In this document: positions 1 to 64,000 of the stretch, in pieces | How the letters are laid out: every line of letters begins with the position of its first letter | Numbering within the stretch: position 1 is the first letter of the stretch | Assembly: GCA_963662615.2 (NCBI GenBank) | Contig: CAXXSR010000001.1 | Span: 1,664,001 to 1,728,000 of the forward strand | Direction of reading: 5' to 3' | Length of the DNA stretch: 64,000 nucleotides | DNA from: Dehalococcoidia bacterium | GTDB taxonomy: Bacteria; Chloroflexota; Dehalococcoidia; Bin125 | Notes under the pieces: model-generated | What the model saw: the letters and a program-made list of their open reading frames with translations, nothing else | Told to the model about the DNA's origin: nothing | The model's database searches: none | Translations under genes and position numbers: made by a program

Positions 1-606
1 GTCGAAGAGTTCCATCTTTTGTGAGTCGTAATTCCAGTGCTGGTTGTATCCCCGTCGCCAGCCGGCAGCATCGAAGACCTGATCTGCCGGAAACAGGCTC
101 TGGCCGTACTCACCCTCGGCCTGCGACAAATCCGTTTTCACCTCGCCGCGGAAGGTTCGTACGATCCGGTCCGCAGGAACGCTCAATACGGTCTCGTCGG
201 CTTCCGGATCGACCGCACGCTCCATATCGAGGTAGTAGTGCCGTTCGATCGCCTTCCCCTTCGGGTCCTTGGTTTGCACCGGGACCGGGCTCATGAGCGC
301 CTGATAGAGCGAGGTCAGCCGTTGCTGACCATCCAGAATCAGCGTGTCTGGCCCAATCCGGGCGAGGCTATCGTCTGTCCCTTCCACGGGACGCGGTTTA
401 AAGGTGACGCCCTCGCCTCCCGTCTCCAGAATCATCACGGCGCCGATCGGGAACGACACCGAAATGCTCTCCAAAAGGCTTCGGATGCGTTCGTCGTCCC
501 AGACCCAGCCGCGCTGGAAGTCCGGGAGCTGCATCTTCCCGGAATCGACGTATCGGAGTAGCTCCAGAAGCCCGGTCTTCGTGCTGTCGAACGTCGCACC
601 AATCAT
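1..606 (-). CDS. DUF262 (GmrSD-like, ParB-fold) domain protein, 5' part only; putative modification-dependent restriction protein
   Basis: Absent from the ORF track because it has no stop in the window. Manual translation from ATG at 606 gives MIGATFDSTKTGLLELLRYVDSGKMQLPDFQRGWVWDDERIRSLLESISVSFPIG...LILDGQQRLTSLYQ, with the DUF262 motifs FQRxxVW and DGQQR. Confidence 0.88.
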   Translation of the reverse strand, partial: MIGATFDSTKTGLLELLRYVDSGKMQLPDFQRGWVWDDERIRSLLESISVSFPIGAVMILETGGEGVTFKPRPVEGTDDSLARIGPDTLILDGQQRLTSLYQALMSPVPVQTKDPKGKAIERHYYLDMERAVDPEADETVLSVPADRIVRTFRGEVKTDLSQAEGEYGQSLFPADQVFDAAGWRRGYNQHWNYDSQKMELFD

Positions 607-800
607 CCCGATACCCCTTCTGCTGAACTCCCCGTGATCTCCCCCAGCATCTCACGATGTCCCCTTCGATCTCCCGAATATCCGCCTCGATCTCCTCGAG
701 AGGACGAGGCGGGGTGTAGGCGTAGAACTCGCGGTTGAAGTTGATCTCGTAGCCGACGAGGCCGACTTCGGCGTCCTTTGCGTCGCGACGGTCCTGGTAT
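603..800 (-). pseudogene. hsdM: C-terminal remnant of a type I restriction-modification M subunit
   Basis: DAKDAEVGLVGYEINFNREFYAYTPPRPLEEIEADIREIEGDIV is a typical HsdM C-terminus. After a 1-nt shift near 651 it continues MLGEITGSSAEGVSG* with the TGA overlapping the DUF262 ATG (ATGA, 603-606). The 5' part is absent. Confidence 0.8.
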
Positions 801-1088
801 ACGTTAGCGATCGAACTCATCGGCGAGGTTGCCGATGAGATCCGCAGGCGCTTCCAGGACACCTCAGGACAGGGCGCGACGACCGAGTTACACCGCCAAG
901 GTGATCCTCGCCAGCGTGCGCGCAGCACCAGCTCCTCCTCAGCGAGGAAGCGCGATCTCTATCCGGAAGGGGATCCCATCTGTACTCACCACTGGACGAA
1001 CATCGGGATGTGTGTTCAATCCGGGCGAAAGAATGGTTGGTGTCCCCTTCGCGATCAGCCTGAGCGCTGGGCTCCAAGAACAGCCTCG

Positions 1089-1469
1089 CAGCCGGGTTAC
1101 CCGGAGCGGTCACCGAACGGAGGGCTGTTCGGGGGCTTGATCGAGGCGAACGCCCTGGTCGAGCGCACGTGGGGTGCCGCGATCCATGAGGCCGTCGCGC
1201 CTGAAGATGGCGAACTCGTCGTCACGAAGCGGGCGAATGCCATCCTGCCAGGACTCATGAACACACTCATGGCGATCGAGAACCGCGTCGCGAAAGGTGT
1301 CGACCGCGATGAGCTCATCGCTCAGCGTGATAGCCAAGTGCCGCTCGGTCGGAAGATGGGCACCGGCTGGGACGTGGCCAACGCGGTCCTCTTCCTCCAC
1401 TCCGATGACGCCGCCTTCATCACCGGTATCGCGCTCCCCGTCGACGGTGGCTCCGCTCTGACTCGCTAG
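1089..1469 (+). pseudogene. Chimeric remnant: isochorismatase/cysteine-hydrolase fragment fused in frame to the C-terminal half of an SDR oxidoreductase
   Basis: QPGYPERSPNGGLFGGLIEANALVERTWGAAIHEAVAPEDGELVVTKR (cysteine-hydrolase-like) is joined at ~1230 to RANAILPG...VPLGRKMGTGWDVANAVLFLHSDDAAFITGIALPVDGG (SDR C-terminus). No NAD-binding N-terminus is present. Confidence 0.65.
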
Positions 1470-1725
1470 AGCGTCGATCACCGGTCTGGATCGCCGTCGC
1501 GGCGGGCACTGACGTGGGCTCTGCGGGAGATCCGAGCGAATCGGTTCAGCCCGGCTTGGAGAGTCAGCGGTATCTGCGCGGAATGCGTAACGGGGCGGGC
1601 GGCGAGACGATGAAATTCGGATGCGGCCCTTATGTGCGCGCGCCGCTGGATGAGGTGACAATCGACCCTTCGACGTGGTTTGCTGATTGTGAGGTCGCAG
1701 AGCAGTACACGCGACCAGCGAGAGG

Positions 1726-4700
1726 GTGGGGATGACGACAGCGAGCAGGGCACAATCGTTGCCTACGGTCGCTCCAGATGTTGGGCAGCTCGTGCATGTC
1801 CGCTCCCGACGGTGGCTCGTCGAGGAGATTGTTCCGCCCGCGAGCCCCGGCGACTCTTGCCTCGTTCGCCTCGCCTGTGCCGACGACGATGCTCAAGGAC
1901 AGTCCCTGGACGTGTACTGGGACTACGAGCTCGACAGGAGAGTTCTGGAGGAAGAGGGCTGGCAAGACCTGGCCAGCCAAGGGTTCGACGACCCGCGCCA
2001 GTTCGCAGCCTTCCTGCACACGTTGCAGTGGAACTGCGTCACGGCGACAGATCCGAACATCTTCCAGGCGCCCTTCCGGGCTGGCATCAAGATCGACGCC
2101 TACCAGATGGAGCCGCTGCGCAAGGCGCTCCGGCTCCCCCGCGTCAATCTCTTCATCGCGGACGACACGGGCCTTGGAAAGACGATCGAGGCGGGCCTCA
2201 TCGCCCGGGAACTGCTGCTCCGCAAGAAAGTCAAGACAATCGTGGTCGCGGCACCCGCCTCGGTCATCGAGCAATGGAAGGGCGAGATGGAGGATCGCTT
2301 TGGCTTGGTGTTCGAGATTCTGGACCGTGCGTACCTGACGAAGATGCGTCGCGAGCGGGGGTTCGGCGTGAACCCGTGGCGAACCCATAGCCGCTTTTTG
2401 ATCTCCCACAGTCTGTTGATCGACCCGACTTACGCCGACCCAATGCGTGAGTGGCTCGGCCCCCTGCTGCCAGGGAGTCTTTTGATCCTCGACGAAGCTC
2501 ATCACGCGGCACCGTCCAGCGGTGGGCGCTACGGCATCGAGACGAAGTTCACGCGCGCCGTGCGAGACCTCTCCGGCCGCTTCGAGCACCGGCTGTTTCT
2601 GTCCGCCACTCCGCACAACGGCCACTCCAACAGCTTCTCGACGCTCCTGGAGCTACTCGACCCATATCGGTTCACCCGGGGGGTGAAGGTGCGCGGCAAG
2701 CGGGAGCTTGACGATGTCATGGTCCGGCGACTCAAGGACGACATCCGCGCCATCCAAGGTGGCTTCCCCGTACGCGTCGTGCAGCGCGTGGTCATCGATG
2801 GGCTCCCGGAAGATGCGCCAGAGCTCGTCCTGTCCCGCCTTCTTGACGAATATCGGACCGTTCGAGAGGAGCGTCACGCCGCCGCATCGCGGAAAGCGCA
2901 AGCGTCAGCTGGCCTCTTGATTGTTGGGTTGCAGCAGCGGCTGCTGTCCTCCACAGAGGCTTTCGCGCGCAGTCTCAAGGTCCACCGGCAGACGGTGAAG
3001 CGTCATTGGGAGAAAGAGTCGACGACTGCCGTCCCAGAATCCAAGACGGCGGACGAGGACGCCCGCCTCTTTACGATGGCACCGGACGTGGATGACGAGC
3101 GTGGTGTGTGGACCGATAACCAGCTCGACGCAGAGGAGGACGACCAAATCGAGTCGATCACCAGCGCCGCGGAAGCTGGAACTGCACGCGACAAGGCTGC
3201 GGTGGACCTGTGGAACCGGGAGCAGGAACTGCTGGATGAGATGGAAGAGGTCGCGGAGGCGACACGTCACCTGCCCGAGGCGAAGGCTCGGCGCCTCATC
3301 GACTGGATCCGGGAGAACATGTGCCCCGACCTGCCACCGTTCGGGAAGTCGCCAACGGAATCGCGCCCTGCCTGGAACGCGCGGCGGGTCCTGATCTTCA
3401 CAGAGAATCGCGAGGGCACAAAGCGATATCTGCGGACGATCCTGGAACAGGCCATCGAGGGGACCGACCGAGCGGATGAGCGGATCGAGGTCATCGACGG
3501 TCTCACAAGTAGCACCCGACGCAAGGAAATCCAGCGCCGGTTCAACGCGGACCCTGCGAAAGACCCACTACGGATTCTGCTCGCCACGGACGCCGCCCGA
3601 GAGGGGCTGAACTTCCAGGCCCACTGCGCGGACTTGTTCCACTTCGACTTGCCCTGGAATCCCGGACGAATCGAGCAGCGCAACGGCCGGATCGATCGCA
3701 AACTGCAGCGGGCCCCCGAGGTCCGCTGCCACTACTTCGCCTTGCCCCAGCGCGTGGAGGATCGCGTCCTCCGGGTCCTGGTTCGGAAGACTGAGACGAT
3801 CAAGAAGGAACTCGGAAGCCTCTCAAAGGTGATCGACGACGACATTGAGCGCCAGCTTCGGGGCGGGATTCGGCATCGAGACGTGGATCGACTCGCTCGC
3901 GAACTCGAACAAGCGGACCTCGACGAGGAGCGCAAACGAATCACGAATGAGGAGTTGGAATCCGCGAGAGACCGACAAGAGGACCTAAAGCAACAGATCG
4001 AGCGCTGCCAGACGCTTCTGGAACGTTCGCGGGAGTGGGTCGGCTTCGCGCCGGAGCCGTTCCGCGACGCGCTCTCTTGCTCGCTGAAACTGATCGGCGC
4101 CGAGCCGCTAACAGAGAGTCGAGACGACGACGGTAACCTCGTCTGGACGTTCCCCCCGCTCGATCGCCGCGCCGAGACCGACGCGAGCTGGGCGGCGACG
4201 CTTGATACCCTCCGGGCGCCCCGCAAGACGAACGAGAAGCTCGCCGAGTGGCGTCGCGAGGCACCGATTCGCCCGATCGTCTTCCAAGATGCCGGCGTCT
4301 TGAGCGACGACACTGTCCACCTCCACCTCGAGCAGCGTGTTGCACAGCGTCTTCTCGCCCGCTTCCGCTCGCAGGGTTTCATCCACCATGATCTCTCTCG
4401 CGCCTGCCTCGCCCAGACCGCCGACTCCGTCCCCCGGGTCATTCTGCTCGGTCGGCTCTCGCTCTACGGACGCAACGCAGAGCGCCTCCATGAGGAGATC
4501 GTTCCGCTAGCCGCACGTTGGGTGGAGCCATCCCGGCGACAGACTCCGCTCCGAGCGTACGCGCGCGCGGCTGAGACCAGGACTTTGGACCTGCTCGAGG
4601 CTTCTCTCGATCGCGGGGGGTCTGAGCCGAACGAAACGGTTCGGGGCAAGATCCTCGCCTCCGCGGCGCGCGATGTTGAGGAGCTGCGTCCCCAGCTCGA

Positions 4701-5037
4701 GCCCCGCGCGGAGGAGCTGGCTGAGGTTGCGATCGACAGACTTCGTGAGCGAGGTGAGCGTGAGGAGCGCGACCTCCGCGGGATCCTCGAGCGTCACCGG
4801 AAGCGTGTAGCGGAGGAGCTGGAGAAGCAGGAGGATCAACCGCTTCAGCTTCGCCTCGGCTTTGGCGAGGAGGAGAGACGCCAGCGGGAAGCCGACGTGC
4901 GTTCCTGGCGCATTCGGTTGGAGCAGTTCGACCGTGACCTCGACGAGGAGCCGCAACGTGTCCGTGACTTCTACGAGGTCCGCGCCAGGCGGGTGGAGCC
5001 GATCGGGCTCGTCTATCTCTGGCCGGACACGAACTGA
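1726..5037 (+). CDS. drmD: DISARM SNF2-like helicase DrmD (start may be ATG 1732)
   Basis: SNF2 motifs ADDTGLGKT, DEAHH, SATPH and EQRNGRIDR; 1103 aa; first gene of a drmMI-A-B-C operon. Confidence 0.9.
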   Translation: MGMTTASRAQSLPTVAPDVGQLVHVRSRRWLVEEIVPPASPGDSCLVRLACADDDAQGQSLDVYWDYELDRRVLEEEGWQDLASQGFDDPRQFAAFLHTLQWNCVTATDPNIFQAPFRAGIKIDAYQMEPLRKALRLPRVNLFIADDTGLGKTIEAGLIARELLLRKKVKTIVVAAPASVIEQWKGEMEDRFGLVFEILDRAYLTKMRRERGFGVNPWRTHSRFLISHSLLIDPTYADPMREWLGPLLPGSLLILDEAHHAAPSSGGRYGIETKFTRAVRDLSGRFEHRLFLSATPHNGHSNSFSTLLELLDPYRFTRGVKVRGKRELDDVMVRRLKDDIRAIQGGFPVRVVQRVVIDGLPEDAPELVLSRLLDEYRTVREERHAAASRKAQASAGLLIVGLQQRLLSSTEAFARSLKVHRQTVKRHWEKESTTAVPESKTADEDARLFTMAPDVDDERGVWTDNQLDAEEDDQIESITSAAEAGTARDKAAVDLWNREQELLDEMEEVAEATRHLPEAKARRLIDWIRENMCPDLPPFGKSPTESRPAWNARRVLIFTENREGTKRYLRTILEQAIEGTDRADERIEVIDGLTSSTRRKEIQRRFNADPAKDPLRILLATDAAREGLNFQAHCADLFHFDLPWNPGRIEQRNGRIDRKLQRAPEVRCHYFALPQRVEDRVLRVLVRKTETIKKELGSLSKVIDDDIERQLRGGIRHRDVDRLARELEQADLDEERKRITNEELESARDRQEDLKQQIERCQTLLERSREWVGFAPEPFRDALSCSLKLIGAEPLTESRDDDGNLVWTFPPLDRRAETDASWAATLDTLRAPRKTNEKLAEWRREAPIRPIVFQDAGVLSDDTVHLHLEQRVAQRLLARFRSQGFIHHDLSRACLAQTADSVPRVILLGRLSLYGRNAERLHEEIVPLAARWVEPSRRQTPLRAYARAAETRTLDLLEASLDRGGSEPNETVRGKILASAARDVEELRPQLEPRAEELAEVAIDRLRERGEREERDLRGILERHRKRVAEELEKQEDQPLQLRLGFGEEERRQREADVRSWRIRLEQFDRDLDEEPQRVRDFYEVRARRVEPIGLVYLWPDTN

Positions 5038-8000
5038 TGGCCACACTCGATCCACAAATCGCCGCGCATCTCGAATGGATTGGCTTTGTGCGGCCGACGG
5101 GTCTCGTCGTCTCCGCGCCTGCTCTCGTGCGGGCCGGTGCCATCCTGGACCGAAACGATGCGGAGGGTCAGCGCTTCCTCCGGGAGAACGTCGAGCAGCG
5201 AGAGTTCGACCCGGCGGAAGGCTCCACTGCGTGGGCCCCGAGCTTCCACGCGTTCGCTTCCACAGTGCTGGGTTGGAACTTCTCTCCTACAGGATACGCC
5301 GGGAGCGAAGAAAGCCCGATCCCCGCCGACCTTGAGGTGCCGCTTCCCGACTATGGGACGACGCTTCGACCTGATTTCGTGGTCCGGGAGCTCGACGCAG
5401 CTGCGGGCGACGTGCCCTGGCAGCTCCTGGTCCGTGTGCTTGAGGCCGGCCAGGACTTCGATACGACCATTCGCGGGGATGGGAACCTCGAGGCCTCGGC
5501 TCACGGGCGCATGGAGCGGCTCTTGCGGCGAACCGGCGTTCCCGCTGGGCTCCTCTTCAATGGCCGGGCGCTTCGCCTGGTTTCCGCGCCCCGCGGTGAA
5601 AGCTCGGGTTGGATCGACTTCTGCGTCGACGACATGGTCCAGACCGCTGGGCGGCCTATTTGCACCGCACTGCGATTGCTCCTGGGGCAGACGCGCCTCC
5701 TAAGTCTCCCCAGGGCACAGCGCCTGACCGCCCTCCTTGAGGACAGCCGCAAGTTTCAGAACGAGGTCAGTGAGCGCCTGGCCGAACAGGTCCTGCACGG
5801 CCTCTATGACCTGCTGCGTGGATTCCAAGCAGCACATGACGCCTCCGGCGGCGAGTTGCTACGGGAACCGCTGCGCGAGAATCCTGACGAGGTCTACCGC
5901 GCCTTGCTGACGGTGACCCTCCGGCTCGTCTTCCTGCTCTACGCCGAAGAGCGCGACATGCTCCCAGGGGATGAAGCCTTTCAGAAGTACTATTCGCTCG
6001 CGGGGCTCCACGCTCGGCTCCGAGAAGATGCCGCGCTCTTCCCCGACACAATGGAGCAGCGGTACGGCGCCTGGCCGCAACTCCTCGTTCTCTTCCGAAT
6101 GGTCTTCGACGGGGCCGAGAGCGGGGAGATGCGCTTGCCGCAACGACACGGTGTGCTCTTTGATCCGGACCGCTTCCCCTTCCTCGAGGGGCGGCCCGCG
6201 GCGGACTCGCGGCAAATCGACGGGCGGATCGAACCTCCTCTCGTGCCAGACGGCACGATCTATCGAGTTCTCGAGAACCTGCTTGTGCTCGACGGTGAGC
6301 GCATCTCCTACCGCGCTCTTGACGTGGAACAGATCGGCTCCGTCTACGAGACGATGATGGGCTTCCGCCTGGAGCAAGCGACCGGCCGCTCCGTGGCGAT
6401 CAAGGCGTCGAAGAGGCATGGCGCGCCGACGACCATCAATCTCGAAACGCTCCTCGCGGAGTCACCGGCCGCGCGGGAGAAGTGGGTGAAGGATCAAGCC
6501 GATCGGGCGTTGACGGACAAGGTCAACAAAGCGGTCAAGGACGCCGTGACCCTCGATGACCTGCATGCGGCGCTCGATTCCGTGGTGGATAGGCGCGCCA
6601 CCCCGGACCTCATACCCGTGGGGGCGATGGCCTTACAACCGAGCGAGGAACGACGTAGGTCCGGTTCCCACTACACTCCCCGGACGCTGACTGAGCCGAT
6701 CATCCGCACGACCTTGGAGCCCATCCTCAAGAGACTGCGAGGCGAGGAGGATCGGCCACCGATGCCGGCGCAGATCCTAGAACTCAAGGTCTGCGACCCG
6801 GCAATGGGCTCAGGCGCATTCCTCGTCGAGGCTTGCCGCCACCTCGGAGATGCCTTGATCGAGGCCTGGCGTTTCCACGACCAGTTGCCCAGCATCCCAC
6901 CAGACGAAGATGAAGTGGTCCTGGCGCGCAGGCTGATCGCGCAGCGTTGCCTCTACGGGGTGGACAAGAATCCTGTCGCAGTTGACCTTGCCAAGATGTC
7001 GCTCTGGCTCGTCACGCTTGCCCGCGACCATCCCTTGACCTTCCTGGATCACGCGCTGCGGCACGGCGACTCACTCGTTGGGCTTTCGCGCAAGCAGATC
7101 GAAGCCTTTCACTGGGATGGGGACGCGCCCCGCTTTCAGGCGGGGCTTGAGATCATGCAGGTTCGCGAACATGTGGCGAGAGTCACGAATCTGCGCCGGC
7201 GAATCCGTGAGGCGGACGAGAGCGTCCAGGACTGGCAACTGCGCGACCTCTGGAACGAGGCGCAGATGGAGCTCGGGAATATCCGCTTGTTCGGCGACCT
7301 GGTGCTTGCGGCCTTTTTCGAGGAAGAGAAGCCCAAGGAGCGAGAACGGAAGCGAAACGAGTACGCCACGTCCGTTCTCGCCGGCGAGACGGAGGGCAAC
7401 CGCGAACGGCTCGATGGCTGGAGGGACGCGACCCTGCCGCTCGTTCCCTTCCATTGGGAGATCGAGTTCCCGGAAGTCTTCGAAAGACGCGCGCCTGGGT
7501 TTGATGTCTTCGTCGGGAACCCGCCGTTCGCGGGCAAGAACAATCTCGCGAGTGCGAATCTCGCTGGATACGCTGATTGGCTCAGGCAGTCGCATGAAGG
7601 GAGCCACGGAAATGCTGATCTCGTGGCCCACTTCTTCCGTCGCGCCTTTGATCTCCTGAGGGAGGGCGGGGCCTTCGGCCTGATCGCCACGAACACCATC
7701 GGACAGGGCGATACGCGCTCGACAGGGCTCCGCTGGATCTGCGAGCACGGTGGCGATCTTTTCGCCGCGCGGAAGCGCCTCATCTGGCCCGGTCTCGCTG
7801 CTGTGGTGGTGAGCGTAATTCACGGGACCAAGGGACGCTTTTTCGAGCAGCGATGGTTGGACGATCGGCCAGTGGAGATCATCACCGCATTCCTCGCTGA
7901 TCGAGGTCCACACAGTGATCCCAGCAGCCTTTCTGCGAACGCCAGCCTAGCCTTCGTCGGTAATTATGTACTTGGAGACGGGTTCATCTTCGACGATTCT

Positions 8001-8972
8001 AAACCTACGCGCTGGCCGGTCTCGGCAGGTTCTGAACTACTTGTGAATCCGCACAACAGAGAGGTTCTCCGCCCGTACCTCACGGGGGACGCCTTGAATT
8101 CCTTGCCGGATTCGATACCGTGCGAGATTGTCATCGATTTTGGGAATCGCGACGAGGAGGCCGCGAGGGAGTGGCCTGAGCTCATAGCGCTGGCAGAGGA
8201 GCGAGTAAAACCGGGCCGGGAGAAGTACAAAGGGGCGATGCGGGAGAAGTGGTGGCTCCACGCGCGCAGTAAAGCGAGTTTCTACACGAGCGTTCGCCCA
8301 CTTGAGCGCGTGATCGTCACTAGCCAAACAAGCCCTCGCTGGTCATTCACGCTAGTAGATTCAGCTTGGACCTATGACCAGACGGTTACGGTGATCTTGT
8401 CCGATTCACATGCCATGTTCGCCATCCTCAGCTCTCGATTGCACGAGGCCTGGGCTCGTTTCGTCGGGTCGTCGATGAAGGACGATCTTCGCTACACGCC
8501 GTCCGACTGTTTCGAGACCTTCCCCTTTCCCGAGGACTGGGAGACTCATGCGGCGCTGGAGGAGGTGGGCAAGGCCTACTACGCGTTCCGCGCGGATTCG
8601 ATGGTCAAAAACAACGAGGGCTTGACCAGGACATACAACCGCTTCCATCACCCAGACGAGCGCGACCCTGCCATCCAGGGATTGCGCGAGCTCCACGCGA
8701 CCATCGACCGTGTCATGCTCGACGCCTACGGCTGGAACGACATCCCAACCGATTGCGAGTTCCTCCTCGACTACGAGATCGACGAGGAGGAGTGGGGCCG
8801 CAAGAAGAAGCCTTACCGCTACCGCTGGCCCGATGACGTCCATGATGAAGTGCTGGCTCGGCTGCTTGAGCTAAACGCAGCTCGTGCGAAAGAGGAAGTG
8901 TGGGCCGGAGTCACGACCGAAAAGCCGAAGAGCCGCCGGAAGAAGGCCGCTAAGCAAAGGGAGCTCATCTAG
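5037..8972 (+). CDS. drmMI: DISARM N6-adenine DNA methyltransferase DrmMI (large, type IIG-like architecture)
   Basis: Motif I CDPAMGSGAF and motif IV GNPPF; C-terminal target-recognition region; start overlaps the drmD stop. Confidence 0.88.
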   Translation: MATLDPQIAAHLEWIGFVRPTGLVVSAPALVRAGAILDRNDAEGQRFLRENVEQREFDPAEGSTAWAPSFHAFASTVLGWNFSPTGYAGSEESPIPADLEVPLPDYGTTLRPDFVVRELDAAAGDVPWQLLVRVLEAGQDFDTTIRGDGNLEASAHGRMERLLRRTGVPAGLLFNGRALRLVSAPRGESSGWIDFCVDDMVQTAGRPICTALRLLLGQTRLLSLPRAQRLTALLEDSRKFQNEVSERLAEQVLHGLYDLLRGFQAAHDASGGELLREPLRENPDEVYRALLTVTLRLVFLLYAEERDMLPGDEAFQKYYSLAGLHARLREDAALFPDTMEQRYGAWPQLLVLFRMVFDGAESGEMRLPQRHGVLFDPDRFPFLEGRPAADSRQIDGRIEPPLVPDGTIYRVLENLLVLDGERISYRALDVEQIGSVYETMMGFRLEQATGRSVAIKASKRHGAPTTINLETLLAESPAAREKWVKDQADRALTDKVNKAVKDAVTLDDLHAALDSVVDRRATPDLIPVGAMALQPSEERRRSGSHYTPRTLTEPIIRTTLEPILKRLRGEEDRPPMPAQILELKVCDPAMGSGAFLVEACRHLGDALIEAWRFHDQLPSIPPDEDEVVLARRLIAQRCLYGVDKNPVAVDLAKMSLWLVTLARDHPLTFLDHALRHGDSLVGLSRKQIEAFHWDGDAPRFQAGLEIMQVREHVARVTNLRRRIREADESVQDWQLRDLWNEAQMELGNIRLFGDLVLAAFFEEEKPKERERKRNEYATSVLAGETEGNRERLDGWRDATLPLVPFHWEIEFPEVFERRAPGFDVFVGNPPFAGKNNLASANLAGYADWLRQSHEGSHGNADLVAHFFRRAFDLLREGGAFGLIATNTIGQGDTRSTGLRWICEHGGDLFAARKRLIWPGLAAVVVSVIHGTKGRFFEQRWLDDRPVEIITAFLADRGPHSDPSSLSANASLAFVGNYVLGDGFIFDDSKPTRWPVSAGSELLVNPHNREVLRPYLTGDALNSLPDSIPCEIVIDFGNRDEEAAREWPELIALAEERVKPGREKYKGAMREKWWLHARSKASFYTSVRPLERVIVTSQTSPRWSFTLVDSAWTYDQTVTVILSDSHAMFAILSSRLHEAWARFVGSSMKDDLRYTPSDCFETFPFPEDWETHAALEEVGKAYYAFRADSMVKNNEGLTRTYNRFHHPDERDPAIQGLRELHATIDRVMLDAYGWNDIPTDCEFLLDYEIDEEEWGRKKKPYRYRWPDDVHDEVLARLLELNAARAKEEVWAGVTTEKPKSRRKKAAKQRELI

Positions 8973-11900
8973 ATGGCCAAGACCGGAACGGACGACGCCC
9001 CCGCGACGACCTCCTTCGAAGTGCGAGCCAGCCTGGTCCAGGCGTTGCACCTTGACCTGGTTGGGCCGGGCTCGGATCACGAACTCGCTGAGGAGCGGCT
9101 ACCTGGTTGGGTGCGACCATCGAATTGGTATTTAACCGGTTTTCTGATCCCGTCGGGCACGCCACCTGAACAGGCCGCCGACACAGACGAGGGTGAAGAT
9201 CTGGACGAAACGCCGGAATCCGCCGGCCTCGCCGAAGAGAGCTCGGAGGACCGCAAGGCCGCCAAGCGAGGTTTCTTCCCGTCCTCCATGGGCTTGAGCT
9301 TCCTTGTGCCGGCCGGTGCGCAGACCCTTCAAGTCCTCGTGAGTTGGGGTGACTACACGGCGGAGGAAATCGAAGGCGAGGACCGGAAGTCGTCGTCCGT
9401 CTGGCAGCGGCACCCGCGGGAGCAGACGGTTGATGCCTCCCTTGGCGCTGGCGGGGGAGCGCCATGGGTCGTCCCCCTGCCAGACTCTGGCGGTCTCGAG
9501 CTAAACATCGTCGAGCGGGCGGTGTCGGTCGTGGACCTCGAGGGGCAGATCCCTGCGGGTACTCGGTCCATCTCCCTCTTCCTCGTGAACCACCGACCGC
9601 CGCTCGAGGCCAGGCTCGACGAGGCCTTCGTCTTCCAGCCGCAGCTCGACGTGCGGTGCGAGGTTCCCTTCGTGCCCCGGCCTGACCTTCGCGGCGCCTC
9701 CCCCGAGGATTGGGACGAGCAAGTGGCTGACCTGCACTACGCAGATGTGCCGGCATACGCCACAGGCCACAGTGTTTCGGCGGAGTGGGAAACGGCGGAC
9801 GGCGCGTGCCGCCTCCTGCGCACCGCCTGGATCCCCAGCGCCGAAGTCGAGAAGACCAGCACTGTCGAGCTTCCCGGCGTCGAACTGTCAATGAACGTCC
9901 TCGGAGTCTTGGAGGGTGGCCCTGCCGTTGAAAAGGCCTTGGCCCCATTGGTCGAACGCTACCGGACCTGGATCGAGGAACGGCGAGACGAGACCGCACA
10001 ACTCGCCGGGACCCGCCGTGACACGGCTGATCAGCTTCTCAGCTCCGCTTCATTCGCGGCCGACCGCATTGAGCGTGGGATCGCCGTCCTTGCCGAGGAC
10101 CCCGACGTCCTCGACGCGTTTCGGGTCGCGAACCGGGCCGTGGCCCGCGCCCTGCAGAAGCGCCTCGACGTCGAATCGCCGCAGTGGCGAGCCTTCCAAC
10201 TCGCTTTCGTCCTGCTCAACCTGCCCGGCATGGCCGACCCAAGCGACCCCAATCGCGACACAGTAGACCTGCTCTTCTTCCCGACCGGCGGGGGCAAGAC
10301 GGAGGCGTACTTTGGGCTCGCCGCCTTCGCGATGGTGCTGCGGCGGCTGCGTCATCGGGGGTCTCCCGCGGGCGTTGGGGTCAGCGTCATCATGCGCTAC
10401 ACCCTCCGGCTCCTCACACTGGACCAACTCAGCCGCGCGGCCGGACTCGTCTGTGCTTTGGAACTGGAGCGCGACCAGGATCCCATCTCTTACGGCGAGT
10501 GGCCCTTCGAGATCGGATTGTGGGTGGGTAAGGCTGCGACGCCAAACGTGCTTGGCCACAAAGGCGACGGACGGTCAGACTCCGCGCGCAGCAAGGTGCG
10601 CCAGTTCAAGAGCGATCCACGCAACAGGCCTTCACCAATCCCGCTCGAAAACTGCCCCTGGTGCGGGGAGTCTTTCAAGCCCGAGTCGTTTGAGCTTCGG
10701 CCAGACGACGACCGACCCCGTGAGCTACGGATCGTCTGCATGAACTTCGAGTGTGACTTCACCCGGGATCGCGCGCTGCCGATCGTGGCCGTCGACGAGC
10801 CCATCTATCGACGCTTGCCTGCCTTCCTGATCGCGACCGTCGACAAGTTCGCCTCGCTGCCTTGGGTTGGGCAGGCCGGCGCGCTCCTTGGCGGCGCGGA
10901 TCATCACGATTCAACGGGGTTCTATGGCGCCGCGGACCCGGGCAGCGGTACCCGCCTCGACACGCCCCTCCCCCCGCCCGACCTCATCATCCAGGATGAA
11001 CTCCACCTGATTTCTGGCCCGCTCGGCACCATGGCGGGGTTGTACGAGACGGCCATCGAGGCCCTCTGCGTGCGCCAGCTCGAGGGGCGCGCCGTCCGGC
11101 CCAAGATTGTCGCCTCGACCGCGACGGTGCGCCGTGCCCCCGATCAAATCCAGGCACTCTTCGGGCGGGCGTCCACCCAAGTCTTCCCACCTCCCGGGCC
11201 GGGACGCCGGCACTCGTTTTTTGCCAAGACGCTCTCGCCGACGGAGGTCCCTGCCAGGCTGTATCTCGGAGTTGCTGCGCAGGGTCGTAACCCAAAGGAG
11301 GTCCTCCGGAAGACGTGGCTCGCGCTGATGGGTGCCGCGCAGCGGGCCTACCGCGACGCGGGCGGCCACCAGAATGAAGCAAATCCTGCCGACCCCTATA
11401 TGACGGTCCTGGGGTACTTCAACAGCCTGCGCGAGTTGGGCGGCTGCCGCCGCATCCTCGAGGAGCAGGTCCAGAACACGATCAAGGCATACGGCGGCCG
11501 CAAGCGGGTCGGCGAGGATCGCGGGCTCTTCCGTGACCGGAAGACCTTCTCTGAGGTGGTCGAACTGACCTCCCGCGTCCCGACCAACAAGGTGGCGGAG
11601 GCGCGGCGCCGCTTGGAGGCCCGCTTCCACGAGAAGCAGCGTGTGGACTGTGCGATCGCGACGAACATGATCTCGGTCGGGCTTGATATTCAGCGGCTGG
11701 GACTGATGGTGGTGCAGGGCCAGCCCAAGACCACGTCCGAGTACATTCAGGCGACGAGTCGCGTGGGCCGAGACGAGGAGCGCCCTGGGCTCGTCGTCAC
11801 GCTGCTCAACATTCACAAGCCGCGGGATCGATCCCACTACGAGCGCTTCCGCCACTACCACGAGACCTTTTACCGCTCGGTCGAGGTGAGCAGCGTCACA

Positions 11901-12371
11901 CCGTTCTCTGCCCGCGCACTGGATCGCGGCTTCGCTGGTGCATGCGTTGCACTGGCGCGGTACGCCGAGCCGGCGCTGGCACCGCCGCGCGGTGCCGAGC
12001 AGATCGCGGCGGTCCGAGTTTCCCTAGAGATGCAGCTCCTCGACGCATTCCTTGAGCGGGTCCGGCAGCAGCCGATCGAGGACGCAGACGAGCTGGAGGA
12101 ACGCTTACGCAGTGTGCGAAACCGGACCGTGGATCTGCTCGACTCCTGGCGGGCGGTCTTCGACGAGTACCTCGCTGACGGAGTGGCGCTGCAGTACCAG
12201 AAGTACGAGCTGGACGGTCCTCGGCCACTCCTGCGCGACATCCTCGACCGAGATTTCGAGTCGGAACACCACCGAAAATTCCGTGCTAACCGGTCGCTTC
12301 GCGACGTGGAGCCGGAGGTCAACTTGTTTCTCCATGACCTCAACGGCAGGCAGGTGGACGCCGGGCCATGA
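8973..12371 (+). CDS. drmA: DISARM SF2 helicase DrmA
   Basis: PTGGGKTEAY, IQDELH, ASTAT and QATSRVGR motifs plus a CPWC zinc motif; immediately upstream of a DUF1998 gene. Confidence 0.92.
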   Translation: MAKTGTDDAPATTSFEVRASLVQALHLDLVGPGSDHELAEERLPGWVRPSNWYLTGFLIPSGTPPEQAADTDEGEDLDETPESAGLAEESSEDRKAAKRGFFPSSMGLSFLVPAGAQTLQVLVSWGDYTAEEIEGEDRKSSSVWQRHPREQTVDASLGAGGGAPWVVPLPDSGGLELNIVERAVSVVDLEGQIPAGTRSISLFLVNHRPPLEARLDEAFVFQPQLDVRCEVPFVPRPDLRGASPEDWDEQVADLHYADVPAYATGHSVSAEWETADGACRLLRTAWIPSAEVEKTSTVELPGVELSMNVLGVLEGGPAVEKALAPLVERYRTWIEERRDETAQLAGTRRDTADQLLSSASFAADRIERGIAVLAEDPDVLDAFRVANRAVARALQKRLDVESPQWRAFQLAFVLLNLPGMADPSDPNRDTVDLLFFPTGGGKTEAYFGLAAFAMVLRRLRHRGSPAGVGVSVIMRYTLRLLTLDQLSRAAGLVCALELERDQDPISYGEWPFEIGLWVGKAATPNVLGHKGDGRSDSARSKVRQFKSDPRNRPSPIPLENCPWCGESFKPESFELRPDDDRPRELRIVCMNFECDFTRDRALPIVAVDEPIYRRLPAFLIATVDKFASLPWVGQAGALLGGADHHDSTGFYGAADPGSGTRLDTPLPPPDLIIQDELHLISGPLGTMAGLYETAIEALCVRQLEGRAVRPKIVASTATVRRAPDQIQALFGRASTQVFPPPGPGRRHSFFAKTLSPTEVPARLYLGVAAQGRNPKEVLRKTWLALMGAAQRAYRDAGGHQNEANPADPYMTVLGYFNSLRELGGCRRILEEQVQNTIKAYGGRKRVGEDRGLFRDRKTFSEVVELTSRVPTNKVAEARRRLEARFHEKQRVDCAIATNMISVGLDIQRLGLMVVQGQPKTTSEYIQATSRVGRDEERPGLVVTLLNIHKPRDRSHYERFRHYHETFYRSVEVSSVTPFSARALDRGFAGACVALARYAEPALAPPRGAEQIAAVRVSLEMQLLDAFLERVRQQPIEDADELEERLRSVRNRTVDLLDSWRAVFDEYLADGVALQYQKYELDGPRPLLRDILDRDFESEHHRKFRANRSLRDVEPEVNLFLHDLNGRQVDAGP

Positions 12372-14161
12372 GCAAGCGCGCACACGGCCAGATTCGACGG
12401 AGCCAAGTCATCACCACGTGGGGCCCCGGTGCGCTCCTGGATCTCCCCCGCCACTCGGCGATCGTCGGGGGCTTGGACACCTGGCCCCGAATCAACGACC
12501 TCGAGGAGATCGTGGAGCCATTCCTGTCGCGAAAACTTCAAGAGATGACGGGCGTTGCTGCCCCGCGCTTATACGCTCCACCGGCGGACTCGAACGACCC
12601 CCGGGAGCCGAAGCAGGGCATCACGGTCTACCGCTTTCCGGAGTGGTTCATCGTCCAAGAGGCCGCGGGCGAAGACGGACGCCAGCGCTCCCGACGCCTC
12701 GTGTCCCGGCGCGCCCTCGATGAGCGGGGAAAGTTCGACGGGCACCTGGTCGTCGCGACCCGGTTCGTGCGGGGGTGCCCGCGAGGACACGTGGACGATC
12801 TCGATTGGCCTACGTTCGTCCATGGCCCCGGGGACGGCTGTCATCGCCAGCTCTGGCTGGACGAGCGGGGGACCAGCGGAGACCTGGGCGAGAACGTCGT
12901 GCGCTGTGAATGCAAACGGACGCGCGGGATGCACGAAGCGATGCTTCTCGAGGACAATCCGCTGGGTACGTGTCGCGGCACGCGCCCCTGGCTCGGACTG
13001 CATTCCAAGGAGGACTGTACGCTGCCCAGCCGCCTTCTCACCCGGACAGCCGCCAACGCCTACTTCCCGCAAGTGGTCAGTGTGCTCTCGCTCCCAGACC
13101 AGGGATCGGCCGTCCAGGGGGTAGTGCGAGCACTCTGGGACGATCTGCAGATCGTAGACACCGTCGACCAGCTCGCGTTTCTCAAGAAAAAGCCTCAAAT
13201 CGCAGATCTGCTCTCGCCGTTCAGCAACGACGAGGTCTTCGAGGCGATCGGCGTGGTCAAAGGTGGGCACGACGACGAGCGACCCGTTAAACACGTGGAG
13301 ATCGAAGCGATACTCGCCGCTCCCGAGGGCTTCGGGGACGACGTCCCGGTCGACCCGAACTTCCATGCACGGCGCCTGCCAGACGCAGCCTGGCGCCAGT
13401 TCTCTCGGAGCGACGGAATCGAGAGCGTCACCCAGCTCCATCGATTGCGAGAGGTCCTCGCCCTCAGCGGCTTCACCCGGTTCGAGGCGGAAGTACCCGA
13501 CATTCACGGCGAGTACGACAGCGATGTGCAGCGTGCGGAGCTTGCCCTGGAGCCCCAGTGGTTCCCCGCCGTCGAGAATCGCGGCGAGGGACTCTTCGTC
13601 CAGCTTCGTGCCACGGCCCTGCAGAGCTGGCTTGAGCAGCCGGGTGTCCAGGACCGACTCGATCACCTCACGACCGGCCATGACAGATGGATCAAGGACC
13701 GCAAGAGTAAGAGACAGTTCCCCGGCGGGCCGTACATTCTCCTGCACACGCTGTCGCATCTTCTGATGGAGTCGCTCTCGATGCGCTGCGGCTATCCAGC
13801 GAGCTCGATCCGCGAGCGGATCTATGCGGATGCAGCGGGGCAACGCTTCGGCGTCTTGCTCTACACGGGTAGCCCAGACGCAGAAGGCACACTCGGAGGG
13901 CTCGTCCAAGAAGCGCGTCATTTTGAGGCCCATCTTGCCTACGCGCTGCGGATGGGGGCGCTGTGCTCCAACGATCCGATTTGCGCAGAACACGCCCCTG
14001 GAGAAAGTTTGGAAGAACGCTGGCTCCACGGTGCCGCCTGCCACGGCTGTGCGCTGGTCGCGGAGACGTCATGCGAGATGCGCAACGACCATCTCGATCG
14101 CGCACTCCTCGTCCCCGTCCTGGGAGTCTCGGATGCGGCGTTCTTCGAGACCGTGGAATGA
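12368..14161 (+). CDS. drmB: DISARM DUF1998 protein DrmB
   Basis: N-terminal IRRSQVITTWGPG; LLHTLSHLLM; C-terminal CSNDPIC...ACHGC...ETSCE cysteine cluster; ATGA overlap with drmA. Confidence 0.92.
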   Translation: MSKRAHGQIRRSQVITTWGPGALLDLPRHSAIVGGLDTWPRINDLEEIVEPFLSRKLQEMTGVAAPRLYAPPADSNDPREPKQGITVYRFPEWFIVQEAAGEDGRQRSRRLVSRRALDERGKFDGHLVVATRFVRGCPRGHVDDLDWPTFVHGPGDGCHRQLWLDERGTSGDLGENVVRCECKRTRGMHEAMLLEDNPLGTCRGTRPWLGLHSKEDCTLPSRLLTRTAANAYFPQVVSVLSLPDQGSAVQGVVRALWDDLQIVDTVDQLAFLKKKPQIADLLSPFSNDEVFEAIGVVKGGHDDERPVKHVEIEAILAAPEGFGDDVPVDPNFHARRLPDAAWRQFSRSDGIESVTQLHRLREVLALSGFTRFEAEVPDIHGEYDSDVQRAELALEPQWFPAVENRGEGLFVQLRATALQSWLEQPGVQDRLDHLTTGHDRWIKDRKSKRQFPGGPYILLHTLSHLLMESLSMRCGYPASSIRERIYADAAGQRFGVLLYTGSPDAEGTLGGLVQEARHFEAHLAYALRMGALCSNDPICAEHAPGESLEERWLHGAACHGCALVAETSCEMRNDHLDRALLVPVLGVSDAAFFETVE

Positions 14162-14940
14162 CCGCGGCCCTCTTCGGTCTCCCGGCGCATCGGCGGAGGC
14201 GGCTTGTGGAAGCCCTTCAGTCGGGTCAGCTCTCTACGCCTTATTCCCCCACTTCGCTGCGATCAGTCCTCGGGCTGCGCGAGGGGGGCGAGGCCGTGCT
14301 CGATGCCCTGGGGGAGTTGGAAGGGATGAGCATCACTGGACGGGCCGCGGCGGCCTGGATTCGCGCCGTTGATGAGGCAGTCGATCGGCTGCCGCGGCCG
14401 GATCTCGTCTGGTCAGGCCCGGAGGTACTCGGGCTGCACGCCCGCGACACGCGGCGCGTGTACGAGGAGCTTCTGGGTGCGGCGGAGGACTCGATCTGGG
14501 CGTGCAGTTACGCCTACTTCGATGGTCGGCGCGCCTTCGAGGCGCTGGCGCGCCGGATGGACGAGAAGCCCGAGTTACGTGTGACGCTACTGCTCAACAT
14601 TCAGCGCCGACGCGGGGACACGACGACGGCGGAGCAGCTGGTGCGGAAATTCGCGGATCGCTTCTGGGGCACGGATTGGCCCGGCTCGTCCCGGCCGAGG
14701 GTCTTCTACGACCCGCGCTCGCTTGAGCCCGATGGTCCCGCTGGGGTCTTGCACGCGAAGGCCGTGGTAGCGGACGACAGGGCGGTCTTCGTGACATCCG
14801 CCAACCTCACCGAAGCGGCGCTCGACAGAAACATTGAGATCGGTCTGCTGGTTCGCGATCCGGCGATCGCCGCTACCGTCTCGACGCACTTCCGCACACT
14901 GGTCGAACAACGCTTGCTGCTCCAGTTGCCTGGGGACTAA
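14158..14940 (+). CDS. drmC: DISARM phospholipase D-family nuclease DrmC
   Basis: Single HKD motif LHAKAVVAD followed by TSANLT and NIEIG; ATG at 14158 overlaps the drmB stop (ATGA). Confidence 0.9.
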   Translation: MTAALFGLPAHRRRRLVEALQSGQLSTPYSPTSLRSVLGLREGGEAVLDALGELEGMSITGRAAAAWIRAVDEAVDRLPRPDLVWSGPEVLGLHARDTRRVYEELLGAAEDSIWACSYAYFDGRRAFEALARRMDEKPELRVTLLLNIQRRRGDTTTAEQLVRKFADRFWGTDWPGSSRPRVFYDPRSLEPDGPAGVLHAKAVVADDRAVFVTSANLTEAALDRNIEIGLLVRDPAIAATVSTHFRTLVEQRLLLQLPGD

Positions 14941-15011
14941 GACCAGTCGTCTGGGAGCGCTCCTCTAGCGGCCCGGAGTTCAACGACGCGCTCGGCCACG
15001 CCTCGTCGATG

Positions 15012-15962
15012 TGACCTGCCCCCCCAGAACCGGTCCAGATCCTGTGCGAGGATTCGGGCCGGTGCGAAGGGAGTCGGCATGGCACGCAAGCGGTACGCGG
15101 CCGAGGAGATCATCAGCAAACTGCGGGAGGCGGAGGTGGTGCTCGCGCAGGGGGAATCGGTCGCGCCGGTCGCGCGCCGCCTCGGCGTGGCCGAGCCAAC
15201 GTATTACCGCTGGCGGCGGGAGTACGGGGGGCTGCGGGTCGACCAGGCCAAGCGGCTGAAAGAACTGGAGCGCGAGAACAGTCGGCTGAAGCGGTTGGTG
15301 GCCGATCAGGCGCTGGACAACGCGATGTTGCGGGGCGTCGCAGCGGGAACCTGCTGAGCCCGGCCAAGCGGCGCCGGGCGACATCCTCCCGCACGGACCC
15401 GTACGCGGTGTCGGAGCGGCGGGCCTGCCGGGTCACCGGCCAGGCGCGGGCACCGCAGCGCTACGTGCCCCGGCCGTCCCCGGATGAGCCGGCGCTGATC
15501 GCGCGCATCGTCGCGCTGGCCACCCGCTTCGGCCGCTACGGCTCCCGCCGCATCACGGCCCGGCTGCGCCAGGCGGGCTGGCGGGTGAACCCCAAGCGGG
15601 TCGAGCGGCTCTGGCGTCAGGAAGGCTTGCGGGTCCCCGGGAAGCACCCCAAACGGGGCCGCCTCTGGCTCGCGGCCGGCTCGCTGGTGCGGCGGCGGGC
15701 CGAGCGGCCGAACCACGTCTGGTCCTACGACTTCGTCTTCGACCGCACCGCCGCTGGGCGCCCGGTGCGGATCCTCGCCATCGTGGATGAGTACACCCGC
15801 GAGTGCCTGCGTCTCGACGTCGCCCGCCGACTGCGCAGCGACGACGTCCTGGCGCGGTTGGCCCAGCTGTTCGTCGAGCGCGGGCCGCCGACGTTTCTGC
15901 GGTCCGACAACGGCCCGGAGTTCACCGCCACCGCGGTGCGGGACTGGCTGCACCGGGTCGGG
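15012..15962 (+). mobile_element. Truncated IS3-family (IS407-like) insertion sequence
   Basis: Left end TGACCTGCCCCC at 15012, then orfA and overlapping orfB. orfB similarity stops after SDNGPEFTATAVRDWLHRVG, so the third DDE residue and right IR are missing. Confidence 0.85.
15079..15357 (+). CDS. IS3-family transposase OrfA (HTH)
   Basis: MARKRYAAEEIISKLREAE...TYYRWRREYGG...KRLKELERENSRLKRLVADQALDN is typical of IS3 OrfA. Confidence 0.9.
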   Translation: MARKRYAAEEIISKLREAEVVLAQGESVAPVARRLGVAEPTYYRWRREYGGLRVDQAKRLKELERENSRLKRLVADQALDNAMLRGVAAGTC

Positions 15963-17255
15963 CTCCCGCCCGAGACTGGCGCGCAGTCGCGCCGGAGGCG
16001 GGAACGGACTAAGGGAAGATCGGCACTCCACGACCCTATACCAGATGGGAAGATCGGCACTCAGCTTGAGCTTTCTCTGGATGGGTTGGACGTGTCGCCG
16101 GTCTCGAAGGAGAAGCGCAAGCGCGCGGCTAAGAGACCAGCCCGACACGACGAGCTGTTCGATCTCTACCAGCGTCGGATCGCCGGCCGCGTCGCACCCG
16201 CGACAGTGACGAAGTACGCCTGGACGCTCGAACAGTGTCTTCGTCTGGCCGAGGAGCGAACCTCCCGGCCGGTGAGCATAGCGATGCTGTTGACTGACGG
16301 AACGGCGCTGGGATACGTCTGTTCCACGACTCGACGCCCTGGTGGCGGACTCCCCATCTCGGCATGGACCGCCGCGCATAGAAGGACGGTCTTGCGGTCC
16401 GTGGCCGGGACTCTCGCACCGGAACTCAGGTCTTTGGGCCTGAACGACGCGATCCAACACGTCGATCTCGCGATCCGGCGAGTGGCCGAGAGGGTGGGCG
16501 GTGGATCTCGCTTGCCGGTCGGAACGACGCGGAACAGAGGCCGGCCCGTGCCGTCGACGGCGGAAGTGAGCTCGCTACTGAACGTCGTAGGAAGCGACGA
16601 AGGCTGGGCTGGTCAGCGAAATGCGCTGTTCTACGGAATCCTCGCCGCGACGGGCACGCGCGTCGGCGCACTTCTTGTACTGGATGGCCAAGACTTGTGT
16701 CTGACTCCGGACGGTGCCGTCCGGCTTTCTCTCCACGACAAAGCCTCCGGTGGGCGGTTCGAGCTGGAACTTCCGGATCGCTTCCACGCACCGCTAGATG
16801 CCTACTTCGAGGCTACCAATCTGTCGCTCACCGGTCTGGGAAAAGGGCGAGTCGGGTTCGGGAGATTAGGCCCTGTTTGGCGCGGTCCAACGGGCGATCG
16901 ATGGCCAGCCGCCCAGATGCGCCGCCGCTTGCGAGCGGCCTGCCGCACGGCTGGGATAGAGGACTACACGCCGCATTCGTTCAGAGCCTACTTCGCCACG
17001 CAAGCGACCAACGTCGCGTCGCGCCGAGTCGCGGCCCTTGCCGGAGGCTGGCGGGGGACCGAGCGAATGGATGACCACTACGTCGGAGTCAAGCGCGATT
17101 CCATCGAGCGGAAGCTCGCCCAGATCGGCGTATCCGACAGAAGCCAACGCGGCTCCCGTCGTCGCCCGGCGGTTGAACAGCCTCATATGTCGCCCGCCGC
17201 AACTACACCGACGGCGGGTGCAGATCTCATTGCGAAGATCCGGTCGCGCCAATGA
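15408..17255 (+). CDS. In-frame fusion: truncated IS3 OrfB (to ~15962) plus a tyrosine recombinase (~15963-17255) with a complete catalytic set
   Basis: N-terminal part has WSYDFV and RSDNG (two DDE aspartates). C-terminal part has TGTR (R), HDK (K), PHSFR (HxxR), GGW (H/W) and DDHY (Y). Confidence 0.8.
   Translation: MSERRACRVTGQARAPQRYVPRPSPDEPALIARIVALATRFGRYGSRRITARLRQAGWRVNPKRVERLWRQEGLRVPGKHPKRGRLWLAAGSLVRRRAERPNHVWSYDFVFDRTAAGRPVRILAIVDEYTRECLRLDVARRLRSDDVLARLAQLFVERGPPTFLRSDNGPEFTATAVRDWLHRVGLPPETGAQSRRRRERTKGRSALHDPIPDGKIGTQLELSLDGLDVSPVSKEKRKRAAKRPARHDELFDLYQRRIAGRVAPATVTKYAWTLEQCLRLAEERTSRPVSIAMLLTDGTALGYVCSTTRRPGGGLPISAWTAAHRRTVLRSVAGTLAPELRSLGLNDAIQHVDLAIRRVAERVGGGSRLPVGTTRNRGRPVPSTAEVSSLLNVVGSDEGWAGQRNALFYGILAATGTRVGALLVLDGQDLCLTPDGAVRLSLHDKASGGRFELELPDRFHAPLDAYFEATNLSLTGLGKGRVGFGRLGPVWRGPTGDRWPAAQMRRRLRAACRTAGIEDYTPHSFRAYFATQATNVASRRVAALAGGWRGTERMDDHYVGVKRDSIERKLAQIGVSDRSQRGSRRRPAVEQPHMSPAATTPTAGADLIAKIRSRQ
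16013..16062. repeat. Perfect 16-bp direct repeat GGGAAGATCGGCACTC, two copies, 34-bp period
   Basis: Copies at 16013-16028 and 16047-16062. Confidence 0.9.
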
Positions 17256-18277
17256 CAGCGCTCCAACCCGATCTGTTGAAGTCCAAGCGTGCGTCGCTCG
17301 ACGAAGACTCCGAACGGTTGCTGACGACCTACACGCAGGCACGGCTCGACGAGGGAGCAGCCGCATCGACCGTGTCGTCTGAGCGCTCCCAGCTCAGGAG
17401 CCTGCTACGGGACTCGATCGAATCCGGCAAGGCCAGGACCCTCGCTGAGCTGGTGATGGACCCGTCGAGCGCCGCATCCGCGCTGACCTGCCCCACAGGT
17501 TCACCGGGCAGGGCGTCGATGCAGACGAGACTTCGCGCCTTCCAGCGGCTCTCGGGGCTCGGAGTTTCCGACGCGGAACGCAGGGCACGCCTCGAAGTCT
17601 TGGATGGGTCCCTCCCTTCCCGGCGCAGCCGAGGGTGGCACGACGCCGGTATCGCCGTCGCTGGACTACGGGGAACAGGACGGTGTAGAACTTCGACGAT
17701 CGATCCATCAGCGCTGGAGGCGATCGTTCTCGGGAGCGGTGTCCGAGCGAACGACGATTCCGCCCTTCTGGGCGCGCTCTGCTTCAGCGGCCTGCGCGTC
17801 GCGGAGGTTCGCATGCTGCGCTGGGGAGATCTGATCTGGAACGGCGCGGCAGAATCCTGGGAAGCTTCGGTCCAGCGTACCGGGAGACGTGGCCTGCGGT
17901 TTCTCATCGTTGGACCCGGTGCCCAAACCATGACGAATTGGAGACTTGAATCGCGCGCCGACGACGACCAAGCTGTCTTCGGCGCGCGGGACTCCGGGAA
18001 ACCCCTATCGGCGCGTGGCTTCCGACGGCGCGTGGACTTCGCTCTAACTCAGGCTGGGCATCCCTCGACCCGGCATTCCCAGATTCAGTCGGCGTTCGCG
18101 GGCTGGCTCTCCGCGTCCGGCTTCACGGACCACGAGATCAAAGTGGTGATGGGGCGCCGGGAGGTCAGATCGGTTGACCGGCTCCTGTTCGCTCACCGGG
18201 CGTTGGCGGCGCAGCGGCAGCTTGCCGAGCAAATGGAGGGTGCGCCCCTTGGCTCGGGCTCGATCGGGAGCCATTGA
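17252..18277 (+). CDS. Tyrosine-recombinase-fold protein, catalytically degenerate
   Basis: Box I FSGLRVAEVRMLRWGD is kept, but the HxxR position reads SQIQ, LGH reads MGR and the Tyr position reads VDRL. ATGA overlap with the upstream recombinase. Confidence 0.75.
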   Translation: MTALQPDLLKSKRASLDEDSERLLTTYTQARLDEGAAASTVSSERSQLRSLLRDSIESGKARTLAELVMDPSSAASALTCPTGSPGRASMQTRLRAFQRLSGLGVSDAERRARLEVLDGSLPSRRSRGWHDAGIAVAGLRGTGRCRTSTIDPSALEAIVLGSGVRANDDSALLGALCFSGLRVAEVRMLRWGDLIWNGAAESWEASVQRTGRRGLRFLIVGPGAQTMTNWRLESRADDDQAVFGARDSGKPLSARGFRRRVDFALTQAGHPSTRHSQIQSAFAGWLSASGFTDHEIKVVMGRREVRSVDRLLFAHRALAAQRQLAEQMEGAPLGSGSIGSH

Positions 18278-18291
18278 AGTGCTCTGGGTAC

Positions 18292-18320
18292 TTGAGGCTA
18301 GAGATAAAGACGGTGATAAT
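18292..18320 (+). promoter_or_regulatory. Candidate sigma70 promoter for the small-ORF/serine-recombinase pair
   Basis: TTGAGG-17 bp-GATAAT followed by a purine-rich RBS (GAGGAAGGGG) before ATG 18342. Confidence 0.35.
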
Positions 18321-18341
18321 AATGAGGAAGGGGGTGCTGCG

Positions 18342-18578
18342 ATGGATGTGACGCTCAATGGGAAGCGCTACTCGATGACGAAAGCGGATGTGGAGCGGGT
18401 CGTCGACGAGGCTCCGGACTCGCCGCGACGATACGTCGTGAAAGTCAAACGAAAGCGCTACCCGATCAAACAGGCCGCAAGTGCGGGCCTCGGTGTGCCG
18501 CCCGTCGCGTTCACTTCCCAGCAGGCGTACCAATGGCTCTCGCGACTCGACTTCGACGTGATCGATCTGAAGGGCTGA
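18342..18578 (+). CDS. Small basic protein, SCO5918-like; possible DNA-binding protein or recombination directionality factor
   Basis: 78 aa, MDVTLNGKRYSMTK...RYPIKQA...FTSQQAYQWLSRLDF; good RBS; 5 bp upstream of the serine recombinase. Family assigned from remembered motifs only. Confidence 0.6.
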   Translation: MDVTLNGKRYSMTKADVERVVDEAPDSPRRYVVKVKRKRYPIKQAASAGLGVPPVAFTSQQAYQWLSRLDFDVIDLKG

Positions 18579-18583
18579 CGACC

Positions 18584-20137
18584 ATGCGAGCACTCGTCTA
18601 CTGCCGCGTGTCGACCGATGCCCAAGAGCGAGATGGCACTTCCCTCGATACTCAGGAGCGGGCGGCCGTCAAGGTTGCGCGCGAGTCCGGCTATTCGGTG
18701 ACCGAAACGGTCCGCGACACCGCGAGCGGATTCACGCTCGAACGGCCGGGAATCGAACACGTCCGGCGTCTGCTCAGGGCCGGCGCCGTCGACATCGTGC
18801 TGGCCTACGCCGTCGACCGATTGTCCCGCAACCAGAACCACATCGGTGTCCTCTTCGACGAGGTCGCTCAAGCTGGGGCTCAACTGGAGTTCGTGACGGA
18901 GGACTTCGAGGACACGGCGATCGGCCGCTTCATCTTGGCGGCGCGCGCGTTCACGGCGGAGGTCGAGCGCGAGAAGATCGCCGAGAGAACGATGCGCGGC
19001 AAGGCGGAGCGCGCGCGGCGAGGGAAGCTCCCTCAGGGTACGGGCAAGGGGATGTACGGATACGCGTACGACCCGGATACCGGAACTCGACAGATTGTCG
19101 AGGCGCAAGCAGCGGTCGTTCGACGGATCTTCGAGGCGTTCGTCGCGGGTCGAGCGTGCAACGGGATCTCGAACGATCTGAACGGCGACGGTGTTCCTGC
19201 GTTCAGCGGCGGGCGCTGGTACGCGCTGACGATCCGTCGACTGCTCAAGAATGAAGCGTTCGCGGGACGAACGATCTACCGGCGGACCCGCGCAGATCGG
19301 GTGCGGGATGTGGCGCGCGGTCGCTGGACGCGGCGCATCGTGGAGCGGGACCAGTCAGAGTGGATTGAGGTCGCGGGAGCGACGCCGGTGATCATCGACC
19401 GAGGCCTGTTCGACGCGGCACAGAAGATTCTCGACGATCCATCTCGCCGCCCACAGACGGCTCCGTCAGACGTGTACCTGCTCCGGGGCCGGATCTCTTG
19501 CCGGGAGTGCGGTGCGAAGATGGTCGGCCATGCTTCGAATCGAGGGCGCTATCGCTACTACCGCTGCCCGAACGGCTCAAGCGGTCCGGGAGAGACATCG
19601 TGCTGCTCAAGGTACATCCGCATCGAGCGCCTTGAGGGCGCGGTGAAGACGGCCTTGACCGATCTGCTTGCTTCACCGGACCGGCTTCTTGGTGAGGCGA
19701 AGCGTCTCGCCAGACGTCAGCCGCAAGACGAGGACCTTGAGAAAGTGTTCCAAGCCTTAGGCGAGGTGGAGTCCGCTCAGGGAAGACTGGTCCGACTGTA
19801 TACGACCGAGGCGCTTCCCGAGCACCTGCTGCGCGAAGAATCTCGGGTCCTGTCTGAGCGGCGTGAGGTGCTGGAGAACACGCGCCGAGAGCTGCAAGCT
19901 CAAACGGTGCCCACGCCCCGCGACTTCTCGCGGATCGCAGGCGACGTACCAGCGGCACTCTCGGCCATCCGCAGTTGGGTTAAGGACGCGAGCGGGGACG
20001 ACTTCGATCTCATGCTGCGGGCTGTCGATGCACAGGTCAGAGCCTCACACGAAGGGGTCGAGATCGCGGGCGCCGTGCCGATCTTCCCAGATGGGGATCA
20101 GGCGGATTTCGCTACCATTGAACAAACATCGGCATGA
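18584..20137 (+). CDS. Large serine recombinase (integrase)
   Basis: MRALVYCRVSTDAQ (catalytic Ser), DRLSR, recombinase domain, zinc ribbon CRECG...YYRC, coiled coil. Confidence 0.93.
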   Translation: MRALVYCRVSTDAQERDGTSLDTQERAAVKVARESGYSVTETVRDTASGFTLERPGIEHVRRLLRAGAVDIVLAYAVDRLSRNQNHIGVLFDEVAQAGAQLEFVTEDFEDTAIGRFILAARAFTAEVEREKIAERTMRGKAERARRGKLPQGTGKGMYGYAYDPDTGTRQIVEAQAAVVRRIFEAFVAGRACNGISNDLNGDGVPAFSGGRWYALTIRRLLKNEAFAGRTIYRRTRADRVRDVARGRWTRRIVERDQSEWIEVAGATPVIIDRGLFDAAQKILDDPSRRPQTAPSDVYLLRGRISCRECGAKMVGHASNRGRYRYYRCPNGSSGPGETSCCSRYIRIERLEGAVKTALTDLLASPDRLLGEAKRLARRQPQDEDLEKVFQALGEVESAQGRLVRLYTTEALPEHLLREESRVLSERREVLENTRRELQAQTVPTPRDFSRIAGDVPAALSAIRSWVKDASGDDFDLMLRAVDAQVRASHEGVEIAGAVPIFPDGDQADFATIEQTSA

Positions 20138-21242
20138 TGACGTGGATGTAGTTGTCACGGCCAAGAGGCCGGAAGACGCCCGGGTTGGACGGACCGGTTG
20201 ACTCCAGGGCGATCTGACCGCCTCCCAGCACTTGCAGCACGTCCTGAAGATAGCGGCTATTGAAGGCGACCTTGGCTTCCTCGCCTTCGACCGTCGCGTC
20301 CATCTCCCCTTGATGATCGCCCTGCTCTTCCGCGCGGGCCGAGATGGCGATCTTCCCCGGCTGCGTGTTGGCCGGCACGATCACCAGCCGCACGATGCCG
20401 CTGCCGTCCCGCGCGAAGACCGCCGCCGTGCGGACTTCGCGGAGGAATTCGGCCGTGTCAACCGTGGCGCGGGTTTGATAATCGGCGGGGATGAGCTGGT
20501 TGAAACTGGGGAACGTTCCCTGGATCAGCTGCGCCGTCAGTTCGAGATCAGTGAGCCGGAACAGGACCTGGCTGCGGGCGCCGTTCACGTGCAACTCTAC
20601 GGGCTCTTCTTGTTCAGCCAGGAGCCGGCTCAGCTCTTGCAACGCCCGCGCGGGCACGATGATCTCAATGGAAGCCTCCGGCGCCTCCGCGATGTCCAAG
20701 TGATAGACAGCGAGCCGGAAGCCGTCAGCGGCCGCGAGCGTGAGCCGCTCCTCATCAATGCGGAGATGAACGCCGGTCAGCACCGGCCGGCTGTCGTCCG
20801 TGGCGGCGGCGAAGACGACGTGCTCGATCGCTTCGCGGAGGGCATCAGGCTCGAGACGGATCGTGTCGCCTTCGGTGATGGTGGGGATGGGCGGAAAGTC
20901 GTCCGCGTCCATCCCGCTGATCGTCGCCTCGTTGCGCGCGCAGACGATCTGGGCCTGGCGCGAACGCGGGGCCACCGTCACGGTGATGTCCGCGGGAGGC
21001 AGCGAGGCGACGAATTCCGTCAGCAGCCGCGCCGGGATCGTGATCGCGCCCTCTTCTTCGACGGTTGCCGTCACCCAACCCGTGATGGCGATCTCCAGAT
21101 TCGTGGCCGCGAGCTTGAGGCGATCCCCTTCCGTGGCCAGGTAGATATGCGAGGTCTGGGGGAGGGTGCTGCGCGCCGCCACTGCCCGGCCGACTGTGGC
21201 GAGCCCGCGCTGCAAGACCTCTTGCCGCGTAGCGAGCTTCAC
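20112..21242 (-). CDS. dnaN: DNA polymerase III beta sliding clamp
   Basis: ATNLEI, DDSRPVLTGV, AADGFRLA and C-terminal VIMPMFVQW; 376 aa. Confidence 0.97.
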   Translation of the reverse strand: MKLATRQEVLQRGLATVGRAVAARSTLPQTSHIYLATEGDRLKLAATNLEIAITGWVTATVEEEGAITIPARLLTEFVASLPPADITVTVAPRSRQAQIVCARNEATISGMDADDFPPIPTITEGDTIRLEPDALREAIEHVVFAAATDDSRPVLTGVHLRIDEERLTLAAADGFRLAVYHLDIAEAPEASIEIIVPARALQELSRLLAEQEEPVELHVNGARSQVLFRLTDLELTAQLIQGTFPSFNQLIPADYQTRATVDTAEFLREVRTAAVFARDGSGIVRLVIVPANTQPGKIAISARAEEQGDHQGEMDATVEGEEAKVAFNSRYLQDVLQVLGGGQIALESTGPSNPGVFRPLGRDNYIHVIMPMFVQW

Positions 21243-21357
21243 GAGTTCCTCCGCAGAATTGTTTAGCCGGCTATGCTATTGACTGTTTCAGTCTAGTGAA
21301 AAACTGCCGCACTGGTGAGCGCGAATCAGGAAAAGATCGCCACTGGCGACAAAACGC

Positions 21358-21377
21358 GGTGGATAAGCTGTGGAAAA
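21358..21377 (-). promoter_or_regulatory. Two tandem DnaA boxes upstream of dnaN
   Basis: GGTGGATAA (21358-21366) and TGTGGAAAA (21369-21377), each one mismatch from TGTGGATAA and 2 bp apart. Confidence 0.65.
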
Positions 21378-21383
21378 ACGGAA

Positions 21384-22682
21384 TTACGGTCGCCGATGGA
21401 CCGTCGCCATCGCCCCGACAGCCGCCTCAAGCGTCGCGTCGATGACGGCGTCATCGTGCGCCAGCGAAACGAACATGGCCTCGAATTGCGAGGGGGCCAG
21501 GTTGACGCCGCCATTGAGCGCGCCGTGAAAGAAGCGGCTGTAGGCGTCGGTGTCGCTGGCGGCCGCTGCGGCGTAGTCCGTGGGGAGCTCCGCGCGGAAG
21601 AAGCCGGTCAGGATTGAGCCCGCGCGGCTCACGACGTAGTCCAGCTCCGCCTGTCGGGCGGCGTGGACGAGCCCGTCCCCCAGACGGCGAGCGCGCCGCT
21701 CAAGGTCGTCGTAGACGGCGGGATCGGTAAGCGCGTCGAGGGTGGCGATGCCGGCGGACATAGCCAGAGGGTTGCCGGATAATGTTCCGGCCTGATACAC
21801 CGGACCCGCCGGGGCAAGGGATTGCATGATCCCTGCTGGACCGCCCAGCGCGCCGACGGGAAGCCCGCCTCCGATGATCTTGCCCAAGCAAGTGAGATCC
21901 GGCTTGACGTCCAGTAGCGTCTGCGCGCCGCCCCGGTGCACGCGGAAGCCAGTGATGACCTCGTCAAAGATCAGCAGTGCGCCCGTCCCCGTGGCGATAT
22001 CCCGCAAGGCGGGCAGGAAGCCTTCAAGCGGGGAAATGACGCCCATGTTGGCGGCGATGGGCTCAACGATGATCGCCGCCAAGTCGTCGCTGTGGCGCTC
22101 GGCGATCGTCCGAGCCGCGTCCGCATCGTTGTAGGGCGCCACCAGCGTCTCGGCGGCGTACGTCGGGGGGACGCCTGCCGTATCGGGGAGCGCGAAGGTT
22201 GCGAGGCCGGACCCTGCCTTGACGAGCAGCCCATCGCTGTGCCCGTGATAGCAGCCGGCAAACTTCAGGACCTTCTGCCGCCCGGTATAGCCGCGCGCGA
22301 GCCGAATCGCCGTCATCGTCGCCTCCGTGCCGGAGTTGACGAAGCGCACCATCTCGATCGAGGGCAGGACGTCGACGACGCGTTGCGCCAGCGCCGTCTC
22401 CAGCTCCGTAGGAGCGCCGTAGGCCGTGCCGCGAGTCGCGGCCTCCTGCAATGCCGTGACGACTGCAGCGGGCGCGTGCCCGAGGATCAAGGGCCCGTAG
22501 GCGGAGACGTAGTCGATGTAGCGATTGCCATCGACGTCGAAGAGATAGGGGCCCTCCCCCCTGGCGATCACGAGGGGATCGCCGCCGACAGCCTTGAACG
22601 CACGGACGGGGCTATTGACCCCCCCGGGGAGGACGCCAAGGGCGTCGGCGAATGCCCTGGCTGACGCGGGGCCAGCGCTCAT
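21384..22682 (-). CDS. hemL: Glutamate-1-semialdehyde 2,1-aminomutase
   Basis: PGGVNSPVRAF, NSGTEATM, FDEVITGFR, LGKIIGGG and YQAGTLSGNP motifs. Confidence 0.97.
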   Translation of the reverse strand: MSAGPASARAFADALGVLPGGVNSPVRAFKAVGGDPLVIARGEGPYLFDVDGNRYIDYVSAYGPLILGHAPAAVVTALQEAATRGTAYGAPTELETALAQRVVDVLPSIEMVRFVNSGTEATMTAIRLARGYTGRQKVLKFAGCYHGHSDGLLVKAGSGLATFALPDTAGVPPTYAAETLVAPYNDADAARTIAERHSDDLAAIIVEPIAANMGVISPLEGFLPALRDIATGTGALLIFDEVITGFRVHRGGAQTLLDVKPDLTCLGKIIGGGLPVGALGGPAGIMQSLAPAGPVYQAGTLSGNPLAMSAGIATLDALTDPAVYDDLERRARRLGDGLVHAARQAELDYVVSRAGSILTGFFRAELPTDYAAAAASDTDAYSRFFHGALNGGVNLAPSQFEAMFVSLAHDDAVIDATLEAAVGAMATVHRRP

Positions 22683-22833
22683 TTGGGTTTCCCAGCCGGC
22701 CCAGATACGGAGCCGCTCGGCTTGGCAGGGAGAAGCGGCGGCAAGACGCCGTCATGGGCGTGTGGCCGCTCGCCGTTGGGGATTGAGACACCGGCGCTCG
22801 CCCCGAAGCGATCGTTGTCCTTACGAGCGCGGT

Positions 22834-23832
22834 TCACTGGAGCCATTGAGCCATCTCTTTGGCGTGATAGGTGAGGATCAGGTCCGCGCCCGCCCGCTTG
22901 ATGCCCAGCAGCGTTTCCTGCACCACGCGCTCTTCGTCCAGCCAGCCGTTGGCGGCGGCCGCTTTGATCATGGCGTACTCCCCGCTGACGTTGTAGGCGG
23001 CGAGGGGGAGATCGAAGCGCTGGCGGACCCGTTGCACCACATCCAGATAGGCGAGCGCCGGCTTCACCATGATCAGGTCGGCCCCTTCCGCGATGTCCAA
23101 GGCGACCTCGCGGAGCGCCTCGCGAACGTTCGCCGGATCCATTTGATAGCCGCGCCGGTCCCCGAAGGCGGGAGCCGAGTCCGCGGCCTCCCGGAAGGGC
23201 CCGTAGTAGGCGGAGGCGAACTTCGCGGCGTAGGCGAGGATCGCCGTCGTTTCGAATCCCGCCTCGTCAAGGGCGCGGCGAATCGCTTCCACGCGGCCGT
23301 CCATCATGTCGCTGGGGGCGACGATGTCGGCGCCGGCTTCGGCGTGGCTGACGGCGGTCGCCGTGAGCAGCTCCACCGAGGGATCGTTCAGCACTTCACC
23401 CTCCGCGGAGACCACGCCGCAATGGCCGTGATCGGTGTACTCGCAGAGGCAGACGTCCGTGATCACCACCAGGTCCGGGGCAGCCGCTTTGAGCGTCCGG
23501 ATCGCGTCTTGCACGATGCCTCCGCGCGCGTACGCCTCCGAGCCGTTGGGATCCTTGGTCGCCGGGAGGCCGAAGAGGAGAACCGCCGGCACCTGCAGCC
23601 GGCCGAGCTCCGCCGCTTCCGCCGGCAGCTGGTCCAGCGAGAGATGGAACTGGCCGGGCATGGAGGGGATGGCCTCGCGGACGTCGTGATCGTGCACGAT
23701 GAAGAGCGGGTAGATGAAGTCCGACGGACTGAGGGTGGTCTCGCGGACCATGGCACGGAGCGCGCCGGTCCGGCGCAGGCGGCGCAGCCGTTGCGGGAGA
23801 ATGAGAGAACTCTTGCGTGCGGTCTCAAGCAT
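22834..23832 (-). CDS. hemB: Porphobilinogen synthase (Zn-type)
   Basis: [27 protein letters not shown] and YNVSGEY motifs. Confidence 0.97.
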
Positions 23833-25369
23833 GGGCGACGACCTTTCGGTAGTGATCGCGCAGGGCCGCGACGAGTCCCGGGATGGTGTGAACCGGGCTC
23901 ACGAGGCCGACCCTGAGCCCCAGCTCCGCTGCTGTCTGGGCGGTCACGGGGCCGATACAGGCGATCAGCGTCTCGTTCAGCAGCTCGGCCCGATCCTGCA
24001 GGAGATCGACGCAGCCTCGGACCGTGGAGGAGGCGGTGAAGGTGGCGACGTCCACCTCTCCGGCATCGAGGGGCGACAGGATCGCGGGATCGACCTGAGC
24101 GACGGGGCGCGTGTGGTACACCGGCACTTCGTCCACGCACGCGCCGCGGGCTTGGAGGGCGCGTGGCAGCACGTCGCGAGCCTCGGCGGCGCGGGCGAGT
24201 AAGACTCGCGCGCCCGCCATCGGCTCGGCCGCCAATGCGGCCACGAGGGCCTCGGCGACGAAGCGCTCCGGCACCACGTCCGCGCTCAATCCCCGCTCGC
24301 GCAGCGCCTTCGCCGTCTCGGGCCCGATGGCAGCGATCCGCGTGCCCGCGAACGCCCGGCTATCGAGAGACGCCGCGTCCAGGCGCCGAATGAACTCGGT
24401 CACGCCGTTCGGGCTCGTGAAGAGCGCCCAATCGTACTGGCCCGCCGCAAGCCGCGCGATGGCCGCGCGCACGGGCTCCGCTGCGGCGGGAGCGATCTCA
24501 ATCGTCGGCAGTTCCAGCGCGTCGGCGCCCTCGTCTCGCAGGCGGCGGACCAGCGCGCCGGCCTGCGGGCGGGATCGCGTCACCAGCACCCGCTTGCCGA
24601 AGAGGGGCCGATTTTCGAACCATTGGATCTCCCGGCGCAGCCGGACGACCTCCCCGACGACGATCACGACAGGCGGCGGCAGCTCCTCGCGCTCAACTTC
24701 GACCGCCAGGCCGTCCAGGCGCGCCGTGACGACACGCTGTTGCGGCGTGGCGCCGCGGTGGATGGCGGCGGCGGGCGTGGCCGGGTCACGCCCCTCGGCG
24801 ATGAGCCTGTTGGCAATGTGGGACAGGTTGCGGCGGCCCATCAGAAAGAGCAGGGTGTCCGCGCCATGCGCCAGATGCGCCCAGTCGATCGCGCTGGCAT
24901 CCTTCGATTCGTCCTCATGGCCGGTGGCCACGGTGAAGGAGGAGGCCAGCGCGCGGTGCGTCACGGGGATGCCGGCGTACGCGGGCGCCGCCACGGCCGA
25001 GGTCAGGCCGGGCACCACCTCAAAGGCGATGCCGGCCCGGGCCAGCGCCTGGGCTTCCTCCCCGCCGCGACCGAATACGAAGGGATCGCCGCCCTTGAGG
25101 CGCACGACGTCCTTGCCGGCGCGAGCGCGCTCCACGAGGAGCCGATTGATCTGATCCTGGCTCATGCCTGGAGCGGCCGGCGTCTTGCCCACGTCGATCA
25201 GCTCTGCGTGTGCGGGGACGTCGCGGAGCAGGGTTCGATCGACCAGGCGGTCATAGAGCACGGCATCGGCGCGCCGGAGTCGCGCCTCTCCGGCGACGGT
25301 AATCAGGTCGGGATCGCCCGGGCCGGCGCCGACCAGGCTGACGAAGCCTGCACGCCCGTTGTCGCTCAC
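23825..25369 (-). CDS. cobA: Uroporphyrinogen-III C-methyltransferase / uroporphyrinogen-III synthase fusion (CobA-HemD)
   Basis: [13 protein letters not shown] and [16 protein letters not shown], followed by a HemD domain ([24 protein letters not shown]). Confidence 0.95.
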
Positions 25370-26280
25370 GGCACCCGCTCCCGCAGGAGGGCGTCGGCGC
25401 CTTGGGCGAGCAGCGCTTCCGCCACGGCGTCGCCGAGCGCTTCGGGGTCGGCGGCCGCGCCGGCGCGCTGCGCGGAGACGACACGGGCGCCGTCGTCGGA
25501 GAGGATGCGGGCCTGCAGCGTCAACTCCCTTGCCCGGACCTGCGCGAGCGCCGCCACGGCGAGCGTGCAGCCCGCGCCCAGCCTGCGCAGGAGGGCGCGC
25601 TCGGCTCGCACGGCCAGCGCCGTCGGTTGGTGATTGATGCGTCGCAGGACGGCAACCGTGTCGGCGTCGTCCCGCCGCGCCTGCAGGGCGATCGCGCCCT
25701 GGCCCGGGGAGGGCAGCATCACCTCAAGGGACAAGTATTCCGTCACGACGTTGAGGCGGTCCAATCGCGCCAGGCCGGCGGCGGCCAGCACGATGGCGTC
25801 GTAGGCGCCGTCGCTGACCTTCTGCAAACGCGTATCGACGTTGCCACGGATGTCCGCGGCCCGCAGGTCCGGCCGCTGGGCGCGCAACTGGGCCTCGCGG
25901 CGGCGACTGCTCGTGCCGATCAGCGCGCCGGGGGGGAGGTCGGCGAGAGGCCGACCGTCACGGCTGACGAGGGCGTCGCGCACGTCGGCGCGGGGCAGGA
26001 ACGCGACAAGCTCGGTGCCCTCCAGCAGTTGGGGAGGAATGTCCTTGGCGCTGTGCGCGGCCACGTCCACGCGGTGTTCCCGCAGCGCCTCCTCCAACTG
26101 ACGGACGAACACGCCTTGCCCTCCCAGGACGCGCAACGATGTCCCGCGGTCGCGGTCGCCTTGGGTGGAGCAGATCACTTCCTCTGTCTCGACACCGCAG
26201 GTGGCGAGGGCGCGGGCGGCTTCCTGCGCCTGGCGCCGCGCCAGCGCGCTGCCGCGCGTGCCGAGCCGTAGGGGCGGCAC
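25366..26280 (-). CDS. hemC: Hydroxymethylbilane synthase
   Basis: LRLGTRGSALA, HSAKD, GTSSRRR, IRGNVDTRL and LGAGC; GTG start at 26280. Confidence 0.95.
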   Translation of the reverse strand: MPPLRLGTRGSALARRQAQEAARALATCGVETEEVICSTQGDRDRGTSLRVLGGQGVFVRQLEEALREHRVDVAAHSAKDIPPQLLEGTELVAFLPRADVRDALVSRDGRPLADLPPGALIGTSSRRREAQLRAQRPDLRAADIRGNVDTRLQKVSDGAYDAIVLAAAGLARLDRLNVVTEYLSLEVMLPSPGQGAIALQARRDDADTVAVLRRINHQPTALAVRAERALLRRLGAGCTLAVAALAQVRARELTLQARILSDDGARVVSAQRAGAAADPEALGDAVAEALLAQGADALLRERVP

Positions 26281-26281
26281 C

Positions 26282-27595
26282 TCAGCCGTCCTCGACGCCG
26301 AGCAGACGCCGGACCATGGGCCCGCCATCCTGACCGTCCTCGGCGCCGTCCTCGACCCCAAAGATGGCACGGACGGTTTGCGTCGCTTCCCAGCTGTCGT
26401 CCGCGTATCGGAGGTAGGCGATGGGTTCGTGCAGCAGCTTCTTGACGATGGCGGCCGTCATGCGATCGAGCTTTTCCGCGGTTTGTGCATCCAGGCGGAG
26501 CTGGCGGAGCGTGCGCTCCAGCTCCGCATGTCGCACGGCCTCAGCCCGCTGCACCAGCGCCTTGATCGTGGGGACGGCGCGGCGGCCATCCAGCCACTCG
26601 TCGAAATCGCGGGCGGCCCGGCGGACGATGGTCCGCACGTCGTCCGCCGCTTCTTCACGGAGCTTGAGGTTGGCCTCCGAGACGGCCTGGAGGTTGTCGA
26701 TGTCGAAGAGGCGCACGCCGGGGATCTCGCCGACCTTGGGGTCGACATCGCGGGGGACCGCGACGTCCATGAATGTGATCGGCGTCGTTCGCCGAGAGAC
26801 GGCCTCTTTCACCAGGGCCGGGGCAACTACGAAGCCGGGAGCACTGCTGCAGGTGATCACCAGGTCCGCCTCGGCCAGCCCGTCGGCCAGGCGCGAGAAG
26901 GGCAGCACGGCGCCCTCAAGGAAGGCGGCCAGCTCCTCCGCTCGGCGCTCGGTGCGGCTGGTCACGGTGATCCGCCGCACGCCGTGATCGCGAAGCGCGC
27001 GGGCGGCCAGCTTGCCGGCGTCGCCGGCGCCGACGACGAGCGCGCGGCACTCACTGAGGGGCGGCACGTGGGCGCGGATCAGATTCACGGCCGCACTGCT
27101 CACGGAAACGGCGTGCCTGGCAATAGGAGTCTCGGAGCGGGCGCGCTTGCCCGTGCGGAGGGCGTCGTGGAACAGACGTGCGAGGACCGGGTCCAACGAC
27201 CCTGCTTGGTGCGCCGCGCTGAAGGCGCTCCGCACCTGCCCCAGGATCTGGCCTTCCCCCAAGATCATGGAATCCACGCCGGCCGCCACCGCGAACAGGT
27301 GCTCCGCTACCGCTCGCCCCTCCAGCGCATAGAAGGGGGGCAGATCCGTGGCCGGATCCAGGCCGCGGAGCCGCGCCAGATGGGACATCAATTCAGCCGG
27401 CGGCACCTCATTCGTGTCGTGGTTGGGATGGACATAGACCTCCGTGCGATTGCAGGTGGAAAGGAGGACGCCGTTGCCGTATTCCCTGCGGAAGTGGAGC
27501 AGCGCCCCGGGCAGGTCGCCGTTGCCGAGGGCGAGCTGCTCTCGTTGTTTCAGCGGAGCGGTCCGATGACTCACACCCGCGGCGATCAGCGTCAC
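26282..27595 (-). CDS. hemA: Glutamyl-tRNA reductase
   Basis: LSTCNRTEVY, SMILGEGQILGQV, VGAGDAG and DVAVPRDV; GTG start overlaps the upstream stop. Confidence 0.95.
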   Translation of the reverse strand: MTLIAAGVSHRTAPLKQREQLALGNGDLPGALLHFRREYGNGVLLSTCNRTEVYVHPNHDTNEVPPAELMSHLARLRGLDPATDLPPFYALEGRAVAEHLFAVAAGVDSMILGEGQILGQVRSAFSAAHQAGSLDPVLARLFHDALRTGKRARSETPIARHAVSVSSAAVNLIRAHVPPLSECRALVVGAGDAGKLAARALRDHGVRRITVTSRTERRAEELAAFLEGAVLPFSRLADGLAEADLVITCSSAPGFVVAPALVKEAVSRRTTPITFMDVAVPRDVDPKVGEIPGVRLFDIDNLQAVSEANLKLREEAADDVRTIVRRAARDFDEWLDGRRAVPTIKALVQRAEAVRHAELERTLRQLRLDAQTAEKLDRMTAAIVKKLLHEPIAYLRYADDSWEATQTVRAIFGVEDGAEDGQDGGPMVRRLLGVEDG

Positions 27596-28290
27596 GACGC
27601 GCTCCCCACAGATGCGGGCCGCTCGACCGGGGCCGTGCTGCTCACCTCCAGCGGAATCAGTGGCACACCCAGGCGGGAAAGCAACAAGGCTTTGGCTTGG
27701 CCCCAGCGCCTCTGCGCGAGAAGTGCGCGCAGCCGGCCGTCGATGGCGCGTTGCCACGTGTCTTGGCTGACGTGCGGCAATACGCCCCGATCCTTCAGCT
27801 CTCGCCGGACCTCCGCGAGCAGCTCCGCCAGGGGCACGAAGTCCTCCGTGAAATAGTCCGTCAGCTCCTCCCGCACGCGCCGCGCGAAGGCGGGACTGCC
27901 GCCGCCGGTGGAGATGCCAATGGTGATGGGGCCGCGCCGCACGACGGAGGGCAAGATGAAGTCGCAGTGCTGGGGATCGTCGGCGCAGTTCACCCAAATC
28001 CGTCGCTCTTGTCCCTCGGCGCGGATCGCCGCGTTGGCGGAGCGGTCGTCGGTGGCCACCATGACGATGGCGTAGCCCACCATGTCGCCGCGCTCGTAGG
28101 GGCGGGGGATGTGCCGGATGCGGCCGGCCGCCAGGCCCGCCTGCAGCGTGGCCTCGAGGCCCGGGCTGATCACGGTGACGTCGGCGCCAGCGTTGAGCAG
28201 GCCCGTCACCTTCCCCTGCGCCACCGTGCCGCCCCCGACGACAAGGCAGGGGCGCCGCCGGACGTCCAGGAAGATCGGGTAATACGTCAC
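27592..28290 (-). CDS. Precorrin-2 dehydrogenase / sirohydrochlorin ferrochelatase (CysG N-terminal / SirC-like)
   Basis: YPIFLD, LVVGGGTVAQGK, VNCADDP..CDF and ISTGGGSP motifs. Confidence 0.9.
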   Translation of the reverse strand: MTYYPIFLDVRRRPCLVVGGGTVAQGKVTGLLNAGADVTVISPGLEATLQAGLAAGRIRHIPRPYERGDMVGYAIVMVATDDRSANAAIRAEGQERRIWVNCADDPQHCDFILPSVVRRGPITIGISTGGGSPAFARRVREELTDYFTEDFVPLAELLAEVRRELKDRGVLPHVSQDTWQRAIDGRLRALLAQRRWGQAKALLLSRLGVPLIPLEVSSTAPVERPASVGSAS

Positions 28291-28406
28291 GAAGTCAACC
28301 GATCTTGGTTGCGGCCGCAGCCCGAGTTGCTGCCCCGAGGCGAAGAGTTCCTCCCGGCGTGGGGAGGCTTCGTCCCTGGCAACGGACTTCGTTGCCTGGC
28401 ATGCGC

Positions 28407-29108
28407 CTAGGTGCGGGCATGGTCCGTGCTTTCGCGATCGCCCGGGCCGCCGGCGGCGCCGCTGACCGCCGGCATCCGGCTGGAGTCGTCGTAGCCGCCG
28501 GTGAGCGCCACCAGCAGGTGATCTTCAAGGACAGCGACCCGCTCCCAGAGCCCCGCCGCGACGTCAGTGGGGAGGCCGTGTGCGCCGGCGTACGTGCGCA
28601 CGGCTTCATCCATGCCGCGACGAAAATAGGCGAAGGCGGCCACGGCATCGGTCAGGGTGACGCCGGCTTCGCGCAGCAGCGCGGCGTACCGCCGCCCCAG
28701 GGCAGCGGCGGCCGCCTCCAGGGCCGGTCGGTCGGCGGTGGAGGAGAGATAGCGCTCGACCAGCGCGACCGTCTCCCGCCCCAGTTCGGCGAGCCGGTTG
28801 CGCACGTCCGCCCCCAGCCCCACGAGCCACGCGGGCGGCGCGCCATTGTCGCCGTCAAGACGCGCACGAATCCGCTCAATGGCTTCGCCGTCGAACTCGC
28901 GCAGTTCATGCCGGGCTTCCTCCGTCAGCCTGAGAAGATCGCCGCCGAAAAAGCGGCGGTGTCCTCCCGGCGTGCGGAACGTGCGGACCGCGCCTGCGTC
29001 AGCCCAGCGTCGTAGCGTGGACTCGTTGACGCCGAGCGCACGGGAGGCCTCACCCAGGCCGATCCAGTCGCTCTGGCCAGTGCCTCGACGGGATGAAGAT
29101 GTCGCCAA
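28407..29108 (-). CDS. MerR/excisionase-type HTH regulator with a helical C-terminal (RsbR-N/globin-like) domain
   Basis: WIGLGEASRALGVNESTLRRWADAGAVRTFRTPGGHRRF is an HTH; the C-terminal domain contains LGRRYAALLREAGVTLTDAVAAFAYFRR. Confidence 0.8.
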   Translation of the reverse strand: MATSSSRRGTGQSDWIGLGEASRALGVNESTLRRWADAGAVRTFRTPGGHRRFFGGDLLRLTEEARHELREFDGEAIERIRARLDGDNGAPPAWLVGLGADVRNRLAELGRETVALVERYLSSTADRPALEAAAAALGRRYAALLREAGVTLTDAVAAFAYFRRGMDEAVRTYAGAHGLPTDVAAGLWERVAVLEDHLLVALTGGYDDSSRMPAVSGAAGGPGDRESTDHART

Positions 29109-29272
29109 AACTTAGGCAAATCTACAGAAACCTGCTTGAAGCTCGGTCAGTTTATGGCTCTTCAATCGCTGGCACAACCGTTGGCGGGGGAGGGATCGCG
29201 CGGCGAGAGATGAAGCAGGGAGGAGGTGGGGGAGTGCTGCAGCTCGGCGGCGGTCTTGGGTCGCCTCGCCGC

Positions 29273-29755
29273 CTATTCCATTCGCGGTTCGCGGACCTTG
29301 GTCAGCAGTCGCGCAACCTCAATGGCGGCATTCGCCGCTTCCTCACCCTTGTTGCCTGCGGCGCCGCCGGCGCGGGCCAGTGCCAGTTCAACACTCTCGG
29401 TCGCAAGGATCTCAAAGATGCAGGGCACGCCTGTGTCGAGCGCGACCCGGGCGATTCCGCGCGCGGCTTCGTTAGCCACCAGCGAATAGTGATCGGTCTC
29501 CCCCCGGATCACGGCGCCAAGGCAGACGATCGTGTCGTAGCGCCCGCTGCGCGCGGCCACCTGCGCCACCAGCGGCACTTCGAACGAGCCCGGTACCCAG
29601 TACACGTCGACGTCGTCATCGGCGGCGCCGCGCTCGCTCAGGGTCGAAAGGGCCCCATCCAGCAGCTTGCTCGTAATGAAGTCGTTGAAGCGGGCAACGA
29701 CAATGGCGAAGCGAAGGCCGGCGGCATCATGGCCGCCTTCGTAGACCTTCGGCAT
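29273..29755 (-). CDS. ribH: 6,7-dimethyl-8-ribityllumazine synthase
   Basis: VVARFN, VPGSFEVP and LGAVIRGETDHY motifs. Confidence 0.96.
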   Translation of the reverse strand: MPKVYEGGHDAAGLRFAIVVARFNDFITSKLLDGALSTLSERGAADDDVDVYWVPGSFEVPLVAQVAARSGRYDTIVCLGAVIRGETDHYSLVANEAARGIARVALDTGVPCIFEILATESVELALARAGGAAGNKGEEAANAAIEVARLLTKVREPRME

Positions 29756-29758
29756 GGG

Positions 29759-31144
29759 CTAGCCGCTCTGGTCGGCGACCGACGGCGTCGTGGTTCCGCG
29801 CTCGGCTACCTCTCGCCGTTCAGGGCTGGGGACGGCGGAAGGTGAGTCCGGCGACGCCTCTGCGCTCTCGTCATCGGGTGGGAAGCTGTCGCCGTCCAGG
29901 ATGTGCCCCATCTTTTCCCGTTTGGTTCCCAGATAGCGGACGTTGTAGGGATTGGGCCGGGCGACAATGGGGACCCGTTCCACGACTTCCAAGCCGTAGC
30001 CGGAGAGGCCGTGTCGCTTCGCCGGGTTGTTGGTGAGCAGGCGGATCTTCGAGATCCCCAAGTCGCGAAGGATCTGCATGCCCACGCCGTAGTCTCGTCG
30101 ATCCGCCGGGAAGCCCAGGACCAGATTCGCTTCCACCGTGTCCAAGCCGTCGTCCTGAAGTGCGTACGCCCGCAGCTTGTTGTGCAGACCGATCCCCCGG
30201 CCCTCTTGGCGCATGTAGACGAAGGCGCCCCGCCCTTCTTCGGCGATTTGCTCCAGCGCGATGTCCATCTGTTCGCCGCAATCGCAGCGCAAGGAGCCGA
30301 AGGCGTCGCCCGTGACGCATTGCGAGTGCACCCGCACGAGGACCGGCTCTTCCACGCGCACGTCGCCCGTGACGAGCGCCAGGTGCTCGTCTCCGTGCCC
30401 GTGCACACGGTAGCCGACGGCGCGGAAGATGCCGAAGCGGGTAGGCAGATTCGCCTCCGTGGTCCGCTCCACCAGTTTCTCAGTCCGGAGCCGATGCTTA
30501 ATGATCTCATCCACGCTGATCATTTTGATTGTGTGCCGTTTTGAGAAGCGCATGAGGTCCGGCAGGCGGGCCATGCTGCCGTCTGCCTTCATGATCTCGC
30601 AGATCACGGCGCCGGGGGGCAGGCTGGCGAGTTTGCACAGGTCCACGCTGGCTTCGGTCTGGCCGGCGCGAACCAGCACCCCTCCCCGCCGGGCACGGAG
30701 GGGAAACATGTGGCCGGGCGAGACGAGGTCCGCCGCCGTGCTCTCCGGATTAATGAGCACATGCACGGTGCGGGCGCGGTCAGAGACGGAGATGCCGGTG
30801 CTGACACCGGTTCGGGCCTCCACGGTGACCGTGAAGGCGGTCCCGTGGGGGGCGGAGTTCTCCCCCTGATCCACCATCAACCGCAGACCCAAGTCGTCCA
30901 GCCGCTCGCCGGTCATCGCCATACAGACGAGACCGCGACCATGCTTGGCCATGAAGTTGATTGATTCCGGCGTGACGAACTGAGCCGGCAAGCTCAGGTC
31001 GCCTTCGTTCTCGCGATCCTCGTCGTCGGTAATGATGACGAAGCGGCCGGCGCGATACTCTTCGATCGCTTCTTCGACCGTGCAAAAGGGGGCGCCGCGC
31101 GGATTCCCCCGCGCTTTCCGGCTCCCCGTCGTCGTGCGTACCAT
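29759..31144 (-). CDS. ribBA: Bifunctional DHBP synthase / GTP cyclohydrolase II
   Basis: [39 protein letters not shown] and LLTNNP motifs. Confidence 0.96.
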
Positions 31145-31174
31145 CTCTCTCCCCGAACGGTCGAGCGTCCGCCG

Positions 31175-31771
31175 TCAACTCGAGGGTAAGAGCCCTCGCT
31201 CGCCCAGCAGTTCGCCAACGTAGCGGGCCAAGATGTCCGTCTCCAGGTTCACGCGATCACCCGGCTCGCGGTCGAGCAGGTTCGTGTGGGCTTGAGTATA
31301 TGCCACCAGCGAGACTGAGAAGGTGCGCTCTGTCTTGGCGGTGACGGTGACGCTGACGCCGTCGATACAGACTGGGCCCTTCACCACCATGTAGCGAAGC
31401 AGCTCCGACGGCGCCTCATATGTAGCGATGATCGCGTCCGCCTCCGCTGCCAGCGAGCGCAGATTGCCGGTGCCCTCAACGACGCCGCGAACAATGTGAC
31501 CGCTGAGCCGGTCAGTGGGACGGACGGATCGCTCCAGGTTGACGCGGTCGCCCGGGCGCAGTGCTCCCAGGTCGGATCGCCGGTAGGTCTCCGGCATGAC
31601 GTTGGCGGCAAGCGAGCCGGCTTCCAGCTCGGTGACGGTCAGATCCACCCCGTTGATGGCGATGCTGTCGCCGGGCTTTGTGCCTTCAAGCACGAGCGAG
31701 GCGCTGATGCGCAGCACGCCGTCCCGCGCCTCCAGCACGGTTCCTACCTCCTCCACGATCCCCGTGAACAT
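31175..31771 (-). CDS. ribE: Riboflavin synthase
   Basis: N-terminal MFTGIVEE; repeated VNLE motifs. Confidence 0.94.
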   Translation of the reverse strand: MFTGIVEEVGTVLEARDGVLRISASLVLEGTKPGDSIAINGVDLTVTELEAGSLAANVMPETYRRSDLGALRPGDRVNLERSVRPTDRLSGHIVRGVVEGTGNLRSLAAEADAIIATYEAPSELLRYMVVKGPVCIDGVSVTVTAKTERTFSVSLVAYTQAHTNLLDREPGDRVNLETDILARYVGELLGERGLLPSS

Positions 31772-31806
31772 TGCCGCTCCCCCCGCGCCTTTTCCTTACC
31801 GCAGGT

Positions 31807-33420
31807 TCAGGGTGGACCGCCGCCCCTTCCCAGCTCTTTGATGCGGAGCGTCACGCCGTCCTCCGTCCGTCTGTAGTAGCGGTAGCCGCGACGCCCCCAC
31901 TCCTCTCGTGAACACGGCGCCATCCCTGAGAGGTCAGTGTCGCCGGTCGTCAGCCAACGGAAGGCGCGGCCGGCGGCGGAAGCTTCCGCCGTGTCCAACA
32001 GCCGCTCCACCAGACCGTGATGGCGCCATTCCGGCGCTACACAGAGCAGTTCCAGTGTGGCCGTGCCACCTCCGTCAGCGTGTTCGGGCCGCGCGGCGTC
32101 GCGATAGGAGAGCGCGACGCCGCCAACGATGCGCCCGTCTTGGACCGCAACCCAAACGCCGCCGTCACCGCCGACGGCACGATCAAACGCCGCCTCAATG
32201 GCGGGCTCGCGCTCGGCGCGCTGCGCGGGATCGCCGATGAGCTCGCGATAGCCGGCGGTGTCGGCAGCGCCGGCTGGTCGGACGAGCACTTGGCCGTCGG
32301 GAGGCCGCTCGATCGGATACCCGGTGACCAGCACGTCCTCGCCAAAATGCTCAATGGTCACGTCGCGAAGGCGCACGGCGTCCGCGACCCGTTGCGCGCC
32401 CGCGCCCCCCACCGCCGTCGCGCCCTCCCCACCAATGATCATGGGCGCGATCACGGCGTGCACCTTGTTCACCAAGCGCGCGTCAACGAAAGAGCCGTGG
32501 ACCTGACCGCCGCCTTCTACGAGCAGGGAGACGATGCCATGTTCGCCGCCCAGAATGTCGAGGAGCGGAGCCAGCGCAACACGTCCGTCCTCCCCCGGCA
32601 GCTCCAGGACCTGCGCGCCGGCGGTCTCGATTTGCGCTCGCCAGTCCGCCGGCGCCGCGGGGGTCGTGGCGATGAGCGTCCGCGCGATGTCTTGATCCTG
32701 GAGCACGCGGGCGCCGGCCGGCGTGCGGCCGCGGCTGTCGAGCACGATACGAAGGGGCTGTGGCACGTTGCTGCTGACCCCGTCCGGCCGAGCGGTTAGC
32801 TGCGGGTCATCCAGCAGGATCGTATCCACCCCAACGAGGATGGCATCGATCGTGGGCCGTAGCCGGTGGGCCCAGGCGCGGGTGTGAGGGCCGCTGAGCC
32901 AGCGCGAATCGCCGCTGGCAGCAGCGATCTTGCCATCGAGACTGGCGGCAAACTTCAGGATGACGAACGGGCGCGCTGTGCGACGGTGGTGCGTATATGC
33001 CTCATAGTGCCGCCGCGCCTCCTCAGCACCGTCACCGGCGCGCACCGTGAGGCCGGCAGCGCGCAAGAGCTGAATGCCGCGGCCGTCCACGCGAGGATCG
33101 GGATCGCCGGTGGCGACGACCACTTCAACGATCCCCGCCTGCGCAATGGCGTCAGTGCAAGGCGGCGTCCGACCGAGGGTTGAGCACGGCTCCAGCGTGA
33201 CGTACAGCGTAGCGCCGGCGGCGCTGGTTCCGGCGTCGCGGATGGCCATCACTTCCGCGTGAGGCTCCCCCGGGGACTGCGTGGCGCCTTCGCCGACGAG
33301 CCTGCCGTTCTTCACCAGCACCGCTCCCACGGCAGGATTGGGGGAGGTGGCGCCCAGGACGCTGCGGGCCAGGTCCAGCGCATGCCTCATGGAGTCGGAG
33401 ACGCTCTTCTCCACCGTCAC
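31807..33420 (-). CDS. ribD: RibD deaminase/reductase with a C-terminal GNAT acetyltransferase domain
   Basis: HAE, TLEPCS...TPPC, SLDGKIA and VEGGG, then ~165 extra aa with VRPA, VWVAVQDGRIVG and LCVAPEWRHHGL (GNAT motif A). Confidence 0.92.
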   Translation of the reverse strand: MTVEKSVSDSMRHALDLARSVLGATSPNPAVGAVLVKNGRLVGEGATQSPGEPHAEVMAIRDAGTSAAGATLYVTLEPCSTLGRTPPCTDAIAQAGIVEVVVATGDPDPRVDGRGIQLLRAAGLTVRAGDGAEEARRHYEAYTHHRRTARPFVILKFAASLDGKIAAASGDSRWLSGPHTRAWAHRLRPTIDAILVGVDTILLDDPQLTARPDGVSSNVPQPLRIVLDSRGRTPAGARVLQDQDIARTLIATTPAAPADWRAQIETAGAQVLELPGEDGRVALAPLLDILGGEHGIVSLLVEGGGQVHGSFVDARLVNKVHAVIAPMIIGGEGATAVGGAGAQRVADAVRLRDVTIEHFGEDVLVTGYPIERPPDGQVLVRPAGAADTAGYRELIGDPAQRAEREPAIEAAFDRAVGGDGGVWVAVQDGRIVGGVALSYRDAARPEHADGGGTATLELLCVAPEWRHHGLVERLLDTAEASAAGRAFRWLTTGDTDLSGMAPCSREEWGRRGYRYYRRTEDGVTLRIKELGRGGGPP

Positions 33421-34001
33421 GGCGATCTCCCCACGGGTTCATCCCAGATCCGACTCGCCAGGGCCGCGTCTTGGCCGGAGTACTTGTGATGCCGCTCGCT
33501 GCCGTAGGGCCGCTCAGCCGGGGACGAAAGCTGCTGGAACGTAAAGGCGCATATTCGCATGCCAGGATATAAGGCCACGGGCATGACGCCGAGGTTGCCA
33601 AGCTCCATGGCCGGCTTTCCGTCCCAGCCGGGATGGAAGAGGCTCGCGGTGCTGTGCACGATGATGCCCAGGCGGCCGAGGCTGCTTCGTCCCTCCAAGC
33701 GGCCCACGAGGTCAGGCGCCAGGGTCAGGCGCTCGAGCGTGGTTGCGAGCACGAGCTCGTGGGGATGCACAATGAACGGCTCATCCTGCGCCGGGGTGAT
33801 CTGCCGGGTGGCTCCTTGCGCTGTCTCAAGCCGGCGCGGATCGATGTACGGCAGCTTGGTTCGCTCGAAGACGAGAAACGACGCCCCAAGGCGGAAGTCG
33901 AGCGACGCAGGCCCAAGGCGCTCGGCTAGTCCGTCATCAGGATGGATGACGATACGACCGTCGGCCAAGGCCTCTTTAATGTCCCGATCCGAGAGGAGCA
34001 T
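33417..34001 (-). CDS. dcd: dCTP deaminase
   Basis: MLLSDRDI, PASLDFRL, EGRSSLGRLG and KYSGQ; ATG at 34001. Confidence 0.92.
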   Translation of the reverse strand: MLLSDRDIKEALADGRIVIHPDDGLAERLGPASLDFRLGASFLVFERTKLPYIDPRRLETAQGATRQITPAQDEPFIVHPHELVLATTLERLTLAPDLVGRLEGRSSLGRLGIIVHSTASLFHPGWDGKPAMELGNLGVMPVALYPGMRICAFTFQQLSSPAERPYGSERHHKYSGQDAALASRIWDEPVGRSP

Positions 34002-34228
34002 CCAACCCTCCATGCGGGGACAGGAAGCGGGCGGCGCTCCGCCCGCCCGCGCTGCCATCGCACAGGGTATTTTCGCACGGGAGCGAGCGAATGCCACAAC
34101 GACGTGGATTCTAACTCTGGCCCACACATCGTGAGGGGCGGATGGAGCAAGGGAGGGCGAGGGAACGAGAAGCGAAACCGGGAGGGGAGAGAATCGTCGT
34201 CGCCACCGCGAAGCTGGGAGGTGAGCGT

Positions 34229-35517
34229 CTACGCGCGCCTGCGGCGGAACCAGAGAGCAGCGAGCAGGCCCGCGCCCGCGCTGGCCGCCAGCGCGATCTC
34301 GACTGTCAGCAGCCAGTCGTCCCCGCTGCCAGGTTCGTCGCGGGCAACCTGTGCCGGAGGTGCGTCGCTGGAGGGAGCGGGCTGCGCTGCAGGCGCCGCT
34401 GCGCCTGCCGCCGGGCCGGGGGCCGCAGGCTCGGTCCTCAAGGCGGGCGCTTCGCCGCCGCTCGCGCGGGGCGGTACGGATTCGACGTCCGCGGACCGCG
34501 TGGGCGTCTGCGGGGGCTCGTCCCTCGCGTCCGGCGGGGCGGTTGGCGGTGCGGCGTCAGCGGTCCGGGGTTCCTGGGCCGGCGACGCGGGAGCGGCCGT
34601 GGGCTCCTGATCCGTCTCGGGCTCGCTGGGAGCTGCCGCAGCGAGGGCGGCAGCCTCCCCCTTTTCGTCATCGGCGGCGGCTTCCGCCTCGCCGGACAGC
34701 GATTCGGGTGCAGCGGTGTCTGCCGGAGTCCCCTCGGCTGCGGGGATGGCGACCGACTCCGGCTCATCCGGCTCGTCAGCGGTGGCATCCGCGGAGGCGT
34801 CCTGCTCAACTTCCGGCGGAACGGTGGCGGCAGTTGCGGATTCGACCTCGCTGTCTTGGGGCGAGGCTGACGGTGCGGCCTGCTCGTCGCTGGCGCCTTG
34901 ATCGCTGGGCGAAGGGCCCGTCGGCGCGCTCGTGTCTGGAACCGCTTCGGTCGCCGCGGGGGAAGGCAGCGATTCTTGTGGATCCGCCGGGGCAGGCGCT
35001 TCCGCTGGGGAGACGGCAGCCGCGACGGCGGCGCCGTCGTCCGGCCGAGCTTGCGCCGGTGCCGGCGCTTGCGCGGGCTGCTCCTCAAGCGGCACCACCT
35101 CGGCCGCGGAGGGCACGAGTGCGACGGCAGGACTCGTGGTGGAGTCATCCTGCGAGAGATCCACGACGATGACCGCAGCGAGCGCCGCGGCCGCGACGGT
35201 GGAGAACGTCGCGGCGGTGCGCATGCCGAGCACCCCTCCACCCAGGACGCCCCAGCCCCACCGCACGGGTCCGCCCGCGGATGCGGTCCCCGCTGCCTCC
35301 TCAGGGTCAGAGTGAAGCTCCGCCGGGGTTGCACTGCCGGGAGATCGCGGAGGACCGCCTTCGTGGCGCGAAGACTCTCGACCTCCTCTCGCAGGCGCGG
35401 CGAGGCCGTCAGTTGGCGCGAGAAGGCGTCTCGACGGCGCGGCGACAGTTCGCCATCCACGAAGGCGGATGCCTCATCGAACCAGTTGGAGCAGCGCCGG
35501 AAGACACGCCCGATCAC
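34229..35517 (-). CDS. Membrane anti-sigma factor, apparent 1-nt frameshift at ~35305
   Basis: The N-terminal anti-sigma domain (SAFVDGELS...LRDLPAVQPRRSFTL) is in one frame; a TM helix, Ala/Pro/Glu-rich linker and C-terminal TM+RRRRA are in another. Adding one C to the CCC at 35304-35306 joins them (TLTPEEAAG). Confidence 0.7.
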
Positions 35518-36173
35518 GGGTGACTCCTCGCAGGGGACGGATCAGCTGATCCCTCCCTCTCTGCTAGACGTTGTACCTGCCCGGGTAGTTCCCCTTGCCC
35601 TCGCAGGTAGTCGCGCAGGCGGCTGCGGCCACGGCTAATCCGTGACTTGACGGTGCCGACGGAGGTCCCCATGCATCTGGCGATCTCTTCGTAGGAGTGC
35701 CCGTGCACGTCGGCCAGAAGCACTGCCATGCGTTGATCGGCAGGGAGTGCCGCCAGGCCGCGCTGGATCACGCGTACCGTTTCGGCATCCAGCGACCGCT
35801 CCTCTGGGGAGCGCCCGGCGGCGGGGCCCATGACCGCCTCGCCACTGTCCGCCACCAGCACGTCCAGGGAGTCGGTGGGACGTCGCTTACGCTTGCGCAA
35901 TTCGTCACGGCACTGATTGCCCGCGATGCGGAGAATCCAGGCCTGAAAGGATCCGCCGCGATATCCGCCCAGCCCGCGCCAGGCGGAGATGAAGGTCTCT
36001 TGACTGGCGTCTTCCGCTGCACTCGCCGACGCGAGCATGCGGAGACAGAGCCCGAAAACCGGTCGCTGATAGCGCACAACGAGGGCATTGAACGAGCTGA
36101 GATCGTCGGCTTGTGCGCGCCGTGCAAGCTCGTCATCGCTTAGAGGATGGAGTCGATTGTTCTCGGTCCCCAT
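35514..36173 (-). CDS. ECF sigma-70 family factor
   Basis: AEDASQETFISAW, FQAWILRIAGN, SYEEIA and GTVKSRISRGR motifs. Confidence 0.93.
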   Translation of the reverse strand: MGTENNRLHPLSDDELARRAQADDLSSFNALVVRYQRPVFGLCLRMLASASAAEDASQETFISAWRGLGGYRGGSFQAWILRIAGNQCRDELRKRKRRPTDSLDVLVADSGEAVMGPAAGRSPEERSLDAETVRVIQRGLAALPADQRMAVLLADVHGHSYEEIARCMGTSVGTVKSRISRGRSRLRDYLRGQGELPGQVQRLAEREGSADPSPARSHP

Positions 36174-36339
36174 GCCACCCCGCGTTCGTCCGCCCGCGAG
36201 ACGGGCACCCGACAGGCCGAAGCCATGCCTGTCGGAGCACGGACAAGCATCCGCTGGAGTGTATCAGCGCGACATTGTTGGCACAGGCGAGCGCTTGGCG
36301 GCAAGATGAGCGTGGACACCGACTGTCCCGGGAACGTAG

Positions 36340-37185
36340 ATGCCACTGGTCTCTTCTTTGCCGATGATTGCGAGCGCCTTTGGCCGGGGCCGGGCGGTCC
36401 TGGCGTTCAACGTCTCCAGCCTGGAGATGGCGCAGGGCGTGGTGGAGGCCGCCGAAGCAAGCGGCCGTCCGGTCGTTGTGCAGTTCAACCGCGCCGGCTT
36501 GCAACACATTGGCGGCGTGCACGTGGCGGCCAGCGCGATCGGGGCGCTCGCCGGGGCGGCGTCTACACCCGTGGCGTTGCATCTCGACCATGCCGATACC
36601 GTGGCGGAGCTGCACGCCGCCGCCGCAGCAGGCTTCACCTCCCTCATGATCGACGGCTCAACGCTCCCCTTCGCCGAGCATGTCGCCTTGGCGCGTGAGG
36701 GACGCGCGGTCGCGACGAGCGCAGGCTGCCCGCTCGAGGCGGAGCTGGGCCACGTGGCCGGGACCGAGGCCGGTGTACGCATCGCCGCGGAGTCGCTGAC
36801 GGACCCCGAGCAGGCGGCGCGATTCGTGACGGCTACGGGCGTGGAGATGCTGGCGGTCTCTATTGGCAACGTCCACGGCCGGGCGCCGTCCTCACCATCG
36901 TTAGACCTGGTGCGGCTCGAGCGGATCCGCGCGATGACTGCGATCCCGTTGGTGCTTCACGGCGCATCGGGGCTCGCCCCTACGTCGATAGAAGCCGCGG
37001 TCACAAGGGGGGTCGCCAAAATCAACGTTGGGACCGGCGTGCACAGCGCTTTCGTGGCGGGCTTGCGAAGCGGCCTCGCCGGCTCCGACGACGGACGCGA
37101 GGTCCTGGCCGCCGCCCGAGACGCCGTCCGCCATTACGCCGATGCGTTGCTGCGCGCGCCCTATGCCCTGGCCGGAGTTGATTGA
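36340..37185 (+). CDS. fba: Class II fructose/tagatose-bisphosphate aldolase
   Basis: ALHLDH, MIDGS, EAELGHVAG, IGNVHG, LVLHGASG and KINVGT motifs. Confidence 0.88.
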   Translation: MPLVSSLPMIASAFGRGRAVLAFNVSSLEMAQGVVEAAEASGRPVVVQFNRAGLQHIGGVHVAASAIGALAGAASTPVALHLDHADTVAELHAAAAAGFTSLMIDGSTLPFAEHVALAREGRAVATSAGCPLEAELGHVAGTEAGVRIAAESLTDPEQAARFVTATGVEMLAVSIGNVHGRAPSSPSLDLVRLERIRAMTAIPLVLHGASGLAPTSIEAAVTRGVAKINVGTGVHSAFVAGLRSGLAGSDDGREVLAAARDAVRHYADALLRAPYALAGVD

Positions 37186-37271
37186 GCGCTCGCCATGCAA
37201 CCCAGAGCGATTGGCAGCACTGACGCTCGGGGCTACGCTGAGCAGGGCCCGATCTGGAGCCGGCGGACTCT

Positions 37272-37901
37272 ATGAATCTGCGCTACGGCCTTCTTCGAGA
37301 GCTTGTTGAGATCGCGATCCTGGCGCTCTTGGTGTTCTTGCTCGCGCGCGAGGCGGTTCAGAACTTTCAGGTCGAGGGGTCCAGCATGGCGCCGACGCTC
37401 GACAGCCGCGAGTTTGTCCTTGTCAACAAGTTCTCCTATTGGCAGGTGGATTGGGGACCTATGGACTTCCTGATCCCGGGGAAGAGCAACGGTGACTACC
37501 TGTTCGGCGGGCCCAAGCGTGGCGACGTCGTCGTCTTTCGCTCACCGTTCGACGATTCGCGCGATTTCGTCAAGCGGGTGATCGGGCTGCCGGGCGACAG
37601 CGTGGAGATCCGCGACGGCCTGGTCTTTGTCAACGGCGCGGGGTTGGATGAGAAGGACTACATCTCGGCGCCGCCCTCCTACACGTGCCGCCCGGCGACG
37701 TGCGGGCCCATGACGGTGCCGCCCAACCACTACTTCGTGCTGGGCGACAACCGCAACGCCAGCCAGGACTCTCACGTGTTCGGCCCCGTCCACAAACGGC
37801 TCCTTGTAGGCAAAGCGATCTTCCGCTGGTACCCACTGGATCGGATTGGTGACGCGGGCGGTCAAGATCTCGTCACCGTGGACGGGACGAGCTTGCCGTG
37901 A
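37272..37901 (+). CDS. lepB: Signal peptidase I
   Basis: GSSMAPTL, FVKRVIGLPGD and GDNRNASQDS motifs. Confidence 0.95.
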   Translation: MNLRYGLLRELVEIAILALLVFLLAREAVQNFQVEGSSMAPTLDSREFVLVNKFSYWQVDWGPMDFLIPGKSNGDYLFGGPKRGDVVVFRSPFDDSRDFVKRVIGLPGDSVEIRDGLVFVNGAGLDEKDYISAPPSYTCRPATCGPMTVPPNHYFVLGDNRNASQDSHVFGPVHKRLLVGKAIFRWYPLDRIGDAGGQDLVTVDGTSLP

Positions 37902-38464
37902 GCGTGGCCGCGGAGCCGCTGCAGCTCCTGCGCGACGCCGGCGCAGTCCTGGAAGGGCATTTCCAGCTCACATCAGGACGGCACAGCGCCATCTACGTTG
38001 AAAAGTTCCGCCTCTTGGAGGACCCAGCCGCGACCGGGGCGCTCTGCCGTCGAATCGCGGATCACTTTCGCGGCGCGGAGCCGGACGTGGTCGTTGGCCC
38101 CACAACGGGCGGGATCATTCTGGCCTATGAGACGGCCCGCGAACTGGCCGTCCGCAGCTTTTTCGCCGAGCCGCGCGGCGACGGCAGCGGGCGCGAGTTT
38201 CAACGAGGTTTTGCGTTCCGGCCCGGCGAGCGCACGCTGGTCGTGGACGACGTGCTCACGACCGGCGGATCGATTCGCGACACGATGGCGGCCGTGGTGC
38301 GAGCCGGCGGTAGGCCTGTCGGCGTTGGGGTGGTCGTGGATCGCAGTGGTGGTCGCACGGAGTTCGGCATGCCGTTCTTCGCGTGTATGACGTTGGACGT
38401 AGAGACGTACGCCGCCGAGAGCTGCCCGCTCTGCCGACAAGGCGTGCCCGCGGTGCAGACCTGA
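37898..38464 (+). CDS. pyrE: Orotate phosphoribosyltransferase
   Basis: GHFQLTSGRHS and VVDDVLTTGGS; C-terminal CPLC. Confidence 0.93.
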   Translation: MSVAAEPLQLLRDAGAVLEGHFQLTSGRHSAIYVEKFRLLEDPAATGALCRRIADHFRGAEPDVVVGPTTGGIILAYETARELAVRSFFAEPRGDGSGREFQRGFAFRPGERTLVVDDVLTTGGSIRDTMAAVVRAGGRPVGVGVVVDRSGGRTEFGMPFFACMTLDVETYAAESCPLCRQGVPAVQT

Positions 38465-38648
38465 CCGTGGAGCAGCGCCGCTAGGGCCATGGGCTCGGCG
38501 CGAATCGGTCCGGCTTCATCGCCGTGGCGAGGACGATCCCGGCCGTAAGGCCGTGATGGCCGCGCGCCGGGAAGGGCCGGGCCGGCGTCCCGTGGCAACC
38601 AGGGAGTGGACAACGCACGACGTGCGCCATGCGCGGCAAGATGTCGCC

Positions 38649-39344
38649 TTACGCGTAGATGCTGGGGTCCGCCGCTTGGGCGAAGAATCCGGGCGCCAGC
38701 CCCGCGGCGTTGGCAAGCAACGACATGATGACGGCGAAGAGGCTGAATCCGGCGATGTTGGCGACCAGGACCTCCTTGCGCGTGGCATCCGGCACGGCCG
38801 ACTCCAGCGCGGCATTGCTCATGGCGAACCAGGCCATCATGGACAGCAGGCCCACAGCGAAGCTCACCGCGGGGATGACCATGAGCAGCGTCGCCGCGGC
38901 TGGGAGTGTGGCGTAGCCCATGGTGCGGAGCAAGCGAGCACGATCCGCGCCGCGGTTGAACACGGCGGTGAGGGTGAGATGCGCGATCACGACCCAGCCA
39001 AGCCAGAGCGCGAAGGCAAACGTGGCGCCCAGGAGGAACTCACGCACGGCAATGCGGCCCGCGGAGAGCCCGTCGACATCGATGATCAGCCAGAGCCACC
39101 CGCCCACGGCCGAGAGCAGCACGGCGATGACGGCGATGAGGATGGCGGCCAACGTCTGCGAAGTGTCGTCGCGGACCTCTGCGAAGACGGTGGGATCGAA
39201 CCGGCTGAGGCGGCGCACGCGGTCGATCATGGCCCGCAGGTCGACGACTTGATCAGAGGGCCGCGGCGACAGCGAGCGGCACGGCGGGCTGCCAGGGCCA
39301 GGCCGTTCACCGCCGATGCGATCATCGGCGCTGACTTTGGCCAT
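38649..39344 (-). CDS. Yip1-like membrane protein (start may be 39230)
   Basis: About five hydrophobic helices; FDPTVFAEV...TSQ and LLRTMGYA patterns. Confidence 0.65.
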   Translation of the reverse strand: MAKVSADDRIGGERPGPGSPPCRSLSPRPSDQVVDLRAMIDRVRRLSRFDPTVFAEVRDDTSQTLAAILIAVIAVLLSAVGGWLWLIIDVDGLSAGRIAVREFLLGATFAFALWLGWVVIAHLTLTAVFNRGADRARLLRTMGYATLPAAATLLMVIPAVSFAVGLLSMMAWFAMSNAALESAVPDATRKEVLVANIAGFSLFAVIMSLLANAAGLAPGFFAQAADPSIYA

Positions 39345-39463
39345 GGGTCACCTCACGGCCTTGGGTCCACCCGTGACTCGCCAAGAACCACACTACGCGC
39401 GTCCCCAAGGCGCGTCAACGCGCCGGAGCCTTTCGCAGATGAGCGCAGAAGCACGCGGCCGAG

Positions 39464-40261
39464 CTACGCTCCGGGGAGCAGGTCAAGCTTCCCCTCTTCC
39501 CCCCACTGCAGCGCGCAGCCGATGCGGGCGAGCTGGGTCAAGGTTTCACCGAACAGCCGATGCAACGCGACTAGGAACGTTGCGTCCTTGATCACGCCGC
39601 CGGTCTCGAAGCCAAGCCTGTTCAGCGCGAACGGCGACACGGGGCTGTTGGCACCGACTATTTTGCTTTCCAGGCGCCCATACTCGTGATCCGAAGCCGG
39701 AGAGCCGGGCGAGGACCAGGCCCCTGTGAGGCATCGCCGAACCTGGTCACGAAGAGTCGGGCTCGAGAAGAGCCGCCGCGCCAGCTGCCCGTCGCTTCGC
39801 TCGACAATGAAGCGGCGATCGAATTCGAGATCCCCCACCCCCATGCCTTGCGCGCGCGCCTGTCTCGCCAGGGGGCCAATGGAACCGGCTCTGCCGACCT
39901 TGAACTGGATGGGGTTCGCGCTGCGATAGTGGGCCACCACGCGGGTGCACCTCGCGGTCGCTGGTTCACCTCTCCCGAAATCTTGCGTGACGGTGTCCAG
40001 CGTCAGCGACCAGGGACCGACGGGCGCAACCACCCTTCGGTCCGTGGTCCTGAAGATCCATTGCTGATGCTCCTCGACAATGAGTTTCCCGCCTACCGTC
40101 GCGGCGAACTCGCGCAGGATGTCCACCTCGCTCTCCCAGGGGATGTTGTGGCGAGGCGCGTTTCGCAGCGCCGCGGCAAGGATCGCCTCCTCGTTCGCCG
40201 CGCTCGCTTCTGCGTCCGCTCCGCTGTTCATGGCCGTAGTCGATCTCCCGCTCTGCGCCAT
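39464..40261 (-). CDS. Hypothetical protein
   Basis: Long ORF with normal composition from ATG 40261; LEFDRRFIVE segment; no family recognised. Confidence 0.5.
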   Translation of the reverse strand: MAQSGRSTTAMNSGADAEASAANEEAILAAALRNAPRHNIPWESEVDILREFAATVGGKLIVEEHQQWIFRTTDRRVVAPVGPWSLTLDTVTQDFGRGEPATARCTRVVAHYRSANPIQFKVGRAGSIGPLARQARAQGMGVGDLEFDRRFIVERSDGQLARRLFSSPTLRDQVRRCLTGAWSSPGSPASDHEYGRLESKIVGANSPVSPFALNRLGFETGGVIKDATFLVALHRLFGETLTQLARIGCALQWGEEGKLDLLPGA

Positions 40262-40666
40262 GCTAGCGCGCGTGCGCTCGCCCAAACCGCCGAGCCGGCC
40301 ATTGTGCACCGCGTCACTGCCCTGCCGCCCGCCCCTTGTACCACTTCCCAAGTGAGTGCCAGGACCGTTCTGCGAGCCCAGGGGACGGGGTGTGGATGCG
40401 AGATCTCCGAGGCGGCCGACAGCCCACGGTATTGGACTGCGCGAGAGAGCGAAGTGGGAGTAGTACATCGGGGTGGAGGTCGGTTGGTCCGGTCTTCTAC
40501 CGGTTCTTGCCCAGCACCGTGAGGGATCCAATTCCTCCATAGGCGCACCAGATCTCGGGCGGTACAGTCCCTTCGAGCGCAGTACGGTGATGGAAGCAGC
40601 GTATCTGCCGCGGTCGGACGAAGGTCGCTCATGGACGACGACTGTGAGAGCAACCGTAAGGGCGCT

Positions 40667-41990
40667 ATGGCAGCTGAGAAGCTAGGGATGGTTGTTGGCG
40701 GAGGCCCGGCGCCAGGAATCAACGGTGTGATTGCGGCGGCGGGCCTTGAGGCCTTGAATCGCGGGGTGGTGCCCGTCGGCTTCTACGACGGTTTCCTGCA
40801 CCTGACCGCCGATCATTTCGACCCAGACCAACACACGACCGCGCTCTCGTTCGGGTTGTTGAGCCGGATCCATTTTGAAGGAGGGTCCGTCCTTCGGACA
40901 GCGCGAACGCACCTGCTTGACCAGCGTCAGCTCGCGAAATCGCCCGTTGTCCGAGCAGATCCGGAATAAGGTCGCCCGCGTGCGCGAGCGGCTGCTGTCC
41001 ATGGGGGTGACGCGGCTGCTCACAATTGGCGGAGATGATACGGCCTTGAGCGCGCGGTTTCTGGCTGAGGCCTCCGACGAGTCCCTCCGCGTTGTGCACG
41101 TTCCCAAGACTATCGACAACGATCTTCCCCTGCCCGGCGACATTCCGACATTCGGGTTCGCCACCGCTCGTCATGCGGGTGCAGAGATCGTGACAAATCT
41201 CATGAACGACGCGCAGACCTCGCCGCGCTGGTATGTCGTTGTCACGATGGGCAGAAATGCTGGATTCCTGGCGCTCGGGATCGGGAAGGCAGTAGGCGCA
41301 ACGGTGACGTTGATCCCTGAGGAATTCGCGGAGAATACGACCCTCGAAGAGATCGCCGACATCCTGGAGACGTCGATCCTCAAGCGCCGAGTCCTAGGCC
41401 GCCCAGACGGTGTCGCCATCCTCGCCGAAGGCCTCGCTTACAGGCTCGGCGATCGCTCTGAGATCGCCCGATTGATCGGGCGAGACGTGCCCGTCGATGC
41501 CGCCGGACATCCGCAACTTTCGCAAGTACCGCTCGCCCGGCTGGTGGTCGACGTCCTGTCGCAGCGGTTCGGCGCACGCGGCGATTCGCTGCCGATCATC
41601 GGCCACACGCTGGGATGGGAGCTCCGCAGCGCACGGCCACTCACCTCAGACCTGTCATACACGCGAGACTTGGGACACGGCGGCGTGCGGCTTCTTTGCG
41701 ATCCACCCGCGGGACTGCCCACCGGCGCGATGGTCACCATTCAAGGAGGCAATCTCGTGCCGGTTCCGTTCAGTGCAATGATCGACCCCACGACCAACCG
41801 GACACGCATCCGGCAGGTGGATCTCAAGAGCTACACCTATTCCGTGGCGCACGCGTACATGATCCGGCTCACAGCAGCCGACCTTGATTCTCAAGAGCTG
41901 CTCGCAGCACTGGCGAAGGAGGGCGGTTTGACCACCCGTCAATTCCGCGATCGCTTCGGCTACCTCGTCGCCCCCGCGGAGACGCAATGA
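40667..41990 (+). CDS. pfp: Pyrophosphate-dependent phosphofructokinase, apparent +1 frameshift at ~40966
   Basis: GGGPAPGING and GGSVLRTAR lie in one frame, which ends at TAA 40967-40969. TIGGDDT, PKTIDNDL and MGRNAG lie in the next. GGDD indicates the PPi type. Confidence 0.85.
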
Positions 41991-43357
41991 TGGTCGTTCC
42001 CTCTCGCCGGCGCGCTATCTACGGCCTGGCGCTGATTCTTTCGCTCGGTGCGCTGCTGGCGGGGGCGTGCGGTGGCAGTGGCGGTGGCAGGGGCGATGTC
42101 GAGCCGGCTCAAGAGCCAGCAGCCGTCGCGGCGCGGCCGGAGGTGGACGAGCAGGCAGCCGCTGACGAACAAGCGGCAGAGCCCGCGCCCGCCCCAGCCG
42201 ACAACGACACCCTGGACATGGGGGCGCCCGGCCCGGATTCGGCGGAACTCTCCATGGGCGAGGCGGCGCTGGGAGGCCAATCGATCACGCGGGCGATCGC
42301 GCGGGACCTCCTGGCCTCCGTCCCGGCAGAGGGGGCCGCCTGGGTGGCATACGCCATTGAGATGGCCCCCGGGGTGTCGGTCACCGTCGAGCATGAAGCC
42401 GCGTTCCTGTACGCAGTCGAGGGCACGGTGCAGGTCGAGACGGGCGGGATCGAGCAGTCGCTCCAGACCGCTGCCGGGACATTCATCCAAGAAGGCGAGT
42501 CGGCGCGAGTCACCGCGGGGCCCGCGGGCGCCGTCATTTGGGATATCCGCTTGGCGCCGGCGGACGGGCAGGCTCCAACCCCGGACGCAAGGCTCGTATT
42601 TGTGAGTGAGCCCTTGCACGACATCCCGCCCGCACCGCTCGTCATCCTCGCCGAGGTGATCGTCCCGAGCGGCGGACTCACGGTTGTCCACACGCACCCA
42701 GGCCCGGAGTTCATCTACGTCACGAGCGGCGTGATCGACTATCAGAACGCCAACAAGCTGTCGGAGGGCGTTGGCGTCGGCACCGCCGAGACGATCGGTG
42801 CGAACGTCGCGGTGCAGAAGCGCAATCCGTACCCGCAAGAGGCCGCCTTCCTCTCGCTCTTCCTTCTCGACGCGGCGCAGGAGTTCGCAACGCCCGCCCG
42901 ATTTGGCGATGCGGATGCGGACGCAGCCGGGGAGCGCAACCTGGCCGCGGCCGCCGAGGGCGCGCGTATCTCTGGCGTCAGCTCCAACTTTGGCGGCGGC
43001 ACGAACGACGCCGTTTGGGGAGCCGCCAGCGCCATTGACGGCGACGCGAGCACGCAGTGGTCGTCCGACGGAGACGGCAACGACGCTTGGATCGAAATTG
43101 AGCTGCCGGTCCGCACCCGTGTAAGGCGCATCGGCTTCTGGACACGCACGATGCAGGCAAGCGCGCAGATCCGCACGTTTCAGATCGTGACGGACGAAGG
43201 GGAGACCGTCGGACCCTTCACGCTCAGGGGCCCGGCGGCCATTGAATACTTCGACACCGACTTCACCGCGACGCGATTCCGGTTCGAAGCGGTCGGGTCG
43301 TCGGGCGGCAATACGGGCGCGGTCGAGGTGGAGGTATACGGAGCCGGGGCCCCCTGA
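41987..43357 (+). CDS. Lipoprotein with tandem cupin domains and a C-terminal F5/8 type C (discoidin) domain
   Basis: Lipobox LAGAC; cupin motif HTHPGPEFIYV; AIDGDASTQWSS...WIEIEL...EVEVYG. Confidence 0.8.
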   Translation: MMVVPSRRRAIYGLALILSLGALLAGACGGSGGGRGDVEPAQEPAAVAARPEVDEQAAADEQAAEPAPAPADNDTLDMGAPGPDSAELSMGEAALGGQSITRAIARDLLASVPAEGAAWVAYAIEMAPGVSVTVEHEAAFLYAVEGTVQVETGGIEQSLQTAAGTFIQEGESARVTAGPAGAVIWDIRLAPADGQAPTPDARLVFVSEPLHDIPPAPLVILAEVIVPSGGLTVVHTHPGPEFIYVTSGVIDYQNANKLSEGVGVGTAETIGANVAVQKRNPYPQEAAFLSLFLLDAAQEFATPARFGDADADAAGERNLAAAAEGARISGVSSNFGGGTNDAVWGAASAIDGDASTQWSSDGDGNDAWIEIELPVRTRVRRIGFWTRTMQASAQIRTFQIVTDEGETVGPFTLRGPAAIEYFDTDFTATRFRFEAVGSSGGNTGAVEVEVYGAGAP

Positions 43358-43607
43358 GGTCGGAGGATCGGCATGGGGATGTCGACCGCATATGGAAGCG
43401 CCCTCTTTCCCGGCCGAGCACTGGACTCCTGGAGATCCAGGTCACCGCGCTAACGCGCGACTGGCTCTTGACCGTATTCCCTGATCTTCCCGCTCTTCCG
43501 CGCCGTTGAGGTTCCCGGTCATCCTGCGAGTTCGCCGCCCCGTTCCGGATAGACGCCGCAACGGTGTTATTGCGACACTCGCTCCTGGAGCGACCGAAAG
43601 AGGCGCC

Positions 43608-44678
43608 ATGGGCAGCGTACGCAGCCATCCCCTCGACCCTCGCTGGCAAGCCGTCCTCGCCCGCGACCCCGCCGCCGACGGCGCCTTCGTCTACGCCGTC
43701 CGGTCCACCGGAATCTACTGTCGCCCCACTTGCCCCAGCCGGCGCCCCTCCCCTGGGCAGGTCGCCTTCTACCCCAGCCCGGACGCCGCGCGGGCCGCCG
43801 ACTTCCGCCCCTGCAAGCGCTGCCGTCCCGACGACGCCACCCCCTCGGACCTCGATCGGGTTCGGCGAGCGTGTCGTCTCCTCCACGCCGCGGGCGACTC
43901 GTCCCCTACGCTCCCTGCCCTTGCCACGGCGGTGGGCACGTCGCCCCGCCGCCTCCGGCGCGCCTTCATCCGCCTGCTCGGTGTCACGCCCCGGCAGTAC
44001 GGACAGGCGTTGCGCCTCAGTCGGTTCAAAGCGCTCAGCAATGGCGCTCGGGCCACCGTCACCGACTCGCTCTATGCCGCCGGCTACTCCTCACCGTCGC
44101 GCCTCTACGAGATCGCCAGCGGCGCGCTGGGCATGACGCCCGACGCCTACCGTCGCGGCGCCCCGGGGCTCACCATCCGCTACACCACCGCGCGATCTCC
44201 CGTGGGCAGGGTGCTCCTGGCCGCCACGGACCGTGGCATCTGCGCGCTCTCCCTTGGTGACCACACCGCTCCCGCACCCCTGCTCGACGAGCTGCGGCGC
44301 GAGTTCCCCCGCGCCCACATCGAGTCGGACAACGGCACCCTCACTCCTTGGCTTCACCTCGTCCTGCGCCATCTGGAGGGGAAGGCGCCGGCGCTTGAGC
44401 TTCCTCTCCACATCCGCGCCACCGCCTTCCAGCGCCTGGTTTGGCAGGAGCTGCAGCGCATTCCCCGTGGGGGGACGCGGAGCTATACGCAGATCGCCGC
44501 CGCCCTGGGCCGGCCGCAATCGGCTCGCGCCGTGGGCCGCGCCTGCGCGACCAACCCCGTCTCACTCGCCATCCCGTGCCATCGTGCCGTTCGTGCCGAC
44601 GGCGATCTGGCCGGCTACCGATGGGGCCTCCCCCGCAAGCGATCCCTTCTCCGTCGCGAAGCCCGAGAAGCCGAGTAG
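43608..44678 (+). CDS. ada: Bifunctional Ada regulator / O6-methylguanine-DNA methyltransferase
   Basis: STGIYCRPTCPSR, FRPCKRC, AraC HTH, RAVGRAC and IPCHRAV motifs. Confidence 0.95.
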   Translation: MGSVRSHPLDPRWQAVLARDPAADGAFVYAVRSTGIYCRPTCPSRRPSPGQVAFYPSPDAARAADFRPCKRCRPDDATPSDLDRVRRACRLLHAAGDSSPTLPALATAVGTSPRRLRRAFIRLLGVTPRQYGQALRLSRFKALSNGARATVTDSLYAAGYSSPSRLYEIASGALGMTPDAYRRGAPGLTIRYTTARSPVGRVLLAATDRGICALSLGDHTAPAPLLDELRREFPRAHIESDNGTLTPWLHLVLRHLEGKAPALELPLHIRATAFQRLVWQELQRIPRGGTRSYTQIAAALGRPQSARAVGRACATNPVSLAIPCHRAVRADGDLAGYRWGLPRKRSLLRREAREAE

Positions 44679-44957
44679 CGCCCTCCGATCGTAGGCTGCT
44701 GCCGCAGGCGATCCACTCCCCGGCGCCGCACGAGATCGAGGATGAACTCTGCGGCCACAAGACGTCTTTCTATCCACGAGAAGGGAGGCGTGGCTCAGCA
44801 CCAGCCGCGAGGCGAGCTTTCGCTCACGGGGCGCTGCGACGTCGCTTCGCGTCGAAGGCGCAGCGTGCCGCGCTCGCGCAGGAACAGCGCCCCGTGAGCG
44901 GCTTGAGCTGGGAATCAGGCTCCGTCACACGCGAGCGCTTGGAGTCGCGAGGGCGCC

Positions 44958-45998
44958 TCAGGGCGAGCCAATCTCTTCGCGCACGAGAGCCGCGCCGTCA
45001 ACCAGCGCCCGGAGCTTGCCGCGGGCTACGTGGCGCGCAAGCGGCACCATCCCGCAGTTCGTGCAGGGGATAATCCGCTCGGCGGGCACATAGGCCATGG
45101 CCTCACGGATATTCTCTGCCACTTGCGTGGGCGTCTCGATCTCGTTGCTAGCCACATCGATCACGCCCAGCATGACATCCTTGCCTTTCAACAGCTCCAG
45201 CAGCGGCAATGGAACTCTGGAGCCCGCGCACTCGACGGATACCTGGTCAATTTGGCTCTTGGCGAGAAGGGGGAAGGTTCGCTCATACTGGCGCCACTCC
45301 TGTCCGAGTGTCCCTTTCCAAGCGATGTTCTCCTCGATCCCATAGCCGTAGCAGATGTGAACCGCAGTCAAGCAGCGAATGCCTTCGAGAGCCCGGTGCA
45401 AGGCGTCGATCCCCCAGTCCGCCACATCATCCAAGTAGACGTTAAATGCGGGTTCATCAAGTTGAATGACGTCCACGCCAAGGGCCTCTAATTCGTGCGC
45501 CTCGTCATTAATAAGGCGAGCGAACTCCATGGCGAGACGGGGGCGGTCGCGGTAATACTCGTCGGCGACAGTGTCCACGATGGTCATGGGGCCGGGGATG
45601 GTGAACTTCAGCTTTTTGGCGGTCTGGGCACGGGTAAACCGGACCTCGTCGGCGTGAACCGGCGATGGACGCGCAATTGGCCCCACCACGGTGGGGCAGT
45701 CGGCTTCATAGCGGTCGTCCCGGATGCCGATGCGCTGGCGTTTGGCGAAATCTACGCCGTCGATGTGCTCCACGAAGCCATGGACGAAGTGCTGGCGGAA
45801 CTGTTCGCCGTTGCTCACGATGTCGATGCCAACCGTCTCTTGCTCCTTGAGCGCAATCAGCGCGGCATCCCGCTTGGCCTGCTCAAGCGCCTCACCGGAG
45901 TGCCACCACGGCGCCCAAAGCTTCTCCGGATCTGCGAGCCAGGCCGGCTTGGGAAGACTTCCCGCGATTGTGGTTGGCAACATGCTGGTCTTCTCCAT
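44958..45998 (-). CDS. Cobalamin-independent methionine synthase-like protein (catalytic domain only)
   Basis: TTIAGSLPKP, IQLDEP, HICYGY and CTNCG (Zn ligands); about 346 aa. Confidence 0.88.
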   Translation of the reverse strand: MEKTSMLPTTIAGSLPKPAWLADPEKLWAPWWHSGEALEQAKRDAALIALKEQETVGIDIVSNGEQFRQHFVHGFVEHIDGVDFAKRQRIGIRDDRYEADCPTVVGPIARPSPVHADEVRFTRAQTAKKLKFTIPGPMTIVDTVADEYYRDRPRLAMEFARLINDEAHELEALGVDVIQLDEPAFNVYLDDVADWGIDALHRALEGIRCLTAVHICYGYGIEENIAWKGTLGQEWRQYERTFPLLAKSQIDQVSVECAGSRVPLPLLELLKGKDVMLGVIDVASNEIETPTQVAENIREAMAYVPAERIIPCTNCGMVPLARHVARGKLRALVDGAALVREEIGSP

Positions 45999-46536
45999 CA
46001 ATCAGAACGCCCAGACGGCACCGCCGCGGCGGGGGCGAGTCGCTCCTGACGTTGGTGACGTTCGCACCCGTCAGCCTCAGATCGGTTCCACGCCCGTCTC
46101 CATTTTAATCCATGGCCTGCGTCAGCCGAGACGTTCCGGCGCTCCGGCTATCCAGAGGCGAATGCTCTATCGGGCAGCCCTGTTCGACATTCAGCCGATC
46201 ACGCCGATCGACGCCTCAGACCGCCCGGGACCTCCAGCAGTATCGGACGGCGAGTGCATCGAGCGCCGGCGTTCGGCTGGGTTGCCAAGTGGATCGCATT
46301 GTGTTATGTAAAGGACTCTCGCAAGGGTTGCGCCTAGCGGCGTAGTGTAGCAGCGGTTCGGGACCGCGCCAAAGAACGAGGCGAAGGATCAGCTGAGGTC
46401 CGTCCCCGGCCGGGCCGATGGGAGGGCCGGTTCAGAACAGCATCAACGAGGAGGGCGAATAGACGAAGAGTTTGCCCGACAGATCACGCGGAACCACGTG
46501 GTGACAGACAGCAAGGAAGAGAGAAGGAGGCCGAAC

Positions 46537-48000
46537 ATGGAGCGACGTTTTTGGCGAGTGAGGAGGCTATCGGTTTTCGCCCTCCTCGCACTGATCGCCT
46601 TGGCCATGGCCCTGGCCGCGGCCTGCGGGGATGACGATGACGACGGGGCCCAGCCCGCGGCCGCCGCCGCGCCGGCCGCCCAGCCGGAGCCCGCGCCGGC
46701 CGCCCAGGTGGAGCCCGCACCGGCCGGCGAGCCGGCGCCCGCGGCGGCCGCCCAGAAGACGGCCACGCTTCGGGTCGGCGCGATCATGCCGCTGACCGGC
46801 GGTGGCCTGGCCTTCTACGGGCTCTCCGAAATGACCGGGCTCCGCATGGCCGTTGATATGATCAACACGGGTGAGGCCCGCTGCGTGGCGTCGGGAATCT
46901 GCGAGCCCGGCGGCGGATTCCTCGTTGGCGACACCGTGTACAGCATTGAGCTGGTGGAGCGCGACAACCGTTCCGACCTCAACCTCGCCGTCACCGCCAC
47001 GGCGGAGCTAATTCGGGACGAAGGGCTGAAGGTCATCTTCGGTCCGATCCCGCATGGCGAGGGGCTGGCGGCGCAGGAGATCAGCCAGCCGGCGGAGGTG
47101 CTGCACCTGATGTCGCTGAGCATCCTCAGCTCGCCGGATGGGGTCCTGACGCCGGAGTCGGCCCAGGGCGACAAGAAGTGGCTCTTCCAGACGGAGCCGG
47201 CCGAGGCCGTCCGCAGCACCATCACGGCCGCGGGCGTCCTCGATCTGCTGGGCGCGCAGCCCGGCGACCTGTCCATGGTCTTTGCGACCGACGACCCGTC
47301 CGGGGTGTTCCTGGGCGAGTTCTACAACGACGTCCTGGAGGCGTTGGGGCAAGAGACCAAAGAGGTGATCTACTACCCGCCGGCGATGACCGACTTCTCG
47401 GCGTTGCTGACGCGGATCAAGGCTGACGAGCCCGACTTCTTGCACGTCTGGTACATCGCGGCGATCTCGGCCTTGATCATGCCCCAGGCGCTCGACCTGG
47501 AGGTGGCGACTAAGGGCTACATGGTCATCGGCCCCGACCCCGGCTGGTGGGCCGAGAACCTCGGCATCGACAACGAGATCCCGGTGGCCCTCGCCTGCAT
47601 CAACGTCTGCCGCGACATACCGACTGGTTTCGACAAGGCGGTGGCGACGGGGTACATGTCCGCCATAGACGAGTGGGAGTGCGGCGGCCGGTGTGACCCG
47701 TACGGCATTACCGACATCTCGCTGTGGACGCACGATTACGTCTTCATGATGGCGAAGGCGATGCAGGTCGCGGGGACGGTGGACGACACCACCGCGATCG
47801 CCAACGCGCTGGAAGTGATTGAGTACGACGGCGTGCTGGGGCCGCTCAGTTTCGACGAGTACCACCGCGTCGCGCACGGCTACGACACCTGCCTGGTCGG
47901 AGGTGGCGAGATCACCTGCGCGCACTACAGCAACGCGGAGTACGGCCCGGACGCGCTGGGCGTGAACTACGACGCGGCGGGAGCCATCGTCTTGGACTAA
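46537..48000 (+). CDS. Branched-chain amino acid-type ABC transporter substrate-binding lipoprotein (orphan)
   Basis: Lipobox AAAC; RVGAIMPLTG, TDFSALLTRIK and YDGVLGPLSFD motifs. Confidence 0.85.
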   Translation: MERRFWRVRRLSVFALLALIALAMALAAACGDDDDDGAQPAAAAAPAAQPEPAPAAQVEPAPAGEPAPAAAAQKTATLRVGAIMPLTGGGLAFYGLSEMTGLRMAVDMINTGEARCVASGICEPGGGFLVGDTVYSIELVERDNRSDLNLAVTATAELIRDEGLKVIFGPIPHGEGLAAQEISQPAEVLHLMSLSILSSPDGVLTPESAQGDKKWLFQTEPAEAVRSTITAAGVLDLLGAQPGDLSMVFATDDPSGVFLGEFYNDVLEALGQETKEVIYYPPAMTDFSALLTRIKADEPDFLHVWYIAAISALIMPQALDLEVATKGYMVIGPDPGWWAENLGIDNEIPVALACINVCRDIPTGFDKAVATGYMSAIDEWECGGRCDPYGITDISLWTHDYVFMMAKAMQVAGTVDDTTAIANALEVIEYDGVLGPLSFDEYHRVAHGYDTCLVGGGEITCAHYSNAEYGPDALGVNYDAAGAIVLD

Positions 48001-48052
48001 ACCCCGTGCGCTGCCGGCTGTTCACCGGAGCGCTCACCGCAAATCCGCTGCG

Positions 48053-48091
48053 GTCGCCCAGCGCCCGTCATCCCGACGGGCGCTGGGCGAC
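48053..48091. terminator. Perfect 17-bp stem hairpin between convergent genes
   Basis: GTCGCCCAGCGCCCGTC-atccc-GACGGGCGCTGGGCGAC. Confidence 0.75.
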
Positions 48092-48251
48092 TCTCATTCT
48101 CCCGGCCCATTCGGCAAGGTTGCGACCGTCGGTTCAGCCGACATGACCACGGTCTTGTCCCCGGCGTGCCGCCAGGCAATTTCGTTGGGCCCCCAGAGTC
48201 GCCGCAGAATTGCCTGCTTCGCGAAACGAGTGAAGGAGCGAGAGGCCCCGT

Positions 48252-49073
48252 CTAGGGCGGTGCGATGCGGAAGATCGTGGTGTGACGGATCTGTGCCAAC
48301 TCGCAGCCGTCCTCGCCGACGATGAGCGCGTCGAAGACGATCAGGTGGTGGCCCTTGCGCTCGTACGCGGTCACCACGCGCGCACCCGTGGTGACGGCCT
48401 GGCCGGCGGCGGCCGGCGCCAGGAACTGCACCCGGCTCTCCGTGTGGATCGAATGGGGCAGGGTGTGGTTGTGGCGCATGACCGCCTCGCAGCGGTCGGC
48501 GATCCAGGCGGGGTGCAGGCGCGGACGGGCGCTGGTAAACCGCGCATCCTCACCACGCAGCCGCTGCCGGACGAACCGGGCCGCCGCCGTCGGCGTGACC
48601 ACCTCCCGCTGCGCCGCCCAGTCCCGCCCGACCGGCGCGTCTGCCAGCGCCAGCGGCGCCGGTACGGGGGTGGACGGCGCCAGGGGCGTCGCCGGGCGGG
48701 TGAGCTCCCCGAGCCAGGGGGCGTCGCCCAAGCCAAGCCGGCTCACCACGCAGTCCACGCCGTCTTGGTTCGTCATGCGCAGATCGAACGCGCCGGCCTC
48801 GGCCGCGGCGACGCCCACCGCGAGCCGGTCGCCGGGATAGGTTGGCTGACGGAAGCGCACCGTCGCCCAACCCCGGTCGAGCCAGGCGGCGCCGAGCGCA
48901 GCGAGCACCGCCGGCACGCTCCAGCCCCACACCACCACGCCGGCAACGATCGGACCCCGGAATCCGTACTGCCTGGCCACGGCCGTGGAGTGGATCGGAT
49001 TGTCAATGGTGGGGCTGTCCTCGTTATCCAGAAACGCCTCGACGGTGTCGGTCGCGATGGAGCCGGCGGCCAT
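48252..49073 (-). CDS. Double hot-dog (MaoC-like) protein
   Basis: NPIHSTAVARQYGFRGPIVAG, RFRQPTYPGD and YERKGHH motifs. Confidence 0.8.
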   Translation of the reverse strand: MAAGSIATDTVEAFLDNEDSPTIDNPIHSTAVARQYGFRGPIVAGVVVWGWSVPAVLAALGAAWLDRGWATVRFRQPTYPGDRLAVGVAAAEAGAFDLRMTNQDGVDCVVSRLGLGDAPWLGELTRPATPLAPSTPVPAPLALADAPVGRDWAAQREVVTPTAAARFVRQRLRGEDARFTSARPRLHPAWIADRCEAVMRHNHTLPHSIHTESRVQFLAPAAAGQAVTTGARVVTAYERKGHHLIVFDALIVGEDGCELAQIRHTTIFRIAPP

Positions 49074-49315
49074 GGGCTGCTCCTTCCTGCCGTGGCACGC
49101 CCCGCTTCGGATGGCGCGCGGCGGCCCCACGATGGTAACCGGCCACCTCCGCCGGCGTCGGTTGCCGCAGCGGCGGGGCGGCCGGCTCCCCCCATGTTGC
49201 ATGGGGAACGCCATGGGGCATTCATCGAACGGTCCCCGGCGCATCGATAGCCGTCGGATGTCCCGAGCGACGAACCGTTAGCATCCAGGCGCATTCGGTC
49301 AGAGGAGGCGAAATC

Positions 49316-50155
49316 GTGCGACTCGAGGGTGTGACCGCGATCATCACGGGGGCAGCCAGCGGCTTCGGCCGCGCCACGGCAGAGCGCTTCGCCCAGGAAG
49401 GTGCGGACGTGGTCGTCGCTGATATCAACGAAGCAGGAGTGCAGGCGACCGCCCAGCGAGTCGTGGATTTGGGTCGCCGTGCCCTTGCCGTTCCCTGCGA
49501 CGTGACTGACCGCGCCAGCGTCCAGCGGCTCGTTGACGACACCGTTTCGGAGTTCGGCAAGCTCGATGTGATGTTCGCCAATGCCGGGATCGTCGAGTCG
49601 ATTCCCTTCCTGGAGATGACGGACGTGGCTTGGGAGACGGTGATGTCCGTAAATCTCGGTGGCGTCTTCCTCTGCGACCAGATCGCCGCTCGTCAAATGG
49701 TCACCCAGGGAAGCGGCGGCGCCATCGTCAACACCTCCAGCCAGCTAGCGGAGTGCGGGGCCCCCATGGCCTCTGCCTATGGCGCCAGCAAGGCCGCGGT
49801 CAAGAACCTCACCAAGTCGGCTGCGATCGCTCTGGCGCCGCACCGCATTCGCGTGAACGCGATTCAACCAGGGCCCATCACCACGAACCTCACCGCTGCC
49901 AGGTATCAGAATCCGCATATCAAAGCGCACGCATTCCAATTCGTCCGCACGCGGCGCCCGGGCGAGGCACGGGACGTCGCCAATGCCGCACTCTTTCTCG
50001 CCTCCGATGAAAGCGGATGGGTGACCGGGCAGTCCATCGTCGTCGACGGCGGCTGGCTACTCAACGCGACCGACGGCACGCCCGAATTTCAGGCCGCCAT
50101 CAGCAAGTACTCCGCGAAGCTCATGGAGGACTGGACCGTCGGCGGCCGGGCCTGA
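49316..50155 (+). CDS. Short-chain dehydrogenase/reductase
   Basis: TGAASGFG, NAGI, YGASK and VDGG motifs. Confidence 0.93.
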   Translation: MRLEGVTAIITGAASGFGRATAERFAQEGADVVVADINEAGVQATAQRVVDLGRRALAVPCDVTDRASVQRLVDDTVSEFGKLDVMFANAGIVESIPFLEMTDVAWETVMSVNLGGVFLCDQIAARQMVTQGSGGAIVNTSSQLAECGAPMASAYGASKAAVKNLTKSAAIALAPHRIRVNAIQPGPITTNLTAARYQNPHIKAHAFQFVRTRRPGEARDVANAALFLASDESGWVTGQSIVVDGGWLLNATDGTPEFQAAISKYSAKLMEDWTVGGRA

Positions 50156-50280
50156 AGCCTGAACCGGCAGCGTCTCGGCTCCAGGGACCGCGCGTCCCAC
50201 GACCCAGCACGATACGATCCGCTGGCAGAGCAGGCCCGGGCTCACTGTCGGACGGTCCTGCCCGGGAAAGAGTGGCGCTG

Positions 50281-51006
50281 ATGGGAACCGAGCGACCTGC
50301 CCCGAAGGTCGGTATCCAGCAATCCTCCGCCACATTCGGGATGGATCTCTTCGCGTTCCTGAACGAACTCCAAGCCAACAACAACCGACCGTGGTTCAAC
50401 GCGAACAAAGAGCGCTACGCGGCGAGCGTACGCGCGCCGGCGCTGGAGTTCATTCGCAACATGGTGCCCAGGATCCGCAGGGTCAGCAAGCATTTGACGG
50501 CCGATGATCGAGGGGTCGGCGGTTCGCTCATGCGCGTACACCGCGACATCCGTTTCTCCCCGGACAAGACGCCGTACAAGACCAACGTCGGGATCCAATT
50601 CCGACACAGCGCCGGCCGCGACGTTCACGCACCGGGGCTGTACGTGCACATCGAGCCGGATGACGTGTTCGTCGCGATGGGGATGTGGCGCCCGGAGCCC
50701 GCCGCCCAGCGGCGCATCCGCGCCAAGCTCCACACGGAACAGGGACGCTGGCGGCGCCTTATCAACGCCAAGCGATTTCGGGAACATTTCACGCTCGCAG
50801 GTGGAACGCTGAAGACAGCGCCACGCGGCTATCGAGCCGATCATCCGCTTATCGAGGATCTCCGTCGCACCGACTATCTCGCCATCGCCGACCTCAGTCC
50901 GGCAGCGGTCGTCAGCAGCGAATTCGAAGAGGTCGTAGCGACCCATCTCAGGACCGGAGCCGTGTTCATGCGCTTCCTCTGCGAGGCCGTGGGCCACCCT
51001 TTCTAA
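50281..51006 (+). CDS. DUF2461 family protein
   Basis: NNNRPWFNANK, MRVHRDIRFSPDKTPYK and LKTAPRGY motifs. Confidence 0.88.
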   Translation: MGTERPAPKVGIQQSSATFGMDLFAFLNELQANNNRPWFNANKERYAASVRAPALEFIRNMVPRIRRVSKHLTADDRGVGGSLMRVHRDIRFSPDKTPYKTNVGIQFRHSAGRDVHAPGLYVHIEPDDVFVAMGMWRPEPAAQRRIRAKLHTEQGRWRRLINAKRFREHFTLAGGTLKTAPRGYRADHPLIEDLRRTDYLAIADLSPAAVVSSEFEEVVATHLRTGAVFMRFLCEAVGHPF

Positions 51007-51167
51007 CCAAGAGCAGGGTCAGATCTCCGCTGATCTGGAATTCCAACTGTCCGCATTGCGGTCGATGGGAGTGGTGTGTGCGTCCCCATGCCGCCACGGC
51101 GCATACGAGCGGTTAGTCCGCGCGTCGCCCCCCGAATCGGCTCTCCCTTGTCAGCGCCACCCCGCGC

Positions 51168-51437
51168 TCACGAGGCGCGCGAATTTCCTTCTCCGGCGAA
51201 GAATCCCGCATCCCGCCACGACGCGATGCCCCCGTCAAGATTGATCAACGCCTCGAAGCCTGTGCGCTCCAGCAACGACACCGCCGTTGCCGTGCGCTGG
51301 CCGCGGGCGCAATAGATGACGAGCGGACGGTCTCGAGGCAGACGGTCGTGCCGTGCCGGAAGCTGCCCCAGCGGCAGCAGGATTGCGCCGGCAATGCGGC
51401 CGGATGCGAACTCATCTGGCTCACGCACGTCGATACT
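51168..51437 (-). CDS. Rhodanese domain without a clear start; truncated, or a frameshifted fusion to the upstream MFS
   Basis: IDVREPDEF..GRIAGA, IYCARGQRT and NLDGGIASW; only a GTG at 51428 lies inside the domain. Confidence 0.65.
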   Translation of the reverse strand, partial: SIDVREPDEFASGRIAGAILLPLGQLPARHDRLPRDRPLVIYCARGQRTATAVSLLERTGFEALINLDGGIASWRDAGFFAGEGNSRAS

Positions 51438-52689
51438 CGTCGCGCCGTCCCAGCAGCTGCGCCGCAATGAGCCCGGAGGCGGCGGTGAGCGCCGCCACCG
51501 CGTAGATAGCGATCGCAAAGCCGAAGAGGTCCGCCAGCACGCCGGCGAGGAGCGCGCCCACGACCGTGCCGGAGTCGCGCCAGAAGCGGTACACGCCCAG
51601 CGCATTCGCTCGCTCCTTCGGGGCCACGGCGTCGCCCACGGCCGCGAGCAACGTCGGGTACACCAGCGCGGTGCCCGCACCCAGCAGGAGCAGCGCCGGC
51701 AGCCAGATCCCAAATGACGAGCCAGCGCCGATCCACGCGATCGCAGTCGCTTGCAGCAACATCCCGCTGACGATCGGCCCGCGCCGGCCCAGCCGATCGC
51801 TCGCCCAGCCGGTCGGGATCTGCAAGGCCCCCCAAACCAGAGGGTAGGCGGCGGCAAGGATGGCGATCTCGCCCAGCGCGAGCCCGCGGCTGGCGAAGAA
51901 GAGCGGGAGCAGCGCCCACGCCATCCCGTCGTTCAGGTTCTTGACCAACCCTGCCTGCGAGAGCGCGACGAGGTCGCGGCGCCGCCAGCTCGCCTCCGCG
52001 AAGCTGCGCGCCAGGGAGCTACCTCGCCCGGCGACCGCCGAGGCCCGCGCCTCCAGCGCCACGAACCCGGTCGTGTCACGTACGAACAGCGCACTGAACG
52101 CGAGCCCCAGCGCCGCGAACCCTACGCCCAGGTAGAACGGCTCCGGCCGTACGCCCCATGACTGGGCGATCAGGCCGGTGAGGAATGCCGCGACGGCCAC
52201 CGCAGCGTAGCCGGCGGTTTCGTTCGCCCCGATCGCCAGGCCGCGACGCCGCGGGCCCACCAAGTCGACCTTCATATTCACGGTCATGGACCAGGTCAGC
52301 CCTTGGTTGATGCCCAGCAGCACATTGGCTCCCACAACCCAGCTCCAACTCGGAGCCCAGATCAGTAACAGCGGTACCGGCAGGCCGACCAGCCAGCCGG
52401 CGATCAGCACCCGTCGACGTGTCGTCCGGGTAGCGAGGTGTCCGGCCCAGAGGTTGGTGAGCGCCTTGGCACCGCCGAAACTCGCCACGAACGTGACCAC
52501 GACAACGCTGGAGGTGATGCCGAACTCGACCTCGGCGAGCAGCGGCACGATCGTGCGCTCCTGCCCCACCATCCCGCCAACGAATGCGTTGACGGCAACG
52601 AGCAGCGCGAACTGGCGCCAGTTGGCACGCAGCCCGAGCGCAGGTCGCGCGGGTGGGTGGTCGGGAAGGGGTGCCGCTCGCGCGCTCAT
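51421..52689 (-). CDS. MFS transporter
   Basis: About 12 TM helices; GWASDRLGRR, GQERTIVPL and GVYRFWRD motifs. Confidence 0.9.
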   Translation of the reverse strand: MSARAAPLPDHPPARPALGLRANWRQFALLVAVNAFVGGMVGQERTIVPLLAEVEFGITSSVVVVTFVASFGGAKALTNLWAGHLATRTTRRRVLIAGWLVGLPVPLLLIWAPSWSWVVGANVLLGINQGLTWSMTVNMKVDLVGPRRRGLAIGANETAGYAAVAVAAFLTGLIAQSWGVRPEPFYLGVGFAALGLAFSALFVRDTTGFVALEARASAVAGRGSSLARSFAEASWRRRDLVALSQAGLVKNLNDGMAWALLPLFFASRGLALGEIAILAAAYPLVWGALQIPTGWASDRLGRRGPIVSGMLLQATAIAWIGAGSSFGIWLPALLLLGAGTALVYPTLLAAVGDAVAPKERANALGVYRFWRDSGTVVGALLAGVLADLFGFAIAIYAVAALTAASGLIAAQLLGRRDEYRRA

Positions 52690-52793
52690 CGCCGCAGACG
52701 CGCCGCGCCGCGAGCTGCCTACAGACGAAGGACGGCAGGCATCAGTTCGTGACCGTGGGGGTCACTGCCGAGCCCGAGAGGCGGCCGCGCCGA

Positions 52794-54479
52794 CTACGAA
52801 CTCGTCGCTCTCTCTGATTCTTCCACTGGGACGATCTCGATGTCGTCGCGGAGCGCTTCGATCGGATCCCCCTCGCCCGCGCTTGCTCGCTCCGCTTCCA
52901 GGCCCAGGGCGCTCGCGAGGCGGCGGTACGCTTCAAGCGAGTCGCCGTACTTCCGATGCCCCGCAGTGTGGTTCGCGCAGGCCAGCAAGAGCGTGTCGGC
53001 GTCCTCCGACTTCACATGCTGGTAATCCTCCAGCAGGCAGAGGCCGATCTCCTGGTTGTGCGGGTCGTTCCCATGCTTCGCCGCGCCGAACGCCAGGGCC
53101 TCAATCAACGGCCGACGCTCGTAGCCGGCCTCCAGGTAGGCCCGCGTCCAAGCCACGCTCTGCTCCCGGTCCAGCGCCACCATCGCCGCCTCTAGCCGAT
53201 GCAGGATCGCGTCCCGTGACAGCGCATCGGCGCCGTCCGGGACGGTGACGATCGCGCGGCCGTGGCCGGGCATGTTCCGCGCCCAATGCGCGCACTGGTG
53301 GATGAAGGAACCGGCAACGTACAGCAGCTTCACCCGATGTGGGTGCTCGAACGTCTCGTAGAACCAGCGCAGCGTGTTCGTGTACTCGTAGCCGTGCTGT
53401 GGCATGGAGAAGTTGTCGGGCTGCGCCGTCTCCAAAATCACACGGGCCGCCGCGATCTGAATTGCGTCAAGGATCCGCTGCGGAGCCCGCCCCGCCTTGA
53501 GCAGCCGCGTGATCTGCTCAATGTAGGCCGGCTCCGGCGCCTTCGTGATCGCCTCGATGAGAGACTCCGTCTCCGGCGCCGTCAGCGGCGCGGCGTTGGC
53601 GAAGAGCTCGGCATCGCGGCGGCTCTGCCGTGTCGGCTCCTTCCTCGACGCGGGCGGCTCATCCTCCAGCTCGTACATGGCCACTTGGCACGCCATCTCG
53701 TACGCGGAGTGCCAATGCGGTCCCACCGCCAGATCGGGCACGCCCGCGTAGATCACGTGCCGCGCCCGGTCCCAGCCGATCGCCCGGCCCAGCTCCACGG
53801 TCGCCCGAGCCCGGAAGGCCTTGTGCCCCGTGGTGTACGAGGTGTTCCACAACATGCGGTCCTGGACGTCAATGAGGCCGGCGAAGACAAGTTGCGCTAG
53901 CAGCTCGTCCCGATGCTCCACCTCGTCGAATAGGCCCAGGAACACGCGATAGGCTCGTTGGACCTCGCCCTGCTGGACGAGCGTCAGCCACTCGTTCAGC
54001 CCCTCCTGGAACTCCAGCTCCAGATACAGCGGCTCCTCATCCGGCCAGTGGCATTCGGGCGCGGGGAACTTTTCATCGCCCTGCGCCGATCGCGGTCCAC
54101 GACGGGCGTAGTGACCCGGCATCTTCCCCAGCAGTTGGTTCCAGGGATCGAGGCCCGTTGGCACGTACCAGACCGTCTGGGCCAGCGGCAATGCGCGGTA
54201 CGCCTCAGGTATGAAGCGCCGCAGTCGCAGGGTCGCCGACGCGCTCAGCAGGCAGTGATCGTTGTTGACGAAGCGGAACATCCCACCGTCGATGCGTTGG
54301 TGATAGGGCATGTGGGTGTAGGGGGCGTGGACCCGAACCGTCTCGCTCAGGATCTCTGTGACCGAGCTGCCCGCGGCCAGGAGGTCATACACCACGGTGC
54401 TCGCGCCTATCTGATCCCGGTCCAGAATCCGCGCCTCGAGATCGGCGTACGCGCCTTGAGCTAGGCTATCGTCGTTCAT
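52794..54479 (-). CDS. Conserved hypothetical all-helical protein with four His-containing repeats
   Basis: 561 aa from ATG 54479; motifs NNDHCLL, TTGHKAF, MPQHGYE and NDPHNQE. Confidence 0.7.
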   Translation of the reverse strand: MNDDSLAQGAYADLEARILDRDQIGASTVVYDLLAAGSSVTEILSETVRVHAPYTHMPYHQRIDGGMFRFVNNDHCLLSASATLRLRRFIPEAYRALPLAQTVWYVPTGLDPWNQLLGKMPGHYARRGPRSAQGDEKFPAPECHWPDEEPLYLELEFQEGLNEWLTLVQQGEVQRAYRVFLGLFDEVEHRDELLAQLVFAGLIDVQDRMLWNTSYTTGHKAFRARATVELGRAIGWDRARHVIYAGVPDLAVGPHWHSAYEMACQVAMYELEDEPPASRKEPTRQSRRDAELFANAAPLTAPETESLIEAITKAPEPAYIEQITRLLKAGRAPQRILDAIQIAAARVILETAQPDNFSMPQHGYEYTNTLRWFYETFEHPHRVKLLYVAGSFIHQCAHWARNMPGHGRAIVTVPDGADALSRDAILHRLEAAMVALDREQSVAWTRAYLEAGYERRPLIEALAFGAAKHGNDPHNQEIGLCLLEDYQHVKSEDADTLLLACANHTAGHRKYGDSLEAYRRLASALGLEAERASAGEGDPIEALRDDIEIVPVEESERATSS

Positions 54480-54678
54480 GGGCTGCGTCTCCAAGCTCTG
54501 CTCCGCCCACGCCCCGGCGCAGCGTCCGCCTTGCGGCCGCGGCGCGGGCCGTCCACCATGATCTCGCGCCCAGTCTCTCTCGACACGCCTGTGTTGGCAA
54601 TGGTACGGCCTTCTGATCGAGTCTGAGCGGCAGACGGCGACCTGACGATGGAGCCAACCGGGACCGGCTCCGGCACCC

Positions 54679-56766
54679 TCACCTGATTGCCGTGCGAACC
54701 AAGATGAGTTGGTCGGCGGCGGACTCGGGCGCCCAGACCTCCCCGGGCCGGCCGAGGATCTGGCGAACGTTCCCCGGAGTGCTGGGGAGGGGAAGGGTGG
54801 TGAAGGACTCGGTCCCAGGATCGAAGCGGTGGAGCGCGTTGCCACCGAAATCGCTCACCCAGATGATGTCGTCGGCGTCCACGAAGACCGCGTAGGCCTT
54901 TGCTGCTTCGCCGGGAAGCGGCCACTCCTGCCACGTCTCATCTGCCGGGTCAAAGCGGGCGAGTTGACCGGCGTTCCATTCGCTGACCCAGATGCGGCCC
55001 AGGGAGTCGGACCAGACGCGACGCGCCCCTTGGTTCGGCGTAGGCGGCTCGAGCACAGTGACCGCTCCAGATTCGAGATCGATGCGGCCCAGGTAACTCC
55101 CGGCGAGGGAAGCGAAATAGACTTGGCCGTCCGGCGTATTGGTGATTCCGTAGGGGCCCCGGCCGCGCGGCGTATCGAAGACGTCCATGTCGCCGGTTGC
55201 GGGATCGAGCCGACCAATGACTCCGTTTTGGCCCGTGAACCAGATGCGCCCCTCGCCATCGAACGTCGCCGTATTGAGATTGGCGCCGGATCTGTCGGCG
55301 GGGAGGGGAAACACCTCGACGGCATCGGTCTCTGGATCGACGCGGACGATGGCATTGAGGCCGCCGTCCGTGATCCAGGGGGCGCCGTCGGGGCCGACGA
55401 TCACGCCGTGCGGGCGCGAGCCGGCGCCGAGAGGGATATGGCGGGTAGCGCCGGTGACGGGATCGAGCCAGCCCAGCGCTCCCGCCCCTTGGGCGGCGTA
55501 CCAGACGCCGCCGTCGGCGGCCGGGGCCACATCATGCGGCCGCGATCCCGCCGGGACGGGGAACGCGTCGATCACCAGCTCCTCGGCCGGGATCGGAGAC
55601 AGCGCCCGCGCCTGGGGAGCGGCCGTCCCCGCCGGGAGGAACTTGTGCACCACGTTGTTCCCGGTATCGGCGAGATAGATGGCCCCGTCCAGGCCGGTGG
55701 CGGTGCCGTGGGGGAAGCGCAAAGGGGCGTCGGAGGGGAAGAGCCCGAGCCGACTTCCCTCCGCGTCGAAGGCTAGGACCTGGCCGTCGCCGGGACCGGC
55801 GAGGTACCAACCGCCGCCCGGGATCGCTGAGATGATCTGCGGGTCGGACAGTCCGAGGTCGTCGTAGATCGCCAGCGGCTCGCCCTCCGGGCTGAACTTC
55901 TGCACGCGCTTGTTGCCCGTATCGACGACCAAGACGTTGCCGTTCACGTCCAGATCGAGCCCGATCGGGCGGAGCAGCTGCCCCGGCGCGGACCCGCGTT
56001 CTGCGAAGCTGAAGAGGAACACACCCGCGGTCGTGAACACTTGGACGCGGTTGTTGCCGAAGTCCGCAACGTACACGCGGCCGTCAGAGCTGATGTCGAT
56101 ACCCATCGCGGACAGGAACTGTCCAGGTCCGTTCCCGTCCCTCCCCCAGCTCGTGACCAGCTCCCCGTCCGCAGTGAATTTTTGCACCCGGTGCGCGCCC
56201 GACTCCGCCACGTAGACGAAGCCATCCGCGTCTACGGCGATCCCCGTCGGGGCCAGGAGTTGCCCGGGCTCCGAGCCCGTACAGCCCCAGCGCGCCAGCT
56301 CGTCGCCGTCGGGGGCGAACTTGAAGACGCGGCCGCCGCTAAACTCGGTCAGATAGACGTTGCCGTCGGGCCCGATGTCGATCTGGTTCGGCCTGTCGAA
56401 GTCGCCGTTCTCGCCCCACACGGCGACCTGCACAATGTCGAGCGCCGGGAGAACCTGCGCCCGCGCGGGCTCCGCGGCTTCCTCCGCTTCCTCCGCTTCC
56501 TCCGCTTCCTCCGCGTCCGCCCCGGGCGCTGTGGTCTCGGCTACGTTCGTGGTGCCCGCCGACGTGTCATCCTCCGCTTGCTCCGCGTCGATCGGCTGAG
56601 ACTCGTCGCTCGGTGTCGCCTGTGCAGCCGGGGCTGCCGGAGGCTTCGGCTCGCTGCCGGAGCCTCCGCAGGCGGCCGTAAGTAGCGCAACGAGGGCCAT
56701 CGCCCCGACGAGCGGACCCAGCCTTCCCTCCCCAAGCCGGCTCAAGGCTCTTTGCACGTCTAACAT
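54679..56766 (-). CDS. Lipoprotein with an NHL-repeat beta-propeller and a Vgb (virginiamycin B lyase)-like propeller
   Basis: Lipobox TAAC; NHL repeats (VYVADFGNNRVQVF); Vgb-like PHDVAPAADGGVWY, PHGVIVGPDG and LNTATFD. Confidence 0.85.
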   Translation of the reverse strand: MLDVQRALSRLGEGRLGPLVGAMALVALLTAACGGSGSEPKPPAAPAAQATPSDESQPIDAEQAEDDTSAGTTNVAETTAPGADAEEAEEAEEAEEAAEPARAQVLPALDIVQVAVWGENGDFDRPNQIDIGPDGNVYLTEFSGGRVFKFAPDGDELARWGCTGSEPGQLLAPTGIAVDADGFVYVAESGAHRVQKFTADGELVTSWGRDGNGPGQFLSAMGIDISSDGRVYVADFGNNRVQVFTTAGVFLFSFAERGSAPGQLLRPIGLDLDVNGNVLVVDTGNKRVQKFSPEGEPLAIYDDLGLSDPQIISAIPGGGWYLAGPGDGQVLAFDAEGSRLGLFPSDAPLRFPHGTATGLDGAIYLADTGNNVVHKFLPAGTAAPQARALSPIPAEELVIDAFPVPAGSRPHDVAPAADGGVWYAAQGAGALGWLDPVTGATRHIPLGAGSRPHGVIVGPDGAPWITDGGLNAIVRVDPETDAVEVFPLPADRSGANLNTATFDGEGRIWFTGQNGVIGRLDPATGDMDVFDTPRGRGPYGITNTPDGQVYFASLAGSYLGRIDLESGAVTVLEPPTPNQGARRVWSDSLGRIWVSEWNAGQLARFDPADETWQEWPLPGEAAKAYAVFVDADDIIWVSDFGGNALHRFDPGTESFTTLPLPSTPGNVRQILGRPGEVWAPESAADQLILVRTAIR
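56478..56513. repeat. Tandem 9-bp repeat (CTTCCTCCG)x4 encoding an AEE linker
   Basis: Four perfect units within the lipoprotein linker. Confidence 0.85.
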
Positions 56767-57788
56767 CGCGCCGCCGCACCCGTCGCCGAGTCCGGCGGGC
56801 TGCCCGCGGCGAGGCGGTACGCATAGTCCATGGCGGAGGTCATATTGGCCGGGTTGGCGATCCCCTGGCCGGCGATGTCGAATGCCGTGCCGTGATCCAC
56901 GGAGGTGCGGATGATGGGCAAGCCGACGGTGACGTTGACGCCTTCGTCGAACGCCAACAGTTTCATCGGCACGTGTCCCTGGTCGTGGTACATCACGACG
57001 ACGACGTCCCAGCGGCCCTCATAGGCCTGGCGGATTGCGGCATCGGCCGGCAGCGGCCCCGCGACTTGCATTCCCTCGCGCACGGCCTCTTCGCAGGCGG
57101 GGCGGATTTCATCTTCGTCCTCGTTGCCGAAGAGCCGGGATTCGCCCGCGTGGGGGTTCAAGCCGCAGACTCCGATCCCGGGTTCCGGGACGCCGAGTTG
57201 TTTGAGGTGGTGGTGCGCAGCCCTGATCGTCTCGAGGATGCGTTCGCGCTTGACCATCTTGACCGCCTGGGCAATGGAGACGTGGGTGCTGACATGGATG
57301 ACGCGGAGCTTCGGGGAGCCCAAGAGCATGAAGTAGTTGCGCGTGCCACAGAGATGTCCGAGGAGGCCGGTGTGCCCGTCAAACTTGTGGCCGGCGACGT
57401 GCAGGGCCTCTTTGTTCAGCGGAGCCGTGACGATTGCGTCGATGCCGCCGGCGAGGGCGAGCTCTGCGGCGCGCACGACGTACTGGTAGGCCGCTTCGCC
57501 GTGGTAGGCCGCAACCTTTCCGGTCTGGACCCGCAAAGGGTCGCAGTTTTCGATGTGCACCACATCGATCGAGCCTTTTTGCGGCGAAGCATCGGCGGGG
57601 TCGCCAATCGCGCGGACGGTCCAGCCGGGAACCCACGCCTCCGCCGCTCCCCGCACCACGCGGGCGTCGCCTACGACCAGAGGGCGGGAGCGCTGGCGCT
57701 CAATTTCTCCCGGCAGCGCCTTGACGGTGACTTCGGGGCCGATCCCCGCCGGGTCACCAATGGTTATGCCGATGACGGGATGGGTCAT
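56760..57788 (-). CDS. pdxA: PdxA family dehydrogenase (probably PdxA2, four-carbon acid sugar catabolism)
   Basis: GDPAGIGPE, GHT, NPHAGE, MYHDQG and RTSVDHGTAFDIAG; adjacent to a DUF1537 kinase. Confidence 0.92.
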   Translation of the reverse strand: MTHPVIGITIGDPAGIGPEVTVKALPGEIERQRSRPLVVGDARVVRGAAEAWVPGWTVRAIGDPADASPQKGSIDVVHIENCDPLRVQTGKVAAYHGEAAYQYVVRAAELALAGGIDAIVTAPLNKEALHVAGHKFDGHTGLLGHLCGTRNYFMLLGSPKLRVIHVSTHVSIAQAVKMVKRERILETIRAAHHHLKQLGVPEPGIGVCGLNPHAGESRLFGNEDEDEIRPACEEAVREGMQVAGPLPADAAIRQAYEGRWDVVVVMYHDQGHVPMKLLAFDEGVNVTVGLPIIRTSVDHGTAFDIAGQGIANPANMTSAMDYAYRLAAGSPPDSATGAAARC

Positions 57789-59083
57789 CTTGGTGTGTTC
57801 GGCAGGGATCCCAGGTAGGTGAGCAGCCTGGAGATGGTGTGGTCGTCTCCGAATGCCCCGGCTTTGGTGGCAATCACGGTGCCGTCAAGCTCACCGCCGT
57901 CGATGATGCCGGCCGGTACTCCCGGCAATGGCTCGGCGCGGAGAACGATACCACGAGCACGAACGGCGGCCAGGACTCCCAGAGCAGTATCTCCGCCAAT
58001 GATGACCAGTGCCGCGGGTGGCCTGCTCAAGAGCGAGGGACCGATCAGGCGACCCAACATTTCGGTGAGGCGGCTGGCGCCCGTCCGCATCGCCTGTGGT
58101 GAGATGCTGGTGGAGGGGAACGTGAGCCGCGCCCGCATGGCCGAGGGCCTGGGTGCGGGAGCAGATCGCCCGTCGGGATCAGGAGCATCGTCGCCGTCGA
58201 CGGTGACGTTGCCGGACGCGTCCATCGTGAATCGGATCGTGTGAACGGTGAGGCCGTGCGAGTCTTCCGCGGCGGAGAGTTGGCGGTCAACCAAGTCTCG
58301 CTGACTGGCCGTGACGACGAGCACTTGCCCACTCTCGGGCGCCGGGTTCGGTGGCGTGGCCGGCGCGGGAGAGGCAGGAACCTGGCGTGCGAGCGCGGCC
58401 GCGAGGCCGGCAGAGCCGGCGAACAAGATCTTCCCGCCATCCGCCGCAAGTCCGGCGGCGGCGAGTGCTGTGAGGTCGCTTTCGGTTTCTGCGTCGCAGA
58501 CGAGCACTGAGCTGGCGCTGTCGGCGGCAGAGGCAAGGATGGCCGGCAGCCGCGCAGAGCGGACGTCGGCCAGGGGCAGCTCAGTGACCGGCAGAGAGCA
58601 GTCCAGGCGCAGGACATCGGCGACCCTGTCGAACGGCACTGGCGAGAGCGGGTCTTTGCCGACATCGGTTTCGGTCACAAGTCTGCCATCCACGCGAAGG
58701 AGGCCACCGGAAACGGTCCGCCCGTTTTCCGGGAAGGCAGGGGTTGCCACGGTGCATTTCGCCCCCAGTGCCCGGGCGGCGGCGGCGATCTCACAGCCCG
58801 GGTGGCCGCGCATCGTGGAGTCGACTTTTACGTAGGTGACGGCAGGCTGCAGCGCGGCGACTGTCGCGGCCGACGCGGCGGCTACGGGCCCGGCTTGGTT
58901 GGGTGGGAGACGGCGAGTGTCCAGGTTGAGCGAAAGAGCGCCTCGTGGGGTGGGAGGGAGTTCGGGGCCGATTGCGACATACACCGGGTGCGCCCTGCCC
59001 AGAAACGTGGCCGCGCAGTCGACGGCGCCGGTGAGGTCGTCTGCCAGCACTGCGATATTGAGCCTGTCATCAGTGTCGGCCAT
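57785..59083 (-). CDS. Four-carbon acid sugar kinase (DUF1537 family)
   Basis: ADDLTGA, KVDSTMRG, PAFPENGR, GSAGLA, GGDTA and TKAGAFG motifs. Confidence 0.9.
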   Translation of the reverse strand: MADTDDRLNIAVLADDLTGAVDCAATFLGRAHPVYVAIGPELPPTPRGALSLNLDTRRLPPNQAGPVAAASAATVAALQPAVTYVKVDSTMRGHPGCEIAAAARALGAKCTVATPAFPENGRTVSGGLLRVDGRLVTETDVGKDPLSPVPFDRVADVLRLDCSLPVTELPLADVRSARLPAILASAADSASSVLVCDAETESDLTALAAAGLAADGGKILFAGSAGLAAALARQVPASPAPATPPNPAPESGQVLVVTASQRDLVDRQLSAAEDSHGLTVHTIRFTMDASGNVTVDGDDAPDPDGRSAPAPRPSAMRARLTFPSTSISPQAMRTGASRLTEMLGRLIGPSLLSRPPAALVIIGGDTALGVLAAVRARGIVLRAEPLPGVPAGIIDGGELDGTVIATKAGAFGDDHTISRLLTYLGSLPNTPR

Positions 59084-59099
59084 GCGCATAAGTTATACG

Positions 59100-59285
59100 G
59101 CGTGCCGGTCCACTCATGGCAGCGACACCGGCAGGATCGACAGAAGCATCTTCCCCAGCCCCAGGCCGAGCAGTGCTTCCGCCAGGAGTGTGCGCCATGT
59201 GCCGGAGGGTTCGTTCATGGCGTCTCCTCGTCGCACTTGGGACGAGGCGAGGGTGCGCGGTCCAGCACCGAGATCCGCCAGAGCC
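59100..59285 (-). mobile_element. Decayed IS6-derived remnant related to the element at 63092
   Basis: Minus strand begins GGCTCTGGCGGATC (11/14 match to the IR at 63092), shares the exact 16-mer GCGACGAGGAGACGCC, and has ATG at nearly the same offset (67 vs 68 nt). Confidence 0.5.
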
Positions 59286-59321
59286 AACGACCTCTGGTCG
59301 GGCGCATACAATTGAGAAGCG

Positions 59322-60479
59322 ATGGCCACCAAGGGAGACGAGAGCGCGGGATCTACTGATCGCTCGCTGTTGCAAGCGATGAGCGATGCCATCTTGGCGA
59401 TGGCAGCCGAGCCCCGGATCGAGCGAATTCTTCAGGGCCTGGTGGAGAGCGCCGGGGCACTGGTTAACGCCCGCTACGCCGCGCTCGGCATCCCCGACGA
59501 CGAGGGCGATGGCTTCGCCAGCTTCATCTACACCGGCATGAGCGACGAGCTGGTCGCCAAGATCGGCCCGCTGCCTCGGAGGCATGGACTGCTTGGCGCC
59601 ATGCTGCGCGAGACGCGGCCCTTTCGCTCGTCCGACATCGGCAAGGATCCCCGGTTTCAATGGTGGCCGGAGGCTCACCCGCAGATGTCGTCGTTCCTTG
59701 GCGTGCCGATCGTCTCCCAAGGGAACGTGATCGGAGCGTTTTACCTGACGGACAAGATGGAGGCGGAGACGTTCTCCGAAACGGACCAAAAGACCATTGA
59801 GATGCTCGCCGCTCACGCCGCGGTCGCCATAGAGAACGCGCGGCTGTACGAGCGGAGCCGAGAGGCGTCCGTGATTGAAGAGCGGAATCGCCTGGCCCGT
59901 GAGCTCCACGACTCCGTGTCCCAAACCCTCTTCGGCATTGCGCTGACCGCTGAGGCCGCTGCGACCACGGTCGACGAAGAGCCGCACGTCGCCAAGAGGC
60001 AGCTTGAAACCCTCCGCGATTCCGCCCGCGCTGCGCATCACGAGATGCGATCTCTCATCTTTGAGCTGCGCCCGGCGGCACTGGAGTCGGATGGGTTGGT
60101 CCCGACGCTGCGGAAGCATGTCGACGTGTTGCGGCGGGTCACGCACAAGGAGATCGAGCTGCGGGACGCGGACTACACGCGTCAGCCTCCCAAGATTGAG
60201 GGCGAAGCGTTCCGCATCCTCCAAGAGGCGCTGAATAACGCCGTGCAGCACTCATCGGCCAGCCGCATCGAGATTGAGTTGGTCGTGCAGAGCGGACGCC
60301 TGCGGATCGCCGTATCCGACGACGGCATCGGCTTCCAGGCGAGCGATCCGCGAATCAGGGGCCGCCGCCTTGGCATCACGTCCATGGAAGAGCGAGCCGA
60401 AGGCCTGGGGGGCCATCTCCACATCGCCTCGGCAGTTGGCGGCGGGACGCGCGTCGAACTGGAGGTCCCCGTTGACTGA
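59322..60479 (+). CDS. GAF-domain sensor histidine kinase (HisKA_3 type)
   Basis: GAF domain (FLGVPI), EERNRLARELHDSVSQ, QEALNNA and DDGIGF motifs. Confidence 0.93.
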   Translation: MATKGDESAGSTDRSLLQAMSDAILAMAAEPRIERILQGLVESAGALVNARYAALGIPDDEGDGFASFIYTGMSDELVAKIGPLPRRHGLLGAMLRETRPFRSSDIGKDPRFQWWPEAHPQMSSFLGVPIVSQGNVIGAFYLTDKMEAETFSETDQKTIEMLAAHAAVAIENARLYERSREASVIEERNRLARELHDSVSQTLFGIALTAEAAATTVDEEPHVAKRQLETLRDSARAAHHEMRSLIFELRPAALESDGLVPTLRKHVDVLRRVTHKEIELRDADYTRQPPKIEGEAFRILQEALNNAVQHSSASRIEIELVVQSGRLRIAVSDDGIGFQASDPRIRGRRLGITSMEERAEGLGGHLHIASAVGGGTRVELEVPVD

Positions 60480-61122
60480 CACGATTAGCGTCCTGGTGGT
60501 CGATGACCATGCGGTCGTGCGCCAGGGTCTGCGAGCGTTCCTTGACGTCCAGGATGACATCGAGATCGTGGGCGAAGCGGCGGATGGGGATGAGGCGATT
60601 CGGCAGGTGCAGGAGTTGGTGCCCGACGTGGTCCTGATGGACCTCGTCATGCCAAAACTCGATGGTATCAGCGCGATTCGCGAGCTCCGTTCCCGCAGCC
60701 CATCGACCAAGGTGATCGCACTGACCACCTTCGCCGACGACGAGAAGCTGTTCGCCGCCGTGAAGGCGGGGGCCGCCGGCTACCTGCTGAAGGACGTCCA
60801 CCCTCAGCAGCTCGGCGAAGCGATCCGGAGCGTCCATCGCGGCGAAGCGCCTCTCCACCCCACGGTCGCCGCCAAGTTGATGCGAGAGGTCGCTGAGCCA
60901 CGCCGCCGTGCGGACGCTCCAGACGCTCTCACCCCGCGTGAGCTCGAGGTGCTCGGGCTCATCGCCCAGGGCAAGTCCAATAAGGAAATCGCCCTGGAGC
61001 TGCGAGTCGCGGAGAAAACCGTCAAGACCCACGTCAGCAACGTGCTGCAGAAGCTGCACCTGGCCGATCGCACCCAGGCCGCGCTCTACGCCGTTCGCGA
61101 GCACTTGGCGGATCTGGATTAG
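60472..61122 (+). CDS. NarL/LuxR-type response regulator
   Basis: VVDDH, DVVLMD, LTPRELEVL and KTVKTHVSN; TTG start at 60472. Confidence 0.93.
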   Translation: MTDTISVLVVDDHAVVRQGLRAFLDVQDDIEIVGEAADGDEAIRQVQELVPDVVLMDLVMPKLDGISAIRELRSRSPSTKVIALTTFADDEKLFAAVKAGAAGYLLKDVHPQQLGEAIRSVHRGEAPLHPTVAAKLMREVAEPRRRADAPDALTPRELEVLGLIAQGKSNKEIALELRVAEKTVKTHVSNVLQKLHLADRTQAALYAVREHLADLD

Positions 61123-61195
61123 CTCTTCCCCCAGAGGTCGTCCTTCTTCGTCGGCCTCGCCCTTCGTCTCCCTGTGCGCTCCAGGCAACACAGCA

Positions 61196-61209
61196 CCCTA
61201 GGACTAGGG
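61196..61209. promoter_or_regulatory. Palindrome CCCTAG-GA-CTAGGG upstream of the SDR/queA-like genes; candidate response-regulator operator
   Basis: Perfect 6-2-6 inverted repeat ~100 bp upstream of the SDR start. Confidence 0.45.
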
Positions 61210-61307
61210 CGAATTACCGACGCCGCGTGCGTCCGCGGTCCGATGTGGCGGGAATGCCGTCTTCCTAGATTGCAACTACACAGGTTGGTTGACCAAGGAG
61301 AACAGTC

Positions 61308-62024
61308 ATGAAACTTGAAAGACGTGTCGCTTTGGTGACTGGAGCCTCGCGCGGCCTGGGGCTCGAGATCGCCAGGGCCTACGCAGGCCGCGGCGCGAAG
61401 TTGGTGATCGCGGCACGAGGCGGGGACAGGCTCGCGGCTGCAGCTGCAGAACTGGAGCGCCGCACTGAGGTCGCTGCGCTCACGCTGGACGTTTCCGAGG
61501 ACGCCGAGCAGTTGGTGGAAGCCGGACTGCGACGCTTCGGGCGCATCGACGTGCTCGTGAACAACGCCTCCGACCTCGGCCCAAGCCCAATGCCCCCCCT
61601 GGATCAGTACCCGTGGCAAGCGCTGCAGCGCGTGCTCAAGGTGAATGTGTTGGCGCCGCTGCATCTGACGCAGTTGGTCCTGCCGGGCATGCGAGCGCGA
61701 GGGGAGGGCGTCATCATCAACGTCACCTCGGACGCTGGAGTTGCGGCCTACCCGGGCTGGGGCGGCTACGGCGCCAGCAAGGCGGCGCTCGAACACATAT
61801 CGCGGACCCTGGGCAACGAGCTTAAGGGGACCGGCGTTCGCGTCTACCTCGTGGACCCCGGCGACATGAACACGGCGATGCACCGACTGGCGGAGCCGGG
61901 CGTCAACCTCTCAGCCCTGCCCGGCCCCGAGGTCGCGGCGCCGGCCTTCGTTCGACTCGTGGAGGACGAGACGGCGCCGTTCGCGCGCGTAGAGGCACAG
62001 GCGCTTGTCGCGCCGAAGCACTAA
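61308..62024 (+). CDS. Short-chain dehydrogenase/reductase
   Basis: TGASRGLG, NNAS, YGASK and DPGDMNT motifs. Confidence 0.92.
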   Translation: MKLERRVALVTGASRGLGLEIARAYAGRGAKLVIAARGGDRLAAAAAELERRTEVAALTLDVSEDAEQLVEAGLRRFGRIDVLVNNASDLGPSPMPPLDQYPWQALQRVLKVNVLAPLHLTQLVLPGMRARGEGVIINVTSDAGVAAYPGWGGYGASKAALEHISRTLGNELKGTGVRVYLVDPGDMNTAMHRLAEPGVNLSALPGPEVAAPAFVRLVEDETAPFARVEAQALVAPKH

Positions 62025-62037
62025 GGAGAGACCGACA

Positions 62038-63075
62038 ATGCTTAGTACAATCGAGCGCCCCCAACACCGCCTCGAGTCGCTTGACTTCACGCTCCCACCG
62101 TCGCTGGAAGCCCGCGAGCCTCCAGAGGCGCGCGGGCTTGCGCGCGACGACGTACGGCTCCTGGTGAGCTATCGAGAGGACGACCGCGTCGTCGACACCA
62201 CCTTTCGCGACCTCCCACGGCTCTTGCATCCCGGTGACCTGATCGTCGTCAACGATTCCGCCACGCTCCCGGCAGCGCTCAGCGTCCTGCGAGACGACGG
62301 CAGCCAGCTCGCGCTCCACCTTTCCACGCAGCTCGCCCCAGATGAGTGGGTCGTCGAGCCGCGACACGCCGCGGTGCGGGAGGGCGAGATCCTCGAGCTG
62401 CCGGGCAGAGCGACGGCTCGCCTCCTGGCAACGTACCGCGGATCGAGCCGCCTGTGGGTGGCGCAACTGGCCCTGCCGGCCTCGCTCAGTGCCTACCTCC
62501 ACACCTGGGGCCGGCCGATCTCGTACCCCTACGTGGAGCGCGACTGGCCGCTGGAGGCATATCAGACGGTCTTCGCGAGTCGGCCGGGGTCGGCGGAGAT
62601 GCCCTCGGCTGGGCGCGCGTTGAGCGCCCGCACGCTCGAGGCGCTCGCCGATCGGGGCGTGGCGGTGCGGGCGATTACGTTGCACACCGGTGTCGCGAGC
62701 CCTGAGGCGGACGAGCCGCCGTCCGCAGAGTGGTTCGCGGTCTCAGACGAGACGGCTGCCGCGATCCGCTCTGCCAGGGCGCGGCACAGTCGCGTGGTGG
62801 CGGTGGGCACGACCGTCGTTCGGGCGGCGGAGTCCGCCGCGGACGACAACGGCGACGTGCGGGGCTTGTCCGGCTGGACCGATCTCGTGATCACGCCCGA
62901 ACGGGGCGCCGCCTCGATCGACGCGCTCCTCACGGGATTCCATGAGCCGCGCGCAAGTCATCTGCAGATGCTCGAGGCGATTGCGGGCCGCCGCCACATT
63001 CAGGTCGCGTATGCCCACGCCCTGGACCGCGGATACCTCTGGCATGAGTTCGGCGACCTGCACCTGATCCTCTGA
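62038..63075 (+). CDS. QueA-like protein (divergent SAM:tRNA ribosyltransferase-isomerase family member)
   Basis: VVNDSATLPA, YQTVFA, SAEMPSAGR, TLHTGV, VGTTVVR, TGFHEP and YLWHEFGD; several differ from canonical QueA (AAPTAGLHF, TNFHLP, YRFFSYGD). Confidence 0.85.
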   Translation: MLSTIERPQHRLESLDFTLPPSLEAREPPEARGLARDDVRLLVSYREDDRVVDTTFRDLPRLLHPGDLIVVNDSATLPAALSVLRDDGSQLALHLSTQLAPDEWVVEPRHAAVREGEILELPGRATARLLATYRGSSRLWVAQLALPASLSAYLHTWGRPISYPYVERDWPLEAYQTVFASRPGSAEMPSAGRALSARTLEALADRGVAVRAITLHTGVASPEADEPPSAEWFAVSDETAAAIRSARARHSRVVAVGTTVVRAAESAADDNGDVRGLSGWTDLVITPERGAASIDALLTGFHEPRASHLQMLEAIAGRRHIQVAYAHALDRGYLWHEFGDLHLIL

Positions 63076-63091
63076 CAGAGCATCGTCTCCT

Positions 63092-63524
63092 GGTTCTGTC
63101 AGATCGCAGGGCGCGCGAGCTTCGCGTAGCCTCGCCCATGACGCGACGAGGAGACGCCGATGCGCTGACCGCGCTGTCGTGCGACCGCCACGACCACACG
63201 GAAGCGCGCGACATCGCTGCAACTAACATTTGAACAGCTGGATTGCGCAGGATCAGCGGGCCAGCAAGCAGCGCCCCTTCTCCCTGCGTGGGTTCGGGAG
63301 TTTCGCCTCAGCTGCCCAGTTCTGCGCGGCCTTCGATGCGCTGCGCCAGGACGTCCCCGTACGGCCCCGCTCCGGCCTCCCGATCCCGTTAGCGACGCAG
63401 CGCCGGCTGTTCGTCGCCCGTTGGCGGTCCCTGATCCTGGTGATGCTGGCCGCGTAGGACACCATCGGCCGTCGCCGGATCACCACGCTTCGTTTGTCCC
63501 GCTGCCTTCAGATCTGAGAGAACC
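63092..63524 (+). mobile_element. Internally deleted IS6-family element (MITE-like, 433 bp)
   Basis: Terminal IRs GGTTCTGTCAGATC (63092-63105) and GATCTGAGAGAACC (63511-63524) match at 13/14. Remnant N-terminus MR*PRC at 63160 and transposase C-terminus LNSWIAQDQRASKQR...RGFGSFASAAQFC (63230-63457). Confidence 0.8.
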
Positions 63525-63575
63525 GGCCAGGCCGACCACTGTAGGATTCCGGACAAGCGCGAAAGGGGGAGACCA

Positions 63576-64000
63576 ATGGCAGAGATCAAGGTCTATGGAG
63601 CGCCGTGGTGCCCAGATTGCCGACGGACGAAGGCGTTCCTGGCCGAGCACCACACGCCGTACGACTGGATCGACATCGACGAGGACGCCGCCAGTCTTCG
63701 CTATGTGGAGGATCTGCAGAACGGCGGTCATAGCATTCCTACCGTCGTCTTCGCGGACGGCAGTTTCCTGGTCGAACCGTCGAATGAGGAGGTCGCGAGC
63801 AAGCTGGGCCTGGCCCTGGAACCAGAGCGGTCGTCCTACGACCTGGCGATCGTCGGCGGGGGGCCAGCGGGCCTGGCGGCGGCGATCTACGCGGCGCGCG
63901 AGGGCATGGATACGGTGGTCATTGAGAAGAGCGGCTTGGGCGGACAGGCCGGCGTGACCGAACGGATCGACAATTACCCGGGCTTTCCGGACGGCATTGG
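63576..64000 (+). CDS. trxB: Glutaredoxin/mycoredoxin-like domain fused to thioredoxin reductase (5' part)
   Basis: Manual translation: MAEIKVYGAPWCPDCRRTKAFL...IPTVVFADG...YDLAIVGGGPAGLAAAIYAAREG...GGQAGVTERIDNYPGF; runs off the window. Confidence 0.88.
   Translation, partial: MAEIKVYGAPWCPDCRRTKAFLAEHHTPYDWIDIDEDAASLRYVEDLQNGGHSIPTVVFADGSFLVEPSNEEVASKLGLALEPERSSYDLAIVGGGPAGLAAAIYAAREGMDTVVIEKSGLGGQAGVTERIDNYPGFPDGI

Follow-up and report, generated by a model that had tools for sequence, protein, structure and literature searches.

The window, a 64,000-nt stretch of DNA, holds four open ORFs in a row on its forward strand. YR1 (16008..17255) is a catalytically complete tyrosine recombinase that, when integrated, lacks its own start codon, and YR2 (17252..18277) has a two-domain tyrosine-recombinase fold without the nucleophile Tyr, Arg II and H/W. 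They are followed by a gene for a 78-aa protein (18342..18578), inside which lies a palindrome (CGACGA/TACGTCG, 18426..18438), and by a large serine recombinase (LSR, 517 aa, 18584..20137); an LSR start at 18533 was rejected in favor of the ATG at 18584 after comparison with homologues. The LSR is convergent with dnaN (20112..21242, reverse strand; beta clamp with three Pfam DNA_pol3_beta domains), the target neighbor outside the element, whose 3’ end is conserved and whose ORF overlaps that of the LSR by 26 nt. A sequence-only reading of this DNA had described two adjacent tyrosine-recombinase-like genes with an ATGA overlap, which is located at 17252-17255, a small ORF and an intact LSR, and these descriptions held: the 78-aa protein belongs to an unnamed, widespread profile family with 137 representatives at E ≤ 1e-3, most of which cover residues 1-77, and the LSR has its Resolvase, Recombinase and Zn_ribbon_recom domains.

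Upstream of YR1 lies a truncated IS3-family orfB (15408..15962, forward strand; Pfam rve 4e-18, HTH_21 4.3e-14), which is outside the element yet fused in frame with YR1; its intact copies elsewhere in the genome run ~330 bp beyond the break at 15963. This break point had been taken as the start of the system, which has to be moved, as homology of the YR1 family begins at 16007/16008. Nucleotide homology to the related copies L012 (73%) and L013 (99.9%) begins at 16007, next to three unrelated flanks. The left junction (16006..16012, forward strand) consists of a shared core, GGA/GA, followed by the conserved terminus (G)ACTAAG, and L054, L056 and L057 conserve ACTAAG at the equivalent position, in flanks that are likewise unrelated. 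The 43 bp that separate the IS break from the element (15963..16005) showed homology neither to IS3 nor to the YR family. They end in GGCGGGAAC, resembling the GGGCGAAC that precedes GGATCAG in G404 (a weak match, local score 16), and may be a remnant of the original host DNA downstream of dnaN, the proposed B arm of attL. At the right junction (20095..20111), the core GGA (20095-20097) is followed by 14 bp of host-like DNA that reach to the dnaN stop. Beginning with its first base, the segment 20095-20135 can be aligned to element-free dnaN-downstream DNA of G404, a modest alignment with only 17 non-dnaN bases, and the last ~14 codons of the LSR (from ~20095/20098) lie in this host-alignable DNA, antisense to the dnaN 3’ end. 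The element is discrete and measures ~4.1 kb (~16007-20097), with a right boundary that would fall ~17 bp past the dnaN stop.

An exact-copy scan of the 2.66-Mb genome found the 14-mer GGGAAGATCGGCAC at three places and nowhere else: at site A (16013..16026, forward strand), in the same direction at 16047 within site B (16041..16060, forward strand), 34 bp downstream of A, and inverted at 20075-20088 within site C (20075..20094, reverse strand). None of 100 shuffles reached this repeat count. Site B with its extension is a 20-nt inverted match to the likewise extended site C (90% complementary), and the 14-mer marks both element ends. ACTAAG together with two direct sites at 34-bp spacing was seen in five loci, whose YR1 proteins are ~39-71% identical to that of the window, and sites related to A occupy the equivalent position in L012, L054, L056 and L057. 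Since A and B lie in different YR1 reading frames, this conservation is at the DNA level. The inverted site C is specific to the window, with no counterpart at ≤2 mismatches in L054, L056 or L057. A canonical tyrosine-recombinase core site, with inverted arms on either side of a 6-8-bp spacer, was not identified in the element, and the short contigs available in public data showed neither a circular junction nor an empty site. The proposal that the element carries defence cargo did not survive these boundaries, because the DISARM genes lie outside it, beyond the end at ~16007 and past the stretch of unplaced origin and the broken IS; in G347, a cupin/Rieske/ADH cluster of host metabolic genes abuts the left end.

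Both YR proteins match PF00589 just below its gathering score of 27.1 (26.4 bits for YR1, 25.0 bits for YR2). The complete set of box I Arg, Lys, HxxR, Trp and Tyr is present in YR1, as had been read from the sequence, and it is kept in all 14 unbroken copies among 17 copies in total. YR2 of the window has the box I Arg, but Arg II is replaced by Q, H/W by R and Tyr by L. The earlier statement that the second gene keeps only the box I Arg is correct in the window and fails for the family, where 9 of 17 loci have lost this Arg. The nucleophile Tyr is absent in all 16 loci readable at this column (Leu in 15, Thr in L059; L012 was left out because its frame breaks upstream), and in all nine database homologues covering it, a tenth, P0010, being divergent there; homologues retaining the catalytic residues, which would have pointed to simple decay in the window, were thus not seen. 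dN/dS was 0.19-0.41 for YR2 and 0.20-0.40 for YR1 among pairs neither saturated nor near-identical, rising to 0.63 and 0.57 between the 98%-identical L053 and L058, so that YR2, for which this check had been proposed, is under purifying selection. As judged from these alignments, the loss of catalytic residues in YR2 is family-wide and ancient, and since the Tyr is missing throughout the family yet dN/dS is YR1-like, YR2 is best described as a conserved non-catalytic partner rather than a product of decay.

YR1 and YR2 resemble paralogues (hhalign probability 94.6%, E 6.9e-08), and a similar Gly/Arg-rich linker precedes the catalytic domain in both, as noted earlier; in the AF2 model of YR2 this linker is disordered, at residues 133-147. 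The model (pLDDT 82.6) has a confident two-domain recombinase fold whose best Foldseek matches are XerA, XerH and Cre (E ~5e-06). We infer a YR1-YR2 heteromer from a complex prediction that lends it weak support, with a score of 0.37 against 0.00 for the best control; the runs share at least 75% of contacts, with partner pLDDT of at least 79. Among 80 solved complexes, 58 attain the mark applied, as do 2 of 110 mismatched pairs; only 7 of those 80, and both of those mismatches, pass at ≤0.60. As solved recombinase dimers exist, the pass may reflect likeness only.

The combination of an active YR, a dead YR, a small protein and an LSR recurs across Chloroflexota and is undescribed. YR1 and YR2 neighbor each other in 17 of the 20 loci of the family, and of 17 informative loci, 11 have an LSR downstream of the pair. 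From Dehalococcoidia to Thermomicrobiales/Chloroflexia, the pair is followed first by the small protein and then by the LSR, at LSR identities to the window of 25-62% and YR identities of 33-43% in the LSR-linked loci. The full YR1-YR2-small-LSR-dnaN layout is found in five genomes of four families (G000, G247, G332, G296 and G347), which bears out the synteny anticipated by the sequence-only reading. A dependence of the pair on the LSR, by contrast, did not hold, since 6 of the 17 informative loci are free of an LSR and a 2573-bp unit is shared at 98% identity between L053 (G000) and L058 (G220, another family) amid unrelated flanks. The YR pair evidently moves alone as a 2.4-2.6-kb unit, to judge from these sequences. 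In the pair-only copy L012, the right homology limit is the palindrome 18426..18438 within the small gene, and a near-identical motif ends the L053/L058 unit; the ends of pair-only units vary among subfamilies. Between L056 and L059, nucleotide homology begins just beyond the LSR start codon. Broken relatives occur as well, with frameshifts or breaks in YR2 (L012), YR1 (L019, L059) or the LSR (L057, L020), and L060 is only a remnant.

The slot of the 78-aa protein holds an RHH, HTH_17 (excisionase-like) or other small protein in related loci, and in the shortened database forms P0032 and P0113 of the family the match ends at ~residues 25-32. The best NCBIfam matches of the LSR are XisF and CcrA/B/C, at 109.8 against a cut-off of 375 and 99.7 against 900; XisF and CcrA/B/C share its three-domain architecture and the position of the integrase gene at the element end beside the attachment site, whereas the window LSR scores far below their family cut-offs. 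In G368, an LSR (36% identical) abuts dnaN without any YR pair, and the upstream slot is occupied by a primase, a TraG-D_C-like protein (weak match) and a Replic_Relax protein. Furthermore, pairs and LSRs have been shuffled: the LSRs of L056 and L059 are 89% identical and their YRs only 46-49%, and L054/L059 show the reverse. These two observations support the view that the LSR sets the dnaN target, in line with the earlier assignment of integration to the serine enzyme; dnaN as an LSR target was not found in a full-text literature search.

We tentatively favor the reading that this is an integrative element of Chloroflexota, small and without cargo, that has two recombination systems, the LSR and YR1/YR2. 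From the anatomy and the comparisons, the LSR would insert the element a few bases past the dnaN stop (~17 here) by a crossover needing little identity (GA/GGA here), and the small upstream protein probably aids it as a directionality factor or regulator. YR1 would be the sole catalytic subunit of the second module, and YR2 a diverged paralogue retained for DNA binding or an architectural role without catalysis of its own, comparable to GinC in GInts or Tfp in SEs (see below). Because the crossover lies at the extreme 5’ end of YR1, integration would part YR1 from an ATG in the 3’ end of the LSR. No start codon is present at 16007/16008, the earliest internal starts being TTG at 16086 and GTG at 16092, and the integrated copies L012, L013 and L057 also lack a family-type YR1 start. 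The database homologues P0016, P0019, P0020 and P0024 start with M-[QR]-T-[TP]-K immediately before the onset of homology, and P0014 has the same Met internally. A candidate ATG is found at 20091-20093, within the 20-nt extension of site C, and joining the element ends would place ATG-GGG-ACT-AAG.. in frame with YR1 and let the LSR end at a TAA stop. The right end of L054 likewise reads ATG ATG ACT ACT; restoration of the ATG fits the window and L054, not the best-guess junction of L056, and in the L052/L053/L058 subfamily, YR1 contains an internal ATG of its own. End joining would thus give back to YR1 its ATG and to the LSR a stop. With the ATG at the opposite end, YR1/YR2 would be properly made only from an excised circle or by flanking read-through, and, made from a circle, they would then perform the subsequent step, be it re-insertion elsewhere, resolution or nicking.

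The closest known kinds of element are GInt, SE and Tn554. GInts (ginABCD), compared here by their published description, likewise have a tyrosine-recombinase-fold operon and a small protein at the element 5’ end, short imperfect flanking repeats and possible transcription from outside, as described in PMC5385486. According to the same account (Bardaji et al. 2017, PMC5385486), GInts form circular intermediates, and GinC has no catalytic residues yet is essential. They differ in combining two active recombinases with GinC, where the window element has one active and one dead, and, in that description, in having no serine recombinase, in carrying cargo after ginD and in occurring in Proteobacteria, not Chloroflexota (PMC5385486). 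In SEs, Tfp similarly has a tyrosine-recombinase fold without RHRY and is encoded in a translationally coupled left-end operon, a small fourth protein is required, and the terminal motifs are inverted; unlike the window element, they have two active recombinases, a Tfp of >550 aa and no serine recombinase. SEs use a copy-out, strand-biased mechanism and were found only in Gammaproteobacteria by their authors’ searches. Tn554 (tnpA, tnpB, tnpC), a transposon of small size that inserts site-specifically, encodes several tyrosine recombinases and a small protein with an influence on integration; its ends are asymmetric and its core is short. Both of its recombinases are catalytically complete, and it has neither a dead partner nor a serine recombinase. 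It is mentioned in the accounts of PMC5385486 and PMC10214605. Tn554, GInt and SE each have two active tyrosine recombinases, whereas the YR1/YR2 module has one. A further likeness concerns the attachment site inside a recombinase gene, which is interrupted upon integration, as in the SSV-type archaeal integrase gene that is split by integration; here, only the start codon plus one or two codons are parted, and the split YR1 may not be the integrating enzyme.

A minimal mobilizable element consists of an int, a small factor and one nicking enzyme, and TcpM, MpsA and MobK are tyrosine-recombinase-like relaxases. The window element may be of this kind, with LSR and small protein integrating and excising it and YR1/YR2 as a putative nickase at the A/B/C sites, i.e. 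a relaxase or rolling-circle initiator on the excised circle. This was the view of the sequence-only reading, and we consider it rather unlikely. Its layout fits, and the element shares with TcpM, MpsA and MobK a single catalytic Tyr enzyme in a small integrative or mobilizable element beside an integrase; three 14-mer copies near the joined ends could form an origin, and in L017 a DUF3854 protein lies immediately upstream of the pair. What favors the candidate nickase, relaxase or replication-initiator roles of YR1/YR2 is the positional hint of G368, where Replic_Relax and primase proteins, next to the TraG-D_C-like one, occupy the slot of the pair. The sharp-ended pair-only units in unrelated contexts argue against it, implying that the pair suffices for insertion without an LSR in cis or was moved in trans. 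So do the complete recombinase set of YR1 and the insertion of pair-only units at new places, which set it apart from those relaxases as described, and the lack of relation to named relaxase families in Pfam, NCBIfam and PADLOC.

Somewhat less probable again is that two separate selfish elements meet here, YR1-YR2 being a small transposon that moves autonomously, without cooperating with the LSR, and that either inserts upstream of LSR genes time and again or has its end site in common with them. The LSR-free pairs, the disagreeing pair and LSR phylogenies (L054, L056, L059), the homology limit after the LSR start codon in L056/L059 and the ends at the small-gene palindrome would all follow from it, but it leaves unexplained the persistent gene order across classes, the identical left terminus of the composite (window) and pair-only forms (L012, L013), and the start codon of the window pair inside the LSR 3’ end. 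SPbeta-type phages integrate by an LSR. Phages of this type, in the accounts of PMC10516654 and 10.1101/2025.11.27.690993, have the integrase-fold repressors MrpR, YopR and SroF, and YR2 might be a DNA-binding regulator of this type, with YR1 as a simple circle-multimer resolvase. The non-catalytic fold used for DNA binding is common to both, and the repeated 14-mers overlap the YR1 5’ end, where an operator would sit. We regard this as improbable, given that the structures of this group (PDB 8a0a, 8bj6, 9rgl) rank only 48-50 among the YR2 model matches (E 0.011-0.064), behind true recombinases, and that these proteins are single regulators without an active paralogue, whereas YR2 is always coupled or adjacent to one, as is typical of a heteromeric enzyme. 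Finally, the fusion of a start-less YR1 to a broken IS3 gene, the dead YR2 and the broken relatives could suggest a functionless, decaying remnant; four open ORFs, dN/dS well below 1 in YR1 and YR2 alike, the ancient catalytic loss and, in a different context of another assembly, a copy that matches 821 bp at 99.9% identity make this very improbable, and it was already disfavored.

Besides the integrative element with two recombination systems that we favor, the same genome contains copy B, in which a stretch resembling the dnaN 3’ end stands in the opposite relative orientation, an arrangement that the proposed explanation does not account for.

The source assembly comprises 2.66 Mb in two contigs, and the window corresponds to G000:C1:1664001-1728000. 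In the window, a complete class 1 DISARM operon on the plus strand (DrmD, DrmMI, DrmA, DrmB and DrmC, 1726-14940; PADLOC E-values from 0 to 3e-79) stands immediately to the left of an IS3-family remnant composed of orfA (15079-15357, plus) and a truncated orfB with HTH_21 and rve domains (from 15408, plus). Four genes follow on the same strand: the tyrosine recombinase gene YR1 (16008-17255, the span of family homology), the gene for its dead tyrosine-recombinase-fold partner YR2 (17252-18277), which overlaps YR1 in ATGA, a 78-aa ORF (18342-18578), and the large serine recombinase gene LSR, for which the ATG at 18584 was chosen as the start by homologue comparison. dnaN (20112-21242) and a nearby class III aminotransferase gene are on the minus strand. 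The sequence-only reading had started the system at 15963. Complete IS copies elsewhere in the genome extend ~330 bp past the position equivalent to 15962, so no gene begins at 15963, which is where the IS breaks off. The broken orfB continues in frame into YR1 as a 615-codon ORF. Insertion of the element into an IS3 copy was rejected, as the missing 3' part of the IS3 is absent beside the element; the IS3 3' parts in the genome adjoin 5' parts, except for one 81%-identical piece at C1:898056-898264. IS3-family copies are abundant in the genome (17 matches; window 15000-15962 and, among the loci compared, L002-L008, L013, L052, L055 and L058), and several lie in or near loci of the YR pair, inside YR1 in L013 and directly after YR2 in L055.

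The catalytic set of YR1 is complete in the window (box I Arg, beta-hairpin Lys, HxxR, Trp and the nucleophile Tyr), and all of its residues are kept in the 14 unbroken copies among 17 loci. In YR2 of the window, Q stands at the Arg II position, R at the H/W position and L in place of the nucleophile Tyr. The two proteins have a Gly/Arg-rich linker in common, and their families are related over 274 columns in a profile-profile comparison (probability 94.6%, E 6.9e-08). Both score slightly below the threshold of Pfam PF00589 (26.4 bits for YR1, gathering threshold 27.1) and far below the NCBIfam Xer cut-offs (XerC, 20.7 and 19.7 bits versus 335; XerD, 16.5 versus 329.6), and a YR1 profile of 19 sequences matches XerD in the PDB (8.6e-07). 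YR1 and YR2 constitute a distant tyrosine-recombinase subfamily of their own. The AlphaFold (AF2) model of YR2, made from 18 sequences, has a mean pLDDT of 82.6 with disorder confined to the termini and the linker (133-147), and predicts a two-domain fold of core-binding and catalytic domains. Its best PDB matches by Foldseek are XerA, XerH and Cre (probability 1.00, E ~5e-06), with TM-scores of only 0.36-0.43 owing to a different placement of the two domains; the integrase-fold repressors SroF, YopR and MrpR match the model only at ranks 48-50. The predicted YR1-YR2 complex scored 0.37 versus 0.00 for the best control, and its runs gave at least 75% contact agreement with a partner pLDDT of at least 79. 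Of the 80 solved complexes, 58 passed the mark for this score, as did two of the 110 mismatched pairs, and the passing scores of 0.60 or below came from only seven of the 80 solved complexes and from both mismatches. The prediction weakly supports a YR1-YR2 heteromer and may reflect likeness only, because recombinase dimers have already been solved.

The family was collected from 20 loci, namely the window, nine from one-genome-per-species contigs, one from metagenomes and nine from whole-genome searches. A strong YR2 match was found in 7 of the 401 genomes of the class, including the source genome (G000), which carries three family copies. The YR2 frame could be extracted in 17 loci and the Tyr column read in 16, the frame of L012 breaking earlier. 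The nucleophile Tyr is absent from all 16, with Leu in 15 and Thr in L059; the H/W residue is also lost in the family, and 9 of the 17 loci have another residue in place of box I Arg. Ten database YR2 sequences (the query and nine homologues) display the same losses, except for P0010, which is divergent in this region. The dN/dS of YR2 was 0.24 (window/L012), 0.25 (L052/L053) and 0.19 (L054/L059), reaching at most 0.41 in more distant pairs, and YR1 gave values of the same kind (0.20-0.40). The 98%-identical L053 and L058 gave 0.63 for YR2 and 0.57 for YR1, from very few changes. The alternative that the second gene is simply decaying is at odds with a Tyr missing from every readable locus and dN/dS values that are mostly 0.19-0.41, which bears out the dead partner proposed from the sequence alone; YR2 is a maintained non-catalytic protein. 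The window and L012 also share a stretch of ~315 bp at ~96% identity (window 18120-18431), compared with ~70% for the remainder of the pair. This mosaic patch runs from the YR2 3' end across the spacer into the small gene, of which it takes in the first 30 codons, and stops at a palindrome (18426-18438); three database proteins (P0005-P0007) share the identical YR2 C-terminus of the patch.

YR2 directly follows YR1 in 17 of the 20 loci, the exceptions being L013 with its interrupted YR1, L018 at a contig end, and L060, where a YR2 remnant lies beside an ABC permease gene. The LSR follows YR2 in 11 of 17 judgeable loci (window, L052, L054, L056, L059, L060, L016, L021 and L014, and in broken form L057 and L020); six have no LSR (L012, L017, L019, L053, L055 and L058). 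A small ORF usually stands between YR2 and LSR, in the window and in eight LSR-linked loci, and its family varies: it is RHH-like in L052 and L054 (weak matches), HTH_17/excisionase-like in L016 (1.2e-13), L021, L014 and L020, of a Cys-rich type in L056 and L057, and of an unnamed family in the window. The 78-aa ORF of the window matched no Pfam family; a search of 1.84 billion representatives gave 137 relatives (E<=1e-3), most of them aligning over residues 1-77, which shows it to be a genuine and complete gene. The LSR has the canonical set of domains (Resolvase catalytic, 1.5e-30; Recombinase, 1.9e-21; zinc ribbon, 5.5e-13). The proposed order of active YR, dead YR, small ORF, LSR and dnaN proved to be recurrent, since besides G000 it is found, convergent on dnaN, in the genomes G247, G332, G296 and G347, the five representing four families of the class, and in all five copies the LSR ORF extends antisense into the last dnaN codons. 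No YR1 relative was found in viral contigs, and the metagenome scan gave one locus only.

The left end of the element is defined by comparison. Identity between the window and L012 (73%) is confined to 16007-18431, identity with L013 is 99.9% from 16007 up to the IS in L013, and the left flanks of the three are mutually unrelated. The terminus ACTAAG, followed by a 14-mer site (site A, 16013-16026) and a second copy 34 bp on (site B, 16041-16060 with its extension), is also present behind unrelated flanks in L054, L056 and L057, whose YR1 proteins are only ~39-40% identical to that of the window; as the two site copies lie in different YR1 reading frames, the DNA itself is conserved. The 14-mer occurs exactly at 16013, at 16047 and, inverted, at 20075, and nowhere else in the whole genome; with up to two mismatches, it occurs six times in the window against 0.96 expected, a number reached in 0 of 100 shuffles. 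With its extension it becomes a 20-nt inverted repeat (right copy, site C, 20075-20094) with 18 of 20 positions complementary. Inverted copies of each locus's own site A were absent from the LSR ends of L054, L056, L057, L052, L016 and L021, and one match at the LSR end of L059, with a mismatch, was taken as chance. DNA from 20095 aligns from its first base with the dnaN-downstream DNA of G404, a family member in which the element is absent, which puts the right end at ~20094-20097, ~17 bp past the dnaN stop; confidence in this end is modest, as only 17 of the aligned bases lie outside dnaN and the 43-bp left flank matches weakly. GGA is common to both junctions. The element would be ~4.09 kb with exactly four genes; in the four loci measured, ACTAAG and the dnaN stop are 4104, 3927, 4026 and 3376 nt apart. 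The G347 copy is also cargo-free: a cupin gene ends 4 nt from its left terminus, and Rieske-oxygenase and alcohol-dehydrogenase genes come next.

A larger element carrying the DISARM genes as defence cargo, as the sequence-only reading had it, was ruled out, DrmD-DrmC (1726-14940) lying to the left of and outside the terminus at 16007. Six runs of public reads hold 65-70% of the sampled words, all as short (Logan) contigs. Contig breaks at 16007 and 16827 recur in three runs from two studies, consistent with several contexts within the population. The joints listed in these short contigs include none that links the two ends, and their sides are 20-35 letters long except for a local 95-bp skip (side 78). 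For the G247 copy no unoccupied site was found, its left flank being present in 0 of 40 relatives. At the left junctions of L058, L053 and L052 the number of ACT before AAG varies (CGACT-AAG, CGACTACT-AAG and CGACTACTACT-AAG), and GAC precedes AAG once in the window (16007) and twice in L012 (10000); this triplet variation would fit staggered crossovers or junction slippage.

The dnaN target is most likely set by the LSR, judging from the arrangement of related loci. In G368, congeneric with G332 and G296, dnaN is adjoined by an LSR that shares 36% identity with that of the window and lacks the YR pair; upstream of this LSR come a primase, a weak TraG-D_C match and a Replic_Relax protein. The site is unoccupied in G019, another member of this genus. 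The crossover identity in the window is 2-3 nt only, which suits a serine integrase. The LSRs of L056 and L059 are 89% identical and their YRs only 46-49%, whereas the YRs of L054 and L059 are 73-77% identical and their LSRs 49%; the pair and the LSR have been shuffled relative to each other. The source genome also carries a third, pair-only copy at G000:C1:~893686-896257 (L053 7687-10257). This copy and one in G220, from another family (L058 8224-10791), share 2573 bp at 98% identity and nothing else, which implies recent horizontal movement of the pair alone; the YR1-YR2 pair can evidently travel by itself. The end of the L012 copy splits the palindrome within the small gene at its midpoint (CGACGA/TACGTCG, the slash marking the end), and the L053/L058 unit ends at a near-identical motif. 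In the left flank of L012, a GpA-type terminase gene is cut at residue 232 and the rest is missing; therefore, rearrangement accompanies these copies. The earlier observation was largely right, apart from the cargo, and its main predictions were borne out; it is refined to a discrete element of ~4.1 kb with a pair that is separable and self-moving. Genes upstream of dnaN are syntenic in the family relatives L062-L066, and the downstream DNA differs in every genome examined, suggesting that this side of dnaN is a general integration hot spot. As synteny downstream of dnaN is not conserved within the family, it did not serve to delimit the wider island. A 95-bp stretch 1.4 kb before the window (L011, G000:C1:1662491-1662585), 88% identical to the LSR 3' part (19876-19970), may be a remnant of an earlier element at the hot spot.

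The two ends of the element also bear on how YR1 is started. In the integrated copies of the window, L012, L013 and L057, no family-type start was found before the conserved T-K-x-R-S N-terminus; database homologues P0016, P0019, P0020 and P0024 start with M-[QR]-T-[TP]-K, and the same Met is internal in P0014. An ATG is located at 20091-20093 at the right end of the window element, and joining 20097 to 16009 through the shared GGA (frames checked by hand) brings this ATG into frame with YR1 (M-G-T-K-G-R-S..) and the TAA of ACTAAG into frame with the LSR; the predicted joint would read ..CCCAGATGGGGACTAAGGG.. In L054, the right end is ATG ATG ACT ACT and the left end ACT ACT AAG, with ACTACT in common. 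The split start is not universal: the best-guess junction of L056 restores none, and an internal ATG is present in the L052/L053/L058 subfamily. A 2.4-kb circle in which the first 30 codons of the small ORF are fused in frame to YR1 was rejected, as the frames mismatch and the 78-aa protein is a full-length member of its family.

The mechanism of the element is inferred. In its most far-reaching version, LSR-mediated integration at dnaN would physically separate YR1 from its start codon, and only the excised circle would yield the YR1/YR2 heteromer, with one catalytic and one dead subunit. The next mobility step would fall to this heteromer, which could transpose the 2.4-kb sub-unit to new places or nick DNA for its transfer or replication. 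Such an excision-gated hybrid serine/tyrosine element, representing a new class of minimal, cargo-free, two-stage elements, is a reading that we put forward tentatively and regard as rather doubtful in its entirety. It offers a simple testable idea, namely that a recombinase gene may gain its start codon only when the element ends are joined.

Known multi-recombinase elements provide partial likenesses. GInts (ginABCD) and SEs (intA-tfp-intB-srap) carry a 5'-end operon of active tyrosine recombinases, a non-catalytic fold protein and a small protein, and Tn554 is named as an older relative (PMC5385486, PMC10214605). The GInt account states that all four genes are needed, all four mutants having lost recombination (PMC5385486); in the SE account intA, tfp, intB and srap are identified as essential, with tfp itself not knockable (PMC10214605). 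As in GInts and SEs, our element has a non-catalytic fold subunit (YR2), a small protein and a left terminus at the YR1 5' end; unlike them, it adds an LSR, and the likeness is one of layout. The defining trait of GInt, SE and Tn554 operons is a set of two catalytically complete tyrosine recombinases, whereas here only YR1 is complete. No GinA-D, IntA/Tfp/IntB/Srap or TnpA-C names were returned from Pfam or NCBIfam. RIT elements have three consecutive tyrosine recombinase genes, in contrast to two followed by the 78-aa protein and a serine recombinase, and XerC/XerD are two active paralogues, in contrast to an inactive YR2 scoring far below the equivalog cut-offs. A full-text search of limited scope returned no prior description of a dnaN-targeting serine recombinase or integrative element in Chloroflexi; on that search, and on the lack of family names in Pfam, NCBIfam and PADLOC, we call the system not described. 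It adds a Chloroflexota lineage to the few elements (GInt, SE) that keep a dead tyrosine-recombinase-fold subunit beside an active one, and with only one subunit of each kind the role of the dead one would be easier to study. Within the searched scope, it is the first case found of such a pair coupled to an LSR in a four-gene element. In Dehalococcoidia-type genomes, it marks out the DNA on the 3' side of dnaN as a target of serine integrases. Genome-engineering tools can also draw on compact site-specific systems like this one.

Other arrangements were seen among the relatives. The database protein P0021 (492 aa) fuses the N-terminal part of an LSR (Resolvase) to the C-terminal two-thirds of a YR1 homologue, and could stem from rearrangement or from faulty assembly. 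In the source genome, L052 (G000:C1:1642039-1646168, minus) is a second copy with YR1, YR2, an RHH-like ORF and LSR, ~36 kb off and in the opposite orientation, with identities of 39%, 36% and 48% to the window copy. Its LSR C-terminus enters a 24-nt stretch resembling the dnaN 3' end and oriented like the LSR, the reverse of the window arrangement, which may mark an old inversion. In L017, an 893-aa DUF3854 protein is encoded between dnaN and the pair (2438-5119), all on the dnaN strand, and three tandem 21-bp repeats (5555-5615) are located ~140-185 nt upstream of YR1.

Follow-up and report, generated by a model that had tools for sequence, protein, structure and literature searches.

The closest known system to the locus described here is the group of Dehalococcoides ssrA islands, which carry the serine recombinase DsiB. 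These islands lie at the 3' end of an essential gene that occurs once in the genome, are bounded by that gene and a direct repeat of ~20 bp, and several can lie in tandem within 100 kb (McMurdie et al. 2011, PMC3146451). DsiB is described as a protein of ~540 aa; its reading frame always overlaps att and its stop codon lies outside the island (PMC3146451). The same authors already asked about the functional relevance of this overlap and of state-dependent DsiB ends (PMC3146451). Two other systems are related in part. The CcrAB recombinases of SCCmec direct insertion into the 3' end of rlmH, also called orfX (PMC3146451). In mycobacteriophage BPs and its relatives, immunity depends on integration; attP lies within the repressor ORF, the recombinase is of the tyrosine type, and a functional difference is reported to have been demonstrated (PMC4557955, PMC3694055).

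Here we describe a locus in a Dehalococcoidia genome. The window is the whole stretch of DNA analysed, 64,000 nucleotides. It contains E1, a 19.1-kb genomic island (about 1007-20130), which adjoins dnaN, the gene for the beta sliding clamp. We assign a probability of roughly 85% to the following reading. Positions 20104-20160 are attR of E1, and a large serine recombinase (LSR) inserted the island into the last codons of dnaN, with the clamp tail being re-supplied. A second island, E2, lies to the left. The features are as follows.

1-606, minus strand: 5' part of a GmrSD-like gene, the last gene of E2 (Pfam GmrSD_N, 2e-19).
986-1006, minus strand: displaced dnaN tail, putative left half of E1 attL (stop complement and W, Q, V, F, M and P codons).
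1007-1033: putative P' arm of E1, which repeats part of the dnaN-tail mimic in inverted orientation.
1008-1469, plus strand: C-terminal third only of a short-chain dehydrogenase (Pfam adh_short_C2, profile positions 167-234 of 236).
1726-5037, plus strand: DrmD, SNF2 helicase of DISARM (PADLOC E=0, 1020 bits).
5037-8972, plus strand: DrmMI, N6-adenine methylase of DISARM (PADLOC E=0, 1287 bits).
8973-12371, plus strand: DrmA helicase of DISARM (PADLOC 6.7e-276).
12368-14161, plus strand: DrmB of DISARM (PADLOC 1.4e-78; Pfam MZB).
13963-14940, plus strand: DrmC, PLD nuclease of DISARM (PADLOC 3.1e-79; Pfam PLDc_2).
15408-17255, plus strand: part of an IS3-like transposase (HTH_21, rve) and a tyrosine recombinase in one open frame (Pfam).
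17252-18277, plus strand: second tyrosine recombinase, directly upstream of LSR#1 (Pfam Phage_integrase 1.9e-5, under the curated cut-off).
18533-20137, plus strand: large serine recombinase LSR#1 (Pfam), perhaps starting at Met18 (18584).
20104-20130: putative P arm of attR within the LSR#1 3' end; read on the opposite strand, it provides dnaN with its stop, its five final codons and the Pro third base.
20131-20132: putative crossover dinucleotide GG, complement of CC in the last Pro codon of dnaN.
20133-20160: putative B' arm, host dnaN codons, including the Ala534 codon and TGA (20135-20137) of LSR#1.
20112-21242, minus strand: dnaN, beta sliding clamp (Pfam), the only copy in the genome.
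21384-22682, minus strand: hemL-like aminotransferase upstream of dnaN (Pfam Aminotran_3).

The anatomy of the right-hand junction can be read directly from the sequence. The ORF of LSR#1 encodes 534 aa, ending in ATIEQTSA. The dnaN product ends in MPMFVQW, with the complement of its stop codon at 20112-20114. Tail to tail, the two genes share 26 nt (20112-20137). The earlier note had placed the last integrase codons within the dnaN 3' end, and re-derivation of both ORF ends and of the overlap gave the same result. LSR#1 has the domain composition expected of a large serine recombinase, as judged from Pfam. Briefly, a resolvase-type catalytic domain (Resolvase PF00239, 1.5e-30) spans residues 20-165 and profile positions 1-144 of 145, and the C-terminal part matches a recombinase domain (PF07508, 1.9e-21) and a zinc ribbon (Zn_ribbon_recom PF13408, 5.5e-13). 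The N-terminal region contains YCRVSTDAQ, and residues 18-164 align to residues 1-137 of gamma-delta resolvase. Distant matches include the solved SPbeta YokA/SprA, TP901-1 and a 500-aa integrase; identity to phage integrases is at most 34%. Alignments with homologues start around residue 16-19. Hence, Met18 may be the true start.

The dnaN product contains all three beta-clamp domains, and a genome-wide search returned this one match. Of the 19 dnaN loci at which the gene end is complete, this one included, 14 encode a product ending exactly in MPMFVQW. Synteny of hemL and dnaN is kept in 12 relatives, but no such conservation extends downstream of dnaN. The conserved synteny marks the sequence to the right of attR as chromosome backbone. 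At 19 loci from relatives, the genes that flank the island on its left here, two MR/MLE enzymes among them, were not found within 1.5 kb of dnaN.

The cargo of E1 is a complete class 1 DISARM system, encoded by five consecutive genes (1726-14940) that are all top PADLOC matches. The dehydrogenase ORF is probably a cargo remnant. Homologues of the tyrosine-recombinase part of the fused IS3-like frame occur upstream of the LSR at four other loci (L034, L088, L090 and L106). The second tyrosine recombinase is 36% identical to that beside LSR#2, the recombinase of E2. The window contains no tRNA or tmRNA genes. Pfam identified no type IV secretion or coupling protein genes in E1 or among the scanned E2 genes, and from its gene content E1 does not appear to be an integrative conjugative element. 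Present-day mobility of E1 is putative and may have been lost; there are gene fragments inside the island, namely the dehydrogenase remnant and the IS3 part fused to a recombinase. In a further genome, G035, a dnaN island has TrbL/VirB6, TraC/VirB4-like and coupling-protein-like genes.

A genome-wide pattern search identified exactly three near-perfect copies of the tail motif, all in one orientation (C1:1642074; C1:1664989, window 989; C1:1684115, window 20115). All other matches in the genome had three mismatches. The middle copy, at 986-1006, was found with one mismatch and its coding stretch ends at the central GG (1005-1006). This is the second dnaN 3' end that the earlier note, as its own test, had predicted at the left boundary of the island. 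All three copies encode P-M-F-V-Q-W-stop, and the differences between them are confined to third-codon bases and the choice of stop codon. Beyond the window, 42 kb to the left of dnaN, the remaining copy lies beside LSR#2. The LSR#2 frame is interrupted by an in-frame TAG and the recombinase is inactivated. Because this tail copy adjoins a second LSR, the two islands stand in tandem. E2 is 22.9 kb long, starts 22 kb before the window and has the inactivated LSR at its left end. The GmrSD-like ORF that closes it is complete at C1:1662741-1664606 (GmrSD_N 1.4e-28). Each island has a tyrosine recombinase beside its LSR. Hence, the dnaN tail is a hot spot that gathers defence cargo. Tandem insertions at the tail include genes for DISARM and type III restriction-modification as well as GmrSD-like and QatC genes, and those in relatives Druantia DruA and AbiEii. 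Codon usage was dropped as a sign of the native tail, since the element copies have codons in common with the leftmost copy, which is presumably the native one.

The host of this locus belongs to the same bacterial class as that of the ssrA islands. In both cases the limits of the island are the target gene and a direct repeat of its 3' end, here with three same-orientation copies within 42 kb. As described for DsiB, the LSR#1 frame overlaps att and its stop lies outside the island. However, the target here is the protein-coding dnaN and not a tmRNA gene. Consequently, the repeat has to preserve the dnaN codons on one strand, and the integrase is read from the opposite one. In the LSR#2 type, unlike LSR#1, the integrase reads the same strand as dnaN in another frame. 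LSR#1 is at the attR end, facing the target, and DsiB is described at attL. The six-gene module described for ssrA islands (DsiB, DsiA, RecF-like, ParB-like, Mom-like and a large protein) does not recur. By Pfam, no DsiA, RecF or ParB genes were seen beside LSR#1; tyrosine recombinases adjoin LSR#1 and LSR#2. The cargo also differs, being phage defence here and reductive dehalogenases in ssrA islands.

LSR#1 has the domain architecture of the large serine integrases of phages and integrative conjugative elements (phiC31, Bxb1, A118, TP901-1 and SPbeta SprA). Similarly, its attP would comprise two inverted arms about a 2-bp core. In the large serine integrases that have been studied, attP and attB are known to share little past the core, and attP is not known to fall within the integrase frame. 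In contrast, attP here would lie inside the integrase gene, and ~21 bp of attP and attB are near identical because the same peptide is encoded. A literature search for attP within an LSR gene returned general papers only. No report of dnaN as a serine-recombinase target was found in the literature, though LSR att-site catalogues and supplements outside that search may list some; Durrant et al. 2023 reportedly provide a large LSR att-site catalogue. Both BPs and the present system place attP within an ORF, so that the product differs between integrated and free states. In our case the affected frame is that of the serine integrase itself, and the difference is predicted from sequence. The locus also resembles SCCmec in that a serine recombinase island uses the 3' end of a conserved, protein-coding gene present in one copy as its point of entry and leaves the gene intact. 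The target gene, host phylum and cargo differ, and SCCmec employs two Ccr recombinases. We know of no integrase/att overlap in SCCmec.

We propose the following mechanism. The attP site would lie within the 3' end of the element's own integrase gene. On the other strand, its P arm would be a synonymous copy of the dnaN tail, comprising the Pro third base, M-F-V-Q-W and stop. Recombination at the GG/CC of the Pro codon (20131-20132) would exchange the host tail for the element copy. Hence, the clamp protein would be unchanged. The original host tail would end up at the far end of the island, at 986-1006. Because the integrase frame crosses the crossover, the last codon of LSR#1 and its TGA would be host DNA in the integrated state.

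To locate the crossover, attP was rebuilt in silico from two halves, with the left arm taken from attR and the right arm from the middle tail copy. In the product, 19 of 28 positions are complementary about 20131|20132. By comparison, 200,000 random 28-mers from the genome gave a mean of 6.6 (sd 2.2) and a maximum of 17. The same dyad centre was best or near best at other loci, among them L032 and L053 (18/28 each), and the rebuilt attB had little symmetry (9/28). As modelled, attP would have inverted arms about a non-palindromic 2-bp core, and attL and attR would be hybrids. The earlier note had centred the site on a short inverted repeat, ACATC (20126-20130) and GATGT (20145-20149). This repeat exists but is not supported as the centre of the site. 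It is at chance level, since a 5-bp inverted repeat with a spacer of up to 30 nt occurs in 54% of 5000 shuffles of 20100-20155. The GATGT arm falls on host codons that vary in most related loci, and the symmetry centre is 6 bp left of that proposed.

Co-variation was assessed across 44 attR sites. Comparisons were made in 33 pairs with the same LSR arm and different host arms, and 27 pairs of the reverse kind; these pairs are related loci and not independent. Motif positions -3 to -1, 4, 7 and 10 were identical in 85-100% of the former but just 37-70% of the latter. Position 24 behaved in the opposite way (0.64 versus 1.00), and positions 16 and 22 followed neither side clearly. Placed by symmetry and co-variation only, the crossover would be at GG 20131-20132, within the last Pro codon of dnaN. 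The earlier note had offered two alternatives, that the element rebuilds the dnaN terminus or that the integrase borrows its stop from the host. Both appear to hold. Variable third-codon positions and the stop track LSR type and not host, and hence the element would rebuild the dnaN end; from the dyad centre and attP score, it would supply the last five codons and the stop. The last integrase codon and TGA fall on the host side of the putative crossover. Simulated excision of E1 restored an identical dnaN end. Logan contigs matching 700-20650 (X15, X16, X19 and X1) were short, the longest listed piece coming from a 3663-nt record, and held no 1006-20132 join. A joint from 7310 to 20127 (X16) was treated as spurious; its shorter side was just 25 letters. 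A 291-nt contig (X15) starting at 20125 is compatible with, but does not prove, variation inside the core.

We surveyed 80 LSR-homologue loci, mostly from Chloroflexota MAGs. Adjacency to dnaN, which the earlier note had suggested looking for, was found at 44 of the 80, with dnaN convergent. At every one of these 44 loci the LSR frame overlaps the dnaN end, in three different frames. Hence, the overlap seen for LSR#1 exceeds chance. Overlap lengths range from 20 to 1053 nt, with modes at 26 (11 loci), 40 (9) and 78 (8). By our reading of these lengths, the LSR stop lies past the inferred crossover in 43 of 44. The tail motif is within the LSR frame in all LSR types. All five long genome records searched have two or three same-orientation tail copies, 16-131 kb apart, and the reversed-pattern control on these records gave 0. 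In distant homologues from Sphingomonas, LSR frames end inside a tRNA-Met gene.

In silico, the LSR#1 frame encodes 534 aa when integrated and 577 aa in the rebuilt attP; as predicted, attP would lie in an ORF whose product differs between states. This overlap could be a selected regulatory device, with the two forms differing in activity, stability or directionality, but we consider this doubtful. The frame is open across the dnaN stop at all 44 dnaN-adjacent loci, whichever of the three frames is used, and ends beyond the inferred crossover at all but one. Every cognate-looking rebuilt attP (E1 of G000, L032, L053 and the P' arms of L112, L118 and L121) lacks a stop and adds 28-45 codons. 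However, the run-on tails show no sequence conservation past the att-coded part, and with a G+C content of about 65% roughly 40 codons would precede a chance stop, as estimated from base composition. Furthermore, where dnaN has another codon at this position (L034, L035, L100 and L102, for example), the integrated LSR gains 42-52 residues; hence, the integrated form is not uniformly short. Similar behaviour is seen at tRNA-Met in the Sphingomonas homologues and is reported for DsiB (PMC3146451). More broadly, the whole LSR clade, with dnaN as target in our locus, ssrA in the Dehalococcoides islands and tRNA-Met in Sphingomonas, may keep its frame open across the crossover, the isoforms acting as an integration-state sensor that biases integration versus excision. 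If so, the host target gene would give the stop when integrated, and the far end would give a 28-45-residue tail when excised. We regard this as unlikely too, and view the host-derived integrase stop as a passive consequence of the compactness of attP rather than as a proven regulator.

It is less probable still that the crossover is at or right of the integrase stop, for instance at 20137/20138, the centre given in the earlier note. In that case the stop would belong to the element, and the integrase would not change between the two states. Motif position 22, the G of TGA, does track both arms to a similar degree (LSR arm 0.73, host arm 0.67), and junctions lacking dnaN at L037, L039, L040 and L049 retain TGA at the same place. 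However, one right-arm type stands behind three LSR types at these junctions and their symmetry is 10-13 of 28, so they look like neighbouring-element junctions and not cognate attP. Together with L066, L068 and L069 they were rejected as TGA-keeping attP sites, because one right-arm type serves several LSR types and symmetry is low; they are probably junctions between neighbouring elements. The sites of high symmetry (18-19 of 28) are all without TGA, and a single LSR type can be with or without it according to the host codon (L055 versus L100). In addition, the core at 20137-20138 would be AT, which is palindromic. For serine integrases, a palindromic core dinucleotide would not fix orientation.

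That the tyrosine recombinases (15408-17255 and 17252-18277) are the true integrases, the repeats an identity segment and the LSR cargo or another resolver, is very improbable: tyrosine integrases typically leave 21-25-bp direct repeats at gene 3' ends, as would fit here, and such a recombinase is beside the LSR in both islands, with two just upstream of LSR#1, but their homologues occur at just 5 of 80 LSR loci (3 kb of upstream flank each) versus 44 of 44 for the LSR/dnaN geometry, the tail motif is inside the LSR frame in all LSR types, and the need to keep dnaN codons accounts for the repeat length. Hence, we infer that the LSR, and not its tyrosine neighbour, made the insertion.

Insertion by the LSR at the dnaN tail would make dnaN one more of the few essential single-copy genes that serve as landing sites for serine-recombinase islands. 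It would also illustrate how a protein-coding target can be kept intact: one attP arm consists of the synonymous last codons and the other is its mirror. All of the ~40-bp target falls within codons that are conserved throughout the class. Partner binding requires the final residues of the beta clamp. Hence, the host cannot easily mutate the target away. An integrase of the dnaN-tail type, with its defined natural site, is a candidate integration vector for Dehalococcoidia, a group with few genetic tools. The locus also provides a second, protein-coding test case for the question raised by McMurdie et al. on state-dependent integrase ends.

We focused on the 3' end of dnaN, which is met on the opposite strand by the gene for a large serine recombinase (LSR).

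18533-20137, plus strand: LSR#1, the integrase gene, 534 aa, ending ...ATIEQTSA with TGA at 20135-20137
20112-21242, minus strand: dnaN, 376 aa, ending ...MPMFVQW

The two open reading frames share 26 nt, as the earlier note had claimed on placing the end of the integrase within the antisense strand of dnaN. Pfam identifies Resolvase, Recombinase and Zn_ribbon_recom domains in LSR#1, and all three beta-clamp domains in the product of dnaN, a single copy gene in this genome. The dnaN C-terminus is the native one: counting that of the window, 19 dnaN loci run to a complete end, and 14 of them finish exactly in MPMFVQW. The remaining five vary slightly or have 1-3 additional residues. The inverted repeat ACATC (20126-20130) / GATGT (20145-20149), also described in the note, is present but carries little meaning; 5-bp repeats of this kind occur in 54% of shuffles of the 56-nt stretch and the right arm is not conserved across related loci. 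Rather than adjoining dnaA, dnaN (20112-22682 region) has a hemL-like aminotransferase gene as its upstream neighbour. The hemL-dnaN synteny is kept in 12 relatives, with different DNA downstream of dnaN in each. No tRNA or tmRNA genes were found within the 64-kb window.

A whole-genome search with the dnaN tail motif found three near-perfect copies, all in one orientation. Every other match had 3 mismatches.

Window 20115: dnaN-tail copy in use
Window 989 (986-1006 with stop): middle dnaN-tail copy
C1:1642074 (same contig, outside the window, 42 kb left of dnaN): leftmost dnaN-tail copy
At the leftmost copy, outside the window, minus strand: LSR#2, a second recombinase gene, 49% identity to LSR#1

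All three copies encode P-M-F-V-Q-W-stop; apart from third-codon positions and the choice of stop codon they are the same. The second dnaN 3' end predicted at the island's left boundary was thus found twice over. The leftmost copy sits in the 3' end of LSR#2, which has one in-frame TAG at the position of a Gln in LSR#1. Given three tail copies, with LSR#2 at the leftmost, we conclude that the 42-kb stretch is two islands in tandem, E2 and E1.

Next, LSR#1 was used as a query for related loci. We kept 80, mostly from Dehalococcoidia or Chloroflexota MAGs by record titles. The LSR is convergent with dnaN in 44 of the 80, and its frame overlaps the dnaN end in 44/44, although the loci are mutually related and such counts are not independent events. 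Hence, the adjacency to dnaN suggested for homologues was borne out. The shortest overlap is 20 nt and the longest 1053 nt; 26 nt (11 loci), 40 nt (9) and 78 nt (8) are the modal lengths and represent three different reading frames. About half a dozen LSR types can be told apart by the sequence left of the motif. In a stricter count, the LSR match had to extend to the 3' end. This gave another 9 loci where the LSR end has the motif but no dnaN behind it, 5 with a sense-orientation motif (as for LSR#2) and 5 with neither; the match or contig ended early in 28, 11 of which belong to the 44. All five long genome records searched contain same-orientation tail copies (2-3 each, 16-131 kb apart), and the reversed tail pattern, used as a control, had 0 matches in them. 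Most inner copies join one element's LSR end to the next element's far arm. In G012, from the same family as the window's genome, only an LSR C-terminal remnant is left, overlapping dnaN by the identical 26 nt. At loci L038, L044 and L047, two LSR genes converge on a single motif, one antisense and the other sense; these are either two abutting element types or one element with an LSR at each end.

Excision of E1 was simulated in silico. The dnaN end was restored identical. In the rebuilt attP, the LSR#1 frame lacks its TGA and continues through 1006-1137 to a TGA at 1138-1140, giving 577 rather than 534 aa. The stop is likewise absent from other junctions with a cognate-looking P' arm (L032, L053 and the P' arms of L112, L118 and L121), where run-ons are 28-45 codons. 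Where host dnaN has a different codon (e.g. L034, L035, L046, L100, L102), the integrated LSR also lacks the TGA and gains 42-52 residues. The end of the integrase is thus context-dependent. It is rather unlikely that the overlap is a selected switch. Some weight comes from a frame that stays open in each of three registers and also in distant relatives, but stop codons are infrequent at this G+C content and the run-on tails are unconserved, resembling one another in little besides the att-coded part and, within a single arm type, a short F-R-R stretch. This stretch, ~45 nt past the core in the right arms of L112, L118, L121 and L032, is conserved, reads F-R-R in the integrase frame and includes a GGAGG-like run; rather than coding, it may serve the first cargo gene as a ribosome-binding or regulatory site. 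In the window, an ORF at 1008-1469 starts within the P' arm and retains no more of a short-chain dehydrogenase than its final third. An integrase read through in the excised state would overlap this ORF in a different frame.

To place the crossover we compared the arms. The attR left arm (attR, 20104-20160) and the middle copy's right arm have 19/28 complementary positions about a point between 20131 and 20132; 200,000 random genome 28-mers gave a mean of 6.6 (sd 2.2, maximum 17). In L032 and L053 (18/28 each) the identical offset is again the highest-scoring centre, and at most of the remaining junctions it ranks in the top four. In sequence, the right arm at 1007-1033 is a partial inverted copy of the tail mimic. 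Hence, the middle copy is E1's true left end. At the 44 attR sites compared, motif positions 4, 7 and 10 track LSR type, as does the stop complement: they agree in 85-100% of the 33 pairs that share an LSR arm but differ in host arm, and in 37-70% of the 27 pairs that share a host arm but differ in LSR arm. Position 24 tracks host (1.00 vs 0.64), and positions 16 and 22 track neither clearly. From symmetry and co-variation combined, we infer exchange between positions 10 and 24, centred on GG 20131-20132, the complement of the invariant CC in the last Pro codon of dnaN. A crossover at or past the LSR#1 stop, for which the ambiguity of position 22 leaves some room, is improbable given the high-symmetry sites and the L055/L100 pair, in which one LSR type has or lacks the TGA according to the host codon. 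With exchange at the GG, the element would contribute the end of dnaN from the third base of the Pro codon onwards, through M-F-V-Q-W to the stop, all upstream staying host; the Ala534 codon and TGA of LSR#1 would lie on the host side. Both proposals of the earlier note, a dnaN terminus rebuilt by the element and an integrase stop borrowed from the host, are therefore supported, as is, in silico, a C-terminus that changes on excision.

E1 (19.1 kb) bears a complete class 1 DISARM system, DrmD-DrmMI-DrmA-DrmB-DrmC, farther left than two tyrosine recombinase genes that precede LSR#1. The first is fused in one frame with an IS3-like transposase part (HTH_21, rve); this 615-aa frame lies within 15079-17255, where local G+C peaks at 0.74. 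Contig depth at 14686-16017 is tens of times above the bins just after in four metagenome runs, as expected for a multicopy insertion sequence. That the tyrosine recombinases are the true integrases is hardly credible, with homologues in just 5/80 loci against the LSR geometry in 44/44. The arrangement of tyrosine recombinases A and B followed by the serine recombinase (15408-20137) is kept in L034, L088, L090 and L106, and LSR#2 is likewise adjoined by a tyrosine recombinase; the set may be a mixed recombinase module. E2 (22.9 kb) encodes LSR#2, a tyrosine recombinase, QatC, IS3 copies, a UvrD-like helicase, a type III methylase with ResIII helicase and a GmrSD-like gene. A 30-residue fragment with 73% identity to LSR#1 residues 447-476 (C1:1662486-1662575, 1.5 kb left of the window) is an isolated piece flanked by a small ORF and by the GmrSD-like gene, and is probably a relic of another, decayed element within E2.

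Two relatives have other islands at the same site. The 16-kb island of G031 carries genes for Phd/YefM antitoxin, AbiEii, Z1, DUF4420 and Vsr with IS1595 copies. The 44-kb island of G035 (about 40 kb examined) carries DruA, ResIII helicase, methylase, TrbL/VirB6, TraC/VirB4-like and coupling-protein-like genes and a primase. Hence, small non-conjugative islands as well as ICE-like elements enter at the dnaN site, with recurring defence cargo. Separately, in L020 (G026; same class, other family; 2560-3240), the dnaN tail has an insert of roughly 530 nt with a small Phd-like ORF and a RelE/ParE-like ORF, named by eye from translation. Behind it, about 26 codons from the end of dnaN are repeated. 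This duplication far exceeds in length those at the LSR islands, and the locus showed no recombinase.

Among described systems, the ssrA-specific islands of Dehalococcoides (PMC3146451) come closest. These lie in tandem, with ssrA and 20-bp repeats of the ssrA end as their bounds, and the authors say that the integrase frame overlapping the att site 'may have functional relevance'. Compared with that account, the insertion and overlap logic is the same, but dnaN islands have other neighbouring genes and cargo and hit a protein-coding gene; the repeat is therefore dual-coding. Studied phage integrases are distant matches (up to 34% identity in phage records), and solved structures matched include SPbeta, TP901-1 and others. 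Catalogues of predicted LSR sites aside, the literature searches turned up no account of an LSR that targets dnaN. In distant Sphingomonas homologues (28-31% identity), frames end inside a tRNA-Met gene, the same geometry at a different target; in L109 (4532-4608) and L110 (4595-4671), at 28-29% identity, they end in its antisense strand. This suggests that running the frame into the target is widespread across this LSR branch. We conclude that the note's observation is confirmed and its interpretation supported; with the crossover as placed by sequence comparison, dnaN-tail islands are a well-populated new variation on an already known element type.
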